A stretch of DNA of 64,000 bases from Alphaproteobacteria bacterium (GCA_029250225.1 JAQWUY010000016.1:79275-143274); one strand, 5' to 3'; positions 1-64,000 are shown, counted from the first letter of the stretch. Translations and numbers: made by a program. The notes: generated by a model not told the origin, from the sequence alone.

Positions 1-865
1 CGTGTTTATTGGTTGTTATGCCAACATTTTCTAGGCCTAGTTCATCGGTAAATGGTTTACGACCGACAGCAATTAGTACTTTATCGCATTCAATTTTTTC
101 TGATTTGTCATCATCACGACCATTTAGTTCAATTGTTGCACCTTTTTTCGTTGCTTTAACACCAACAACTTTGGTTTTTGTTTTTAATTCCATTCCTTGT
201 TTTTTCATTGTTCGAGAAAAGTTTTTAACAATATCACTATCCATCATTGGAATTATGTCATCAGCATATTCAATAACTGTTACTTTTGATCCTAACCTTG
301 CCCAAACAGAGCCAAGTTCTAGGCCGATAACACCACCGCCAATTACAACTAGGTTTTCAGGAACTTTATCTAGTTCTAGTGCGCCGGTAGAAGAAATAAT
401 ATTTTTTTCATCTATTTCTATGTCTGGTAGGCTTGATGGTACTGAACCACTAGCGATTAAAATATTTTTTGCTGTTATTTCTTTTTCACCAGTTGATATT
501 TTTCCATCACCTAGTAATTTTGCTGTTCCTGTAATTTTTTCAACTTTATTTTTTTTGAATAGGAAATCAATACCTTTGCATAAATCACCTATAACTTTAT
601 TTTTTCGTTCTTGCATTTTGCCGATGTCAGCTTTTACATTTTCAGCTATAATTCCGTGCTCCGCAAAATGGTTTTGAGAATCATAAAACTTGTGTGATGA
701 TTGTAATAATGCTTTTGATGGTATACAACCAACATTTAAACAAGTTCCGCCTAGTGTTTCGCGCTTGTCAATACAAGCAACTTTCATACCTAGTTGTCCT
801 GCGCGAATTGCTGATACATAACCACCAGGTCCTGCGCCAATTACTACTAAATCATATTCACTCAT
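1..865 (-). CDS. lpdA: Dihydrolipoyl dehydrogenase (E3), N-terminal part; C-terminus lies beyond the left window edge
   Basis: It is absent from the ORF track because it is open at the window edge. The reverse complement from ATG at 865 reads MSEYDLVVIGAGPGGYVSAIRAGQLGMKVACIDKRETLGGTCLNVGCIPSKALLQSSHK. This contains the FAD GxGxxG motif and the redox-active CLNVGCIPSK disulfide motif. An AAGGAAG RBS lies 7-8 nt upstream. The listed + ORF 9..677 is its antisense shadow. Confidence 0.9.
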   Translation of the reverse strand, partial: MSEYDLVVIGAGPGGYVSAIRAGQLGMKVACIDKRETLGGTCLNVGCIPSKALLQSSHKFYDSQNHFAEHGIIAENVKADIGKMQERKNKVIGDLCKGIDFLFKKNKVEKITGTAKLLGDGKISTGEKEITAKNILIASGSVPSSLPDIEIDEKNIISSTGALELDKVPENLVVIGGGVIGLELGSVWARLGSKVTVIEYADDIIPMMDSDIVKNFSRTMKKQGMELKTKTKVVGVKATKKGATIELNGRDDDKSEKIECDKVLIAVGRKPFTDELGLENVGITTNKH

Positions 866-995
866 TTTTTTACTTCCTTTTACTAATTATAAAATTATAA
901 TAACATATGATTTAATACTAAATCATATTTATATGTTTTCTTAACTGCTAATCTTTTTAAAATATAATATACAAATAGCATAATATATCAATACT

Positions 996-1904
996 TTAAT
1001 TAAATAAAAAACTTAAAGTTAATATTAAGCCGATATATGTATTATATTTAAAAATCTTCAAGCAATTTTTTGGATTATTAATATCAAGTATATAAGTATA
1101 GTAAATTATTAGTGGTATACATATAAATATTGGAATTAATGATATTATTTCACTTGATAGTAGTTTGATGACTATATAAAAGATAATTATAAAGATTGCG
1201 TAAAAAATGGATAGAAATAATTTAGTAAAATTGCCAAATTTTAAAGCGGTAGATTTCACACCTATTAATATGTCGTCGTTTTTATCTTGATGAGCATAAA
1301 TTGTGTCGTACGATAATGTCCAAAATATTCCAGCTATATGAAGTAGTAATGGTATAATTAGATTATCATTTGAAAAAACAAACCAGCCAACCCAAATTCC
1401 CCAATTAAATGTTAAACCGAGCCAAGCTTGTGGATAATAAGTAAATCTTTTCATAAAAGGATAAATTATAACAGGCACAATAGATATTATTGCCACTATT
1501 ATTGAATTGATCGGCAAAAATAATAATATTGTTGCACCGATTGATAATTGTATTATTAAAAAGATAAAAGCTTGTCGTTTTGTTATATCCCCGTTTGCAA
1601 TTGGGCGGGCGAATGTTCGTGCTACTTTTTTATCATATTTAATGTCTGTTATGTCATTCCAAGTGCAACCAGCACCGCGCATAACAATACTTCCAATTAA
1701 AAATAAAATTATGTAAAAAATTATATCTTGGAAAATTATGTTTTTGTTAAGTGCTGAGGCTAGTAATCCCCATAATGTTGGAATCCATAACAACATATAT
1801 CCGGTTGGCCTATCAAATCTAGCTAGAATTAAAAAACGGCGAATCTTCTTTGGTAGTTTATTTATTATTTTATTGTTATGATTAATGTCTGAATTGGTTG
1901 ACAT
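996..1904 (-). CDS. ubiA: 4-hydroxybenzoate polyprenyltransferase (UbiA family)
   Basis: 302-aa polytopic membrane protein. It carries the prenyltransferase Asp-rich motif NDITDIKYDKKVARTFARPI and a second YAHQDKNDD motif. Length is typical of UbiA. Confidence 0.85.
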   Translation of the reverse strand: MSTNSDINHNNKIINKLPKKIRRFLILARFDRPTGYMLLWIPTLWGLLASALNKNIIFQDIIFYIILFLIGSIVMRGAGCTWNDITDIKYDKKVARTFARPIANGDITKRQAFIFLIIQLSIGATILLFLPINSIIVAIISIVPVIIYPFMKRFTYYPQAWLGLTFNWGIWVGWFVFSNDNLIIPLLLHIAGIFWTLSYDTIYAHQDKNDDILIGVKSTALKFGNFTKLFLSIFYAIFIIIFYIVIKLLSSEIISLIPIFICIPLIIYYTYILDINNPKNCLKIFKYNTYIGLILTLSFLFN

Positions 1905-1964
1905 ATTGTTTCCTTAATATATAATTATACAATTAAGAGAATAATTAACATATAGGATTATAAA

Positions 1965-2717
1965 TTGTCTAATAAATTCGTCCCCCGTATATATATTGTT
2001 GGTGAATTATATAAATCAGCTGTTGTGGAGCATAACAAATCTAAGGCACATTATTTACGCAGTGTAATGAGGTTAAATGTTGGTGAACAGGTATTTTTAT
2101 TTAATGAAAATAATGGTGAATATCTAGCTAAAATAAAAACATTATCAAAATCAAATGTTGAGTTTGAGGTTTTAAACTGTGTAAAAAAACCTTACTTTGG
2201 TTATGACATTACATTGTTAAATGCACCTATTCACAAAGATAACTTCCGATTTGTCGTTGAAAAAGGGACAGAGCTTGGAGTTAGAAAATTCCGCCCAGTA
2301 ATAACAGATCGCACAAATGCCCCAAAAGTTAGAATTGATAAAGCTCGCGAACATATAATGGGTTCTGTTGAACAGTGTGAAAGACTAGATATACCTGAAA
2401 TTAATCACGAAGAAAAATTATCTGCTGTAATGCGTCGTTGGGATAAAAATATTCCAATTATTTATTGTTGTGAAAGAGGCGGGGAAAATATTAATGATAT
2501 AACTGCTGAAATAAGTAATAAACCAATTGCAATATTAGTAGGGCCAGAAGGTGGCTTTTCAGATGATGAACACAATTGGTTATCTAAGCAAGAACATATT
2601 TACCCTATTTCATTAGGCCCTAGAATTATGCGCGCTGAAACTGCTAGTATAGCTGTTTTATCTGCTTTGCAGGCAACAGTGGGCGATTGGTGCGATACAA
2701 TAAATTACATAGGTTAA
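1965..2717 (+). CDS. rsmE: 16S rRNA (uracil1498-N3)-methyltransferase RsmE
   Basis: 250 aa with a TTG start. The C-terminal SPOUT motifs GPEGGFSDDE and SLGPRIMRAETA are characteristic of RsmE. Confidence 0.85.
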   Translation: MSNKFVPRIYIVGELYKSAVVEHNKSKAHYLRSVMRLNVGEQVFLFNENNGEYLAKIKTLSKSNVEFEVLNCVKKPYFGYDITLLNAPIHKDNFRFVVEKGTELGVRKFRPVITDRTNAPKVRIDKAREHIMGSVEQCERLDIPEINHEEKLSAVMRRWDKNIPIIYCCERGGENINDITAEISNKPIAILVGPEGGFSDDEHNWLSKQEHIYPISLGPRIMRAETASIAVLSALQATVGDWCDTINYIG

Positions 2718-2719
2718 AT

Positions 2720-4063
2720 ATGGAAAAAAATAAATATATAACCGAAAAAAAGCAATTAATAGATTATTTTTTAAAATCTTGTAAAAAAAAACAAGATTGG
2801 CTTATTGGAACGGAACACGAAAAGTTTTTATTCTGTAAAAAAACCAAAAAAAGGCTGAAATATTCTGGTGAAAAATCAATAAAAACCATACTAGAAAAAT
2901 TACAAAGTGAATATTTTACTCCTATCTCAGAATCCGGAAACATTATCGGATTAAAAGGTAAAAACGGCGATAGTATTACACTTGAACCTGGTGGGCAATT
3001 TGAATTATCCGGCGCTCCGTTAAAAAACATTCATCAAACTTGTAACGAAATTAATAATCATTTAATAACAGTTAGTAAAGTTTGCGATGATATGGAAGTA
3101 ATTACATTGGGAATGGGATACGACCCTGTTAGTAGCGTTGATGAAATTGAATGGATGCCTAAAAAGCGTTATTCATTAATGAAAAAATATATGCCTGCTA
3201 AGGGTAAACTTGGCACAACTATGATGACACTATCTTGTACTGTACAAGTTAATTTGGATTACAGCAGTGAACAAGATATGGTAAAGAAAATGAAAGTGGC
3301 GTTTGCTTTACAACCTCTTGCAACAGCAATATTTGCTAATTCATCAATTATATCTGGTAAAACAAGTGATTATAAATCATATCGTTCTCATTTGTGGAAA
3401 TATACCGACCCAGATAGATGCGGAATACCGGATTTTGTCCTAGATGATGATTTTTCATTTGAAAAATGGGTTGATTATATTTTATCTATACCAATGTATT
3501 TTATTAACCGTGACGGTATTTATCACGATGTTCTTGGCTTGTCTTTTGTTGATTTTATGAACGGAAAGTTAAAGGGCTTTGAAGGGCAGTTTCCAACTAT
3601 TAAAGATTGGGAAGACCACCTTACAGTTGTCTTTACAGAAGTAAGAATGAAAGGCTTTATTGAAATGAGGGGTGCTGATACGGGTGATTGGGATAAGTTA
3701 TGTGCTTTACCGGCATTTTGGGTTGGATTATTATATGACGAAGATACTTTAAATGAAACTTATGAATATTTAAAAAAGTTTAGTAAAGATGATATAATTA
3801 ATGCTAGAAATGATGTTCCGTTGAATGGTTTAAATACTAGTTTTGGAAACAAAACATTACAACAAGTTGGAATTGATATTATTGCTTTATCAAAACAAGG
3901 TCTAAAAAATCGTAATTGCCTAAATGCCAATGGTGACGATGAAACTAAATTTTTAGAAACAATTGAAAAAGTGGTAAAAAATAATAAATCTTTTGCTGAT
4001 ATAAATTCTGAAATTTTAAATAAAAAAGGCATAGATGAAGTTTTTAAAGAGTGTTCATATTGA
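2720..4063 (+). CDS. gshA: Glutamate--cysteine ligase, plant/alphaproteobacterial GCS2 type
   Basis: About 447 aa with GTEHEKF, LEPGGQFELSGAP and TEVRMKGFIEMRGAD blocks typical of the GCS2 family. I moved the start to ATG 2720 (MEKNKY); the track start 2687 overlaps the rsmE tail. Confidence 0.85.
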   Translation: MEKNKYITEKKQLIDYFLKSCKKKQDWLIGTEHEKFLFCKKTKKRLKYSGEKSIKTILEKLQSEYFTPISESGNIIGLKGKNGDSITLEPGGQFELSGAPLKNIHQTCNEINNHLITVSKVCDDMEVITLGMGYDPVSSVDEIEWMPKKRYSLMKKYMPAKGKLGTTMMTLSCTVQVNLDYSSEQDMVKKMKVAFALQPLATAIFANSSIISGKTSDYKSYRSHLWKYTDPDRCGIPDFVLDDDFSFEKWVDYILSIPMYFINRDGIYHDVLGLSFVDFMNGKLKGFEGQFPTIKDWEDHLTVVFTEVRMKGFIEMRGADTGDWDKLCALPAFWVGLLYDEDTLNETYEYLKKFSKDDIINARNDVPLNGLNTSFGNKTLQQVGIDIIALSKQGLKNRNCLNANGDDETKFLETIEKVVKNNKSFADINSEILNKKGIDEVFKECSY

Positions 4064-4155
4064 TAAGTAAAAAATACTTTGAAATACAATATAATATGTG
4101 ATAATTTTATTTTGTTAAGTCTTTTTTAAATTAAACAAAATAGAATGAGGGAAAA

Positions 4156-4464
4156 ATGGTAAGTACAAAAACTAAAAAGACGACTGCTAAAAAATCGGTT
4201 GCTAAGAAAAAAGCTACTAAAAAAGCAGTTGCTAAAAAAAATGATATTAAAACTATAGTTGATCCGAGCGTTATGCCATCGGATGCAACATTGGATGAAA
4301 AAGGTGTTGATCAAAATGCTATGTCATCGGATATGAATTCTGATAAAAAAGATGATCAAAATTCTATGCCATTAGATAAAAAAGTTGAAAAAAAGAACAG
4401 TGGAAATATAATACTAATAATAATTGCTATTGCTTTAGTTGCAATATTCTTTATAATTAAATAA
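4156..4464 (+). CDS. Hypothetical small protein: Lys/Ala-rich basic N-terminus, acidic Ser/Asp middle, C-terminal transmembrane anchor
   Basis: 102 aa. A GAGGG RBS sits about 5 nt upstream of the ATG. The N-terminus TKTKKTTAKKSVAKKKATKKAVAKK resembles histone H1-like tails. The C-terminus IILIIIAIALVAIFFIIK is a single TM helix. No family was recognised. Confidence 0.55.
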   Translation: MVSTKTKKTTAKKSVAKKKATKKAVAKKNDIKTIVDPSVMPSDATLDEKGVDQNAMSSDMNSDKKDDQNSMPLDKKVEKKNSGNIILIIIAIALVAIFFIIK

Positions 4465-4492
4465 TTTTTTAATATATTTTATAGAGGGTTTT

Positions 4493-5878
4493 ATGTATTA
4501 TATATCTACGCGAGGCAAGGCACCAAAATTAAATTTTTCAGATGTTCTTTTAATTGGTCTTGCCGAAGATGGTGGATTATATGTTCCTGAATATCACCCT
4601 CAGATTACTGAATCTGATTTAAGAAGATTTCAGAAAATGGAATATGTTGATATTGCATTTGAAATTATCAAACCTTATGTGGGTGAATGCATACCAGATA
4701 ATGATCTTAAAAGTATGATTAATGATTCTTATTCTGATTTTTCTCATAAAGATGTAGCACCGGTAATCAAAGTAGAAGATAACATTTATGTTTGTGAATT
4801 ATTTCACGGCCCAACCATAGCATTTAAAGATTTTGCTTTGCAATTGTTGGGACGACTTTTTGATTTTGTATTAGCACAAAAAAATCGTAAAATAACAATC
4901 GTTGGGGCGACTTCTGGTGATACGGGTTCTGCTGCGATAGAAGCTTGTAAAAATCGCGAGTCTATAAATATATTTATGTTGCACCCATTGGGGCGAACAT
5001 CTGATGTGCAAAGATTTCAAATGACAACTGTTGATGCGGATAATGTATTTAACATAGCTATAAAAGGTACATTTGATGATTGTCAGGATTTAGTAAAAGA
5101 TTTATTTAATGATAAACCTGTTCGTAAAAAATTGAATTTATCAGCGGTTAATTCGATTAATTGGGCAAGAATAATGGCACAAATTGTATATTATTTTTAC
5201 AGTGCTAGTCGCGTTGGTGTTCCTGATAACAAGGTATCTTTTTGTGTTCCAACTGGTAATTTTGGTAATGTTTTAGCTGGTTATTTTGCAATGAAAATGG
5301 GATTGCCTGTGGATCAATTTATGGTTGCTAGTAATTCCAATGATATTTTAACAAGATTTCTTATTAACAAGGATATGTCAATTAACGGTGTTGTTGAAAC
5401 ACATAGCCCTAGTATGGATATACAAATATCTTCTAATTTTGAAAGACTTGCTTTTGAAAGTACAAACCGCGATGCTGAAAAAATTAATGAAGCTATGGTT
5501 GAATTTCGCAAAACAGGAAAAATGCCGTTACCAGATGGTATGTGGGAAAAAATAAACAAAAAATTCCAAGGTATGTCAATCAATAATGACAAAACTTTAA
5601 AAGCTATTAAAAAATGGAAAGAAGAAAAGGGTATAATATTTGACCCGCATTCAGCAATAGGATTAGAGGCGGGATGTAAAATGAAAACATCTTCACCAGT
5701 TATCGTTATGGCTACTGCACACCCTGCAAAATTCCCTGAGGTGTTAAAAAAAGCTATCGGAGAAAAGGTTGAGGTGCCAGAACATATGTCTGATATTTTT
5801 AAAAAACAAGAAAAATATGATGTACTAGAAAATAATTACGAAGATTTATTAGAATACATTAATAGTCGCTTAAAATAG
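4493..5878 (+). CDS. thrC: Threonine synthase
   Basis: 461 aa with MYYISTRG at the N-terminus, the PLP-lysine block FHGPTIAFKDFALQ and GATSGDTGSAA. It is the long-type ThrC. Confidence 0.92.
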   Translation: MYYISTRGKAPKLNFSDVLLIGLAEDGGLYVPEYHPQITESDLRRFQKMEYVDIAFEIIKPYVGECIPDNDLKSMINDSYSDFSHKDVAPVIKVEDNIYVCELFHGPTIAFKDFALQLLGRLFDFVLAQKNRKITIVGATSGDTGSAAIEACKNRESINIFMLHPLGRTSDVQRFQMTTVDADNVFNIAIKGTFDDCQDLVKDLFNDKPVRKKLNLSAVNSINWARIMAQIVYYFYSASRVGVPDNKVSFCVPTGNFGNVLAGYFAMKMGLPVDQFMVASNSNDILTRFLINKDMSINGVVETHSPSMDIQISSNFERLAFESTNRDAEKINEAMVEFRKTGKMPLPDGMWEKINKKFQGMSINNDKTLKAIKKWKEEKGIIFDPHSAIGLEAGCKMKTSSPVIVMATAHPAKFPEVLKKAIGEKVEVPEHMSDIFKKQEKYDVLENNYEDLLEYINSRLK

Positions 5879-5879
5879 C

Positions 5880-6608
5880 ATGGAATTTAAAAATTTAAAT
5901 AGTTTTTATAAGAATAACTTAGGTAAGTCTGTTGAAAAACTTCTTCAACAAAAGATAAATTCGTATATCGGTAATAAAAATAATAAAGTTATTATGGGTA
6001 TTGGATACACTGAAAAATATCTAAAACATTTTCAAGGTAATAAATGTGTAACCTTATCACTAATCCCAAGCTTTATTGATAATTTTCATTGTAATAAAAA
6101 TAACATAAATGTTGTTTGTGAAGAAGATCATTTACCAATTTCAAACGATAGTTGTGATGTCTTTTTATTATTACATTGCCTAGAACACACAAGCAGTCCG
6201 TGGGGATTAATGGCTGAAATAAACCGCATTTTACCAAGTGGTGGTAGAATAATAGTTGTTGTTCCAAATCGTGTTGGTTTGTGGGCAAGAAGATCTAATA
6301 ATCCTTTTGGTAGTGGTCGTTCATATACAAAAGGGCAATTAAAAAAACTTTTAAATAGCACAGGTTTTTTTGAATTAAAAATAGATTATAATATCTATTA
6401 TCCACCGATTAATAATTTTTTTAATAACAAATTATTTAGTTTGTGTGAAAAGTTTTTAAAATATATTTTACGAGAAAATAGCGGTGTAATAATAGGTGTA
6501 TATGAAAAAAGAGTACGCAAAAGAGCAAAAGCTAAAAAAAGACTGTTTAAAATGCCTTTATTAAAGCCAAATATTGCATTAAATAAAGACTATATTATTA
6601 AGAATTAA
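5880..6608 (+). CDS. Class I SAM-dependent methyltransferase (Methyltransf_11-like)
   Basis: 242 aa. CDVFLLLHCLEHTSSPWGLMAEINRILPSGGRIIVVVPN matches the post-motif-I/II region of type 11 methyltransferases. It starts 1 nt after the thrC stop. Confidence 0.6.
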   Translation: MEFKNLNSFYKNNLGKSVEKLLQQKINSYIGNKNNKVIMGIGYTEKYLKHFQGNKCVTLSLIPSFIDNFHCNKNNINVVCEEDHLPISNDSCDVFLLLHCLEHTSSPWGLMAEINRILPSGGRIIVVVPNRVGLWARRSNNPFGSGRSYTKGQLKKLLNSTGFFELKIDYNIYYPPINNFFNNKLFSLCEKFLKYILRENSGVIIGVYEKRVRKRAKAKKRLFKMPLLKPNIALNKDYIIKN

Positions 6609-6609
6609 C

Positions 6610-7872
6610 TTATTTTTTTACACGAATTTTTGAGATTTGTTGATTTTCTATCTTAGCAATTATAAATTCATAATCGTCAAAATTATAAACCTGTCCTTCG
6701 GTTGGTAAGTTTTCTGATCTATGGATTATGTATCCGGCTATTGTGCTTGATTGTTCATCATCAATATTCCAATCTAGTTCTCTATTTATATTTCGTATAC
6801 TTTCGTTACCATCAAATAAATATGAACCGTCTGATAATGAGCGTAAATTAGGTTGGTTTTCTTGGTTGTGAACATCGCCTACAATATGTTCAAATACATC
6901 AGTTATCGTAATAATACCCATATATGAACCATATTCATCAACAACGATTGCAAAGTGATTTCCTTTATCGCGAAATACTTGTAATTGGTCTAACATAGAA
7001 GTGCTTTCAGGAACGAACCAAGCCTTTTCCATAATTTTTTTAAGATTTAAAGGCTTCTTTTTTTTATTATAGCGATAAATTTGTTTGATTAAATTGTTTT
7101 GTGTAATTACCCCAACGATATTTTCACTTCCATTAGTAACAGGAAATTTTTCAAAAGAATGATTAATAAATGTTTCGACTATTTTATCTGGACTAGCATT
7201 AATATCAATTGTAACTACATTCTTACGGTGTGTTATTGCCTCTTCTATTGATGTGTCATCAAGGTCAAGAACAGAGCGAAGCATTTCGCGTTCTTGCTTA
7301 TAATCTGGATCATCGCCATCGTGCAATTCAATTGCTCCTCGTAATTCTTCTTCTTGTGTTTTACTGTCGTGAGGATTTTGATTAACATTAAATTGCAATA
7401 ATATTTTATTTACAATAAATATTACCCCTTTATTTAAAGGCGATAGAATTAATATTATATAATTAATTATTGGTGCAACTGCCATTGCCATTCTATCAGA
7501 GTTACTCATTGCGTATACTTTTGGCAATACTTCTGCAAATATAACAATTAATGTGGTCATTACAATTGTTGTTATAAATACACCATTTTCACCCATTAAT
7601 GACAAGAATAAAGTAGTTGCAAGTGAAGATGCTAGAATATTAACAAAATTATTTGCTAGTAATAATCCACCTATTAAGTTGTCTCGTTCTGATAACAAGA
7701 ATAAAACTTTTGTAGCTTTTTTATTCCCTTTTTTACTTAATTGGACTAACCTTGCTTTACTTGAAGCAGTCATAGCTGTTTCTGTTCCAGAAAAGAAACC
7801 TGATATTCCGATTAATAATAAAATTGTTATTGCTATTAAAATAATGTTAATTTCCATTATGCATTTTCCCAA
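6610..7872 (-). CDS. CNNM/TlyC-family membrane protein (DUF21 + CBS pair + CorC_HlyC)
   Basis: 420 aa. The N-terminal TM region carries GFFSGTETA, followed by a central CBS pair and a C-terminal CorC/HlyC-like domain. The likelier start is ATG 7857 (MEINIIL), which forms a TAATG overlap with the aroB stop. Confidence 0.85.
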   Translation of the reverse strand: MGKCIMEINIILIAITILLLIGISGFFSGTETAMTASSKARLVQLSKKGNKKATKVLFLLSERDNLIGGLLLANNFVNILASSLATTLFLSLMGENGVFITTIVMTTLIVIFAEVLPKVYAMSNSDRMAMAVAPIINYIILILSPLNKGVIFIVNKILLQFNVNQNPHDSKTQEEELRGAIELHDGDDPDYKQEREMLRSVLDLDDTSIEEAITHRKNVVTIDINASPDKIVETFINHSFEKFPVTNGSENIVGVITQNNLIKQIYRYNKKKKPLNLKKIMEKAWFVPESTSMLDQLQVFRDKGNHFAIVVDEYGSYMGIITITDVFEHIVGDVHNQENQPNLRSLSDGSYLFDGNESIRNINRELDWNIDDEQSSTIAGYIIHRSENLPTEGQVYNFDDYEFIIAKIENQQISKIRVKK

Positions 7873-8948
7873 ATAAATTGAATGTCATTCACGTTAAAAT
7901 CAGATGTTGTATAAGCATCGCCGATATTATTAGGTAAAACTAGTTTTAATTTACCATTTTCTACTTTTTTATCTTTATACATATATTCGAGTAACTTATT
8001 TTTGTCAAAATTAATACCCAAATCTGATAATTTAGTTGGTAGTTTTGCTAATTTAAAAATTTGTATGACTTGCTCTAAGTCTTGATCATTAGCTGTTTTT
8101 TTTATTACTCCAACGCGATATGCTAGAACCATTCCAATTGATATTGCCTCACCGTGTAAAATTGTTCCATCATAATTACAATACTTTTCAATAGCATGCC
8201 CGAATGTATGGCCTAGATTTAACAATGCTCTTACACCTTTTTCTTTTTCATCTTTTGAAACTAGGTCTGCTTTGATTTTACAACTTGTTTTTATAATTTC
8301 AATAAAATCATCATCTTGAATATCATCAATTACCGTATTTAAATAATCAAAAAATTTTCTATCTTTGATTAAACCATATTTTATTACTTCGGCTAAACCT
8401 GCTGACAATTCACGACTTGGCAATGTTTTTAACACATCTATATCTGAAATTACCATTGATGGCTGGTAAAATGCTCCTATTAGGTTTTTCCCGTAATCTG
8501 AATTAATGCCTGTTTTTCCGCCTATTGAACTATCAACTTGTGATAATAATGTAGTTGGAATTTGAATAAATTTTATACCTCTTAATAATGAAGATGCAAC
8601 AAATCCACCTAAATCACCCACTACACCGCCACCTAATGCTATTAGTGTTGTTTTTCTTTCGATGCCTTGTTCTAAAATATCTTCAATTAATTTCGAATAT
8701 GTTTCTAGAGATTTTGAATTCTCGCCACCATCAATAATATGTAATCTTGGGTTGATACCATTATCTTCTAGGCTTTTTTTTACGATTGGTAAATGTATTT
8801 CTTCGACATTTTTATCTGTAATAATAATTGCATAATTAAGATCAGTAAATGACTTAATTTTTTCACCTATATTGCTTAATAGGTTTTTTCCTATAAATAC
8901 AGGATAGCTGTTTTTTCCTAATTCAACACTTAGTTCTATGTTATTCAT
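7857..8948 (-). CDS. aroB: 3-dehydroquinate synthase
   Basis: 363 aa with the NAD-binding GGGVVGDLGGF motif and metal ligands in the LNLGHTFGHAIE and HGEAISIGM blocks. It overlaps the aroK stop by 8 nt. Confidence 0.93.
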   Translation of the reverse strand: MNNIELSVELGKNSYPVFIGKNLLSNIGEKIKSFTDLNYAIIITDKNVEEIHLPIVKKSLEDNGINPRLHIIDGGENSKSLETYSKLIEDILEQGIERKTTLIALGGGVVGDLGGFVASSLLRGIKFIQIPTTLLSQVDSSIGGKTGINSDYGKNLIGAFYQPSMVISDIDVLKTLPSRELSAGLAEVIKYGLIKDRKFFDYLNTVIDDIQDDDFIEIIKTSCKIKADLVSKDEKEKGVRALLNLGHTFGHAIEKYCNYDGTILHGEAISIGMVLAYRVGVIKKTANDQDLEQVIQIFKLAKLPTKLSDLGINFDKNKLLEYMYKDKKVENGKLKLVLPNNIGDAYTTSDFNVNDIQFIWENA

Positions 8949-9465
8949 ATTTTCTTAGTTTTCTTATTATTAATTTTGCCATCGCAATCGGGCTGTTTGT
9001 ATCATTATAATCTATATTTAAATCAGCCTTGTTATATATATCGTACCTTTTTTTGAATATAATTTCTAATTCTTTTTTCGCACCTTCCCCTTTTAACAAA
9101 GGACGGTGTTTTTTACCTTGTATTCTTTGCCATAAAGTATCTAGTTTAACATTTATAAATACAGAAATACTTTTTTGTTTAATTATTTTATTTGTATTGG
9201 TATTTACAAAAGAACCACCACCTGTTGCTAGTACACATTTTTTACCATTTAGTATTCTTTTAATAACTTTTGTTTCACCTTCGCGAAAATGTTCTTCACC
9301 AAAATCTTCGAATATATCAATAATATCTCTGCCTGCGGATTTTTTAATTTCTAGGTCTGAATCGATAAAAGGTAAGCCGGTTAATTTTGCAATTTCTCGG
9401 CCTATGCAAGTTTTTCCTGCACCGGGCATTCCAACAAGACTTATCGATTTATTGATTTTTAACAT
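8941..9465 (-). CDS. aroK: Shikimate kinase
   Basis: 174 aa with P-loop GMPGAGKT, FIDSD and ATGGG motifs. Confidence 0.9.
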   Translation of the reverse strand: MLKINKSISLVGMPGAGKTCIGREIAKLTGLPFIDSDLEIKKSAGRDIIDIFEDFGEEHFREGETKVIKRILNGKKCVLATGGGSFVNTNTNKIIKQKSISVFINVKLDTLWQRIQGKKHRPLLKGEGAKKELEIIFKKRYDIYNKADLNIDYNDTNSPIAMAKLIIRKLRKYE

Positions 9466-9570
9466 AATATTATTATAATAGAAAATTTTTTTTTTTCTAA
9501 TAAAATCTTTTATTTTTAATTAATTAAGGTTATGATTAATTATGATGTATGTGTAATAAGGAAATATATT

Positions 9571-9687
9571 ATGTTTAAAATGTTTTTGTTGTTGTTATGC
9601 CTAGCTTTATCCGCTTTTGTCTATATTGGATTACAAGATACCCCAATAGAACAAGAGCAAATTGTAAAAATTTTAAATATCGATTAA
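9571..9687 (+). CDS. Possible 38-aa small membrane/secreted peptide
   Basis: ATG..TAA reads MFKMFLLLLCLALSAFVYIGLQDTPIEQEQIVKILNID, with one hydrophobic helix. It lies just upstream of the 654-aa secreted protein. It is below the ORF-track length cutoff and has no homology support. Confidence 0.25.
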   Translation: MFKMFLLLLCLALSAFVYIGLQDTPIEQEQIVKILNID

Positions 9688-9697
9688 ATAAGATAAT

Positions 9698-11662
9698 ATG
9701 CTTTTAAGAACAATATTTTTTTCGTTACTCCTAATTTCTTTAAGTTTTTCCGTTAATTCTTTTGCTCAGGAAAACTTAGAATCAGCTGAAAATATAGAAC
9801 CTGTTGCTGATGCTGGCACAATACTAAATATCGAAGAAATAGAAGTGCAAGACATTAATTCTGATATTGCTAAGGTCGAATATAATAATAATGCATTAAA
9901 ACAAGATCAAAATAAAAAAGAAAATATGCATATCGATATTTCAGTTGCTGATGCGATTGGAATTTATGATAAATATAACGGTGGTGTTGATTTAGATTAT
10001 TGGAAAAAACGTTCTTATAATGATATTTTAAATATATTAAAAGGAATTAAAATTAACACTAAAAGTTATGCTTATAATTCCGCACTTCGCCGTATTATTT
10101 TATCAAAGGTAAATATCCCTAAACCAGATTCAAAAGAAGATATAGGGAAAATAGCTAAGGTAAAAATAGATTTATTAATAAATGCCGGTAGATTTGATGA
10201 TGCAAAACAAATGATCGAAATTATGCCCGCTGATGTAAGAAATAAGTTATTTGTTAAAAAACTTGTAAAAATGGGATTGGTTGATTTTGATAATAGATTA
10301 GTTTGTGAAACATTGTCTGAACAAAGCCAAGAGGTATTGAATTCACCATTTTGGCAAGCAACAAAATTAGTTTGCCTAACTATCGCATATGATGGTTCAG
10401 ATGCTAAGAAAGAAGAAATTAATAAAAAAATTAATGAAATCGAAGTTTCTAATATTCAAATTCCAACTGGGTTAAAAGAACTAGTATTGTATTATGTTTT
10501 TGACGAAGAAATAACAGTAAACCAAGAAATTGATGTAAATCCTTGGTCATTAAATATTATGCGTCTAATTGGCTTTGGAACATATATAGGTGATGATATT
10601 GACGATATATATGTAAAACGAGGTTTATTATTAAACAAAGAAATTGATTCATATAAAAGATTAAAAATAGCAGAAGAATTATTTATTAATGATGCAATTG
10701 ATAATGATAAATTATACACCATTTATAATAGTTTAAACAAAGATTTTAATGTTGAAAAAATAGTTGATGATGAAACAGGTAATGAATATTACCCAAAAAC
10801 TTATCAAAGATATTTGTATTATAAATCTCTGATGATTTTAAATGGAAAAAATAAAGTTAATAAGGTCTTAAATATAGTATCTAGTGCAGAATCTTATAGT
10901 GAAAAAATAAATGCTGTTCGTATGTTTTTCCCAATGTTAGAAAATGTTATCCCATTTAAAGGTGAAAAAGGAGCTAAGGTTGCAAAACTATTTTATTCCA
11001 TAGGTGATATCAAAAATGGTAATAAATGGATGAAGAAAAACAAAAATGCTTTATGGTTTGAAAGGGCTGTTCTTGAACCTATCAATCCAACTGAACACCC
11101 AATTGTTTTTGATCAAAAATATGGTGTTTTCAATGATTTTGAAACAAGTATTGAAATTGAAAAATCAGATAAAGGCATATTTTCATCTATATTTAGCAAT
11201 AAAGAACCTGCGAAAAATAATGTAAAGCGAATTAAAAAGGTTAATCATAACCCTCTGGCTGAAAATTCAAAACAGCGAGTAGTTTGGATGAATTATCAAA
11301 AAAATCAAGAACCAAAACAACTAAGAAATAACGAAAAAATTTCAGGTTTAAAAATGTCATCAGCCTTTTCTATGTTAGAATCTATTGGTTATAAAATAAG
11401 TGATGCTTCGTGGTTATTTGCATCACAAAACAGTTCATATCAAGAAGTTCGAGTTTTAGACCCTGCGAAGTCAAAAGCATTACAAATATATATAAAAAAT
11501 GCTCAGGATCCAATTCATATATTAATGATTACACAGCAATTCGTTAATCAGGTTGAAGTAAATGATACTGAATTTGCTAAGATAATTAATGCATTATATC
11601 GTGCTGATTTTATAGCTATAATCCGTGAATTGATTTTAGAAAGGTCAGTTATTTATTTATGA
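9698..11662 (+). CDS. Hypothetical secreted protein (654 aa)
   Basis: It has a clear signal peptide, MLLRTIFFSLLLISLSFSVNSFAQE. No motif was recognised. Its stop overlaps the xerD start (ATGA). Confidence 0.7.
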   Translation: MLLRTIFFSLLLISLSFSVNSFAQENLESAENIEPVADAGTILNIEEIEVQDINSDIAKVEYNNNALKQDQNKKENMHIDISVADAIGIYDKYNGGVDLDYWKKRSYNDILNILKGIKINTKSYAYNSALRRIILSKVNIPKPDSKEDIGKIAKVKIDLLINAGRFDDAKQMIEIMPADVRNKLFVKKLVKMGLVDFDNRLVCETLSEQSQEVLNSPFWQATKLVCLTIAYDGSDAKKEEINKKINEIEVSNIQIPTGLKELVLYYVFDEEITVNQEIDVNPWSLNIMRLIGFGTYIGDDIDDIYVKRGLLLNKEIDSYKRLKIAEELFINDAIDNDKLYTIYNSLNKDFNVEKIVDDETGNEYYPKTYQRYLYYKSLMILNGKNKVNKVLNIVSSAESYSEKINAVRMFFPMLENVIPFKGEKGAKVAKLFYSIGDIKNGNKWMKKNKNALWFERAVLEPINPTEHPIVFDQKYGVFNDFETSIEIEKSDKGIFSSIFSNKEPAKNNVKRIKKVNHNPLAENSKQRVVWMNYQKNQEPKQLRNNEKISGLKMSSAFSMLESIGYKISDASWLFASQNSSYQEVRVLDPAKSKALQIYIKNAQDPIHILMITQQFVNQVEVNDTEFAKIINALYRADFIAIIRELILERSVIYL

Positions 11663-12588
11663 GAAATTTAAACTCATTTCTTGCTATGCTTAAAGTTGAA
11701 AAAAAACTAGCGGAAAATACAATAATTTCTTATGAATATGATTTAAAAAAATATCACAAATTCTTAAAAGAAAATAATAAATGTGAATTGACTGTGCAAT
11801 TTCAAGATATTGAGAAATGGATTACAGATTTACATATAAATGGCAATTCAAATTCAAGTATATCAAGGCATATATCATCAGTTAAACAATACCATAAATT
11901 TTTAATGATTGATGGTATTAGAAAAGATGATCCATCACGCAAATTATCAATCCCTAAAAAAGCAAAAAAAATTCCAAAGTTTATCGGTATCGATGATGTT
12001 AACAAATTATTGGAAATGGCAAGGAATACAGTTGATTATGACTCCGTTAGATTATCTTGTTTAGTTGAATTAATGTATGCAACAGGATTAAGGGTAAGTG
12101 AGCTTGTTTCATTACCTATTTCTGTAATTCGTAATAAAGAATATGTTAAAACTCTTGAATATTTACTAATTAGCGGTAAGGCCGGAAAAGAAAGAATTGT
12201 TCCTCTATCTAAAGATGCTATTAATGCTTTAAGAAAATATCTTGATATTAGAAGTTCTTATATTATCGATAACGGAGGAGAAAAATATTTATTTCCATCA
12301 AATGGTAAAAAAACGCCACATTTAACAAGACAAAGAGTATTCCAGTATATAAAATATTTGTGTGATAGCTGTGGTCTTGATGGAAGTAGTATATCACCAC
12401 ATACATTACGCCACGCATTTGCAACACACTTGTTAAATGGCGGAGCTGATTTAAGAGCCGTTCAGGCAATGTTGGGGCATTCCGATATATCAACAACACA
12501 AATATATACCCATATATTAAGCGAACGAATGAAAGAACTGGTTTTTGATAACCACCCATTAAATGACTATAAAATAGATTCTATTTAA
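11659..12588 (+). CDS. xerD: Tyrosine recombinase XerD
   Basis: 309 aa. The N-terminal SAM-like core-binding domain is followed by a catalytic region with ATGLRVSEL, HTLRHAFATHLL, LGHSDISTTQIYTH (R-H-R-Y). It sits in chromosomal context next to accA and is not an island integrase. Confidence 0.9.
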   Translation: MRNLNSFLAMLKVEKKLAENTIISYEYDLKKYHKFLKENNKCELTVQFQDIEKWITDLHINGNSNSSISRHISSVKQYHKFLMIDGIRKDDPSRKLSIPKKAKKIPKFIGIDDVNKLLEMARNTVDYDSVRLSCLVELMYATGLRVSELVSLPISVIRNKEYVKTLEYLLISGKAGKERIVPLSKDAINALRKYLDIRSSYIIDNGGEKYLFPSNGKKTPHLTRQRVFQYIKYLCDSCGLDGSSISPHTLRHAFATHLLNGGADLRAVQAMLGHSDISTTQIYTHILSERMKELVFDNHPLNDYKIDSI

Positions 12589-12658
12589 TATTTTGTTTAT
12601 ATTTTTTTAATGTTATGATAATATCGCAACAAAAATATTCTAACTTATCGAGGTGAAA

Positions 12659-13606
12659 ATGCGAACATACTTAGATTTTGAGCATAACATAGCTGAATTA
12701 GAGGGAAAAATATCCGAATTACGCCATATGTCAAACAAAGGTGATATGAATATTGCCAGTGAATTACAAAAGTTAGAACAAAAATCTATTAAATTGATAG
12801 AAGATACATACAAAAATCTTGATGATTGGCAAATTGTTAAGGTTGCGCGTCATCCCGATCGCCCACATTTACTTGATTATGTTAATGAAATGATTACAGA
12901 CTTCACTCCATTATCAGGGGATAGAAAATTTAGCGAAGATAAAGCATTAATTGCCGGTTTCGGCCGTTTTCGTGGTCGCTCTGTTGCTATTATGGGTCAG
13001 GAAAAGGGACACGATACAGATAGCCGTATGTTGCATAATTTTGGTTCTGCTAGACCAGAAGGTTATAGAAAAGCACAAAGAATTATGGATATGGCAGAAA
13101 AATTTGAAATTCCAGTTATATCATTGGTTGATACAGCCGGTGCATACCCCGGTTTAGGCGCCGAAGAACGCGGTCAAGCCGAGGCAATCGCAACAGGAAT
13201 TGAAAAGGGGCTAACTATTAAAACTCCTTTCCTATCAGTAGTTATTGGCGAAGGTGGTAGCGGTGGAGCGATTGCTATTGCCACAGCAGATAAAGTATAT
13301 ATGTTGCAAAATTCTATTTATTCAGTAATTTCACCTGAGGGTTGTTCTTCAATATTATGGCGTTCAGCTGATTATTCGGAACGAGCGGCTAAATCACTAA
13401 GAATGACAGCAAAAGACCTATTAGAATTAGGGGTTATTGATGGCATTATCCCTGAACCACTTGGTGGAGCGCAAAGAAATAAGAAGCAAACAATTCAAAA
13501 TGTTGCTGATAAATTGGAACAAGACATAATAGATTTAGAATCAATTGATAAGGATAAGCTTGTTGAGATGAGAGCTGAAAGATTCTTACGAATTGGTAGG
13601 AACTAA
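12659..13606 (+). CDS. accA: Acetyl-CoA carboxylase carboxyltransferase alpha subunit
   Basis: Motifs include LDFEHNIAELEGKI, TAGAYPGLGAEERGQAEAIA and GEGGSGGAIAI. ATG 12659 follows a GAGGTG RBS. The track start GTG 12653 is less likely. Confidence 0.93.
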   Translation: MRTYLDFEHNIAELEGKISELRHMSNKGDMNIASELQKLEQKSIKLIEDTYKNLDDWQIVKVARHPDRPHLLDYVNEMITDFTPLSGDRKFSEDKALIAGFGRFRGRSVAIMGQEKGHDTDSRMLHNFGSARPEGYRKAQRIMDMAEKFEIPVISLVDTAGAYPGLGAEERGQAEAIATGIEKGLTIKTPFLSVVIGEGGSGGAIAIATADKVYMLQNSIYSVISPEGCSSILWRSADYSERAAKSLRMTAKDLLELGVIDGIIPEPLGGAQRNKKQTIQNVADKLEQDIIDLESIDKDKLVEMRAERFLRIGRN

Positions 13607-13652
13607 ATTAATTAAATAGCTTTTTTTAAGCTTTATATATTGAATTACGGAT

Positions 13653-14726
13653 ATGAAAAATATTACTCCTGAACATTATTATGAAAAAAAAGTAACTTCT
13701 GGTGAAATAAAAGATGATCCTAAACAAAGAAATGCATTAAAAAAACTTAACCAAATACATAATCTTTTAAAAGGTTATAAACCTAGACAAGGAATTACTA
13801 GATTTTTCTTTTCTAAAAAGCAACCCTGCGGAATATATATGTACGGTTCTGTTGGTAATGGAAAATCATTATTGTTGCGCGTTTTTTACGAAAGTGCTCC
13901 TACTAACAAAAAAAAATATATGCATTTTAATGACTTTCTGCTTGATCTAAATTACAGAATGAAACAAAAATCTTCGAAGGAAAGTGACCCCTTAAAAAAA
14001 GTTGCTAATGATATTTTAAAGGAAAATTGGTTATTATGCCTTGATGAATGCTCTGTTGGTGATGTTGGCGATGCTATTTTATTTGGAAGAATCGTTAATT
14101 ATATAATACAAGGTGGCGGTGTGATGATATGCACATCAAACTTTACCCCTGAAAAATTAACACCAAGGGGTGGTGGTTCCTCTATATTTAAACCTTATGT
14201 TGAGAAATTCTTCGAAAAAACTATTCCTTATGATATGGATAGCGTAATTGATTACCGTGCGAAAGCAGGTGCTGATAAATTCCCATATTATTTACACCCG
14301 CTAACACCGGAAACTGCAGGTAAATTACAAAGATTTATTGATGATTTTTCAGATTTTTCAGAATTAAAAGAATTAAAAGTTGAAATTCGTGGCCATAATT
14401 TACATTTATATCAAGCCGGTTCAGATGTTTGTTATACAACATATCAAGACTTGATGGGTTCAGCTTACGGAGTAGAAGATTTTAATTATATAGCAGAAAA
14501 CTTTAAAATAGTTGTAATGAGTGGTATGAAAAAAATTCCATCAGAAGATACAGCAACAGTAAAAAGATTCATATTACTAGTCGATTCTTTGTATGAAAAA
14601 CGCCGAAGATTAATAATGTCAGCAGAAGTAAGCGCAGAAAAATTATATACCGGTAAAAAAGTTGAATTTGAATATAAAAGAACTTTATCTAGATTAAAAG
14701 AAATGCAAAGCCCAAAATATTCTTAA
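13653..14726 (+). CDS. zapE: ZapE/AFG1-family ATPase
   Basis: 357 aa with Walker A GSVGNGKS, Walker B LLCLDECSVGDVGDA and TSNFTPEKL. These are typical of the AFG1/ZapE family. Confidence 0.85.
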   Translation: MKNITPEHYYEKKVTSGEIKDDPKQRNALKKLNQIHNLLKGYKPRQGITRFFFSKKQPCGIYMYGSVGNGKSLLLRVFYESAPTNKKKYMHFNDFLLDLNYRMKQKSSKESDPLKKVANDILKENWLLCLDECSVGDVGDAILFGRIVNYIIQGGGVMICTSNFTPEKLTPRGGGSSIFKPYVEKFFEKTIPYDMDSVIDYRAKAGADKFPYYLHPLTPETAGKLQRFIDDFSDFSELKELKVEIRGHNLHLYQAGSDVCYTTYQDLMGSAYGVEDFNYIAENFKIVVMSGMKKIPSEDTATVKRFILLVDSLYEKRRRLIMSAEVSAEKLYTGKKVEFEYKRTLSRLKEMQSPKYS

Positions 14727-14814
14727 TTAATAATTTATTTTAATAAAAAAATATTATCTTATTGAATATAGTGTTTTTAGTCGTTTTAAACTTCTCTTTT
14801 TTTATTTTTTATGA

Positions 14815-15606
14815 TTAAGCAATTTTATCAAAATTTATAGGAAAATTTGATTCTTGTAACTCTTTTAAAAGTTTAAATTTCCAGTTTTTAGATTCTATAT
14901 AACTGATACCTTTTATATCGCTAGGTTCTTCTATTCCTTCGTCTATGATGATAGCAACCTTATTTCTTCCTAATTTCCCCATAAAGTAACCCATTTCATA
15001 AATAACATTTTGACGTGCTCTTTTATTTAAACTTGTATGATTTTCACCGCCTATATCATCTTTTGTTAATAATATTATAGCGTAAGAACATTGATTTGTA
15101 TGTGCTTCAAACTTTTCAATAATAGTTTTGCCATTATTTTTTTGTTCATCTAGGATGATGGGCTCTAAATCACCTTTTTCTAGAAATCTGGCAACCTCTG
15201 ATTTTAAAGCTGTGTCGTGACCATGTACGATAAATATTTTCTTGTTAGGAGATTGTTGCTGGTTTGTAAAATCACTCGTTTGATCCATAGATATGTCGAT
15301 AGTTTTTGAGCTTGTTGGGGTTGTACTATTCTCATAAATATCACACCATGAATCTACATAGGTTTTTAGCAATACTTCAATTTCATCCCATTTTTCATTA
15401 TCAACTTTGCGATTGAAGCTCGGCATTAGAAAATTTATTTTTTCTATTTCTTTTATTTGATAACCACGACCACAACGCAATGTAATTTCCACAATAAGTC
15501 TATTATACCATTTTTTTACTTCCGGGGAATCTATACCATGTTCTTTTAATTTTGGTATTTCTTTAATTAAAGAAAAAATATTTTTTATAAATCTTTCTGA
15601 TATCAT
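14815..15606 (-). CDS. Stand-alone TIR-like domain protein (CAP12/Pycsar-effector type, COG4271/PF10137-like) with an unknown N-terminal domain
   Basis: Residues ~123-240 read KIFIVHGHDTALKSEVARFLEK..LEPIILDEQKNNGKTIIEKFE..YAIILLTKDDIG..RARQNVIYEMGYFMGKLGRNKV..EEPSDIKGISYI. This follows my recollection of the TIR-like family consensus almost residue by residue, including the conserved Glu204 (nt 14995-14997). Residues 1-122 match nothing I recognise. Confidence 0.75.
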   Translation of the reverse strand: MISERFIKNIFSLIKEIPKLKEHGIDSPEVKKWYNRLIVEITLRCGRGYQIKEIEKINFLMPSFNRKVDNEKWDEIEVLLKTYVDSWCDIYENSTTPTSSKTIDISMDQTSDFTNQQQSPNKKIFIVHGHDTALKSEVARFLEKGDLEPIILDEQKNNGKTIIEKFEAHTNQCSYAIILLTKDDIGGENHTSLNKRARQNVIYEMGYFMGKLGRNKVAIIIDEGIEEPSDIKGISYIESKNWKFKLLKELQESNFPINFDKIA

Positions 15607-15816
15607 TTTTAATTCCTTTGCACTATCAACTCCATAATTCTTAGATTAAGTTTAGTACATCACATTATTTAACAGTAATATTAAAAAATATAATTTATAC
15701 TCTAATGACTTGATGTTTATGTGCTGTATTTAAACCTAGGGTAGATAATACTATTTTTTAAAATTTAATACAACTGCAATATTTTCAAAAAAATACTAAT
15801 TAATATTACTTTTAAA

Positions 15817-15845
15817 TTGACTTATGCAATTGGAAATAATATAAA
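15817..15845 (+). promoter_or_regulatory. Candidate sigma70 promoter for tRNA-Leu
   Basis: TTGACT (15817-15822), a 17-nt spacer and TATAAA (15840-15845), ending 12 nt upstream of the tRNA 5' end. Hexamer matches are cheap in AT-rich DNA. Confidence 0.35.
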
Positions 15846-15857
15846 TTGTTCTGGTAT

Positions 15858-15944
15858 GCCTCTGTGGCGGAACTGGTAGACGCGCTAGACTCAAAATCTA
15901 GTTTCTTTCGGGAAGTGAGAGTTCGATTCTCTCCGGAGGCACCA
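15858..15944 (+). tRNA. tRNA-Leu (anticodon CAA), CCA encoded
   Basis: Hand-folded as: acceptor GCCTCTG/CGGAGGC (one G-U), 3-bp D stem, anticodon stem CTAGA/TCTAG with loop CTCAAAA, 15-nt long variable arm (class II), T arm GAGAG-TTCGATT-CTCTC, ACCA. Total 87 nt. Confidence 0.93.
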
Positions 15945-16153
15945 TGCATATAAGTATATTTTACATATATGTATATTTTTAATATAAATTTATTACTAAT
16001 TATCATAAAAAAGCTTGCAAAAATTTATATAGCACTATATTAGTCTAATAAAAGTATTATATTAATTCGTTATTGATTCGAAGTATTTTTAATTTTTTAA
16101 TATTAACATTTACCTAAAAAAAATAAATATATATTTAAAATGGAGATGTTAAA

Positions 16154-18220
16154 GTGTTTAAAAATAGAAAGATATTAATCTTGCCTCTTGCACTGCTTGT
16201 GCTTGATTCTAAATTTAATGGTGTTTATGCCGAAGAATTAGTTTTAGAAAAAGTCGTAAATTCTTCTAAGCGAGATGTTAAGAAAAAAGAATTTACATCT
16301 GGCGTTAGAATTATTAGTGCGCAAGAATTAAAAGAAAACAATATCAAAGATATATCTGATTTAGGTATTTTGGTTCCAAGCTTGAAAATAAATCAAGCTG
16401 GGAATCAAGCATATACTTCGTATTCTTTGCGTGGAGTGGCCGATGGTAATCATTATATTCCATCTCTAATTATATATGTAGATGGTGTAGCGCAAGATCC
16501 AAGGTTAGCACCTTCTTTATTAAATGTAAAAAAAATCGAAATTTTGAAAGGGCCACAGTCTTCTCTTTATGGTAAAAATTCATATTCTGGTGTAATTAAT
16601 ATTGTTACGCAAAGTCTAAAAAATGCCGATAGTATTTCCGGTGTTGCAAGACATTCATCATTGGGTGGTTCTGGTTTATTAAATATTTCTTCACCGTTAG
16701 TAAAAGATAAATTGTATTTTGGAGCTTCCCTGCTTAATTCAGAAGATAAAGGTAATGCGAGCAGAAAAGAGGCTGAAAATAGCATAAAAAATGATAATTT
16801 TTCTGTAAAACTTCAATATGCTCCTGTTAATAATCCGCTTAATGTTTCTTTTACACATTCATCTGTTAATAAGAAATCAGCAGGGCGTTTTTATCAAACT
16901 GCCACCTGGCAAAAAGGAGAAGATTTTATTGCTGGATATCTTGATAGAAGCGAAATAAAGAGCAATCAATCAGCATTAAAAGCTAGTTATGATTATGATA
17001 ATTATAAATTAACTTATATCACATCCTTTCAAAAAAGTTTTATGGCAAGAAATTTGTCTTTTAAGCAAAACGAAGATACTAAATCAACAACACAAGAAAT
17101 AATCATGAATTATGATTCACCTAATAAATTAATGTCTAGTGTTTTTGGGTTCTATTATTCAAAAGATAAATTTAATAGAGATTCTGTTTCTATGACTTAT
17201 TATGATGGTACAAGTAGAATTGTCACAGATGGGGCAACTACTGCGTGTGCCACCGATCCTGTAACTACTTGTTATGAAGGTTACTACTATTACACTACTC
17301 CACATATAGTAAACATAGATAAAAAGAGTTATTCTTTGTATGGTGAAACAAGCTATAATATTAATAGTGCTACCAAATTAACAGTTGGTGGACGAATTAT
17401 AAAAGATAAAATTTTACTTAAAGCTCGTGAATCCGCAAGTAGTAACAATGAAAATTTAGATGCTAGTACAAGCTATACTTCTATTCTGCCAAAAGTTGGT
17501 TTAACCTATGATTGGGGTGGTAATGTAACACAGTATGCTACAATCAATCGTGGTTACAAAGTAGGTGGATTTCAGCGTACATTTGTGCAAGAGTATAAAG
17601 TTAGCTTATTTAAACGAGAATATAATGTAAATTATGAAACAGGTTTGCGATATGAAACGCCAAACAAAGATTTATCTTTTGATGGTTCTGTTTACTATAA
17701 CAATATGAATAATACTCAATTCTATGAAGGCGATCCAGGGGCACAAGTTGTTGTTAATAAAAATTCAAAATCATACGGTGTGGATTTAAATGCAACAATT
17801 CATAAGATTAAAGATATTGATTTTATTGTAGGTGTTCAATATAACAAATCTTCTATTAGTGGCTCAACGAAAAAACAAACACCGTATGTCCCAGTATTAA
17901 GTGGTAATTTGGGTGTTAGGCATTATCTAGATATGTCTAAATTTAATGTTAAAGGTGATTTGATCACAAATTTAAATATTTTTTATACCGGTAAAAGTTA
18001 TTTAGATTTAGCTAACAATTTTAGAGAAGATTCTTATGCATTGGTTAATTTGCGCACTACTTATAAAACTGGTGGACTTATTGATGTGTCATTGTTTGCG
18101 AATAATATATTTGATAAAGCTTATAGGACATATGCTGGGGGAACATCACCAAATGAATATATACAAATTGGTAAGAGAAGGGATATTGGTATAGAATTTA
18201 TGTTTAAACATAAATTTTAA
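16154..18220 (+). CDS. TonB-dependent outer-membrane siderophore receptor (FyuA/FptA-like role)
   Basis: 688 aa with a GTG start 8 nt after GGAG and a signal peptide. The plug domain reads VRIISAQELKENNIKDISDLGILVPSL..YSLRGV and IEILKGPQSSLYGKNSYSGVINI. The beta-barrel ends in the terminal aromatic FKHKF. Confidence 0.88.
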   Translation: MFKNRKILILPLALLVLDSKFNGVYAEELVLEKVVNSSKRDVKKKEFTSGVRIISAQELKENNIKDISDLGILVPSLKINQAGNQAYTSYSLRGVADGNHYIPSLIIYVDGVAQDPRLAPSLLNVKKIEILKGPQSSLYGKNSYSGVINIVTQSLKNADSISGVARHSSLGGSGLLNISSPLVKDKLYFGASLLNSEDKGNASRKEAENSIKNDNFSVKLQYAPVNNPLNVSFTHSSVNKKSAGRFYQTATWQKGEDFIAGYLDRSEIKSNQSALKASYDYDNYKLTYITSFQKSFMARNLSFKQNEDTKSTTQEIIMNYDSPNKLMSSVFGFYYSKDKFNRDSVSMTYYDGTSRIVTDGATTACATDPVTTCYEGYYYYTTPHIVNIDKKSYSLYGETSYNINSATKLTVGGRIIKDKILLKARESASSNNENLDASTSYTSILPKVGLTYDWGGNVTQYATINRGYKVGGFQRTFVQEYKVSLFKREYNVNYETGLRYETPNKDLSFDGSVYYNNMNNTQFYEGDPGAQVVVNKNSKSYGVDLNATIHKIKDIDFIVGVQYNKSSISGSTKKQTPYVPVLSGNLGVRHYLDMSKFNVKGDLITNLNIFYTGKSYLDLANNFREDSYALVNLRTTYKTGGLIDVSLFANNIFDKAYRTYAGGTSPNEYIQIGKRRDIGIEFMFKHKF

Positions 18221-18282
18221 CACACCAACATTAAGGCAAAAAGTATGTCATAAATTAAAACAAGAAGGTTGAGGGTAATCAT

Positions 18283-28700: not shown

Positions 28701-31700
28701 AGCCAAATAACAATACAGAGCATCAAAACATAGATCATTTACTAGAACAATTAGATAGTTGTTGTGAAGGGTATTCAGTAATTACGGAAATAATTTCTAA
28801 TGCAGGGGAAAAACTTTATGAAATGATGACGGGTGAAGTTGAACCTGTTGCTATTATATTTCCGGAAAGTTCTTCGGGTGGAGTAGAAGTTTTATATCAA
28901 GATTTTAGTTTTGGTCGCTATTTTAACCAAATCGCAACAGCCGTTGTTAAGGGAATTATGCAAGAATATAATTCAGGAATTAAACAAAAGAAATTTAAAA
29001 TTTTAGAAGTTGGTGGTGGTACCGGTGGAACAACTTCTTGGATATTAAAAGCATTGAAAGATCAAAATAATATTCAATATGATTTTACAGATATATCATC
29101 TATTTTTACAAGGCGTGCGGAAAGTAAATTTTCTGAGTATGACTTTTTATCTTACAAAGAATTTAACATAGAAAAAGATCCGCGAAAACAAGGTTTTAAA
29201 ACAGGTGAATACGATTTGATTATAGGTGCAAATGTTATTCACGCCACACAAGATGTAAATAAAACACTTGCAAACTTATATCCTTTACTTAAATCTGGTG
29301 GTCGTTTATTGATGCGTGAACTTACACGCCCAATGAGATTGTTTGATTTTGTATTTGGCCCCTTAGTTTCTCCTTTACACGATGAAAAACAACGCGATGG
29401 TCAATTATTCTTAACAACTGATATTTGGAAAAAACAATGTATTGATGTTGGTTTTGATAAGGTTGAATGGTTACCTGATGATGGAAGTCCGATGTCAGAA
29501 ATGAGCGAACATATCATATTAGCTACAAAAGACAGTAATTCGTTAAATAATGGTTTGGCTATTAATTACAATGGAGTGGATTCATTATTAGGACAATCTA
29601 TTACAAATGATGGTTGTTATATTGCGAATTGGTCTAAATGTGCAGGTAATCAAGAGCTTTGGGAAAAACAAATTAATAATGTTTGTGCTGAACTAGCATC
29701 GCGTCACGGACACAAAGAGTTATCTTTACATAACATTCCTAGTGTTCCTGAATACTTGACAATAGTTAGTATTTCTTACGAAGTAAAACCTTTTAAAGCA
29801 CCTAATTTAAAAATTGATGCTTGTGATAATGATGGTGTTTGGAATACTGTTTTAGGTAATGTTGATAACAATATTGAAAATAAAGTTTATAGTCCTGCAA
29901 CCGATACAAATTATGAATTAGAATGGTTTGAAATCGAAAGTGAATCTAATGAAAAAATCAGTGTTTGCTTAGAAGAAAAAAATATAGAACTTACCAAAAC
30001 ATTGGAAAAAAATGGTGTTACGGTTTCTGATGATGGAAATTGGAATATTGTAGTAATTCCAAATTCTGATATAGATAATGTAGAACTTGCCGAACAAGTT
30101 ATAAATAAAATTGTTCACAATGATAAATCACCATTAATAATGGTAACCCGTTCAGCTTGGAAAATTGAAAAAGATGAACAATTAAATATTTCACATCACG
30201 CGTTGTGGGGTATTTTTAAAGTTGTTGATAATGAACAAAAAAATATATTTGTTATAGATATTAATGAAAATGCAGATTGGCAAGAAATTGTACCTGCTTT
30301 ATCAGCAATTCAAAATGGACATAATTTTATAACTGTTCGTAACTCTAAAATAAAAGTTCAGAAATTAGTCGAGAGTAAACATTGTGCTCCAAATCTACCA
30401 TATCAAAGTATGAATAGTAGTTCTTGGCATGTTGTTACAGGTGCTTTTGGTGGCTTAGGATTACTTTGTGTTGAATGGCTAGCACAAAAAGGAGCTAAAA
30501 AAATTGCATTATTAGCCCCAAGGTCTAAGGAAAATTGGAAAGATTTAAAAGAAGATTTTGCCAAGCGTTATTCTTGTGAAATCAAGTGGATTAAGTGTGA
30601 TATTTGTGACACAAATAAATTACTTGATGTAATGGCAAAATTACAAAAAGATGCTGGTGTTAACGGTGTTATTCATAGCGCAGGTGTTCTTTATGATTCT
30701 CCTATTTCTATGTTAAGTAAAAAAGACTTAACACACGCATTTAATGTAAAAGCAAATTCAGCATTATTCTTGCATAAATGGTTAAATGAAAATAAGGGAC
30801 AATATTTAATTCTGTTTTCTTCTGTGGCATCTGTTCTTGGTTCAACTGGTCAATCCGCTCACGCGTTTTCAAGTTCATTCCTAGATGGAATTGCTATTTC
30901 TAATCAAGATAATGAACATCTAAAAACTATATCTATCGCTTGGGGTGCTTGGGGTAAATCAGGTAAAGCATCAGATATTAATCTTCAAAAGAATCTAGAA
31001 AAAGGTGGAATGGGATTATTAAGTGATGATGAAGGTTTATGGAATTTAGAACAAGCAATAATGCGTTGTGCCCCTTATAGGATTGCTATGCGTATTATCC
31101 CAGAAAAATTAAACACAGTTCATCGTAAATTATTAGAGATAGAAGATAATCAAACCCCTTTAAAGAAATCAGATGTTAAAGTTGTTAAATCTAATGTTGA
31201 TATTAAAGATAAAAAATCTGTTAAAGAATGGATAACAAGAAACATTATAACTCAATTAAGAATATCAGAGACAGAGTCTATTTCTGAACAGAAAAATCTA
31301 ATGGAAATGGGACTAGATTCTTTATTATTCTTGGAATTAAAGAGTTTAATAAAACGAGACTTGTTTATTGATATCGATACAGATAAGGCTTATAAAAACC
31401 TTTCCATAGAAGGACTGTCTGATTTAATAACAGCAGAAACACAGGTATTAGATGAAAATCAAAGCTCAACGCAAGTATTAGAGCACAACAGCCAAGAGCG
31501 TTATTTACCGTTTCCATTAACACCAATTCAGCATTCTTATTGGATGGGAAGAACTGATTTAATTGAATATGGTGGTGTTGCTTGTCAAGTGGTATTTGAA
31601 TGGAATAAATCTCGTGCTGATCTTGATTTAGATCGTTTTGAAAGTGCTTGGAATAAACTTATAAAACGACACGATATGCTACGAATGTTTGTAAATAATG

Positions 31701-34700
31701 ACGGTGAACAAGTTATTTTACCTAATGTTCCTTATTATTACTTGAAAAAGCGCGATTTAAGGAATATGACGCAGGAACAAAAAGAGTTAGAGATTATTAA
31801 AACTCGCAAAGAACTTGCATATGTTGTTTTACCTGCTGATAAATGGCCTTTATTTGAATTAGTAGTTAATGAATTTGATGACGATAATTATTCTATACAT
31901 ATGAAATTAGATCTATTAATGTTTGATGCGCAAAGCTTCAAAGTAATGATGGATGATTTACAATATGCATATGATGGTGAAGAATTAAAACCTTTTTCTA
32001 TCACTTTTAGAGATTATGTGTTGTTACAAGAACAACAAAGACAAACTGAATCTTGGCAAAGATCTTGGTGTTACTGGCAACAAAAACTTATTGATTTACC
32101 GCCCGCTCCAAGACTACCTCTTGCAGAGATACAGCCTAAGGGTAACTCAACCTTTACCACACATCGATCTACTCTGGATAAAAAGTTGTGGGATAATATA
32201 AAACGATCTTGTAAATCTTGGGGTGTTACACCTTCAACAGTATTGATGACATTATTTGCAAAAACTATTGAAAGATATGCTAGACAGCCAGAATTTACAT
32301 TGAATTTAACATTCTTTGATCGTAAAGATGTCCACCCAGAAGTATCAGAAATAATAGGAGATTTTACATCTGTTTTATTAATCGATTTCGATTTTAGAAA
32401 TACAGATAAATTAATTGATCATATTAAGAATACTCAGCAAAAACTTTGGGAATCATTTGCACATAATCAAGTTAATGGTGTGGAAATAATACGTGAACTT
32501 AGTAAATTACACGGTGTTAATAAACAACCCTTAATGCCAGTAGTTTTCACAAGTATGCTTGGAATGTCACTTGATGGTCTTAATGTTAATCAAGCGATTA
32601 CAAGTTTCCTTGGTGAACCTTCTTATTTATTTACACAAACACCACAAGTATGGCTTGATCATCAAATTATGGAAGTAGATGGAGATTTAGTATTTGGTTG
32701 GTATGTAATGGACGGTGTCTTGGAAGAAGGAACTGTTGAGGCTATGTTTGAAGAATATAATTCAATGTTAAATGCTTTATCTGAAAACCTTGATTTAATA
32801 AACCAAAAAGATAGTTTTAAAACAGATGATAAGGGCAATATTGTCTCTTGTTCTAATTACCCTTATGTATTTGATGCGGGTGATAAGAGTTTCAATCTAT
32901 TAGAAGTTGAGAAATCTCTTCGTTGTTTACCAAACATAAGAAGAACGGAGTTAGTACAATCTAATGAACAATTACAAGCTTATATTGAAGTTGAACAATG
33001 CAGTGTCAATAATTCACCTGTAATAGTTAGCCCAGATGAATTGAGTAAGATGGATAAGCAACAAGAACAAGAAGTTATAAAAGCATTACAATGGTTTGAA
33101 AAATACGCATTACAAGGAATTTGTAAGACTATGAATGACCATCAATTGTTTAATACGCTAGGCCAAGGGCATACATTGATTGAAATTCAAAAACAACTCT
33201 CTGTGTTACCAAAATTTGATTCTATTGTGAAACAGTGGTTGAGTTTATTACAAGATAATGAATTTGTTAAAAAAGATGGTAACTTATTTGTATGTGTTAA
33301 GCCATTACTTAATGAATTTGAATCTTTTGATTTACTTCCAAATAAAGGATGGTATCGTACGATAGCTGAATATCTTCAAACTTGTGTTGAAAAGCACCCA
33401 TCTTTACTTAACGGTAGTCAATCACCACTAGATTTACTTTTTGGAAATAACAGTGCTGTTGCGAATGTTTTTTATACTAAAAATCCGGTTGTGCAATATC
33501 TTTATGAAAATGCAACTTATATTGTGCAAAAAATGATTGATGAAAATCCATCTTTAAATATATTAGAAGTTGGTGCGGGCACAGGTGCTATTTTGAAAAG
33601 TATGAAACAAATATTAAAGGGTTCTATTCAAAAGTATAACTTTACTGATGTTTCTACTTTATTCCTTGATGATGCTAAAAAAGAATTTGCAGATTTTAAA
33701 GAATTGGACTTTGCTTTATTTGATATTAATAAAGAAGTTGATTTTAATGAACACCCGCATCAAGGATATGACCTTATTATTGCCAATCAGGTTTTACACG
33801 ATTCTAATAATGTTGTTGAAACACTGAAAAAATTACTCTTACTGTTATCAGATAGTGGTAGAATCATTATCGTAGAAGCAACACTAAGAGATAGTAATTT
33901 ACAGGCAGCTAGTATAGGATTCCTTGAAGGTATTGGAGGATTTAATGATATAAGGATGTTAGATAACAAACCTATGCTAGATATACCTATGTGGCGTAAT
34001 GCTCTAGAAGAAGCTGGTTTTGTTATAGATGTTTTATTACCTAATGAAGAACAATCTATTATGGGGCAACATTTGATAACAATTAAGCCTAAAAGTTTTG
34101 CAAGATTAGAGGCTGATAAAATAAATGAATATATTAATGATAATTTTAAAGAATTATCAAACAATATTAAGCTACATCAATGTGAAAAACTTCATAATAA
34201 TATTAGAATGTTAGAATCAAATAGTTCTTCTTCTGATGTTGAAAATATCATTGTAGAAAATTCTGAACCTTTAATTAATAAAGTAAAAAAAGATAAATAT
34301 ATTATTAAATTAGAAAATCAGATTAAGGAAGTTTGGGAAGAATTATTGTCGCAAAAAATTTACTCCAATAGCGACTTCTTCCTAAGCGGTGGGGATAGCC
34401 TTATCGCAACAAGAATGATTGTAAAATTAAATAATATAGGTATAAAAGGTGCCAATTTACAAATACTGTTTGAAAACTCTAAGTTTACAGATTTTTGCTC
34501 AAATATATTGGAGTCAGAATATGAAACAGATGATGTTGATAACATTGTGAATTTAATTCCTTTGAGTAAAGGAAGTAGAAATGAGAAAATATTTTTATTC
34601 CATACTTCTTCTGGTGGAGTCACAAGTTATATTAATTTCGCTCAAAAGCTAGATGCAGATGTATACGGTGTGCCGGCACCTTATCCATTAAAAGTAAATA

Positions 34701-35323
34701 GTTTGAAAGAACTTGCTGGTATTTATGTAAATGCTATTCGTAAATTACAGCCTAAAGGCCCTTATTTATTGGCTGGTTGGTCTTACGGAGCATTCCTTAT
34801 AAAAGAGGCTTCTATTATCTTAAAAGATTTTAATGAAGAGGTAGTTTTAATGTTTATTGATCCTATTTGCCAATCTGATTTTACTTTTAACAATAATACT
34901 TCAAAATTAAGGTTGTTATCTAAAGAACCCATAAATATATCATTACCGGATAATTTCGATGAGATAGGTGAGAAAAAACAGATAAATATTTTTATTAAAA
35001 ATGTTCTTTCTACATCTTTAATTAAGAGAAAAAAAATTAAAAATGTAAGACAATGGATTAAACAAATAGATGATTTATTGGAAATTCTAAATAAATATTC
35101 TGAATCGGAAAAAACATCTTTCCCTTCTTTATATATAAGTTCCCTTAATAGACCGTCACATTGGACACCATCTGAAAAAGAATGGCAAAATTGGATCTCT
35201 AAATCTGAACATCACTCTTTAAATGTTAGTCACTGGGATCTAATGGAAAATGAAAATACACTTGATACTCTTGCTAAATTATTCCACTCGTGGGTAGACA
35301 AAAATAAAGTAATCGGAGGATAA
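25697..35323 (+). CDS. HMWP1 (Irp1)-like PKS-NRPS: KS-AT-cMT-KR-ACP-Cy-MT-PCP-TE
   Basis: 3208 aa. KS: TACSSSL with Cys188 at nt 26258-26260, EAHGTGTPLGD, NLGHLDTASG. AT: GHSVGE with Ser644 at nt 27626-27628, a malonyl-type Val. cMT: ILEVGGGTGG around nt 29000. KR: VVTGAFGGLG around nt 30440. ACP: GLDSL with Ser1875 at nt 31319-31321. Cy3: FPLTPIQHSYWMGR and DLLMFDAQS from nt 31910. MT2: ILEVGAGTGA around nt 33570. PCP3: GGDSL with Ser2901 at nt 34397-34399. TE: GWSYG with Ser3029 at nt 34781-34783. Confidence 0.93.
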   Translation: MTLNIDKLIEDIYPDCDPIAIIGHSGKFSKSEDNEEFWNNIINGVELSKEFSRQELLNAGIDASTIDDPNFVNIGSEVTDADKFDAELFGYSRQEAETIDPQQRIFLQLVWHALENAGYPPLNIQHKTGVFGSSRISTYPGQKKIDMAEIAQVKGLQSLVGNDKDYLATRIAYKLNLKGPAISVQTACSSSLVATHMACESLRSGECNMAIAGGIAVSFPQHTGYIYQSGMIFSPDGRCRPFDKQAQGTFGANGGGVVVMRRLKDALEDGDKITSVILGSAINNDGSEKAGYTAPSVFGQKRVIQEAIELSDVNVQDIGLIEAHGTGTPLGDSIEVKALKNVFDVRENDNSCALGSVKSNLGHLDTASGIASLIKASMAVEKGIIPPSLNFDNPNPELQLENSPFYIPTKPENWDSQNRIAGVSSFGIGGTNCHMIVSCLPQELQEITIKKDNVKASVSETDGVLLLSASSEKSLRGMAKSYAESMVKLSPQDLAYTSLHCRHIDMPYRLAVKICKETEVALKSFSDGKNDFRIHMNSTTPNKQVWLFTGQGSHWEEMAHKLYKNSQYFADTLDKCFVAFDKAIQDGNTVSPNKVSLREVMLGKSADLLKYMEYAQPAIVSFELAMASHWQGQGLKPDFIIGHSVGEFAGAVIAGYYELEPVIQLVKLRGLLMDKCPNGNMVSVFADEDTVMPIGNDAGVEIAVWNGENNIVFSGDEKSMKKFTTMLEEKNIDYRELSVTGAAHSKLLDGILEEFEIEAKKLDCKAGNIPIISTLLGKVINEKELKTPKYWSRHMREPVKYKQAVDVALKQGANVFIEMGPDAILTQIGSYRKIDDVNWIATSKRFISSSIQMEQALIKLYVAGVKMDWVNLLPSSGNKINAPVYHFDTQSYWIENKPKAVNIVQNSINMPIEIGRQTAYQAVKNLEIPRLEKMYECITKLHVIYVEKLIYKCVGSSIEEGLSASTILRRGRILPRYSQLLVRLLNSCVEDGYFSKDGDYFKPNNNTEHQNIDHLLEQLDSCCEGYSVITEIISNAGEKLYEMMTGEVEPVAIIFPESSSGGVEVLYQDFSFGRYFNQIATAVVKGIMQEYNSGIKQKKFKILEVGGGTGGTTSWILKALKDQNNIQYDFTDISSIFTRRAESKFSEYDFLSYKEFNIEKDPRKQGFKTGEYDLIIGANVIHATQDVNKTLANLYPLLKSGGRLLMRELTRPMRLFDFVFGPLVSPLHDEKQRDGQLFLTTDIWKKQCIDVGFDKVEWLPDDGSPMSEMSEHIILATKDSNSLNNGLAINYNGVDSLLGQSITNDGCYIANWSKCAGNQELWEKQINNVCAELASRHGHKELSLHNIPSVPEYLTIVSISYEVKPFKAPNLKIDACDNDGVWNTVLGNVDNNIENKVYSPATDTNYELEWFEIESESNEKISVCLEEKNIELTKTLEKNGVTVSDDGNWNIVVIPNSDIDNVELAEQVINKIVHNDKSPLIMVTRSAWKIEKDEQLNISHHALWGIFKVVDNEQKNIFVIDINENADWQEIVPALSAIQNGHNFITVRNSKIKVQKLVESKHCAPNLPYQSMNSSSWHVVTGAFGGLGLLCVEWLAQKGAKKIALLAPRSKENWKDLKEDFAKRYSCEIKWIKCDICDTNKLLDVMAKLQKDAGVNGVIHSAGVLYDSPISMLSKKDLTHAFNVKANSALFLHKWLNENKGQYLILFSSVASVLGSTGQSAHAFSSSFLDGIAISNQDNEHLKTISIAWGAWGKSGKASDINLQKNLEKGGMGLLSDDEGLWNLEQAIMRCAPYRIAMRIIPEKLNTVHRKLLEIEDNQTPLKKSDVKVVKSNVDIKDKKSVKEWITRNIITQLRISETESISEQKNLMEMGLDSLLFLELKSLIKRDLFIDIDTDKAYKNLSIEGLSDLITAETQVLDENQSSTQVLEHNSQERYLPFPLTPIQHSYWMGRTDLIEYGGVACQVVFEWNKSRADLDLDRFESAWNKLIKRHDMLRMFVNNDGEQVILPNVPYYYLKKRDLRNMTQEQKELEIIKTRKELAYVVLPADKWPLFELVVNEFDDDNYSIHMKLDLLMFDAQSFKVMMDDLQYAYDGEELKPFSITFRDYVLLQEQQRQTESWQRSWCYWQQKLIDLPPAPRLPLAEIQPKGNSTFTTHRSTLDKKLWDNIKRSCKSWGVTPSTVLMTLFAKTIERYARQPEFTLNLTFFDRKDVHPEVSEIIGDFTSVLLIDFDFRNTDKLIDHIKNTQQKLWESFAHNQVNGVEIIRELSKLHGVNKQPLMPVVFTSMLGMSLDGLNVNQAITSFLGEPSYLFTQTPQVWLDHQIMEVDGDLVFGWYVMDGVLEEGTVEAMFEEYNSMLNALSENLDLINQKDSFKTDDKGNIVSCSNYPYVFDAGDKSFNLLEVEKSLRCLPNIRRTELVQSNEQLQAYIEVEQCSVNNSPVIVSPDELSKMDKQQEQEVIKALQWFEKYALQGICKTMNDHQLFNTLGQGHTLIEIQKQLSVLPKFDSIVKQWLSLLQDNEFVKKDGNLFVCVKPLLNEFESFDLLPNKGWYRTIAEYLQTCVEKHPSLLNGSQSPLDLLFGNNSAVANVFYTKNPVVQYLYENATYIVQKMIDENPSLNILEVGAGTGAILKSMKQILKGSIQKYNFTDVSTLFLDDAKKEFADFKELDFALFDINKEVDFNEHPHQGYDLIIANQVLHDSNNVVETLKKLLLLLSDSGRIIIVEATLRDSNLQAASIGFLEGIGGFNDIRMLDNKPMLDIPMWRNALEEAGFVIDVLLPNEEQSIMGQHLITIKPKSFARLEADKINEYINDNFKELSNNIKLHQCEKLHNNIRMLESNSSSSDVENIIVENSEPLINKVKKDKYIIKLENQIKEVWEELLSQKIYSNSDFFLSGGDSLIATRMIVKLNNIGIKGANLQILFENSKFTDFCSNILESEYETDDVDNIVNLIPLSKGSRNEKIFLFHTSSGGVTSYINFAQKLDADVYGVPAPYPLKVNSLKELAGIYVNAIRKLQPKGPYLLAGWSYGAFLIKEASIILKDFNEEVVLMFIDPICQSDFTFNNNTSKLRLLSKEPINISLPDNFDEIGEKKQINIFIKNVLSTSLIKRKKIKNVRQWIKQIDDLLEILNKYSESEKTSFPSLYISSLNRPSHWTPSEKEWQNWISKSEHHSLNVSHWDLMENENTLDTLAKLFHSWVDKNKVIGG

Positions 35324-35327
35324 TAAA

Positions 35328-36422
35328 ATGACATTAATAAAAAGAAAATTAAGATTGTTGGTTGTAGGTGCTAAGTTCGGAGAAACATATTTAAATGCAT
35401 TTTTATGTCCAAATCCAGATGTTGAATTGGTTGGTTTACTTTCAACAGGAAGTGAGAGGTCAAAAAAGCTAGCGCATTCATTTGGAATATCTCTGTATAC
35501 TGATATAAGTCAAGTGCCACAAGATATTGACATTGCTTGTGTTGTTGTTCGTTCAACAGTCGTAGGTGGTGATGGAACAACATTAGTGGAAGAGTTATTA
35601 AAAAGAGGCATTCATATCATTCAAGAACATCCTGTTCATTCTGATGATATTATTAAATTACAAGATCTAGCAAAGAAAAATAAATGTATATATTGGGTAA
35701 ATAGTTGTTATGCTCATACACCAGCAGGAAAATGTTGGATAAATAATACTAAACATATAATTGAAAATCTGAATGAAGGTTCTCCTAGTTATGTTAATTT
35801 TACAACTAGTAGACAGCTTTTGTATTCCTCGCTTGATTTATTATTACAAGGATGCAAAGAAAGAGAAGTAGATATTCGTGTTGTGGAAAATGAAAATCCA
35901 TTATTTAGCCTTATAAATTTAAATTTTCCAGATTTCACTGCTACATTAAGGTTACAAAAATATATGGATCCTAGGGAACCAGATTTTCACAGCTTAGTAA
36001 TGCATAAATTAACTGTTGGTTGGACATCTGGTTATTTATCATTAGAATCTAGTTATGGGCCGGTTTTATGGACTTCTTCTTTATATGATGAAGAGCACAA
36101 TTATATTGATGAAAGTTTTTATTCAAGAAATAATGAAAAATCTAAAAACTTTCTTTCAGATCCAATAACAACCACTTTATATTCTCCGCCTGCAAGTTGG
36201 GGTGAAGCTTTTGAGATTGATAATGCAAAGGGAGTAAAAGAAGTTTTAAATTTACTTGTTGCTCATTTAAACGGAGATGATATTCCAGATATATTCGATG
36301 AAAGTTATCAAGTATTTTTATCTGATTTATGGCAAAAAATTCTACGCGAGGCTGATTTAGTAAACGAGCGTGAGATGCCAAAACCACGCACTATAAACCC
36401 CAATAATTTGCTTTATAAATAA
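35328..36422 (+). CDS. Thiazolinyl imide reductase (YbtU/Irp3/PchG family)
   Basis: 364 aa. LRLLVVGAKFGETYLNAF..VELVGLL..GSERSKKLAHSFGI..DIACVVVRSTVVGG..IIQEHPVH closely parallels my recollection of the Irp3/PchG N-terminal region. It sits directly after the HMWP1-like gene, as in ybt. Confidence 0.85.
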   Translation: MTLIKRKLRLLVVGAKFGETYLNAFLCPNPDVELVGLLSTGSERSKKLAHSFGISLYTDISQVPQDIDIACVVVRSTVVGGDGTTLVEELLKRGIHIIQEHPVHSDDIIKLQDLAKKNKCIYWVNSCYAHTPAGKCWINNTKHIIENLNEGSPSYVNFTTSRQLLYSSLDLLLQGCKEREVDIRVVENENPLFSLINLNFPDFTATLRLQKYMDPREPDFHSLVMHKLTVGWTSGYLSLESSYGPVLWTSSLYDEEHNYIDESFYSRNNEKSKNFLSDPITTTLYSPPASWGEAFEIDNAKGVKEVLNLLVAHLNGDDIPDIFDESYQVFLSDLWQKILREADLVNEREMPKPRTINPNNLLYK

Positions 36423-36430
36423 GGAATGAA

Positions 36431-37198
36431 TTGAAAATGGATAGTACAAACTTTAAAAATATGTTTAAAAATGGTCTTTATCCGAAAATACCAAATGCTG
36501 TTAATTTAGTATTATGCCCATTTGCAGGGGGGAGTAGTAGCTCTTTTCAAAATTGGTTTAATTATGATTTTGATGATATAAATTTTTTCTTAGCAACATA
36601 TCCAGGGCGAGAGCATAGAATGATAGAGGCTTTTGCAACTGATATAAATCAACTTGCCAATGATATTATTAGGAATATTTATGATTATAATTTAGATTTG
36701 GGAAATACGATTTTAGTTGGTCATAGTATGGGAGCACAAGTAGCTTATGAAACCTGCTTACTATTGGAAAAAAATAATACTCCACCTGCTGGTATTGTAA
36801 TTTCCGCTTGTCACGCCCCTCATCTTAAAGGAAGAAGAATTTTAAGTCATCTTGATGATGATGAATTTATTAAACAGTTAAGCGAAATTGGTGGTTTAAG
36901 TCAGGAATTATTAAAAGAAAAAAAACTTTTAAATTTTTTCCTTCCAATGTTGCGCTCAGATTTTAATATTACTGAATCTTATCATAATTCTGTATCATCA
37001 ATTACACATAAACTTACAACTCCTTCATTATTAATGTATGGTAGTTCTGATAACGAAGTTTCAAAAAAAGAGGTATCTTTATGGTCAGAATGGTTATGTA
37101 AATCTTCGGAGCCTGTACAATTATCAGGTGGACATTTTTATATTACACAAGATCCTAAAGACTTTATTGATGAAATTAATTTATATTTTAGGAAATAA
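36431..37198 (+). CDS. Type II (editing) thioesterase, YbtT-like
   Basis: 255 aa alpha/beta hydrolase with LVLCPFAGGSSSSF, the nucleophile motif GHSMGAQVAYE and a C-terminal GGHFY. Confidence 0.85.
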   Translation: MKMDSTNFKNMFKNGLYPKIPNAVNLVLCPFAGGSSSSFQNWFNYDFDDINFFLATYPGREHRMIEAFATDINQLANDIIRNIYDYNLDLGNTILVGHSMGAQVAYETCLLLEKNNTPPAGIVISACHAPHLKGRRILSHLDDDEFIKQLSEIGGLSQELLKEKKLLNFFLPMLRSDFNITESYHNSVSSITHKLTTPSLLMYGSSDNEVSKKEVSLWSEWLCKSSEPVQLSGGHFYITQDPKDFIDEINLYFRK

Positions 37199-37201
37199 AA
37201 T

Positions 37202-37918
37202 TTGTATAAAATGTTTGGTAATTTTATCACTTTATGTGAACAACAGACTTTTTCTAAATGCAATAAAGATGTAATTTTGATGAATTGTAAATATAATCGT
37301 CATTCTTTTTGTGAAGAATATTATGATTTTCTACCATTTAGTGAACCGATGCATATTAAAAATTCTGTTGTTAAAAGAAGAGCAGATTTTTTAGCAGGCA
37401 GAATAACGGCTATGTTTGCTCTTGAAAAAATTGGAATAAAGAATACAGGTGTTTCCGTAGGAAATAATCGTATGCCAATTTTTCCAGAAGGTTGTGTTGG
37501 TTCTATAACACATACTTGTGAAAGAGCATTTGTAGCGGTATCTAAGAAAGAAAATACTTCGTTAATTGGGGTTGATTGTGAAAAAAAAATTTCATCACCA
37601 CTTGCAAAAAATATTTCATTAGAAATTTTATTAGATAGCGAAATAAAAAATTTTAATCAGATGGAAATAAGTTTTTCCTTGTATTGTACAATTGTGTTTT
37701 CAGCTAAGGAAAGCTTATTTAAAACTTTGTATCCGGTTGTAGGAGTTTTTTTTGGTTTTAAATGTGCGCAAGTAGAAATAAACTCTGATATAAGTGGCTT
37801 TAAAATAAAAGTTATACGCCCATTAGGTGATTTTAAAGGAGTTGAGTTTTATGGGCATATTGAAATTTTTTCAGACTCCGTTTTTACAATAATTACTAGT
37901 TCTAGTACTTTTGAATAA
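37202..37918 (+). CDS. 4'-phosphopantetheinyl transferase, EntD/YbtD type
   Basis: 238 aa from TTG 37202 (or ATG 37211). EntD-family motifs are present: RRADFLAGR, GSITHT, IGVDCE and FSAKESLFK. Confidence 0.8.
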   Translation: MYKMFGNFITLCEQQTFSKCNKDVILMNCKYNRHSFCEEYYDFLPFSEPMHIKNSVVKRRADFLAGRITAMFALEKIGIKNTGVSVGNNRMPIFPEGCVGSITHTCERAFVAVSKKENTSLIGVDCEKKISSPLAKNISLEILLDSEIKNFNQMEISFSLYCTIVFSAKESLFKTLYPVVGVFFGFKCAQVEINSDISGFKIKVIRPLGDFKGVEFYGHIEIFSDSVFTIITSSSTFE

Positions 37919-37955
37919 CCTTTGTTATTAAATTATTAAAAAATATTTATATTTG

Positions 37956-39116
37956 TTAATCAGTTTCTATTTTTAAAATTGTATATATTGTTATGATTAG
38001 TAAAATTAAGCATATTAATAACACGCTAATGTATGTATTTATGTCTTGGTAAATAAGCGATATTAAGCTAACAAGTATAGTTGGAATTCCAATTGAAATT
38101 AATGTGAATATACTGCTTGCAAAACCCGCTGATTCTGGAAATTCAGCAATTGCTGATGTCCTTGCCACACTAAAATAACATCCCGTAATAAAAGTTAATA
38201 TTAATTGAATAGCAGAAAAGTTATAAACATTATATCCTACCATACTTACAACAAATATAAATAATATTAAAAGACATAACATAAGAATTGTGTTTTGAAA
38301 AAATCTATGTATGCCGTGTTTACTTATTATTCTATTAGCCCATATAGCAGATAAAATAATTTGAAATGCAATTAACCCAAAAATAATAGAATATGTAAAT
38401 TTATCTGATCCTAATTCATTTATAATTATAAATGGTGAAAATGATATGAACGAGAATATATTTGTGAATACAAGAGCCAATATAATACCATATAAAATAA
38501 ATAATTTATTCCTAAAATATGATGATCCATTTTGTATTAAATTTGATAAGTTTATAGGAATTGGGGTTTTCAATGTTTCTACTAGAAAAATTTTTATCAA
38601 TAACAAAGTAATTATTGAAAATATAAACATAATCAAGAAAGGCCCTTTCCAACCAAATAAATAAATCGATACCACACCAATTAGCGGGCCTATTATGGGT
38701 GCAATTCCAAAACCCATCGCCACTTTTAGATTTACCGCTCTTGCTTGTTTTTTGCTAAACAAATCGTTTGCATATGCACTTGCAAATGGTGTTGCAAAAG
38801 CTCCGCCTATTGCCTGTATTATGCGTGCTATATACAATACATTAATACTTGTTGCTATAAATAGCATTAATGAACCTATTGAAAATATAGATAAACCAAC
38901 TAATGCCATTTTCTTTCTTCCGAACCTGTCAATTAAAGGGCCGTATAATATTGCAAAAGTTGATATAATAAAAGTATAAGAGCTTAATAAAAATTGTACT
39001 TGTGGAACATCAGCTTCAAAAAAAGTTGCTATTTCAGGAAGAGCAGGTAACAATATATCAATCGCAATCGATGGAATTGCTACTACTAATATAAGTGCTG
39101 TTATTATAAGTGACAT
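37956..39116 (-). CDS. MFS transporter, Bcr/CflA drug-efflux subfamily
   Basis: 386 aa with 12 TM helices. IDILLPALPEIATFF..QFLLSSYTF..ILYGPLIDRFGRKK is the Bcr/CflA N-terminal signature. Its ATG shares one nucleotide with the purA stop (TAATG at 39114-39118). Confidence 0.8.
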   Translation of the reverse strand: MSLIITALILVVAIPSIAIDILLPALPEIATFFEADVPQVQFLLSSYTFIISTFAILYGPLIDRFGRKKMALVGLSIFSIGSLMLFIATSINVLYIARIIQAIGGAFATPFASAYANDLFSKKQARAVNLKVAMGFGIAPIIGPLIGVVSIYLFGWKGPFLIMFIFSIITLLLIKIFLVETLKTPIPINLSNLIQNGSSYFRNKLFILYGIILALVFTNIFSFISFSPFIIINELGSDKFTYSIIFGLIAFQIILSAIWANRIISKHGIHRFFQNTILMLCLLILFIFVVSMVGYNVYNFSAIQLILTFITGCYFSVARTSAIAEFPESAGFASSIFTLISIGIPTILVSLISLIYQDINTYISVLLICLILLIITIYTILKIETD

Positions 39117-40405
39117 TATTTAAAAGGATCTTGTATTAAAATTGTATCGTCTCTCTCAGGTGATGTACTTAGAACAGCTACCGGCGTTTCAACTAATTCT
39201 TCTATGCGATTTATATATGCAATAGCATTTTTTGGTAATTTAGATTTATCACGACAACCATATGTGCTTTCACTCCAACCAGACATAGTTTCATAAATTG
39301 GTTTTGCTTTTGCTTGTAATTCTGTTGATGCTGGATAATGGTCGTATTCTTTGCCGTCAATATCATAACCAACACATATTTTTAATTCTTCTATACCGTC
39401 TAGGACATCAAGTTTCATTAATGCCATACCACTAACACCCATAGTTTTGTTTACTTGACGAACTAACACAGCATCAAACCAACCACAACGACGAGGCCTT
39501 TCAGTTACAGTCCCAAATTCGTGACCTCTTTTTGCAAGACCTTCTCCGACCTCATCAAATAATTCTGTCGGGAATGGACCTGAACCAACACGAGTTGTAT
39601 ATGCCTTAGTAATACCTAGTATAAAACCAAGTTTATCAGCACCAACACCGGCTCCAGCGCTTGCTTGTCCAGCGTGTGTATTAGACGATGTTACAAAAGG
39701 ATATGTTCCGTGGTCAATATCAAGTAAGACACCTTGTGCCCCTTCAAACAATATTTTTTCGCCTTTTTTATGTGCTTCATCTAATCTTTTCCAAGCAACA
39801 CCAACAAATGGTGTTATTTTTGATGCTATATCTTTTATTTGATTTATTAATTCATCACGATTAATCGCTTCTTGTCCCATTCCTTTAAAAAGAGGGTTAT
39901 AATGAGTTAATAAATTATCTACTCGTTGAATAATAATTTTTTCGTCAAATAAATCACAAACACGAATTGCACGACGAGCAACTTTATCTTCGTATGCAGG
40001 GCCAATTCCACGGCCAGTAGTACCAATCTTGTTCTTGCCTTTTAATTCTTCGCGAATTATATCAAGTCTTGAATGGATTGGTAAAATTAAAGGAGCATTT
40101 TCAGCTATCATTAAATTAGTAGGAGATATTTCAATTCCTTGTTCAGAAATTCTTTTCATTTCATCAATTAATGCCCAAGGGTCAATTACAACACCATTAC
40201 CAATTATTGATAAAGTTCCTTTGCGAACTATACCACTTGGTAGTAAATTAAGTTTATAAACTTTACCATTGATGGTTAATGTATGACCTGCGTTGTGGCC
40301 ACCTTGGAAACGAACAATCACATCAGCTTGTTCAGACAACCAGTCAACTATTTTACCTTTACCTTCATCGCCCCATTGTGAACCAACTACTACCACATTA
40401 TTCAT
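39116..40405 (-). CDS. purA: Adenylosuccinate synthetase
   Basis: 429 aa with [25 protein letters not shown] and [14 protein letters not shown]. Confidence 0.95.
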
Positions 40406-40487
40406 TTTATTATTCCTATTTGCCTTAATTTACAACAGCTATAACTTAAACGATTCATTGAATAATTTCAAGTATGTAATGCAGAGT

Positions 40488-42320
40488 TTAAAAACCAAAA
40501 TATATAGGGGCAATAATACTATATAAAGCCCATATTAAAATGGCAAGAGGAGTCCCAAATTTCACGAAATCCATTACTTTATATTGCCCTGGTGTCATAA
40601 CTAATAAGTTAGTTTGATATGCAAATGGTGTAATAAAACAACAGTTTGCAGCAAATATTACAGCAAATGCAAATGCGTTTATATCAACGGATAAACCTTT
40701 TGCAATGGAAATTGCTATCGGAGTGAATATTACTGCTGTTGCTTGGTTTGATAAAATATTTGTCATCATAACTATAAGTAAGAAAAATATGCTTAAAATT
40801 ACAGCAGGACTAAATCCATCTAATGCATATAGCATAAAGTCCGCTATCAACATTGCCCCACCTGTTTCTTGTAATGCTAGCCCTAATGATAGTGTACTTG
40901 CTAGTAGCATTATTATTTTTCTATCAATTGCTTTCATTGCTTTTTTAAATGTTATACAACCTGTTGAAATCATAACCATTGCTCCAATAGATGTAGCAAT
41001 AGCGGTAGGCAATATATTTGTTGAAATCGTAATAATAGTTAATATAAAAATTATCAGAGTATGAAGTGTATGATGACGGTGATGAATCTCATCCGAAGAT
41101 GATTGTACTAATATGAAATCCGTATAATCCATTACACTTAATATATTTTTACGACTCCCAACAACTAATAATACATCACCTAACCTTAGTTTTATATCCA
41201 TTATTTCATTTTGCAATATTCCGGTATTTCTTTCTATGCCTACCGGAACGAGTTTTCTTTCTTTGGTTAATTGTATTTCACGCAATGATTTTCCAATAAA
41301 TGGTGATTTGTTGGATATTATAATTTCAGCTAATAATTGTCTTTTACCTTCAATCATATCGTGGTCTGTCATATTTTCAATATCACCAGATGCAAATAAT
41401 AATAAATTTTCTCTGTCTGATAGGACTAGTATTTCGTCCTCTGGTACTATAATACGATTATTAAATGGTCTCTCGAATGTTTCATTATTACGAGTAATAG
41501 CTATTATTTCGGCATCGTAACCTTCAATTTTCCAACCATTAATCATTTTTCCCGATATAGGTGATGATGCATCAACTTTTATATTTGCAAAAAACTTTCT
41601 TTCATTTTCTTCGTCTTGAATTTGATTGCGAAGGGGTCTTTTCTTGGGCAATAACCTAGGCAATATTAAAAGAGAATAGATTAAACCAAAAAATGCTAGT
41701 AAAACACCGATTTTAGTAAAAGAGAAAAATGTAAAAGGTTCTTCGCCAGTTTGTGATATAGCTCCTGAAACTATTAGATTAGTTGAAGAGCCGACTAAAG
41801 TTGTCATACCACCCAATATTGTAATATAACTTAGTGGTAATAACCATTTGGTCGGAGATTGTTTTAATCTTGTGCTTAATGCTACGATAATTGGAATAAA
41901 TATTACTACGACTGGAACATTATTCAAGAAAGCCGATAAAAATCCAATTGATATTAATATAACAGTTAATATTAAAAATGGGTTCTTTTTTGTATTTTTA
42001 GTAATTTTACTGGAAATAGTTTCAAGTGTTCCTGTTTCGCCCATTGTAACACCAATAATCATAAGTGACATAATAGTTATTACCGCAGGATTGATAAAAC
42101 TTTTAAATACATGGATAAAATCTAGTTTATTATTGCCGACTTCGTCATATATCGGAAATATATAGAAAAACAATGCTAACAGGACAAGAACCCAACCCGA
42201 AACTATATCTATGGGTAATTTTCCGGAAGTATACAGGTAAAAACTTACAACTAATGTTAAAAATACAAATATTATTTGCAAATTTTCAATATAAAATAAA
42301 ATACTCATATCCATATGCAA
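40488..42320 (-). CDS. SLC13/DASS-superfamily permease with two central TrkA-C (RCK-C) domains
   Basis: 610 aa. The architecture is N-terminal TM bundle, about 190 aa of soluble region with two RCK-C-like repeats (..GKMINGWKIEG.., ..GKSLREIQL..VPVGIERN..), then a C-terminal TM bundle. The true start may be an internal Met. Confidence 0.7.
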   Translation of the reverse strand: MHMDMSILFYIENLQIIFVFLTLVVSFYLYTSGKLPIDIVSGWVLVLLALFFYIFPIYDEVGNNKLDFIHVFKSFINPAVITIMSLMIIGVTMGETGTLETISSKITKNTKKNPFLILTVILISIGFLSAFLNNVPVVVIFIPIIVALSTRLKQSPTKWLLPLSYITILGGMTTLVGSSTNLIVSGAISQTGEEPFTFFSFTKIGVLLAFFGLIYSLLILPRLLPKKRPLRNQIQDEENERKFFANIKVDASSPISGKMINGWKIEGYDAEIIAITRNNETFERPFNNRIIVPEDEILVLSDRENLLLFASGDIENMTDHDMIEGKRQLLAEIIISNKSPFIGKSLREIQLTKERKLVPVGIERNTGILQNEIMDIKLRLGDVLLVVGSRKNILSVMDYTDFILVQSSSDEIHHRHHTLHTLIIFILTIITISTNILPTAIATSIGAMVMISTGCITFKKAMKAIDRKIIMLLASTLSLGLALQETGGAMLIADFMLYALDGFSPAVILSIFFLLIVMMTNILSNQATAVIFTPIAISIAKGLSVDINAFAFAVIFAANCCFITPFAYQTNLLVMTPGQYKVMDFVKFGTPLAILIWALYSIIAPIYFGF

Positions 42321-42375
42321 TTTTATACCATAAAAAAGTTGTAAAAAAAATATATATTGTTATTATTTTTTTATT

Positions 42376-43317
42376 ATGAAAAATATATATAATCCAAGTG
42401 TTAAAAATATAGATAAAGCTGTCGATATTTTAAAAAAGGGGGGCAATATAGTTATGCCCACTGAAACTGTATATGGACTTGCTGGTATTGCCAATAATAA
42501 CAAAGCAGTAGCACAAATATACAATATAAAAAACCGTCCTGAATTTAATCCATTAATTGCACATTGCTGTGATATTGAAATGGTTGAAAAAATAGCCGTT
42601 ATTAATGATATGGCAAGAAAAGTTTTGAATCATTTTAATCGTGGTAGTATAACGATTGTTTTACCGAGTAAGGATAATACAAATTTATCTAAACTAGGTT
42701 GTGCTGGCCTAGATACAGTCGCAATTCGTATACCAAATAATAAAATATGTAATGAAATTATACGCAAATGTGGATTTCCTTTATTTGCTCCGTCTGCTAA
42801 TTACAGCGGTGGTATTTCTCCGACTAAAGCTGAACATGTATATAAAAGTTTGGGCAATAAAGTTGATATGATTTTAGACGGTGGAGCATCTCCGGTTGGA
42901 ATTGAATCTACAATAATTGATTTAAGTAATGATAAACCTGCAATTTTAAGAGCAGGGGCGATTACACAAGATGAACTAGAAAAATTTATTGGTATTGCAT
43001 TAGTCGAAAGAACTTTTGCAAAAGGTAATAATCCAATTGCACCAGGGCAATTAAAATCACACTATAAACCTAAGAAAAAATTATTTATAAACATCGAAAA
43101 GCCTAATTCAAAACAAGCTTTTTTAGGCTATGGCGATTGTGAAGATTGTTTTATAAATCTTTCTAAAAATGGTAATTTAGTTGAAGTTGCTAGTAATTTA
43201 TTCGATGCTTTATACAAGGCCGATGAATCTGAATTTAACGAGATAGCCATTGCACCTATTCCTAATTACGGCATAGGTATTGCAATTAATGATAAAATAA
43301 AAAGAGCTAGTGTTTAA
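42376..43317 (+). CDS. tsaC: L-threonylcarbamoyladenylate synthase, long Sua5/TsaC form (YrdC + Sua5 domains)
   Basis: 313 aa with PTETVYGLAG, KNRPEFNPLIAH, APSANYSGGISPT and GIESTIIDL, followed by a C-terminal Sua5 extension. Confidence 0.85.
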   Translation: MKNIYNPSVKNIDKAVDILKKGGNIVMPTETVYGLAGIANNNKAVAQIYNIKNRPEFNPLIAHCCDIEMVEKIAVINDMARKVLNHFNRGSITIVLPSKDNTNLSKLGCAGLDTVAIRIPNNKICNEIIRKCGFPLFAPSANYSGGISPTKAEHVYKSLGNKVDMILDGGASPVGIESTIIDLSNDKPAILRAGAITQDELEKFIGIALVERTFAKGNNPIAPGQLKSHYKPKKKLFINIEKPNSKQAFLGYGDCEDCFINLSKNGNLVEVASNLFDALYKADESEFNEIAIAPIPNYGIGIAINDKIKRASV

Positions 43318-43318
43318 T

Positions 43319-44794
<1,476 letters not shown>

Positions 44795-45012
44795 TTACTT
44801 TGCATATCTGGTGAAAATATAATCACTTTTCATTAAAAAGTCAATAAAATAAGAAAAAATATAACCACTTATAGAGATAATTGTCTTTAAACAGCTCAAC
44901 TATTTACCACTTTTTTATATTTTTTTAAAAAAAGTGCTTGTATTCCTTTCTTTATTTGTGTTAAATCGTATGTTGTAATAATATTATTTTTACTTATAGG
45001 GAAGTGTAAAAA

Positions 45013-46533
45013 ATGTGTGGTATAGTCGGTGTTTTCACAAAAGAGTTAGCAGTTCAATTAACATATGACGGATTACAAATGTTACAACACCGAGGGCAAG
45101 ATGCTTCAGGTATGGCATCGTGCGACAATCGAACATTTTATTTACATAAAAACAATGGTTTGTTATCTGAGGTATTTAATCAAGATAATTTAATGAAGTT
45201 AAAGGGTAATATGTGTATTGGTCACGTTCGTTACCCAACGGCTGGTTGTTCTTCCTCTACTGAGGCTCAACCTTTTTATGTTAATTCACCTTATGGAATA
45301 GTTTTAGCCCATAATGGTAATTTAACAAATACTAAGGAAATTCAAAAACAATTATATCATAATAATTTAAGACATATTAACACTTCATCGGATTCAGAGG
45401 TTTTGTTAAATGTGTTTGCTCACGCATTAAGTGAGCGAAATTCTGTTAGTGCTACAAAAGATGATATTTTTTATGCGGTAGAACAAGTTCATAAAATATG
45501 TAAAGGTGGTTATGCTGTTGTTGCATTAATAGCAGGTGTTGGAATGGTTGCTTTTCGTGATCCAAATGGGATTCGTCCTTTATGTTTTGGGACTGTTGGC
45601 ATTGGCAAAGAAACATCTTATATGGTTGCCTCAGAAAGTGTTGCATTTGATATAACCGGATTTACAAGGGTTGGCGATATATTGCCAGGGGAAGTATTAT
45701 TTATAGATAAAAAAGGTAATTCCTTCCGTAAAAAGTGTGCTGGTGATAAACCAATTCGTCCTTGTTTATTTGAATATGTTTATTTGTCGCGACCTGATTC
45801 TGTACTAGATGGTATCCCTGTTGATCAAAGCAGGACTAATATGGGTTTTGCCTTAGCAAATAAAATTAAAAAACAATGGAAAAATTACAAAGATGATATT
45901 GATGTAATTATTCCTATTCCGGAAACATCTCGCACTACATCTATTGAAATGGCTAGATTACTTGATATACCTTTACGAGAGGGGTTTGTTAAAAATAGAT
46001 ATGTGGGTAGAACATTTATTATGCCATCTCAGGAAAATCGTTCTGAATCGGTTCGCAGGAAATTAAATGCTATACCTAGTGAGTTCAAAGGAAAAAAAGT
46101 TTTGTTGGTTGATGATTCTATTGTAAGGGGAACAACATCAAGAAAAATCATTGAATTGGTTCGTGAATTAGGTGCTAAAAAAGTTTATATTGCATCTGCG
46201 GCGCCTGAAATTCGTTATCCAAATGTTTATGGTATTGATATGCCTTGCAAAGAAGATTTAATTGCATACAATAAAGATAACGATGAAATATGTAAAATAT
46301 TGGCTTGTGATAAATTAATTTATCAAGATTTAGAAGATTTAAAAAAAGCTGTGTCGGATATAAATCCAAATATAACTGAATTTGATGATTCCGTGTTTTC
46401 TGGTAATTATATTGCAGGTGATTTAAATGATGAATATTTCAATGATTTAAGAATTCTTCGTGATGATTCAAATCAAAATAATAAAGAAATAACTTCATTA
46501 ATTCAAAATATTGTCGTGGATTCAAAACAATAA
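45013..46533 (+). CDS. purF: Amidophosphoribosyltransferase
   Basis: 506 aa with the N-terminal nucleophile MCGIVG, RGQD, and the PRTase motif VLLVDDSIVRGTTS. Confidence 0.95.
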   Translation: MCGIVGVFTKELAVQLTYDGLQMLQHRGQDASGMASCDNRTFYLHKNNGLLSEVFNQDNLMKLKGNMCIGHVRYPTAGCSSSTEAQPFYVNSPYGIVLAHNGNLTNTKEIQKQLYHNNLRHINTSSDSEVLLNVFAHALSERNSVSATKDDIFYAVEQVHKICKGGYAVVALIAGVGMVAFRDPNGIRPLCFGTVGIGKETSYMVASESVAFDITGFTRVGDILPGEVLFIDKKGNSFRKKCAGDKPIRPCLFEYVYLSRPDSVLDGIPVDQSRTNMGFALANKIKKQWKNYKDDIDVIIPIPETSRTTSIEMARLLDIPLREGFVKNRYVGRTFIMPSQENRSESVRRKLNAIPSEFKGKKVLLVDDSIVRGTTSRKIIELVRELGAKKVYIASAAPEIRYPNVYGIDMPCKEDLIAYNKDNDEICKILACDKLIYQDLEDLKKAVSDINPNITEFDDSVFSGNYIAGDLNDEYFNDLRILRDDSNQNNKEITSLIQNIVVDSKQ

Positions 46534-46551
46534 TTAAGAAAGAATAATTAT

Positions 46552-49500
46552 ATGCTAACTTTATTTGGTAAATCGTGTTTATCTAGTCATAAACAATCTT
46601 CTTTATTAAAAAAAATAAATCAATCAAGTTGTAAAGTTAACAATATTTCTGCTCGTTATGTTTATTTTATTGATGGGGAAGTGCCAGATAACAAACAAAA
46701 AATATTACAAGAAATATTAAATTATGGTTTTGATGATGATATTACAGTTAATGACAAAGATTCATTAATTCTTGTTACCCCAAGAATAGGGACAATTTCC
46801 CCTTGGGCATCGAAAGCAACAGATATTGCACATAATGTTGGATTGAATTCAATTAAGCGAATTGAAAGAGCAATAGCATATTATATTAACGGGACAGATA
46901 AAGAGGCAATAGCTAGCAATTTATATGATAGAATGGTTGAATCTGTATTATATGATTTTGATGATGCAAAAAAATTATTTGTAACATCTGAACCAAAACC
47001 ATTATCACATATTGATATTTTGTCTATGGGTAAAGATGCCCTTGTTAAAGCGGACAAAGAATTAGGTTTGGCATTATCGCAACAAGAAATATCTTATCTT
47101 GTTGAAGTATTTACAAAATTAAATCGCAATCCAACAGATGTAGAAATATATATGTTTGCACAGGCAAATTCAGAACATTGTAGGCATAAAATATTTAACT
47201 CATCTTGGGAAATTGACGGCGAGATTCAGAACCAATCATTATTTAGTATGATTAAAAATACATATGAAAAAAATAATACAGGGGTGTTATCTGCATACAA
47301 AGATAATGCTTCGGTAATAAAGGGAAATAAATGCGGAAGATTTTTCCCGAGTTCAAATAATAATAAATATGAATACTATAACGAAGATGTTAACATTTTA
47401 ATGAAAGTTGAAACACATAACCACCCAACAGCTATTGCACCGTTTGAAGGTAGCGCAACTGGTTCAGGTGGTGAAATTCGCGATGAAGGGGCAACGGGTG
47501 TTGGTTCAAAACCTAAAATTGGTTTATCGGGTTTTTCTGTTTCAAATCTAAATATTAGTGAATATATTCGTCCTTGGGAAAATGATTTTTATGGCAAGCC
47601 TAATCATTTATCTTCGTCTCTTGATATTATGATTGATGGACCATTAGGGGTTGCATCGTTTAATAATGAATTCGGAAGACCAAACTTAACTGGTTATTTT
47701 CGTACATTTGAACAAACAGCAAATTCTGTGAATGGTAAAATAAAATATGGTTATCATAAACCTATTATGCTAGCAGGTGGATTGGGAAATATTCGCACAC
47801 AACATATTGAAAAAGGACAAATAGAACAAGGTTATAAATTAATATGTCTAGGCGGGCCTGCTATGTTAATCGGGTTGGGCGGTGGTTCGGCATCATCACT
47901 TAAAAACAGTGATGAAAACCAAGACCTAGATTTTGCATCTGTACAAAGGGGTAACCCAGAAATGGAACGCAGATGCCAAGAAGTTATTGATAGGTGTTGG
48001 CAAATGGATAACAACCCAATAAGTTTTATTCACGATGTTGGGGCGGGTGGTTTGTCAAATGCATTTCCTGAACTTGTAAAAGATGGTGGTTGCGGGGGCA
48101 AATTTGAACTAAGAAATATAAATAATGACGAGATGCATATGTCACCAATGGAAGTTTGGTCAAATGAATCGCAAGAAAGGTATGTAATTGCGATTGCACC
48201 TGAAAGATTAAATGAATTCCAAGCAATATGTAATCGCGAAAGATGCCCGTATGCGGTTGTAGGTACAGCAACTTGTGAAAACCATTTAATATTAAATGAT
48301 AAACATTTTGAAAATAAACCTATCGATTTACCAATGGAATCTTTGTTTGGGAATACACCGCAAATGCACCGTAAATTTAACAGAGTTAATATTAATCAAG
48401 ATGAATTTGATTGCACTGTTCTAGATACAAATGATGCTATTAAAAGAGTATTGTCATTGCCCGCGGTTGCGTCAAAATCATTCTTAATTACTATCGGTGA
48501 CAGATCTATAACAGGTATGGTTGTACAAGATCAGATGGTTGGCCCTTGGCAAACACCGGTTGCTGATTGTGCTGTTTCATCGACTACACTTGATAGTTAT
48601 ACCGGTGAAGCAATGGCAATGGGTGAAAGAACACCGGTTGCGGTAATTGATGCTGTTGCAAGTGGTAGGCTAGCAGTGGGCGAGGTAATTACAAATATGG
48701 CGGGTTCGTATATTGATAAGTTATCTGATATAAAATTATCTGCAAATTGGATGGTAGCATCTTCGCAAGGCAACGAAGATCAAAAATTATTTGATACTGT
48801 TTATGCATTAGGTATGGAAATATGTCCTGAATTAGGATTGACAATTCCCGTTGGTAAAGATTCAATGTCTATGAAAACTGTTTGGAATGATAATAATCAA
48901 GAAAAATCGATAACATCGCCAATGTCATTGGTATTAACTGGATTTGCTCCGGTTACAGATGTTAGAAAAACTTTAACACCGCAATTAAAAAATAAAAAAG
49001 ATACGGTAATTATATATATTGATTTAGGTAATGGAAAAAATAGAATGGGTGGTTCATCTTTGGCACAGGTTTATAATAAAACTGGGACAATTACCCCAAA
49101 TGTTGAAAATCCACAGCAATTAAAATCGTTCTTTGATACCATACAAAAATTAAATAATGATAATAAAATATTATCTTATCACGATCGCAGTGATGGTGGA
49201 TTATTTACTACATTAGCTGAAATGTCTTTTTCAGGTAGAATGGGTTTAAATATTGATTTATCTAATTGTAATGAACATATAAACAAGGTATTGTTTAACG
49301 AAGAATTAGGTGGGATTATACAAGTTAATAAATGCGATGCTGATTCTATATTGCAAGAATTTAACGATAATGAAATTCAAGCAAAAGTAATTGGTTATCC
49401 AACATTAAAACAAGAAATATTGATAAGCCAAAATGAACAATTAATAGTTAATTCAAAGTGTTCTGAATTACAAAAAATATGGGCTGAAACATCTTATCAT

Positions 49501-50403
49501 ATTCAAAAAATGCGTGATAATCCAGATTGTGCTAAGCAAGAATTTATGGAAATAGACAAAGATGATGATAATGGATTGCATATTCATATGACATACGACA
49601 TATCGGCACCAGCTATTAAAAAAACAGCACCTAAGATGGCTATTTTGCGAGAACAAGGTGTAAATGGACAAGTGGAAATGGCAAATGCTTTTCATAGTGC
49701 AGGGTTTGATTGTTACGATGTGCATATGACTGATTTAATCAATAACAGTGTTGATTTATCTAGCTTTAATGGTTTTGTTGCCTGTGGTGGTTTTTCATAT
49801 GGTGATGTATTAGGTGCAGGTGGTGGCTGGGCAAAATCTATTTTATTTAATAGTAAATTAAAAGATGATTTTACTAAATTTTTTGAAGCAAAAGATAAAT
49901 TTACCCTAGGTGTGTGTAATGGTTGTCAAATGTTATCACAATTATCAGGGTTAATGTTAAACGAGCAAAATATACCTAGGTTTGTAAAAAATACATCGAA
50001 TCAATTTGAAGCAAGAATAGCAATGGTTGAAATTCAAGCGACAAAATCTATTTTCTTCGAAGGTATGGCTGGTTCTAGGTTGCCTATTGCTGTTGCACAC
50101 GGTGAAGGCAGAGTTAAATTTGGAAATAATCAAGCTGTTGATTCATTGTATGATAATAAACAAATTACACTTAGATATGTTGATAATAATGGAAATGCAA
50201 CACAAAATTACCCAGCAAATCCGAATGGTTCAATTGATGGTATTACAGGTATTTGTTCAGATGATGGTCGTATAACAATGATGATGCCACATCCAGAGCG
50301 ATTTTACAGAGGTGTTCAAAATTCGTGGACTCGTGATTTAGATGAAGATGGTCCTTGGAAACAAATATTTTATAATGCGTATAAATGGACAACTCAATCA
50401 TAA
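46552..50403 (+). CDS. purL: Phosphoribosylformylglycinamidine synthase, large single-chain form
   Basis: 1283 aa. The FGAM synthetase core carries [26 protein letters not shown]. The fused C-terminal glutaminase carries GVCNGCQM and the HGEG and MPHPER blocks. Confidence 0.95.
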
Positions 50404-50426
50404 TTTATAAGTAAAGGTTAAAAATA

Positions 50427-51476
50427 ATGGCAAAAATTGATTATAAACAAGCAGGTGTTGATATTGATGCTGGTAATGAATCAGTCGAAAGAATTAAACA
50501 ATGTGTTAAGGAAACACATACAAAAAATGTTTTAACTGGGTTGGGCAGTTTTGGTTCGCTGTTTTCATTAAAAGATGTTTTAAAAAACTATGATGATCCT
50601 GTTTTAGTACAAAGTATAGATGGAGTTGGAACTAAAACCATTGTCGCAAATATGGCAAAAAAATATGAAAACTTAGGGCGAGATTTATTTTCTGCTACTT
50701 GTAATGATATTATTGTTATGGGTGCGAAACCTTTAACATTCTTGGATTATATAGCATTTGATAAATTATCACCTAGCACTGTACAAGAATTAGTTTCTGG
50801 TATGTCAAAAGCCTGTTGTGAAAGCAATGTTTCATTAGTAGGTGGTGAGACTGCTGAAATGCCTAATGTATATTTAAAAAATGAAATAGATGTTGTGGGT
50901 ATTATTACCGGCGTTGTAGAAAAAGAAAATATAATAAATGGCAAGGATATTGTCGCTGGTGATAAAGTTTATGCAATTAATTCAAGTGGATTACACACAA
51001 ATGGTTTTTCGCTAGCAAGAAAAATATTATTTGATATCGGCGGGTTTAAAATAGACGATAAACCTAGCCAATTACAAGGTGCATCAATAGGGTATGAATT
51101 ATTGCAATATCATATAAATTATACCAATCCAATTCACAAAATATTAGATGATGGTATTCATATTAAAGGTATGGCACATATTACAGGTGGCGGTATAATA
51201 GAAAACATACCGCGTGTATTACCTGATAATCTTACGGTTGAAATTGATACAAATAGTTGGAATACACCTAATATATTTAATTTAATACAAGAAACAGGTT
51301 CAGTTGATAGCCTAGAAATGCACCGTGCATTTAATATGGGTGTTGGTATTGTTATAATTGGTGATAAAACAATAGAAAATAAATTACAAAATGTAATTCA
51401 AGATTACCCAACATTAACGTTAAGCAGTATCGGTGATGTAGTTGTGGGAAATGAAGTTAAATTATTAAACTTATAA
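50427..51476 (+). CDS. purM: Phosphoribosylformylglycinamidine cyclo-ligase (AIR synthetase)
   Basis: 349 aa with YKQAGVDIDAGN, DGVGTK and AHITGGG. Confidence 0.93.
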   Translation: MAKIDYKQAGVDIDAGNESVERIKQCVKETHTKNVLTGLGSFGSLFSLKDVLKNYDDPVLVQSIDGVGTKTIVANMAKKYENLGRDLFSATCNDIIVMGAKPLTFLDYIAFDKLSPSTVQELVSGMSKACCESNVSLVGGETAEMPNVYLKNEIDVVGIITGVVEKENIINGKDIVAGDKVYAINSSGLHTNGFSLARKILFDIGGFKIDDKPSQLQGASIGYELLQYHINYTNPIHKILDDGIHIKGMAHITGGGIIENIPRVLPDNLTVEIDTNSWNTPNIFNLIQETGSVDSLEMHRAFNMGVGIVIIGDKTIENKLQNVIQDYPTLTLSSIGDVVVGNEVKLLNL

Positions 51477-51484
51477 GGTAGAAA

Positions 51485-52474
51485 ATGATGAATAAAGAAA
51501 CAATTAAGGAATCAATTAAATATTGCATTGATAATGTGCAATTACCACTAGATAATAAGTATAAAGGTAAAGTTCGAGATACTTATGATTTAGGAAAAGA
51601 TTTATTAATTATTACAACAGATCGCCAAAGTGCTTTTGACAGGTTATTAGGCCATATTCCTTTTAAAGGTCAGGTATTAAATCAAATTAGTTTATTTTGG
51701 TTTGAAAAAACAAAACACATAATAGATAATCATATTGTAGATAGTCCTGATGCTAATGCTGTTATAACTAAAAAATGCAAAGTTTTACCTATTGAGTTTA
51801 TAGTGCGTGGTTATATAACTGGTTCAACAAATACTTCATTATGGTATAATTATAAAAACGGAGCGCGTTCATATTGTGGACATAATTTACCAGATGGATT
51901 ACAAAAAAATCAAAAACTTGAAAAAAATATTGTCACTCCGACTACCAAAGAACAACACCAAGATCGTTTAATAACACCAAATCAAACTATATCAGAGGGT
52001 TGGCTTACAAAACAACAATGGGATTTTGCTTCCCAAAAAGCACTTGAATTATTTGAATATGGACAGAAAATTGCCAAAGAAAACGGATTAATATTGGCTG
52101 ATACTAAGTATGAATTTGGAATAGATGAAAATGATAATATTATCTTAATTGATGAAATCCACACACCAGATTCAAGTAGATATTGGATAAGTGAAGGTTA
52201 TGATGAATGTTTTGAAAATCAACAAGAGCCTCATATGATAGACAAAGAATTTTTCCGTTTATGGTTTAGGCAAAATTGCAATCCATATTCTAATCAAGAC
52301 TTACCGCAAGCACCGAGTGAATTAGTAGTTGAATTATCATCGAGATATATTGAATTATTTGAAAGAATTACTAATCAGAAATTTATTGCTGATTCCGATT
52401 ATAGCAAACTTAATGACCGAATTATAAACAATGTTAAAAATTATATGGATAATAATTTATTAAAGTATGGATAA
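51485..52474 (+). CDS. purC: SAICAR synthetase, long (~330 aa) form
   Basis: Motifs include GKVRDTY, ITTDRQSAFD, IVRGYITGS, LADTKYEFG and DEIHTPDSSRYW. It is about 90 aa longer than the E. coli-type PurC. Confidence 0.9.
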   Translation: MMNKETIKESIKYCIDNVQLPLDNKYKGKVRDTYDLGKDLLIITTDRQSAFDRLLGHIPFKGQVLNQISLFWFEKTKHIIDNHIVDSPDANAVITKKCKVLPIEFIVRGYITGSTNTSLWYNYKNGARSYCGHNLPDGLQKNQKLEKNIVTPTTKEQHQDRLITPNQTISEGWLTKQQWDFASQKALELFEYGQKIAKENGLILADTKYEFGIDENDNIILIDEIHTPDSSRYWISEGYDECFENQQEPHMIDKEFFRLWFRQNCNPYSNQDLPQAPSELVVELSSRYIELFERITNQKFIADSDYSKLNDRIINNVKNYMDNNLLKYG

Positions 52475-53816
52475 AATTATGACGAAAAAAATTCTTGTTA
52501 TTGGAAGTGGTGCTAGGGAACACGCAATAGTTAAATCAATAGTTAAATCAGATAAAAAGCCTAGTGTGTATTGTTTTTCATCTAGTATAAACCCAGCAAT
52601 AAAAAACATAGTTGTTGATTATTTTGTAGGCGATATTTTAAATGTTAAAAATATTTTGGATTGTGTTAAAAGTAATGAAATTGAAACAGTAATAATTGGA
52701 CCCGAGGCTCCCCTTGAAAAAGGTTTAGCTGATGTATTATGGGATAATAATATTGCAACTATTGGGCCAAAACAAAAGCTAGCCCAGCTAGAAACATCAA
52801 AAGGTTTTACAAGACAATTATTAAAAGATTACAATATATCGGGTAATCCATTCTTTCAAAAATTTACCTCTATTGAAGGGGCAAAAAAAGTCTTAAAAAA
52901 ATTACAAGATAAGTATGTTATAAAAGCTGATGGTTTAATGGGCGGTAAAGGTGTAAAGGTTTATGGCGATCATTTATTTTCACTACAAGATGGACTAGAT
53001 TATTGCAACGAATTGATAAATGCTGGTGGTGAGTTCGTAATAGAAGAAAAAATAATAGGACAAGAATTTTCACTTATTAGTTTTTGTGATGGTGAAAACT
53101 TAATTCATATGCCAATAGTCCAAGACCATAAAAGAGCTTTTATTGGTGATAAAGGCCCTAATACTGGTGGTATGGGAACATATACTGATTCAAATCATAG
53201 ATTACCTTTTATTAGTAGTGATGATATAGATAAAGCTAGAAAAATTAATGAAAATGTCGCCCTTGCATTAAAACAAAAATATAATGATGATTATAAAGGT
53301 ATATTGTACGGCGGTTTTATGGCAACAAGTGATGGGATAAAGTTAATAGAATATAATGCTAGATTTGGTGATCCAGAAGCAATGAATTTATTAACATTAC
53401 TTGAAACTGATTTCGTTGAAATAATCGATGCGATAATTGATAAAAAACTTGATAAAGTAAAAGTTAAATTCTTAAATAAAGCAACTGTATGTAAATATGT
53501 CGTGCCTAATGGATATCCAGATAATCCGTTAAAAGGTGAATTAATTAATATTGATAACTTTTCCGATAATATACCAATTTTCTTGGGGGCTGTGGATATG
53601 CAAGATAGTAATATGATAGCCACAGGTTCGCGAACATTAGCAATTGTCGGGGTTGCTGATACTATTGCACAGGCGGAACAAATTGCACAAACAGAAGTCG
53701 AAAAAATACAAGGTAATTTTTTCCACCGCAAAGATATTGGAACAGCTGAATTAATTAATATTCGTATCGAGCATATGAATAAATTAAGAGGAAAAAATAC
53801 ATATAATAAGATGTAA
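52467..53816 (+). CDS. purD: Phosphoribosylamine--glycine ligase
   Basis: 449 aa with an ATP-grasp fold, ILVIGSGAREHAI, IKADGLMGGKGV and EYNARFGDPE. The alternative start ATG 52479 (MTKKIL) avoids the 8-nt overlap with purC. Confidence 0.92.
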   Translation: MDKIMTKKILVIGSGAREHAIVKSIVKSDKKPSVYCFSSSINPAIKNIVVDYFVGDILNVKNILDCVKSNEIETVIIGPEAPLEKGLADVLWDNNIATIGPKQKLAQLETSKGFTRQLLKDYNISGNPFFQKFTSIEGAKKVLKKLQDKYVIKADGLMGGKGVKVYGDHLFSLQDGLDYCNELINAGGEFVIEEKIIGQEFSLISFCDGENLIHMPIVQDHKRAFIGDKGPNTGGMGTYTDSNHRLPFISSDDIDKARKINENVALALKQKYNDDYKGILYGGFMATSDGIKLIEYNARFGDPEAMNLLTLLETDFVEIIDAIIDKKLDKVKVKFLNKATVCKYVVPNGYPDNPLKGELINIDNFSDNIPIFLGAVDMQDSNMIATGSRTLAIVGVADTIAQAEQIAQTEVEKIQGNFFHRKDIGTAELINIRIEHMNKLRGKNTYNKM

Positions 53817-53831
53817 ATTAGGTATTGTATT

Positions 53832-54407
53832 ATGACATTAAATATTGCTATCATTGGTTCAACAAAAGGTACATCATCACAACAGATAATTGATGCTGTT
53901 AAAGGTGATGAAATTGATGCAAAAATATCATTTATAATATCTGATAAGCAAGATTCGGGAATATTAGAACGAGCTAAAAAATATGATATTAATGGTGTAT
54001 TTCTGCCGGTTAATGGATTATCTAGAAGTGAATATGATAATAAATTAAATGAACAGTTAAAAAATGAAAGCATCGATATTATTATTTTAATAGGTTATAT
54101 GCGTATTTTAAGTGATGAATTTGTAAAAAAATGGAATAAAAAGTTGATAAATATTCATCCCTCTTTATTACCAAAATTTGCCGGCGGGATTAATAATAAT
54201 GTTCATAAATCTGTACTAGATGCTAATGAAAAAACAACCGGTTGTAGTGTACATTATGTTAGTGAAGTAATCGATGGCGGAGAAATAATTTTACAGAAAT
54301 CTTGTGATGTACTAGACACTGATAATGTAGAAACATTAAAGAAAAAAGTACAAGAATTGGAAAGTCAGGCCTTGTTAGAAGTAGTAAAAAATTGGAAAAG
54401 GAAATAA
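53832..54407 (+). CDS. purN: Phosphoribosylglycinamide formyltransferase
   Basis: 191 aa with [24 protein letters not shown] and [14 protein letters not shown]. Confidence 0.9.
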
Positions 54408-54408
54408 A

Positions 54409-54915
54409 ATGACGGCAAAAGTTGGTATAGTTATGGGTTCAAAATCCGATTGGTCAACAATGATTGAAACAACAAAAATTTTAGACGAATTAAATATTCC
54501 TTATGAAAAACAAGTTGTATCGGCACACAGAACACCTGATTTATTATTTGAATATGCACAAAATGCAAAAACAAGAGGTATAAAGATAATCATTGCAGGT
54601 GCGGGTGGTTCGGCACATTTACCTGGTATGATTGCATCAAAAACTACTTTGCCTGTTTTAGGAGTTCCAATACAAAGTAAGGCATTGGACGGTATGGATT
54701 CATTGTTATCTATTGTACAAATGCCGGGGGGAATACCTGTTGGCACTTTGGCAATTGGTAAAGCAGGGGCTAAGAATGCGGGAATATTGGCAAGTTCAAT
54801 ATTGGCAAATTCTTGTCCAGAAATTGATAAAAATTTAACTCAGTATCGTAAAAAAGCGACAGATAATATTTTATCAGATTTAACATTATCAGAAAAAGAT
54901 TTAATAAAGGGTTAA
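54409..54915 (+). CDS. purE: N5-carboxyaminoimidazole ribonucleotide mutase (class I PurE)
   Basis: 168 aa with [16 protein letters not shown] and [12 protein letters not shown]. The adjacent purK supports a class I assignment. Confidence 0.93.
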
Positions 54916-54919
54916 GAAA

Positions 54920-56005
54920 ATGACAAAAGTTGGTATATTTGGTTCAGGACAATTAGCACGAATGATGGCATTAGCAGTGCGCCCATTTGGAATTGAAGTT
55001 ATATGTGCTGGAAATAAAAATGATTGTGCAAGTGATGTAGCAACTGTTGTTGAAGTCGATATGTCTTGTGAAAAATCTATAAACAATTTTCTTGATAAAG
55101 TTGATTATGCCACATTTGAAACAGAAAATATTGAAACTGAACATCTATTAAACAAAGAAAATATTTATCCTCCTGTATCGGTTTTACACATTGGACAAAA
55201 TCGTTTAAACGAAAAAAAATATTTTAACGGTAACAATATGGTAACCGCACCCTATAAAGCAGTAAATTCATTGCAAGATTTACAAAATGCTGTTTCTGAA
55301 ATTGGTATACCTTGTATATTAAAGACTTGTTGCGGTGGCTATGATGGCAAAGGTCAATTTGTACTAAAAGATTCATCGTATATTGAAGATGCTTGGAATG
55401 AGCTAGGAGATCAAGGACAATTAATATTAGAAGGTTTTGTTGATTTTGATTATGAAGTTTCATTAATAGGGGTAAGAGCAAGAGATGGACAAAAATTATT
55501 TTACCCACTAACTGAAAATGTACATATTGATGGAATTTTACACACATCAACAGTTCCATCAAAGGCACAAAATTTACAAATACAGACCGAAGAATATATG
55601 GGTAATTTCTTAGATAAATTAAATTATGTCGGAGTTATGACAATTGAATTTTTTGTTAAAACAAACAAAAACGGTATCGCAGAAAGAATTATTGCTAATG
55701 AAATGGCGCCGAGAGTTCATAATTCTGGACACTGGACAATTGATGGTGCAACTTCATCTCAGTTTGAAAACCACATTCGTGCCGTTGCAGGATTGCCCCT
55801 AGGCGATGTTTCGTATAATAAAAGTGTAATGGTTAATTGTATAGGTTCAATGCCGGATTTGCAAAAAACTTTAAAATTACCAAACATAAAATATCATTCT
55901 TATCAAAAAGAACCTAGAAGTAAAAGAAAAGTTGGACACATAAACTTAGTTGGCGAACAAACTATTTCACAAAATCTAGATAAAATTTTAGGCATAATTA
56001 AATAA
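54920..56005 (+). CDS. purK: N5-carboxyaminoimidazole ribonucleotide synthase
   Basis: 361 aa with an ATP-grasp fold, GIFGSGQLARMM, GYDGKGQ, NEMAPRVHNSGHWT and RKVGHINL. Confidence 0.92.
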   Translation: MTKVGIFGSGQLARMMALAVRPFGIEVICAGNKNDCASDVATVVEVDMSCEKSINNFLDKVDYATFETENIETEHLLNKENIYPPVSVLHIGQNRLNEKKYFNGNNMVTAPYKAVNSLQDLQNAVSEIGIPCILKTCCGGYDGKGQFVLKDSSYIEDAWNELGDQGQLILEGFVDFDYEVSLIGVRARDGQKLFYPLTENVHIDGILHTSTVPSKAQNLQIQTEEYMGNFLDKLNYVGVMTIEFFVKTNKNGIAERIIANEMAPRVHNSGHWTIDGATSSQFENHIRAVAGLPLGDVSYNKSVMVNCIGSMPDLQKTLKLPNIKYHSYQKEPRSKRKVGHINLVGEQTISQNLDKILGIIK

Positions 56006-56463
56006 TAACTAATTTTTATAAAAATAAATTGTGTATGAAGTATATTTTTACTTATTAATAGCGAATCACATTATATAATAAGCCATAATATTAGCAATTA
56101 AAACAGAATTTAATTAATACAATATTTATCCTATAATTATTTATTAAACAAGATTTATAGGGGTTAAATACACCTTTACAAAACAAATACTATATATAAT
56201 AAACTACAATCCCCTTTATTACTTAAACATATGAAATTAATGAATTATTTGTAATAAAAACAACTAGAAATAGATAAAAGTTATGGCGAAAATGCATCGT
56301 CATTGTATCTATTTCACCGCTGTATAGGTTAAAAAGGTTTATATTATTTATTTAGATTTCTTATATAATATGATTGATAAATTTTTAGTCTTGTGTATTA
56401 TTTTGTAGCGTATTAATACTTTTTCGTATTAATTTCAATATTATTAAATTTAGGGAGAGTTTT

Positions 56464-57462
56464 ATGAAAATATTCAAAAATTACAAAAAGATTGCATTAG
56501 TTGCGACATTACTTACTTTAACACCTCAAATCACTCAAGCAAAAGATTACATTTTGAACACTGCATCTACAGGTGGTACCTATCATCCTGTGGGCACTGC
56601 TATTTCAACGTTAAGTAAAATTAAATTATTACCAAAATATAAATTTTCATTAACAGCAGTTAATTCGGCCGGTTCTGGTGCGAATGTTCAAGCACTGGGT
56701 TCAAAAAATGCTGATTTTGCTATTTTACAGGGTTTGTATGGGTTGTATGCATTAAATGGCACAGGACCTGTTACTGAACCACAAAAAAATATTCGTTCAA
56801 TTACAATGTTATGGGAAGATATAGAACATTTTATTATTCCAGTTGATAAGGTTAATACAGGTAATATATCTGATCTTGTTGCATTAAAAGGACAAACAGC
56901 AGGTATGGGCAAAGAAAATTCGGGTGCCCTTGGTTCTAATGAAGTAATATTATCGGGTATAGGAATTGATATTTATAAAGATTATCAACTTGTTTACGGT
57001 GGTTATGGTCCAACTCTTGATGCAATGGCAAATGGTCAAGTTGTAGTATCAGGTATTCCATCAGGTATATCAACTAGTGCAATAACTAAATTAATGGCTA
57101 GTAATAAAGGTAAATTTATAATTTTAGATATTACTGATGAACAAAGAGTAAGAATTGATGCTGGTCGTAAATTATGGAGAAACTATAAAATTAAGGCTGG
57201 TTCTTACCCAGGTCAAGATAAAGATGTTAATACTATCTCACAACCTAATTTCTTGGCTGTAAATAATAGTGTTGACGAAGAACATGTATATAGACTTACA
57301 AAATCTATATATGAAAACTTGCCATTTTTACAAGCTATTCACCCAGCAACAAAAGAAATGGCTATTGAAAAAGCAATTGCTGGATTGCCTGTCCCTTTAC
57401 ACCCAGGCGCCAAGAGATATTACAAAGAAATAGGATTAAAAATCCCTTCTCATTTAGAATAA
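56464..57462 (+). CDS. TRAP transporter solute-binding protein, TAXI family
   Basis: 332 aa with a signal peptide. TASTGGTYHPVGTAIS is the TAXI signature, and the C-terminal PLHPGAKRYYKE is typical of the family. Confidence 0.88.
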   Translation: MKIFKNYKKIALVATLLTLTPQITQAKDYILNTASTGGTYHPVGTAISTLSKIKLLPKYKFSLTAVNSAGSGANVQALGSKNADFAILQGLYGLYALNGTGPVTEPQKNIRSITMLWEDIEHFIIPVDKVNTGNISDLVALKGQTAGMGKENSGALGSNEVILSGIGIDIYKDYQLVYGGYGPTLDAMANGQVVVSGIPSGISTSAITKLMASNKGKFIILDITDEQRVRIDAGRKLWRNYKIKAGSYPGQDKDVNTISQPNFLAVNNSVDEEHVYRLTKSIYENLPFLQAIHPATKEMAIEKAIAGLPVPLHPGAKRYYKEIGLKIPSHLE

Positions 57463-57488
57463 AAATAATTTAAATTAATAAAATATTT

Positions 57489-57518
57489 AATGAAGGTACA
57501 TTAAAATGTGCCTTCATT
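57489..57518 (+). terminator. Intra-operon stem-loop between the TAXI binding-protein gene and the permease gene
   Basis: AATGAAGGTACA-TTAAAA-TGTGCCTTCATT forms a 12-bp stem (one G-U) with a 6-nt loop. No T-tract follows, so it is more likely a partial attenuator or mRNA-stabilising hairpin than a full terminator. Confidence 0.45.
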
Positions 57519-57536
57519 AATTGAAAGTGATAAATA

Positions 57537-59705
57537 ATGGCAAACACTATAGAAAAAAATTTAGAGTTTAAAAGAAACAGTGCATTTGATATATTTGACA
57601 AAGAAAATCGTTCGATTTTTGTAATTTTGTTTTCTGTTGCTTTTGGTATATGGCATATCGCGACAAACATATATATTGTTGAACCTATTCATACACAAAA
57701 TGCTATACATTTCGCAGGTTACTGTATCTTAGCTCCTATTGTTTTTAGTACATTTAAACAAAATTCAGATAAACCATATGCTTGGTTTTTTGATGTCATT
57801 TATGGTTTATTGAGTGCGGCGGCGATTTTATGGATGGCGTATATAGAAAATGATATCTATCAGAGAACTTTATCATTAACAGGACAGCAATGGCAATTTA
57901 GCTTAATAGATTGGGTTGCTGGAATTTTTGTTATTTTTGTTTGTCTTGATTTATCTCGCCGTGTTTCGGGTTGGATTATTCCTTTGTTAATAATGATATC
58001 TTTATCTTATATATTATTCTTAGGAAGTTATTTACCTGGTATTTTCCGTTCAGCTAGTTTGCCAATAAGTGATGTTTTATTCCGTAGTTTATATAATGAC
58101 GAGGGAATATTGGGAACATTAACTACTATATCATCAACTAATATAACCTTGTTTATGATTTTCGGTGGTTTTTTGGTTGTCTCTGGTGCAAGTGATTTTG
58201 TAATTGAATTATCAAAAATAGTGGCAGGCCGTATAAAAGGTGGGGCTGGCTTTGTGGCTGTTATTTCTTCGGCTTTAACAGGAACAATATCAGGCTCAGC
58301 TATTGCAAATACTGCATCAACAGGTGTTATTACTATCCCATTAATGAAATCAAATGGTTTTCGTGCACAATTTGCAGGTGGAGTAGAGGCGGCTAGTTCT
58401 ACCGGTGGTCAATTGATGCCACCAATTATGGGGGCAGGGGCATTTATTATGGCAAGTTATACCTCTATTCCTTATTATAGTATAGTTATGGTTTCTATTG
58501 TTCCAGCTCTTTTATATTTTATGTCTGTTGCTTTTGTTATTAGAATCGAATCTGTAAAGTATGATGTTGGTTCAGAAATAGATTTGGTTGTAGATAAGGC
58601 TAAATTATTATCTGGTGGACTAGTATTTATCATTCCATTAGCTGTAATGATTTATATGTTGTTATCTGGTGTTACGCCGTCTTATTCAGCTTGCGGAGCA
58701 ATTATAGCAGTTATCTTAACATCTTGGGCAACTAACATTTTATCTAAGGTATTTTCAAATAAAATATTTAATTCGATTGTTTTAGGGCCTGTACAAATAA
58801 CAGAAGCAATTACATATGGTATCCGCAGTGCTATTGTAACAGCAATTCTATTAGTAAGTATTGGTATTATCAATAATGCAATTGTAACTAGTGGTGTTGG
58901 CAATAGCTTTTCATTAATGATTGCTCAATGGTCACAAGGTTCTATATTACTTGCTATTGTTCTTGTTGGTCTTGTATCACTTGTGCTTGGTATGGGATTG
59001 CCAACTACGGCATCGTATATAATTTTGGCTATTTTGACGGCTCCTGCATTATCAGGTATTATGTCTGATACATTAATTGTAAAACAACTAGTTGCTGGTA
59101 TTTCTGATCCAGTTAAATCAAACTTATTCTTGTTAATTGATCACCCTAATGTAGCGAAAATAACTACTGGTATGACTGAAAGTCAAGCTTGGGATTTAAT
59201 GTATGCAATTCCATTCGAGATAATTACTACTATTCGTCCTGTTTTAGTTGATACTACAACTGCAACGACATTTTTATTAATTGCGCATTTAATTATTTTT
59301 TGGCTTAGCCAAGATTCAAATGTTACACCTCCTGTGTGTCTTACTGCATTTACTGCGGCTGCTATTGCAGGTTCGCGTCCTATGGCAACAGGATTTGAAA
59401 GTTGGAAGCTTGCAAAAGGGCTTTATATTATTCCGTTGATGTTTGCATACACTCCTTTAATATCTGGTGGATTTTGGGAAATATTGCAAGTTGGATTTTT
59501 CGGATTGTTTGGTATTTACGGTACTAATGCGATAATTCAATTATACAGTGAAGGGCCGATTGGCATTAAAGAAATATTTATATTAGCAACAGGTGCTTTC
59601 CTATCTTATTTACCATTGAATTTAGTTGCTAATATTCTTGGTGCATCGATAATATTATTCGTTATGTTTTACACTAGCTCAAAAAATAAAAAATTACGAG
59701 TATGA
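57537..59705 (+). CDS. TRAP transporter fused permease (DctQ-DctM fusion, TAXI-associated)
   Basis: 722 aa with about 18 predicted TM segments. The fused small and large subunits are typical of TAXI-TRAP systems, and it lies immediately downstream of the TAXI gene. Confidence 0.85.
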   Translation: MANTIEKNLEFKRNSAFDIFDKENRSIFVILFSVAFGIWHIATNIYIVEPIHTQNAIHFAGYCILAPIVFSTFKQNSDKPYAWFFDVIYGLLSAAAILWMAYIENDIYQRTLSLTGQQWQFSLIDWVAGIFVIFVCLDLSRRVSGWIIPLLIMISLSYILFLGSYLPGIFRSASLPISDVLFRSLYNDEGILGTLTTISSTNITLFMIFGGFLVVSGASDFVIELSKIVAGRIKGGAGFVAVISSALTGTISGSAIANTASTGVITIPLMKSNGFRAQFAGGVEAASSTGGQLMPPIMGAGAFIMASYTSIPYYSIVMVSIVPALLYFMSVAFVIRIESVKYDVGSEIDLVVDKAKLLSGGLVFIIPLAVMIYMLLSGVTPSYSACGAIIAVILTSWATNILSKVFSNKIFNSIVLGPVQITEAITYGIRSAIVTAILLVSIGIINNAIVTSGVGNSFSLMIAQWSQGSILLAIVLVGLVSLVLGMGLPTTASYIILAILTAPALSGIMSDTLIVKQLVAGISDPVKSNLFLLIDHPNVAKITTGMTESQAWDLMYAIPFEIITTIRPVLVDTTTATTFLLIAHLIIFWLSQDSNVTPPVCLTAFTAAAIAGSRPMATGFESWKLAKGLYIIPLMFAYTPLISGGFWEILQVGFFGLFGIYGTNAIIQLYSEGPIGIKEIFILATGAFLSYLPLNLVANILGASIILFVMFYTSSKNKKLRV

Positions 59706-60898
59706 AAGAAACAAGCGATATATTAATTGTTGGAGCTGGAATAGTAGGTATTGCAACCGCTTTGGAATTGCAAAAAACTAATTCAGCTTTGACAATTACT
59801 GTGATAGAAAAAGAAAAATATTCTTCTTGTCATCAATCAGGTAACAATTCTGGTGTGGTTCACGCTGGTATTTATTACGAACCAGAAAGTTTAAAGGCAA
59901 AGTTTTGTTCACAGGGTTTGAAAGCAACTGAAAAATTTTGTAAAGAACATAACTTGCCTTATAACAAAGTAGGAAAGTTAATCGTAGCGACTAACGAAGA
60001 TGAAGTTTTAAGATTAAAAAAGTTAGAAGAACGAGCAAAAGCTAATGGAATAGTTGTAGAAATTATAAATAAAGCAGAACTAAGAAAGTTAGAACCAAAT
60101 ATAAATGGGTTACAGGCATTATATTCACCTAATACAGCCATTACAGATTACAAACAAATAGTATTTAAAATGGAAGAGATTTTTAAGTCTAATGGTGGTG
60201 TCATCTACTACGAGGAAAAAGTTATATCAGGTAAAGAAAATGATAATTGTGTCGTAGTAAAAACAAATAAAAGAACAATAGAATGTAGTAAAGTTATAAA
60301 TTGTGCGGGACTTCATTCTGATAAAATTGTAGAATCATTTGGCTGTAATCCAAATTATAAGATAATTCCTTTTAGAGGTGAATTCTTCCGTTTAAATAAT
60401 CAGCCCAATGATTTAGTTAAACATCTTATTTATCCAGTTCCCAATCCTGAAAGACCTTTTCTTGGGGTTCATTTAACACCTAAAATACAAGGTGGCTTTA
60501 CGGTTGGCCCAAATGCAGTACTTGCATTTAAACGAGAAGGTTATAAACTAACAAATTTTAATTTTAAAGAATTTATAGATACTATTTTTTATAAAGGTTT
60601 CTGGATTATGTTATGGAATAATAAAAAATCAGCTGTTTCTGAATTAATAGATTCTATTTCAAAACTAGCTTATTTAAAAAGAGTTAATAAATATTGCTCA
60701 CAAATTAAGTTGAATGATTTAGGACATTATCCCGCAGGTGTCCGAGCACAAGCGGTTTCATTGAACGGCAAGATAATAGATGACTTTTTATTTATTGAAA
60801 CCAAAAGATGCTTACACATAGGAAATGCACCCTCACCTGCAGCAACATCTTCAATACCAATTGCAAAATATATAGTTAATAAAATTAATATTAATTAA
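59702..60898 (+). CDS. lhgO: L-2-hydroxyglutarate oxidase/dehydrogenase (FAD-dependent)
   Basis: 398 aa. DILIVGAGIVGIATA..IEKE..CHQSGNNSGVVHAGIYYEPESLKAKFC..GKLIVAT parallels my recollection of E. coli LhgO (YgaF) almost position by position. It has an ATGA overlap with the permease stop. Confidence 0.85.
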   Translation: MKETSDILIVGAGIVGIATALELQKTNSALTITVIEKEKYSSCHQSGNNSGVVHAGIYYEPESLKAKFCSQGLKATEKFCKEHNLPYNKVGKLIVATNEDEVLRLKKLEERAKANGIVVEIINKAELRKLEPNINGLQALYSPNTAITDYKQIVFKMEEIFKSNGGVIYYEEKVISGKENDNCVVVKTNKRTIECSKVINCAGLHSDKIVESFGCNPNYKIIPFRGEFFRLNNQPNDLVKHLIYPVPNPERPFLGVHLTPKIQGGFTVGPNAVLAFKREGYKLTNFNFKEFIDTIFYKGFWIMLWNNKKSAVSELIDSISKLAYLKRVNKYCSQIKLNDLGHYPAGVRAQAVSLNGKIIDDFLFIETKRCLHIGNAPSPAATSSIPIAKYIVNKININ

Positions 60899-61175
60899 AC
60901 TATTTGCTTTTTATTATAATATAATGTATTAATTGTGGCTTGTTACGAATGCTTTGTTATTCTACTGGCTTCATATGTTCGTTATTCTTATTAATGTAAA
61001 ATATTCTATGCATTATTCATCGTGATATATATTTGGTTTAATAACAGAGTTTTCGTAATAGATAATATGATTATATTAATTTATTTTTTATTAAAAAATC
61101 AATAATTTAAAGTTAATATGATTTAATAAACGTAATTTTTGTGTTACATTCTAATTTTAGAAAGGATTTCAAAAT

Positions 61176-62627
61176 ATGGAAAATCATGCAAGACCAAGTT
61201 TTATAATGGCTATATTTCCTATACTTGCCACAGTTTCGTTACTAATGTTACAATTATTCGTATATGAAGATTTTACACCTCATATACCAATTGCACTAGG
61301 TTTAGCGATTACCTGTTTAGTTGGATATTTTAATGGTTTTAAATGGGATGATATAGAAGACGGAATATTTCGTGTAATTAGCGTAGCATTGCCGTCTGTT
61401 TCAATATTATTAATTGTAGGTATGACAGTTGGTATCTGGATTGCATCAGGTACTGTTCCTTCTATGATATACTACGGGTTAAATATAATTAATCCTACAT
61501 ATTTCTTAGCAACATCTATGTTGTTATGTGCTTTTGTTTCTGTTTCTTTAGGTACATCTTGGGGTACGACCGGAACTGTCGGCCTTGCACTTATGGGAAT
61601 AGGTGCGGGTTTTGGTATTCCTCCATATTGGATTGCCGGTTCAGTTGTATCAGGAGCATTCTTTGGTGACAAAGTTTCACCATTATCTGATACTACAAAC
61701 TTGGCTCCTGCTGTTGCTGGTGTTGGTCTATTTGATCACATTAAAAATCTTTTACCAACTACAGTTCCTGCTATGTTGATAGCATTGACTATTTACCTGA
61801 TTGCAGGTTTTTCATTAGTTTCAGAAGAATCTTTTTCTTTAGATAAACTTAGTTTAATGACATCTACTCTTGAACAAAAAACAAATGTTTCAATTTTAAC
61901 ATTATTACCTATATTATTAGTAATAACTTTAGCTATTAAGAAATTTCCAGCAATTCCGGCACTATTTGCAGGTGTTGTTTTAGGTTCTATTATTGCAATG
62001 ATACAAGGTGTTTCATTCCATAATATTTTATCTTATGCATACGATGGTTACAAAATTGATACAGGTTTAGCTGAATTAGATAGCTTGTTAAATCGCGGTG
62101 GTATTACATCTATGAACTGGGTTATTACATTAGTTTTATTTGCCCTAGGTTTAGGTGGAGCATTGGAGCGTACCAAGTGTTTAGAAGTTATTATGGAAAA
62201 AGTCCTACAAAGAATTAAATCTTTTGCTGGATTACAAATTTTTGCAACCACTAGCTCTATATTAACAAATGGTATTTCAGGTGATGTATACTTATCTATT
62301 GCTTTACCAGGTCGTATGTTAGCGCCTGCGTATCGTGGAATGGGATATTCTACTAAAAACCTATCTCGTGCTATCGAGGAGGGTGGAACATTGATATCTC
62401 CTTTGATTCCTTGGAATGTTGGTGGTGCATTTGTTATGTCCGCACTAGGCTTGGGTATATCAGAAGGTAATTATGAAAACTTAATGTATATTCCATTATC
62501 TTTTGCTTGTTGGATTTCACCATTAATTGGTATGATTTATGCATTAACTGGTAAATTTAGCCCTAAGGCTACACCAGAAGAAAAAGAAAAATGGAAAAAT
62601 GATAAAGAAGAAGTTTTAAAATTATAA
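61176..62627 (+). CDS. nhaC: Na+/H+ antiporter NhaC family
   Basis: 483 aa polytopic protein. Blocks such as GTSWGTTGT, SGAFFGDKVSPLSDTTNLA and IEEGGTLISPLIPWN are typical of NhaC. Confidence 0.85.
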   Translation: MENHARPSFIMAIFPILATVSLLMLQLFVYEDFTPHIPIALGLAITCLVGYFNGFKWDDIEDGIFRVISVALPSVSILLIVGMTVGIWIASGTVPSMIYYGLNIINPTYFLATSMLLCAFVSVSLGTSWGTTGTVGLALMGIGAGFGIPPYWIAGSVVSGAFFGDKVSPLSDTTNLAPAVAGVGLFDHIKNLLPTTVPAMLIALTIYLIAGFSLVSEESFSLDKLSLMTSTLEQKTNVSILTLLPILLVITLAIKKFPAIPALFAGVVLGSIIAMIQGVSFHNILSYAYDGYKIDTGLAELDSLLNRGGITSMNWVITLVLFALGLGGALERTKCLEVIMEKVLQRIKSFAGLQIFATTSSILTNGISGDVYLSIALPGRMLAPAYRGMGYSTKNLSRAIEEGGTLISPLIPWNVGGAFVMSALGLGISEGNYENLMYIPLSFACWISPLIGMIYALTGKFSPKATPEEKEKWKNDKEEVLKL

Positions 62628-62649
62628 AAAATTATTCTTAACAACAATA

Positions 62650-62687
62650 AAAGCCCCTTTTTATAAAAGGGGCTTTTTTTTTTTTTG
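62650..62687 (+). terminator. Rho-independent terminator after nhaC (potentially bidirectional)
   Basis: AAAAGCCCCTTTT-TAT-AAAAGGGGCTTTT forms a 13-bp stem. A 13-T run follows (62675-62687) and an A-run precedes it. Confidence 0.8.
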
Positions 62688-62700
62688 AATTCATCGTATA

Positions 62701-62728
62701 TTAAAAAAGCCACTTCATAAGAAGTGGC
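62701..62728 (-). terminator. Rho-independent terminator of tRNA-Thr
   Basis: The hairpin is GCCACTTC-ATAA-GAAGTGGC (62709-62728). On the minus strand it is followed by TTTTTTAA, and it lies 7 nt downstream of the tRNA 3' end. Confidence 0.65.
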
Positions 62729-62735
62729 TGGTTTA

Positions 62736-62811
62736 TGGTGCCGACAGAGAGACTTGAACTCCCGACCCTCTGATTACAAATCAGATGCTCTACCAACTGA
62801 GCTATGTCGGC
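62736..62811 (-). tRNA. tRNA-Thr (anticodon UGU), CCA encoded
   Basis: The reverse complement is GCCGACATAGCTCAGTTGGTAGAGCATCTGATTTGTAATCAGAGGGTCGGGAGTTCAAGTCTCTCTGTCGGCACCA. It folds with acceptor GCCGACA/TGTCGGC, D arm GCTC/GAGC, anticodon stem TCTGA/TCAGA with loop TTTGTAA, and a T arm with TTCAAGT. Total 76 nt. Confidence 0.93.
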
Positions 62812-62899
62812 TTGACATTGAGAGATTTTTAACAAAAAAAAACTTATATTGCAAGTGTTTTTATGATAAATATAGAAAAATATTTATAAGGAGTACAAA

Positions 62900-63679
62900 A
62901 TGTTTATATTTAATGTTATTTTAGCAATAATAAAGATTTTATTGTTTTTTATTCTGACTCTATTTTTTTCTATTTTGGTATTAATTTCACCTATCCCTCA
63001 AAATCAACGTATTTTTTTATGCCGTGTTTGGGGTTGGTTAAGTCTTAAAGTGTTTTGTATTAAGTTAAATGTAGTTGGTGATTTATATAAAAACAAACAC
63101 CGCCCTATAATTATAATATCAAATCATTTTGGCTTAGCAGAAATACTAGCTATATTTTGTCTTTATCCTGCTCATTTTGTTGCAAAATCTGAAATGGCAA
63201 GTTGGGCATTAGTTGGTTGGTCGATGAGAAGAGCAGGTCAAATATTTATAAATCGAAAACGAAAAGATTCCAAAGATCATATTGATGCAGTTTTAAATTC
63301 ATTGAAGGAATATAAAAATATAGCTTTTTTCCCAGAGGGGACAACATCTGATTCATTGATTCTATTACCATTTAAAAGCACATTGTTTAGGTCTTTAAAC
63401 AAAGAGAACTTTATTATTTCTGCAACCATTCAACCTCTTGTAATTACATATACAAAAGTTTCAGGAAAAAAGATAACTCCTGAACAAAGAAAAAAATCTT
63501 CTTGGGGTAATAGCGTGGGTATGTTTGAATTCTTACTTAATATGTCTTTACTTCCAAGTGCTGAATTGACTGTAAAGGCATTACCACACATAAATGTTGA
63601 TGAACCTATTGAAGCTAGATTGTTAGTTGATAAATTACAGCACGATATGAATGCTGAATTTGTTAATTTAATAAAATAA
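62900..63679 (+). CDS. Lysophospholipid acyltransferase family protein (PlsC/OlsA-like)
   Basis: 259 aa with an N-terminal TM anchor, an acyltransferase block I variant SNHFGLAE (H-x4-E) and block III FFPEGTTS. Confidence 0.7.
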   Translation: MFIFNVILAIIKILLFFILTLFFSILVLISPIPQNQRIFLCRVWGWLSLKVFCIKLNVVGDLYKNKHRPIIIISNHFGLAEILAIFCLYPAHFVAKSEMASWALVGWSMRRAGQIFINRKRKDSKDHIDAVLNSLKEYKNIAFFPEGTTSDSLILLPFKSTLFRSLNKENFIISATIQPLVITYTKVSGKKITPEQRKKSSWGNSVGMFEFLLNMSLLPSAELTVKALPHINVDEPIEARLLVDKLQHDMNAEFVNLIK

Positions 63680-63683
63680 TAAT

Positions 63684-64000
63684 TTATTTATATTTATTAT
63701 ATCTATCTTGAATTTCTTGCGGGGCAAGGTGTAAATATCGTGTTAGCACTTTGGCTTGTTTATTTTTTAACATTATTTCTGCTAAGTCGCCTTGATTATT
63801 ATGGCATACTGATACATATCGTTTGTATCTATCGATATCAATGACTTTACAAGATACTTTTCGATTCCCTTTTTTTATTAATTTTATCATAAATGTTTTT
63901 GCTATCTTACCTTTTTTGGTATTAAGTTCTGGGGCATTAACTCCGAATATACGAACTTCATATTTTTTAAAATCATTACTACTAATTCGTAATGAATCTC
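63684..64000 (-). CDS. Thermonuclease (SNase-like) family protein; N-terminus beyond the right window edge
   Basis: The frame stays open upstream of the track Met. The reverse complement from 64000 reads ..NDFKKYEVRIFGVNAPELNTKKGKIAKTFMIKLIKKG..IDIDRYKRYVSVCHNNQGDLAEIMLKNKQAKV. VRIFGVNAPE and DRYKRYV..C are SNase-fold hallmarks. Confidence 0.7.
   Translation of the reverse strand, partial: DSLRISSNDFKKYEVRIFGVNAPELNTKKGKIAKTFMIKLIKKGNRKVSCKVIDIDRYKRYVSVCHNNQGDLAEIMLKNKQAKVLTRYLHLAPQEIQDRYNKYK

What the first reader, a model, noticed from the sequence alone, without database searches (positions are those of the whole stretch)
16154..37918. Yersiniabactin-type thiazoline NRPS-PKS siderophore locus (HMWP2/HMWP1/YbtU/YbtT-like) in an AT-rich, alphaproteobacterium-like chromosome
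A TonB-dependent receptor gene is followed by six co-directional, tightly packed genes. Junctions are a 5-nt gap, an ATGA overlap, and 4-, 8- and 3-nt gaps. They encode:
- ArCP-Cy-A(MT-like insert)-PCP-Cy-PCP (2058 aa)
- an AmpG-like MFS permease
- KS-AT-cMT-KR-ACP-Cy-MT-PCP-TE (3208 aa)
- a thiazolinyl-imide-reductase homologue
- a type II thioesterase
- an EntD-type PPTase

The domain order and even the protein sizes mirror the established HMWP2 and HMWP1 strings of the Yersinia high-pathogenicity island. All three Cy domains keep the DxxxxDxxS motif, and the single A domain has a Cys-type pocket.

The flanking genes (xerD-accA, aroK-aroB, GCS2 gshA, zapE) and the low GC suggest a small-genome alphaproteobacterium. 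I know of no characterised yersiniabactin-class pathway in that context.

The gene order differs from the ybt and piscibactin loci. No AraC/YbtA regulator, YbtPQ ABC pair, salicylate genes or integrase are present. The product is predicted to be a tris-thiazol(id)ine metallophore that may differ from yersiniabactin.
Basis: partly seen in the sequence, partly recalled or inferred. Interest (0 to 1): 0.8.

Follow-up and report, generated by a model that had tools for sequence, protein, structure and literature searches.

The report
Yersiniabactin-type cluster missing its starter genes
A low-GC marine planktonic alphaproteobacterium carries an intact, selectively maintained yersiniabactin-type metal-chelator gene cluster that has lost the genes that normally make and load the salicylate starter, so how the product is started is unknown.

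Summary

The locus is a yersiniabactin-class (HMWP2/HMWP1/YbtU/YbtT) assembly line. It also carries a FyuA-like receptor, an FptX/AmpG-like MFS and its own PPTase. It sits in the chromosome of an unclassified marine planktonic alphaproteobacterium (about 31% GC; Tara and JGI seawater MAGs). Cluster GC equals flank GC, and there is no integrase.

Its core gene order is not unusual. It is the common environmental ybt layout (Xanthomonas, Chromatiales, two low-GC marine sister lineages). All of those relatives carry a salicyl-AMP-ligase/salicylate-synthase fusion directly after the TEII gene. The nearest sister lineage, on a Tara Oceans contig, also carries an ABC pair there.

The window lineage has cleanly lost these roughly 6.6 kb. 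No remnant exists in the window, and no orthologue was found in 5.8 billion protein clusters.

The megasynthases nevertheless stay intact and under purifying selection (ω about 0.25; Cy1 0.10). ArCP and Cy1 show lineage-specific acceleration.

Best reading: a functional ybt-type metallophore pathway whose starter is supplied from outside the cluster by an unidentified loader. This is a new variant of a known kind, of moderate interest.

The parts
15858..15944 (+). tRNA-Leu(CAA); left boundary of the locus
   Evidence: ARAGORN and Rfam RF00005. No integrase or direct repeat is associated with it.
15945..16153 (.). Upstream non-coding region, the presumed promoter/operator. It contains the 14-bp palindrome ATATAG(C/T)ACTATAT at 16027-16040.
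   Evidence: The palindrome is conserved in 4 strains. A related half-site is repeated 3x upstream of the Tara-lineage TBDR. There is no Fur box above chance, and the palindrome is not enriched across the window. Its function is inferred only.
16154..18220 (+). FyuA-like TonB-dependent outer-membrane receptor
   Evidence: Pfam Plug plus TonB_dep_Rec barrel. The best solved relative is FyuA/pesticin receptor 4epa at E=7e-38, against about 1e-11 for all other receptors. It is the most divergent gene between strains, with dN/dS 0.60.
18283..24459 (+). HMWP2-like NRPS, 2058 aa: ArCP-Cy1-A(MT-like insert)-PCP1-Cy2-PCP2
   Evidence: Domain evidence. It is 44% identical to Klebsiella/Yersinia-type Irp2 over 2012 aligned residues. 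dN/dS is 0.25.
18283..18540 (+). ArCP (aa 1-86), with the GMDS phosphopantetheine serine intact
   Evidence: Alignment to HMWP2 S52. There are 0 substitutions against a 98% strain. Tajima relative-rate test gives 23 vs 5 unique changes against the sister lineage, p=9e-4.
18541..19866 (+). Cy1 (aa 87-528), DLLILDAVS
   Evidence: Matches 7ry6 HMWP2 Cy1 at E=3e-146. Motif. ω=0.095. Relative-rate test 56:17, p=5e-6.
19867..22782 (+). Cys-activating A domain (aa 529-1420), with an MT-like insert (about aa 1001-1370) between A8 and A10, followed by PCP1 (GGDS)
   Evidence: TIGR01733 at 368 bits. Pocket D-L-Y-N-M-S-M-I-W-K is identical to HMWP2. Methyltransf_12 hit at aa 1191-1284.
22783..24459 (+). 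Cy2 (aa 1501-1930, DNLMLDGLS) and PCP2 (GASS)
   Evidence: Matches 7jtj Irp2 Cy2 at E=1e-122. Motifs.
24465..25700 (+). AmpG/RhtX/FptX-like MFS permease; candidate inner-membrane ferri-metallophore importer
   Evidence: PF07690. TIGR02718 (RhtX/FptX) 74 bits and TIGR00901 (AmpG) 62 bits, both below their cutoffs. 68% identical to the Tara orthologue, 46% to the L086 orthologue, 25% to YbtX. The same position is occupied in Xanthomonas.
25697..35323 (+). HMWP1-like PKS-NRPS, 3208 aa: KS-AT-cMT-KR-ACP-Cy3-MT-PCP3-TE
   Evidence: Domain evidence. Motifs: TACSS, HGTGT, NLGH, GHSVG, GAAHS, 2x ILEVGxGTG, DLLMFDAQS, GLDS, GGDS, GWSYG. 45% identical to HMWP1 over 3107 residues. dN/dS is 0.27.
35328..36422 (+). 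YbtU/Irp3-like thiazolinyl imide reductase
   Evidence: TIGR01761 at 320 bits (cutoff 189) and PF21390 Irp3-like_C.
36431..37198 (+). YbtT-like type II thioesterase
   Evidence: PF00975. The best solved relative is YbtT 6ba8 at E=5e-60, against 1e-25 for the next.
37202..37918 (+). EntD/Sfp-type 4'-phosphopantetheinyl transferase. It directly follows TEII at the position where relatives have the YbtE-YbtS fusion (the nearest sister, on a Tara contig, also has an ABC pair there).
   Evidence: 4PPT_N plus ACPS. EntD model 97 bits, below its cutoff. 57% identical to the Tara-lineage in-cluster PPTase. Junction sequence.
37956..39116 (-). Bcr/CflA-family MFS efflux pump, convergent with the PPTase; possible exporter, membership uncertain
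   Evidence: TIGR00710 at 174 bits, below its cutoff of 201. Present in all 98% strains. Absent from this position in the Tara lineage. dN/dS is 0.26, like the cluster genes.

Best explanation
This is a chromosomally fixed, functional yersiniabactin-class metallophore system.

**Proposed mechanism (inferred from domain homology)**
1. The in-cluster PPTase primes five carrier domains.
2. The single A domain loads L-cysteine onto PCP1, PCP2 and (in trans) PCP3.
3. Cy1, Cy2 and Cy3 build three thiazoline rings.
4. KS-AT-cMT-KR inserts a gem-dimethylated, reduced malonyl unit.
5. The second MT methylates the last ring.
6. The YbtU-like reductase reduces the middle thiazoline to a thiazolidine.
7. 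The YbtT-like TEII edits misprimed carriers, and the TE releases the acid.
8. The metal complex returns through the FyuA-like receptor and the FptX/AmpG-like MFS.

**What differs from the relatives**
- The cluster is a reduced derivative of the common environmental ybt layout.
- A single deletion of about 6.6 kb removed the salicyl-AMP-ligase/salicylate-synthase fusion and the YbtPQ-like ABC pair.
- The N-terminal ArCP and Cy1 are retained and constrained.
- The starter acid must therefore be activated by an enzyme encoded outside the cluster, and outside this 64-kb window.
- The identity of that loader, and hence of the cap group (salicylate or another acid), is not known.

**Shown versus inferred**
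- Shown: gene content, domain and motif integrity, the loss relative to sister lineages, purifying selection, and ArCP/Cy1 rate acceleration.
- Inferred: product scaffold, transport roles, and loading in trans.
For: **Class membership**
- Supported.

**Derived loss**
- The Tara sister lineage (NRPS 71%, reductase 77% identical) has TEII-fusion-ABC-ABC-PPTase.
- Lineage 3 (64%) has the fusion after TEII.
- The Chromatiales MAG and Xanthomonas have TEII followed by the fusion.
- The window and at least 5 independent assemblies of its lineage have TEII directly followed by the PPTase.
- No remnant exists in any frame of the window.
- No fusion orthologue above 57% identity exists in the protein database, although this lineage's other proteins have 10-29 members there.

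**Maintained function**
- Both megasynthase ORFs are intact in short-read assemblies.
- ω is 0.25 for the NRPS (p=2e-10 for ω<1) and 0.27 for the PKS (p=7e-13).
- ω is 0.095 for Cy1 (p=3e-4), 0.056 for AT and 0.165 for KS.
- ArCP is invariant between strains.
- With about 5.5-6% of point substitutions creating stops, the observed divergence would be expected to have produced about 5.5 and 7.4 stops under neutrality. None are seen.

**Long residence**
- Cluster GC is 30.8% against 30.7% for the flanks.
- The chromosomal position is the same in all strains.
- The NRPS is as frequent in metagenomes as the housekeeping genes of this lineage.

**Rewiring of the initiation module**
- Tajima test, window vs Tara with lineage 3 as outgroup: ArCP 23:5, Cy1 56:17, Cy2 52:26.
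- The A core gives 32:27, the MT insert 34:37 and PCP1 10:11.
- Most HMWP1-like domains give 0.8-1.7, with isolated higher values for TE (2.3, Chromatiales outgroup) and ACP (6:0, HMWP1 outgroup).
- The conserved basic patch after the ArCP serine (R/H-L-M...RKRG) has become D-I-I...KEYK.
Against: - No loader has been seen. Only 64 kb of the genome, plus ±10 kb pieces of relatives, could be read.
- A metagenome scan for YbtE-like ligases found nothing on this lineage's JGI contigs. It used only two peptide patterns, so it is a weak negative.
- The large protein search would not have displayed a stand-alone ligase, because every listed hit was a fusion.
- ω of 0.25-0.5 for the cluster genes is higher than for the flanking housekeeping genes (0-0.16).
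- One long-read contig has frameshifts in the TBDR, NRPS and PKS. The NRPS and PKS ones lie in short homopolymer runs and look like assembly errors; the TBDR one does not, and real decay cannot be excluded for any of the three.
- The ArCP test rests on 86 residues. With the more distant Chromatiales outgroup it is not significant (11:4, p=0.12).
- No iron-regulatory box was recognised.
Confidence: 0.55

Rival explanations
1. Starter switch. After (or enabling) loss of the salicylate genes, the ArCP-Cy1 initiation module adapted to a non-salicylate starter. The starter could be another aryl or acyl acid delivered by an unrelated adenylating enzyme, or cysteine mis-loaded by the cluster's own A domain. 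The product would then be a new yersiniabactin analogue.
For: - The rate acceleration is episodic and domain-specific, in ArCP and Cy1 (also Cy2), and is followed by strong present-day constraint (Cy1 ω=0.095; ArCP invariant).
- The partner-recognition helix after the ArCP serine has changed charge.
- No orthologue of the ancestral ligase-synthase fusion is detectable.
- The HMWP2-type A domain is known, from established yersiniabactin enzymology, to load several carriers including one in trans.
Against: - The acceleration could equally reflect accommodation to a different salicyl-AMP ligase.
- It could also reflect transient relaxation after the deletion.
- Nothing identifies the alternative substrate.
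- Cy2 and the reductase are also mildly accelerated, so part of the signal is a general speed-up of this lineage.
Confidence: 0.2
2. The biosynthetic genes no longer make a product. The locus is a slowly decaying remnant. Alternatively, it is kept only for its receptor and permease, to pirate yersiniabactin-type chelators made by others.
For: - The two genes indispensable for chain initiation, and the ABC pair, are gone.
- Cluster ω exceeds housekeeping ω.
- One assembly shows frameshifts in the TBDR, NRPS and PKS.
- Loss of production with retention of uptake is a well known pattern for siderophore public goods.
Against: - 5,266 codons of megasynthase remain open in a 31% GC genome across several strains. 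About 13 stops would be expected from the observed substitutions if they were neutral.
- ω<1 at p of about 1e-10 to 1e-13, and catalytic cores have ω of 0.06-0.17.
- All catalytic motifs and carrier serines are intact.
- The NRPS and PKS frameshifts lie in homopolymer runs of a long-read assembly.
- The receptor, which piracy would preserve best, is the least conserved gene.
Confidence: 0.12
3. The locus is a recently acquired mobile pathogenicity-island-like element, analogous to the Yersinia HPI, inserted at a tRNA gene.
For: - It lies next to tRNA-Leu(CAA).
- A strain-variable TIR defence gene sits at the same tRNA.
- The sister lineage carries the cluster in a different genomic context.
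- The nearest high-GC relatives are Gammaproteobacteria and Betaproteobacteria.
Against: - GC is identical to the flanks.
- There is no integrase, transposase or direct repeat. The xerD nearby is the housekeeping recombinase.
- The position is the same in all strains, and the frequency equals that of core genes.
- The three low-GC lineages form a 100%-supported long-branch clade. Acquisition was therefore ancient, and inheritance has been vertical since.
Confidence: 0.05

Closest known systems
Yersiniabactin system of the Yersinia/E. coli/Klebsiella high-pathogenicity island (irp2/HMWP2, irp1/HMWP1, ybtU, ybtT, ybtE, ybtS, ybtPQ, ybtX, ybtA, fyuA)
   Same: - Identical domain strings and near-identical protein sizes: 2058 vs 2035 aa and 3208 vs 3158 aa.
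- 44-45% identity.
- The same Cys pocket.
- Both MTs, KR and TE are present.
- The YbtU, YbtT and FyuA homologues are each the best match among solved structures or curated models.
   Different: - There is no ybtE, ybtS, ybtPQ, ybtA or integrase.
- An MFS gene lies between the two megasynthase genes.
- The PPTase is inside the cluster.
- The tRNA context is Leu rather than Asn.
- GC equals the host chromosome.
- The host is a marine low-GC alphaproteobacterium rather than an enterobacterial pathogen.
Environmental ybt-type clusters with a YbtE-YbtS fusion (Xanthomonas arboricola, Chromatiales and Acidihalobacter MAGs, Burkholderia, Paracidovorax; products largely uncharacterised as far as I know)
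   Same: - The core order is the same: NRPS-MFS-PKS/NRPS-reductase-TEII.
- 47-50% NRPS identity.
- An in-cluster PPTase and a TBDR are present.
   Different: - They carry the 975-1010-aa salicyl-AMP-ligase/salicylate-synthase fusion after TEII.
- Where the upstream arm could be read (Xanthomonas arboricola, L098; metagenome contig L086) they also carry an ABC pair and an AraC regulator.
- The window lineage has none of these.
The two low-GC marine sister lineages (ENA k119_98493 = TARA_SAMEA4397129 scaffold_22; ENA k141_349375 / JGI Ga0308013)
   Same: - Same clade (100% bootstrap), similar GC (33-34%), and the same order TBDR-NRPS-MFS-PKS/NRPS-reductase-TEII.
- 63-77% protein identity.
   Different: - Both retain the fusion directly after TEII.
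- The Tara lineage also retains ABC-ABC before the PPTase.
Equibactin (eqb locus, Streptococcus equi ICESe2)
   Same: - It is a ybt-like thiazoline NRPS in a low-GC organism that lacks a salicylate synthase.
- Production needs exogenous salicylate (PMC3672683).
   Different: - Equibactin keeps its salicyl-AMP ligase EqbD.
- As far as I recall it has no PKS module (not checked in the passages read).
- It sits on an ICE and has a DtxR-type regulator and ABC importers.
- The window lacks the ligase as well.
Piscibactin (irp locus of Photobacterium damselae and Vibrio) and pyochelin (pch)
   Same: - An ArCP-Cy-A NRPS, a thiazolinyl reductase and a TonB receptor.
- An MFS permease: Irp8 and FptX (from my own knowledge of these loci).
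   Different: - Vibrio-type NRPSs are the most distant group in the tree (41-42% identity).
- From memory, piscibactin lacks the PKS C-methyltransferase (no gem-dimethyl), and pyochelin has no PKS module.
- The window has an intact cMT.

Membership tests
Yersiniabactin-class NRPS-PKS assembly line | HMWP2 architecture ArCP-Cy-A(MT-like insert)-PCP-Cy-PCP with a Cys-specific A domain | tested here: met
   Pfam/NCBIfam. PDB matches to HMWP2 Cy1 and Irp2 Cy2. Two DxxxxDxxS motifs. Three carrier serines. Pocket identical to HMWP2.
Yersiniabactin-class NRPS-PKS assembly line | HMWP1 architecture KS-AT-cMT-KR-ACP-Cy-MT-PCP-TE | tested here: met
   45% identity over 3107 aligned residues.
Yersiniabactin-class NRPS-PKS assembly line | Thiazolinyl imide reductase (YbtU/Irp3) | tested here: met
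   TIGR01761 at 320 bits, above the cutoff of 189; PF21390.
Yersiniabactin-class NRPS-PKS assembly line | Type II thioesterase YbtT | tested here: met
   Best solved relative is YbtT 6ba8, E=5e-60.
Yersiniabactin-class NRPS-PKS assembly line | Salicylate synthase (YbtS/Irp9), or a PchA/B equivalent | tested here: not met
   No chorismate-binding protein in the window. tblastn with YbtS and the Tara fusion finds nothing. The rest of the genome could not be read.
Yersiniabactin-class NRPS-PKS assembly line | Stand-alone or fused salicyl-AMP ligase (YbtE) to load the ArCP | tested here: not met
   The only AMP-binding match in the window is the NRPS A domain, at 25% identity. No fusion orthologue exists in the database. 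The rest of the genome was not testable.
Yersiniabactin transport and regulation set | FyuA-type TonB-dependent receptor | tested here: met
   4epa at E=7e-38, far ahead of other receptors.
Yersiniabactin transport and regulation set | YbtP/YbtQ ABC pair and YbtA AraC-type regulator | tested here: not met
   No hit in any frame of the window. Both are present in L086 and Xanthomonas, and the ABC pair is present in the Tara lineage.
Yersinia-type high-pathogenicity island (mobile element) | P4-like integrase, tRNA-Asn insertion, deviant GC, flanking repeats | tested here: not met
   No integrase other than housekeeping XerD. The adjacent tRNA is Leu. Cluster GC is 30.8% against 30.7% for the flanks.
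Yersiniabactin (the compound) producer | Product identity: salicyl-capped thiazoline-thiazolidine-(gem-dimethyl, hydroxy)-methylthiazoline acid | not testable with these tools
   All tailoring domains are present, so the scaffold downstream of the cap is predicted to be the same. The cap is undetermined.

The most novel reading that the evidence does not exclude
A free-living, low-GC marine planktonic alphaproteobacterium maintains a costly 22-kb yersiniabactin-type assembly line that has discarded salicylate synthesis and activation and has remodelled its ArCP/Cy1 initiation module.

It would then make a new, non-salicylate-capped member of the yersiniabactin class. Alternatively, it depends on a community-supplied precursor and a non-cognate loader.

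This would be a previously unrecognised route of metallophore production by abundant oligotroph-like bacterioplankton.
Probability: 0.22. Interest if true: 0.7.

Novelty: new variant of a known kind. Interest (0 to 1): 0.5.

Why it matters
**Ocean metal cycling**
- Siderophore synthesis in the open ocean is usually attributed to copiotrophs such as Vibrio, Alteromonas and Marinobacter.
- A vertically inherited, selected NRPS-PKS metallophore pathway in a 31%-GC planktonic alphaproteobacterium, seen in Tara and several seawater metagenomes, would add a producer class to models of iron, zinc and copper ligand cycling.

**Assembly-line enzymology**
- This is a natural experiment. The initiation genes were deleted, yet the ArCP and Cy1 are kept and remodelled.
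- Identifying the replacement loader would show how carrier-protein and partner specificity re-evolves.
- It could also yield a new yersiniabactin analogue.

**If the genes are elsewhere**
- If the missing genes simply sit elsewhere in the genome, the locus is an ordinary, though taxonomically new, member of a well known family.

Tried and rejected
**Regulation and operon boundaries**
- A Fur-box scan found no enrichment and no good site upstream of the operon.
- Sigma-70 promoter and intrinsic terminator scans at both cluster ends were at or below chance.
- The 14-bp palindrome upstream of the TBDR is conserved among strains but not enriched in the window. It is kept only as a note.

**Insertion site and host taxonomy**
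- A search for an empty-site synteny (zapE/accA/xerD near purA) in 80 alphaproteobacterial purA loci found none.
- Host taxonomy could not be refined beyond Alphaproteobacteria.
- The DASS-transporter scan found nothing.
- The reductase scan of GTDB representatives found only a Chromatiales MAG.

**Search for the missing loader**
- A metagenome scan for YbtE-like ligases on this lineage's contigs returned only lineage 3 among marine low-GC hits, and used just two peptide patterns.
- A motif-based DNA scan for aryl-AMP ligases was designed but abandoned. The A8 motif is not conserved in this clade, and the A3 motif is too common and not AT-biased.

**Literature**
- Searches for yersiniabactin with marine, Alphaproteobacteria or Tara terms, and for AEGEAN-169 with siderophore, found no description of this locus.

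**Rejected readings**
- HPI-like recent island: GC, absence of an integrase and fixation in the lineage all argue against it.
- Piscibactin-type product: the cMT is intact and the Vibrio clade is distant.

Full report
**1. Observation**

- The junctions are a 5-nt gap, an ATGA overlap (read directly), and 4-, 8- and 3-nt gaps.
- A 62-nt gap separates the receptor gene from the NRPS gene.

- The receptor has Plug plus barrel.
- The 2058-aa protein has three PP-binding regions, two Condensation regions, one AMP-binding region and an embedded methyltransferase-like region.
- The 3208-aa protein has KS, KS-C, AT, two methyltransferase regions, KR, PP-binding, Condensation and Thioesterase.
- The reductase scores 320 bits on TIGR01761 (cutoff 189).
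- The last two genes are a thioesterase and a 4PPT_N+ACPS phosphopantetheinyl transferase.

Comparison with solved structures gives the domains specific identities.
- Residues 87-528 match HMWP2 Cy1 (7ry6, E=3e-146), and residues 1501-1922 match Irp2 Cy2 (7jtj, E=1e-122).
- Residues 1926-2364 of the second protein match Irp2 and EpoB Cy domains.
- The TEII is closest to YbtT (6ba8, E=5e-60).
- The receptor is closest to FyuA (4epa, E=7e-38, against about 1e-11 for any other receptor).

**2. Catalytic integrity**

- All three Cy domains carry DxxxxDxxS.
- All five carrier serines are present: ArCP GMDS, PCP1 GGDS, PCP2 GASS, ACP GLDS, PCP3 GGDS.
- The ten specificity-pocket positions of the A domain read D-L-Y-N-M-S-M-I-W-K, identical to the Cys-activating HMWP2 domain. 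I placed these positions relative to the A4, A5 and A10 motifs from my knowledge of GrsA numbering.
- KS (TACSS, HGTGT, NLGH), AT (GHSVG and GAAHS, as in HMWP1), both MT motif I sequences and TE (GWSYG) are intact.
- Identity to Klebsiella/Yersinia-type Irp2 and Irp1 is 44% and 45%.

**3. Host and context**

- The window is uniformly about 30% GC. The cluster is 30.8% and the rest 30.7%.
- The flanks are housekeeping genes: aroK/aroB, xerD, accA and zapE on the left.
- On the right are an MFS pump, purA, a DASS transporter, tsaC, guaB, purF-L-M-C-D-N-E-K and TRAP transporter genes.
- PurA best matches are all Alphaproteobacteria, at 70% identity or less.
- Cluster members at 90% identity include NCBI MAG proteins labelled 'Alphaproteobacteria bacterium', TARA_038 surface-water genes, and JGI, ENA and Logan contigs up to 1.12 Mb.
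- The NRPS is seen about as often as the lineage's housekeeping proteins: 21 members against 10-21.
- It always lies between zapE/tRNA-Leu and purA.
- There is no integrase or transposase.
- The locus is therefore an old, fixed part of this chromosome, not an HPI-like island.

**4. Relatives and the key difference**

- The NRPS belongs to the widely distributed HMWP2 family. Identity is 44-50% to Chromatiales, Acidihalobacter, Xanthomonas, Burkholderia, Pseudomonas syringae, Photorhabdus/Xenorhabdus and Enterobacterales, and 41-42% to Vibrio.
- Two further low-GC marine lineages (33-34% GC; 71% and 63% NRPS identity) form a 100%-supported long-branch clade with the window.
- The core order NRPS-MFS-PKS/NRPS-reductase-TEII is shared with the Tara lineage, a high-GC metagenome contig, the Chromatiales MAG and Xanthomonas arboricola. 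The gene order is therefore the common environmental layout.
- In every relative, TEII is followed by a 975-1010-aa fusion of an aryl-AMP ligase and a chorismate-binding (salicylate synthase) domain.
- In the Tara lineage this is followed by two ABC half-transporter genes and then the PPTase.
- In the window, and in at least five independent assemblies of its lineage, TEII is followed after 3 nt by the PPTase.
- A six-frame search of the window finds no remnant of the fusion, the ABC genes, YbtS or an AraC regulator.
- The phylogeny is (window, Tara), then lineage 3, with high-GC outgroups. The absence is therefore a derived loss of about 6.6 kb on the window branch.
- A search of 5.8 billion protein clusters with the Tara fusion found nothing above 57% identity apart from the query itself. 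The other cluster proteins are 57-77% identical between the two lineages. A relocated orthologue of the fusion is thus unlikely.
- A stand-alone ligase would not have been displayed in that search, because every listed hit was a full-length fusion.

**5. Is the pathway still used?**

- Against strains about 98% identical, housekeeping genes give dN/dS of 0-0.16.
- The NRPS gives 0.25 (46 synonymous and 47 non-synonymous changes; one-sided p=2e-10 for ω<1). The PKS-NRPS gives 0.27 (p=7e-13).
- By domain: Cy1 0.095 (p=3e-4), AT 0.056, KS 0.165. The ArCP has no substitution at all.
- About 5.5-6% of possible point substitutions in these AT-rich genes create stop codons. The observed divergence would therefore have produced about 5.5 and 7.4 stops under neutrality, and none are present.
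- One nanopore/pilon contig has frameshifts in the TBDR, NRPS (A7 to A8) and PKS (CCC to CC).
- The NRPS and PKS frameshifts are most simply assembly errors. The TBDR one lies in a non-homopolymer, divergent stretch, and real decay in that population is not excluded.
- Overall the assembly line, including the aryl-carrier end, is under purifying selection after the loss.

**6. Signature at the initiation module**

- I applied Tajima's relative-rate test to window versus Tara with lineage 3 as outgroup.
- There is an excess of window-specific changes in ArCP (23:5, p=9e-4), Cy1 (56:17, p=5e-6) and Cy2 (52:26, p=0.004).
- There is no excess in the A core (32:27), the MT insert (34:37) or PCP1 (10:11).
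- In the HMWP1-like protein most domains give ratios of 0.8-1.7. The exceptions are TE (2.3, p=0.014, Chromatiales outgroup) and ACP (6:0, p=0.03, HMWP1 outgroup).
- The helix following the ArCP serine is R/H-L-M...RKRG in every relative, including HMWP2. It reads D-I-I...KEYK in the window.
- Acceleration on the branch that lost the ligase, followed by strong present-day constraint, fits re-adaptation of the ArCP/Cy1 pair to a different loading partner.
- Transient relaxation cannot be excluded. With the distant Chromatiales outgroup the ArCP result loses significance (11:4).

**7. Mechanism**

- By homology, the system should build the yersiniabactin scaffold downstream of the cap. That scaffold is thiazoline-thiazolidine (YbtU-type reduction), a hydroxylated gem-dimethyl C2 unit (KS-AT-cMT-KR), and an alpha-methyl thiazoline acid (Cy3-MT-PCP-TE).
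- Uptake would go through the FyuA-like receptor.
- With no YbtPQ, the in-cluster AmpG/RhtX/FptX-like MFS is the candidate inner-membrane importer. It scores 74 bits on TIGR02718, below the cutoff.
- The convergent Bcr/CflA pump at 37956-39116 is a possible exporter.
- The cap is undetermined, because no enzyme able to acylate the ArCP is visible.
- Equibactin is a partial precedent. S. equi lacks a salicylate synthase and needs exogenous salicylate, but it keeps the ligase EqbD (PMC3672683).

**8. Verdict**

- The locus is a member of the yersiniabactin biosynthetic class by architecture.
- It fails the membership features concerning starter supply (YbtS, YbtE), ABC import, AraC regulation and island mobility.
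- I rate it a new variant of a known kind.
- It is interesting mainly for the unexplained initiation step and for its host, a low-GC marine planktonic alphaproteobacterium.
- It is otherwise mechanistically conventional.
- No paper describing this locus or lineage was found.

Noticed in passing
window 14815-15606 (-): A 263-aa TIR-domain protein. It matches the PADLOC candidate single-gene defence system PDC-S35 over its full length (241 bits) and Pfam CAP12/Pycsar TIR. It sits beside tRNA-Leu(CAA). It is absent from otherwise 97-98% identical strains (L002, L097), so it is a strain-variable insertion.
   Followed up: partly
window 16154-18220: The FyuA-like receptor is by far the most divergent gene between strains: 92.5% nt identity against 96-99% for its neighbours. 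Its dN/dS is 0.60 (barrel 0.65), with several in-frame indels. This suggests diversifying selection on surface loops, for example from phage or bacteriocin pressure.
   Followed up: partly
window 16027-16040; L084 about 1960-2080; L097 about 3090-3230: A 14-bp palindrome, ATATAG(C/T)ACTATAT, lies upstream of the receptor gene and is conserved in four strains. A related half-site, ATATAGTA, is repeated three times at about 38-nt spacing upstream of the Tara-lineage receptor. In L097 a promoter segment of about 68 bp is tandemly triplicated. This may be an operator, but it is statistically weak in AT-rich DNA.
   Followed up: partly
window 9698-11662 (+): A 654-aa ORF with no Pfam, NCBIfam or PADLOC match. 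Its stop overlaps the xerD start. It is conserved at about 98% nt identity in a sister strain.
   Followed up: no
window 46552-50403 (+), within 45013-56005: A single-chain large PurL (1283 aa, 1973 bits on NF003672) lies inside a contiguous purF-L-M-C-D-N-E-K string. From memory, most Alphaproteobacteria use split purS/purQ/purL, so this may be unusual for the class.
   Followed up: no
L097 (ENA ERZ28548091 contig_32919), equivalent to window 16933-16938, 22841 and 26034: A 1.12-Mb long-read contig of the same lineage has frameshifts splitting the TBDR, NRPS (A7 to A8) and PKS (CCC to CC), while the flanking housekeeping genes are intact. The cause could be assembly error or real pseudogenisation in one population; this is unresolved.
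   Followed up: partly
window 37956-39116 (-): A Bcr/CflA-family MFS efflux pump lies convergent to the PPTase, 37 nt away. Its dN/dS (0.26) resembles the cluster genes rather than the neighbouring purA (0.06). It may be the metallophore exporter.
   Followed up: no
L099 14990-15745; L098 9476-9913; L086 9453-9896: Xanthomonas and high-GC relatives carry extra small genes that are absent from the low-GC clade. One is a 251-aa methyltransferase after the fusion. Another is a 145-147-aa protein with no Pfam hit directly upstream of the NRPS.
   Followed up: no
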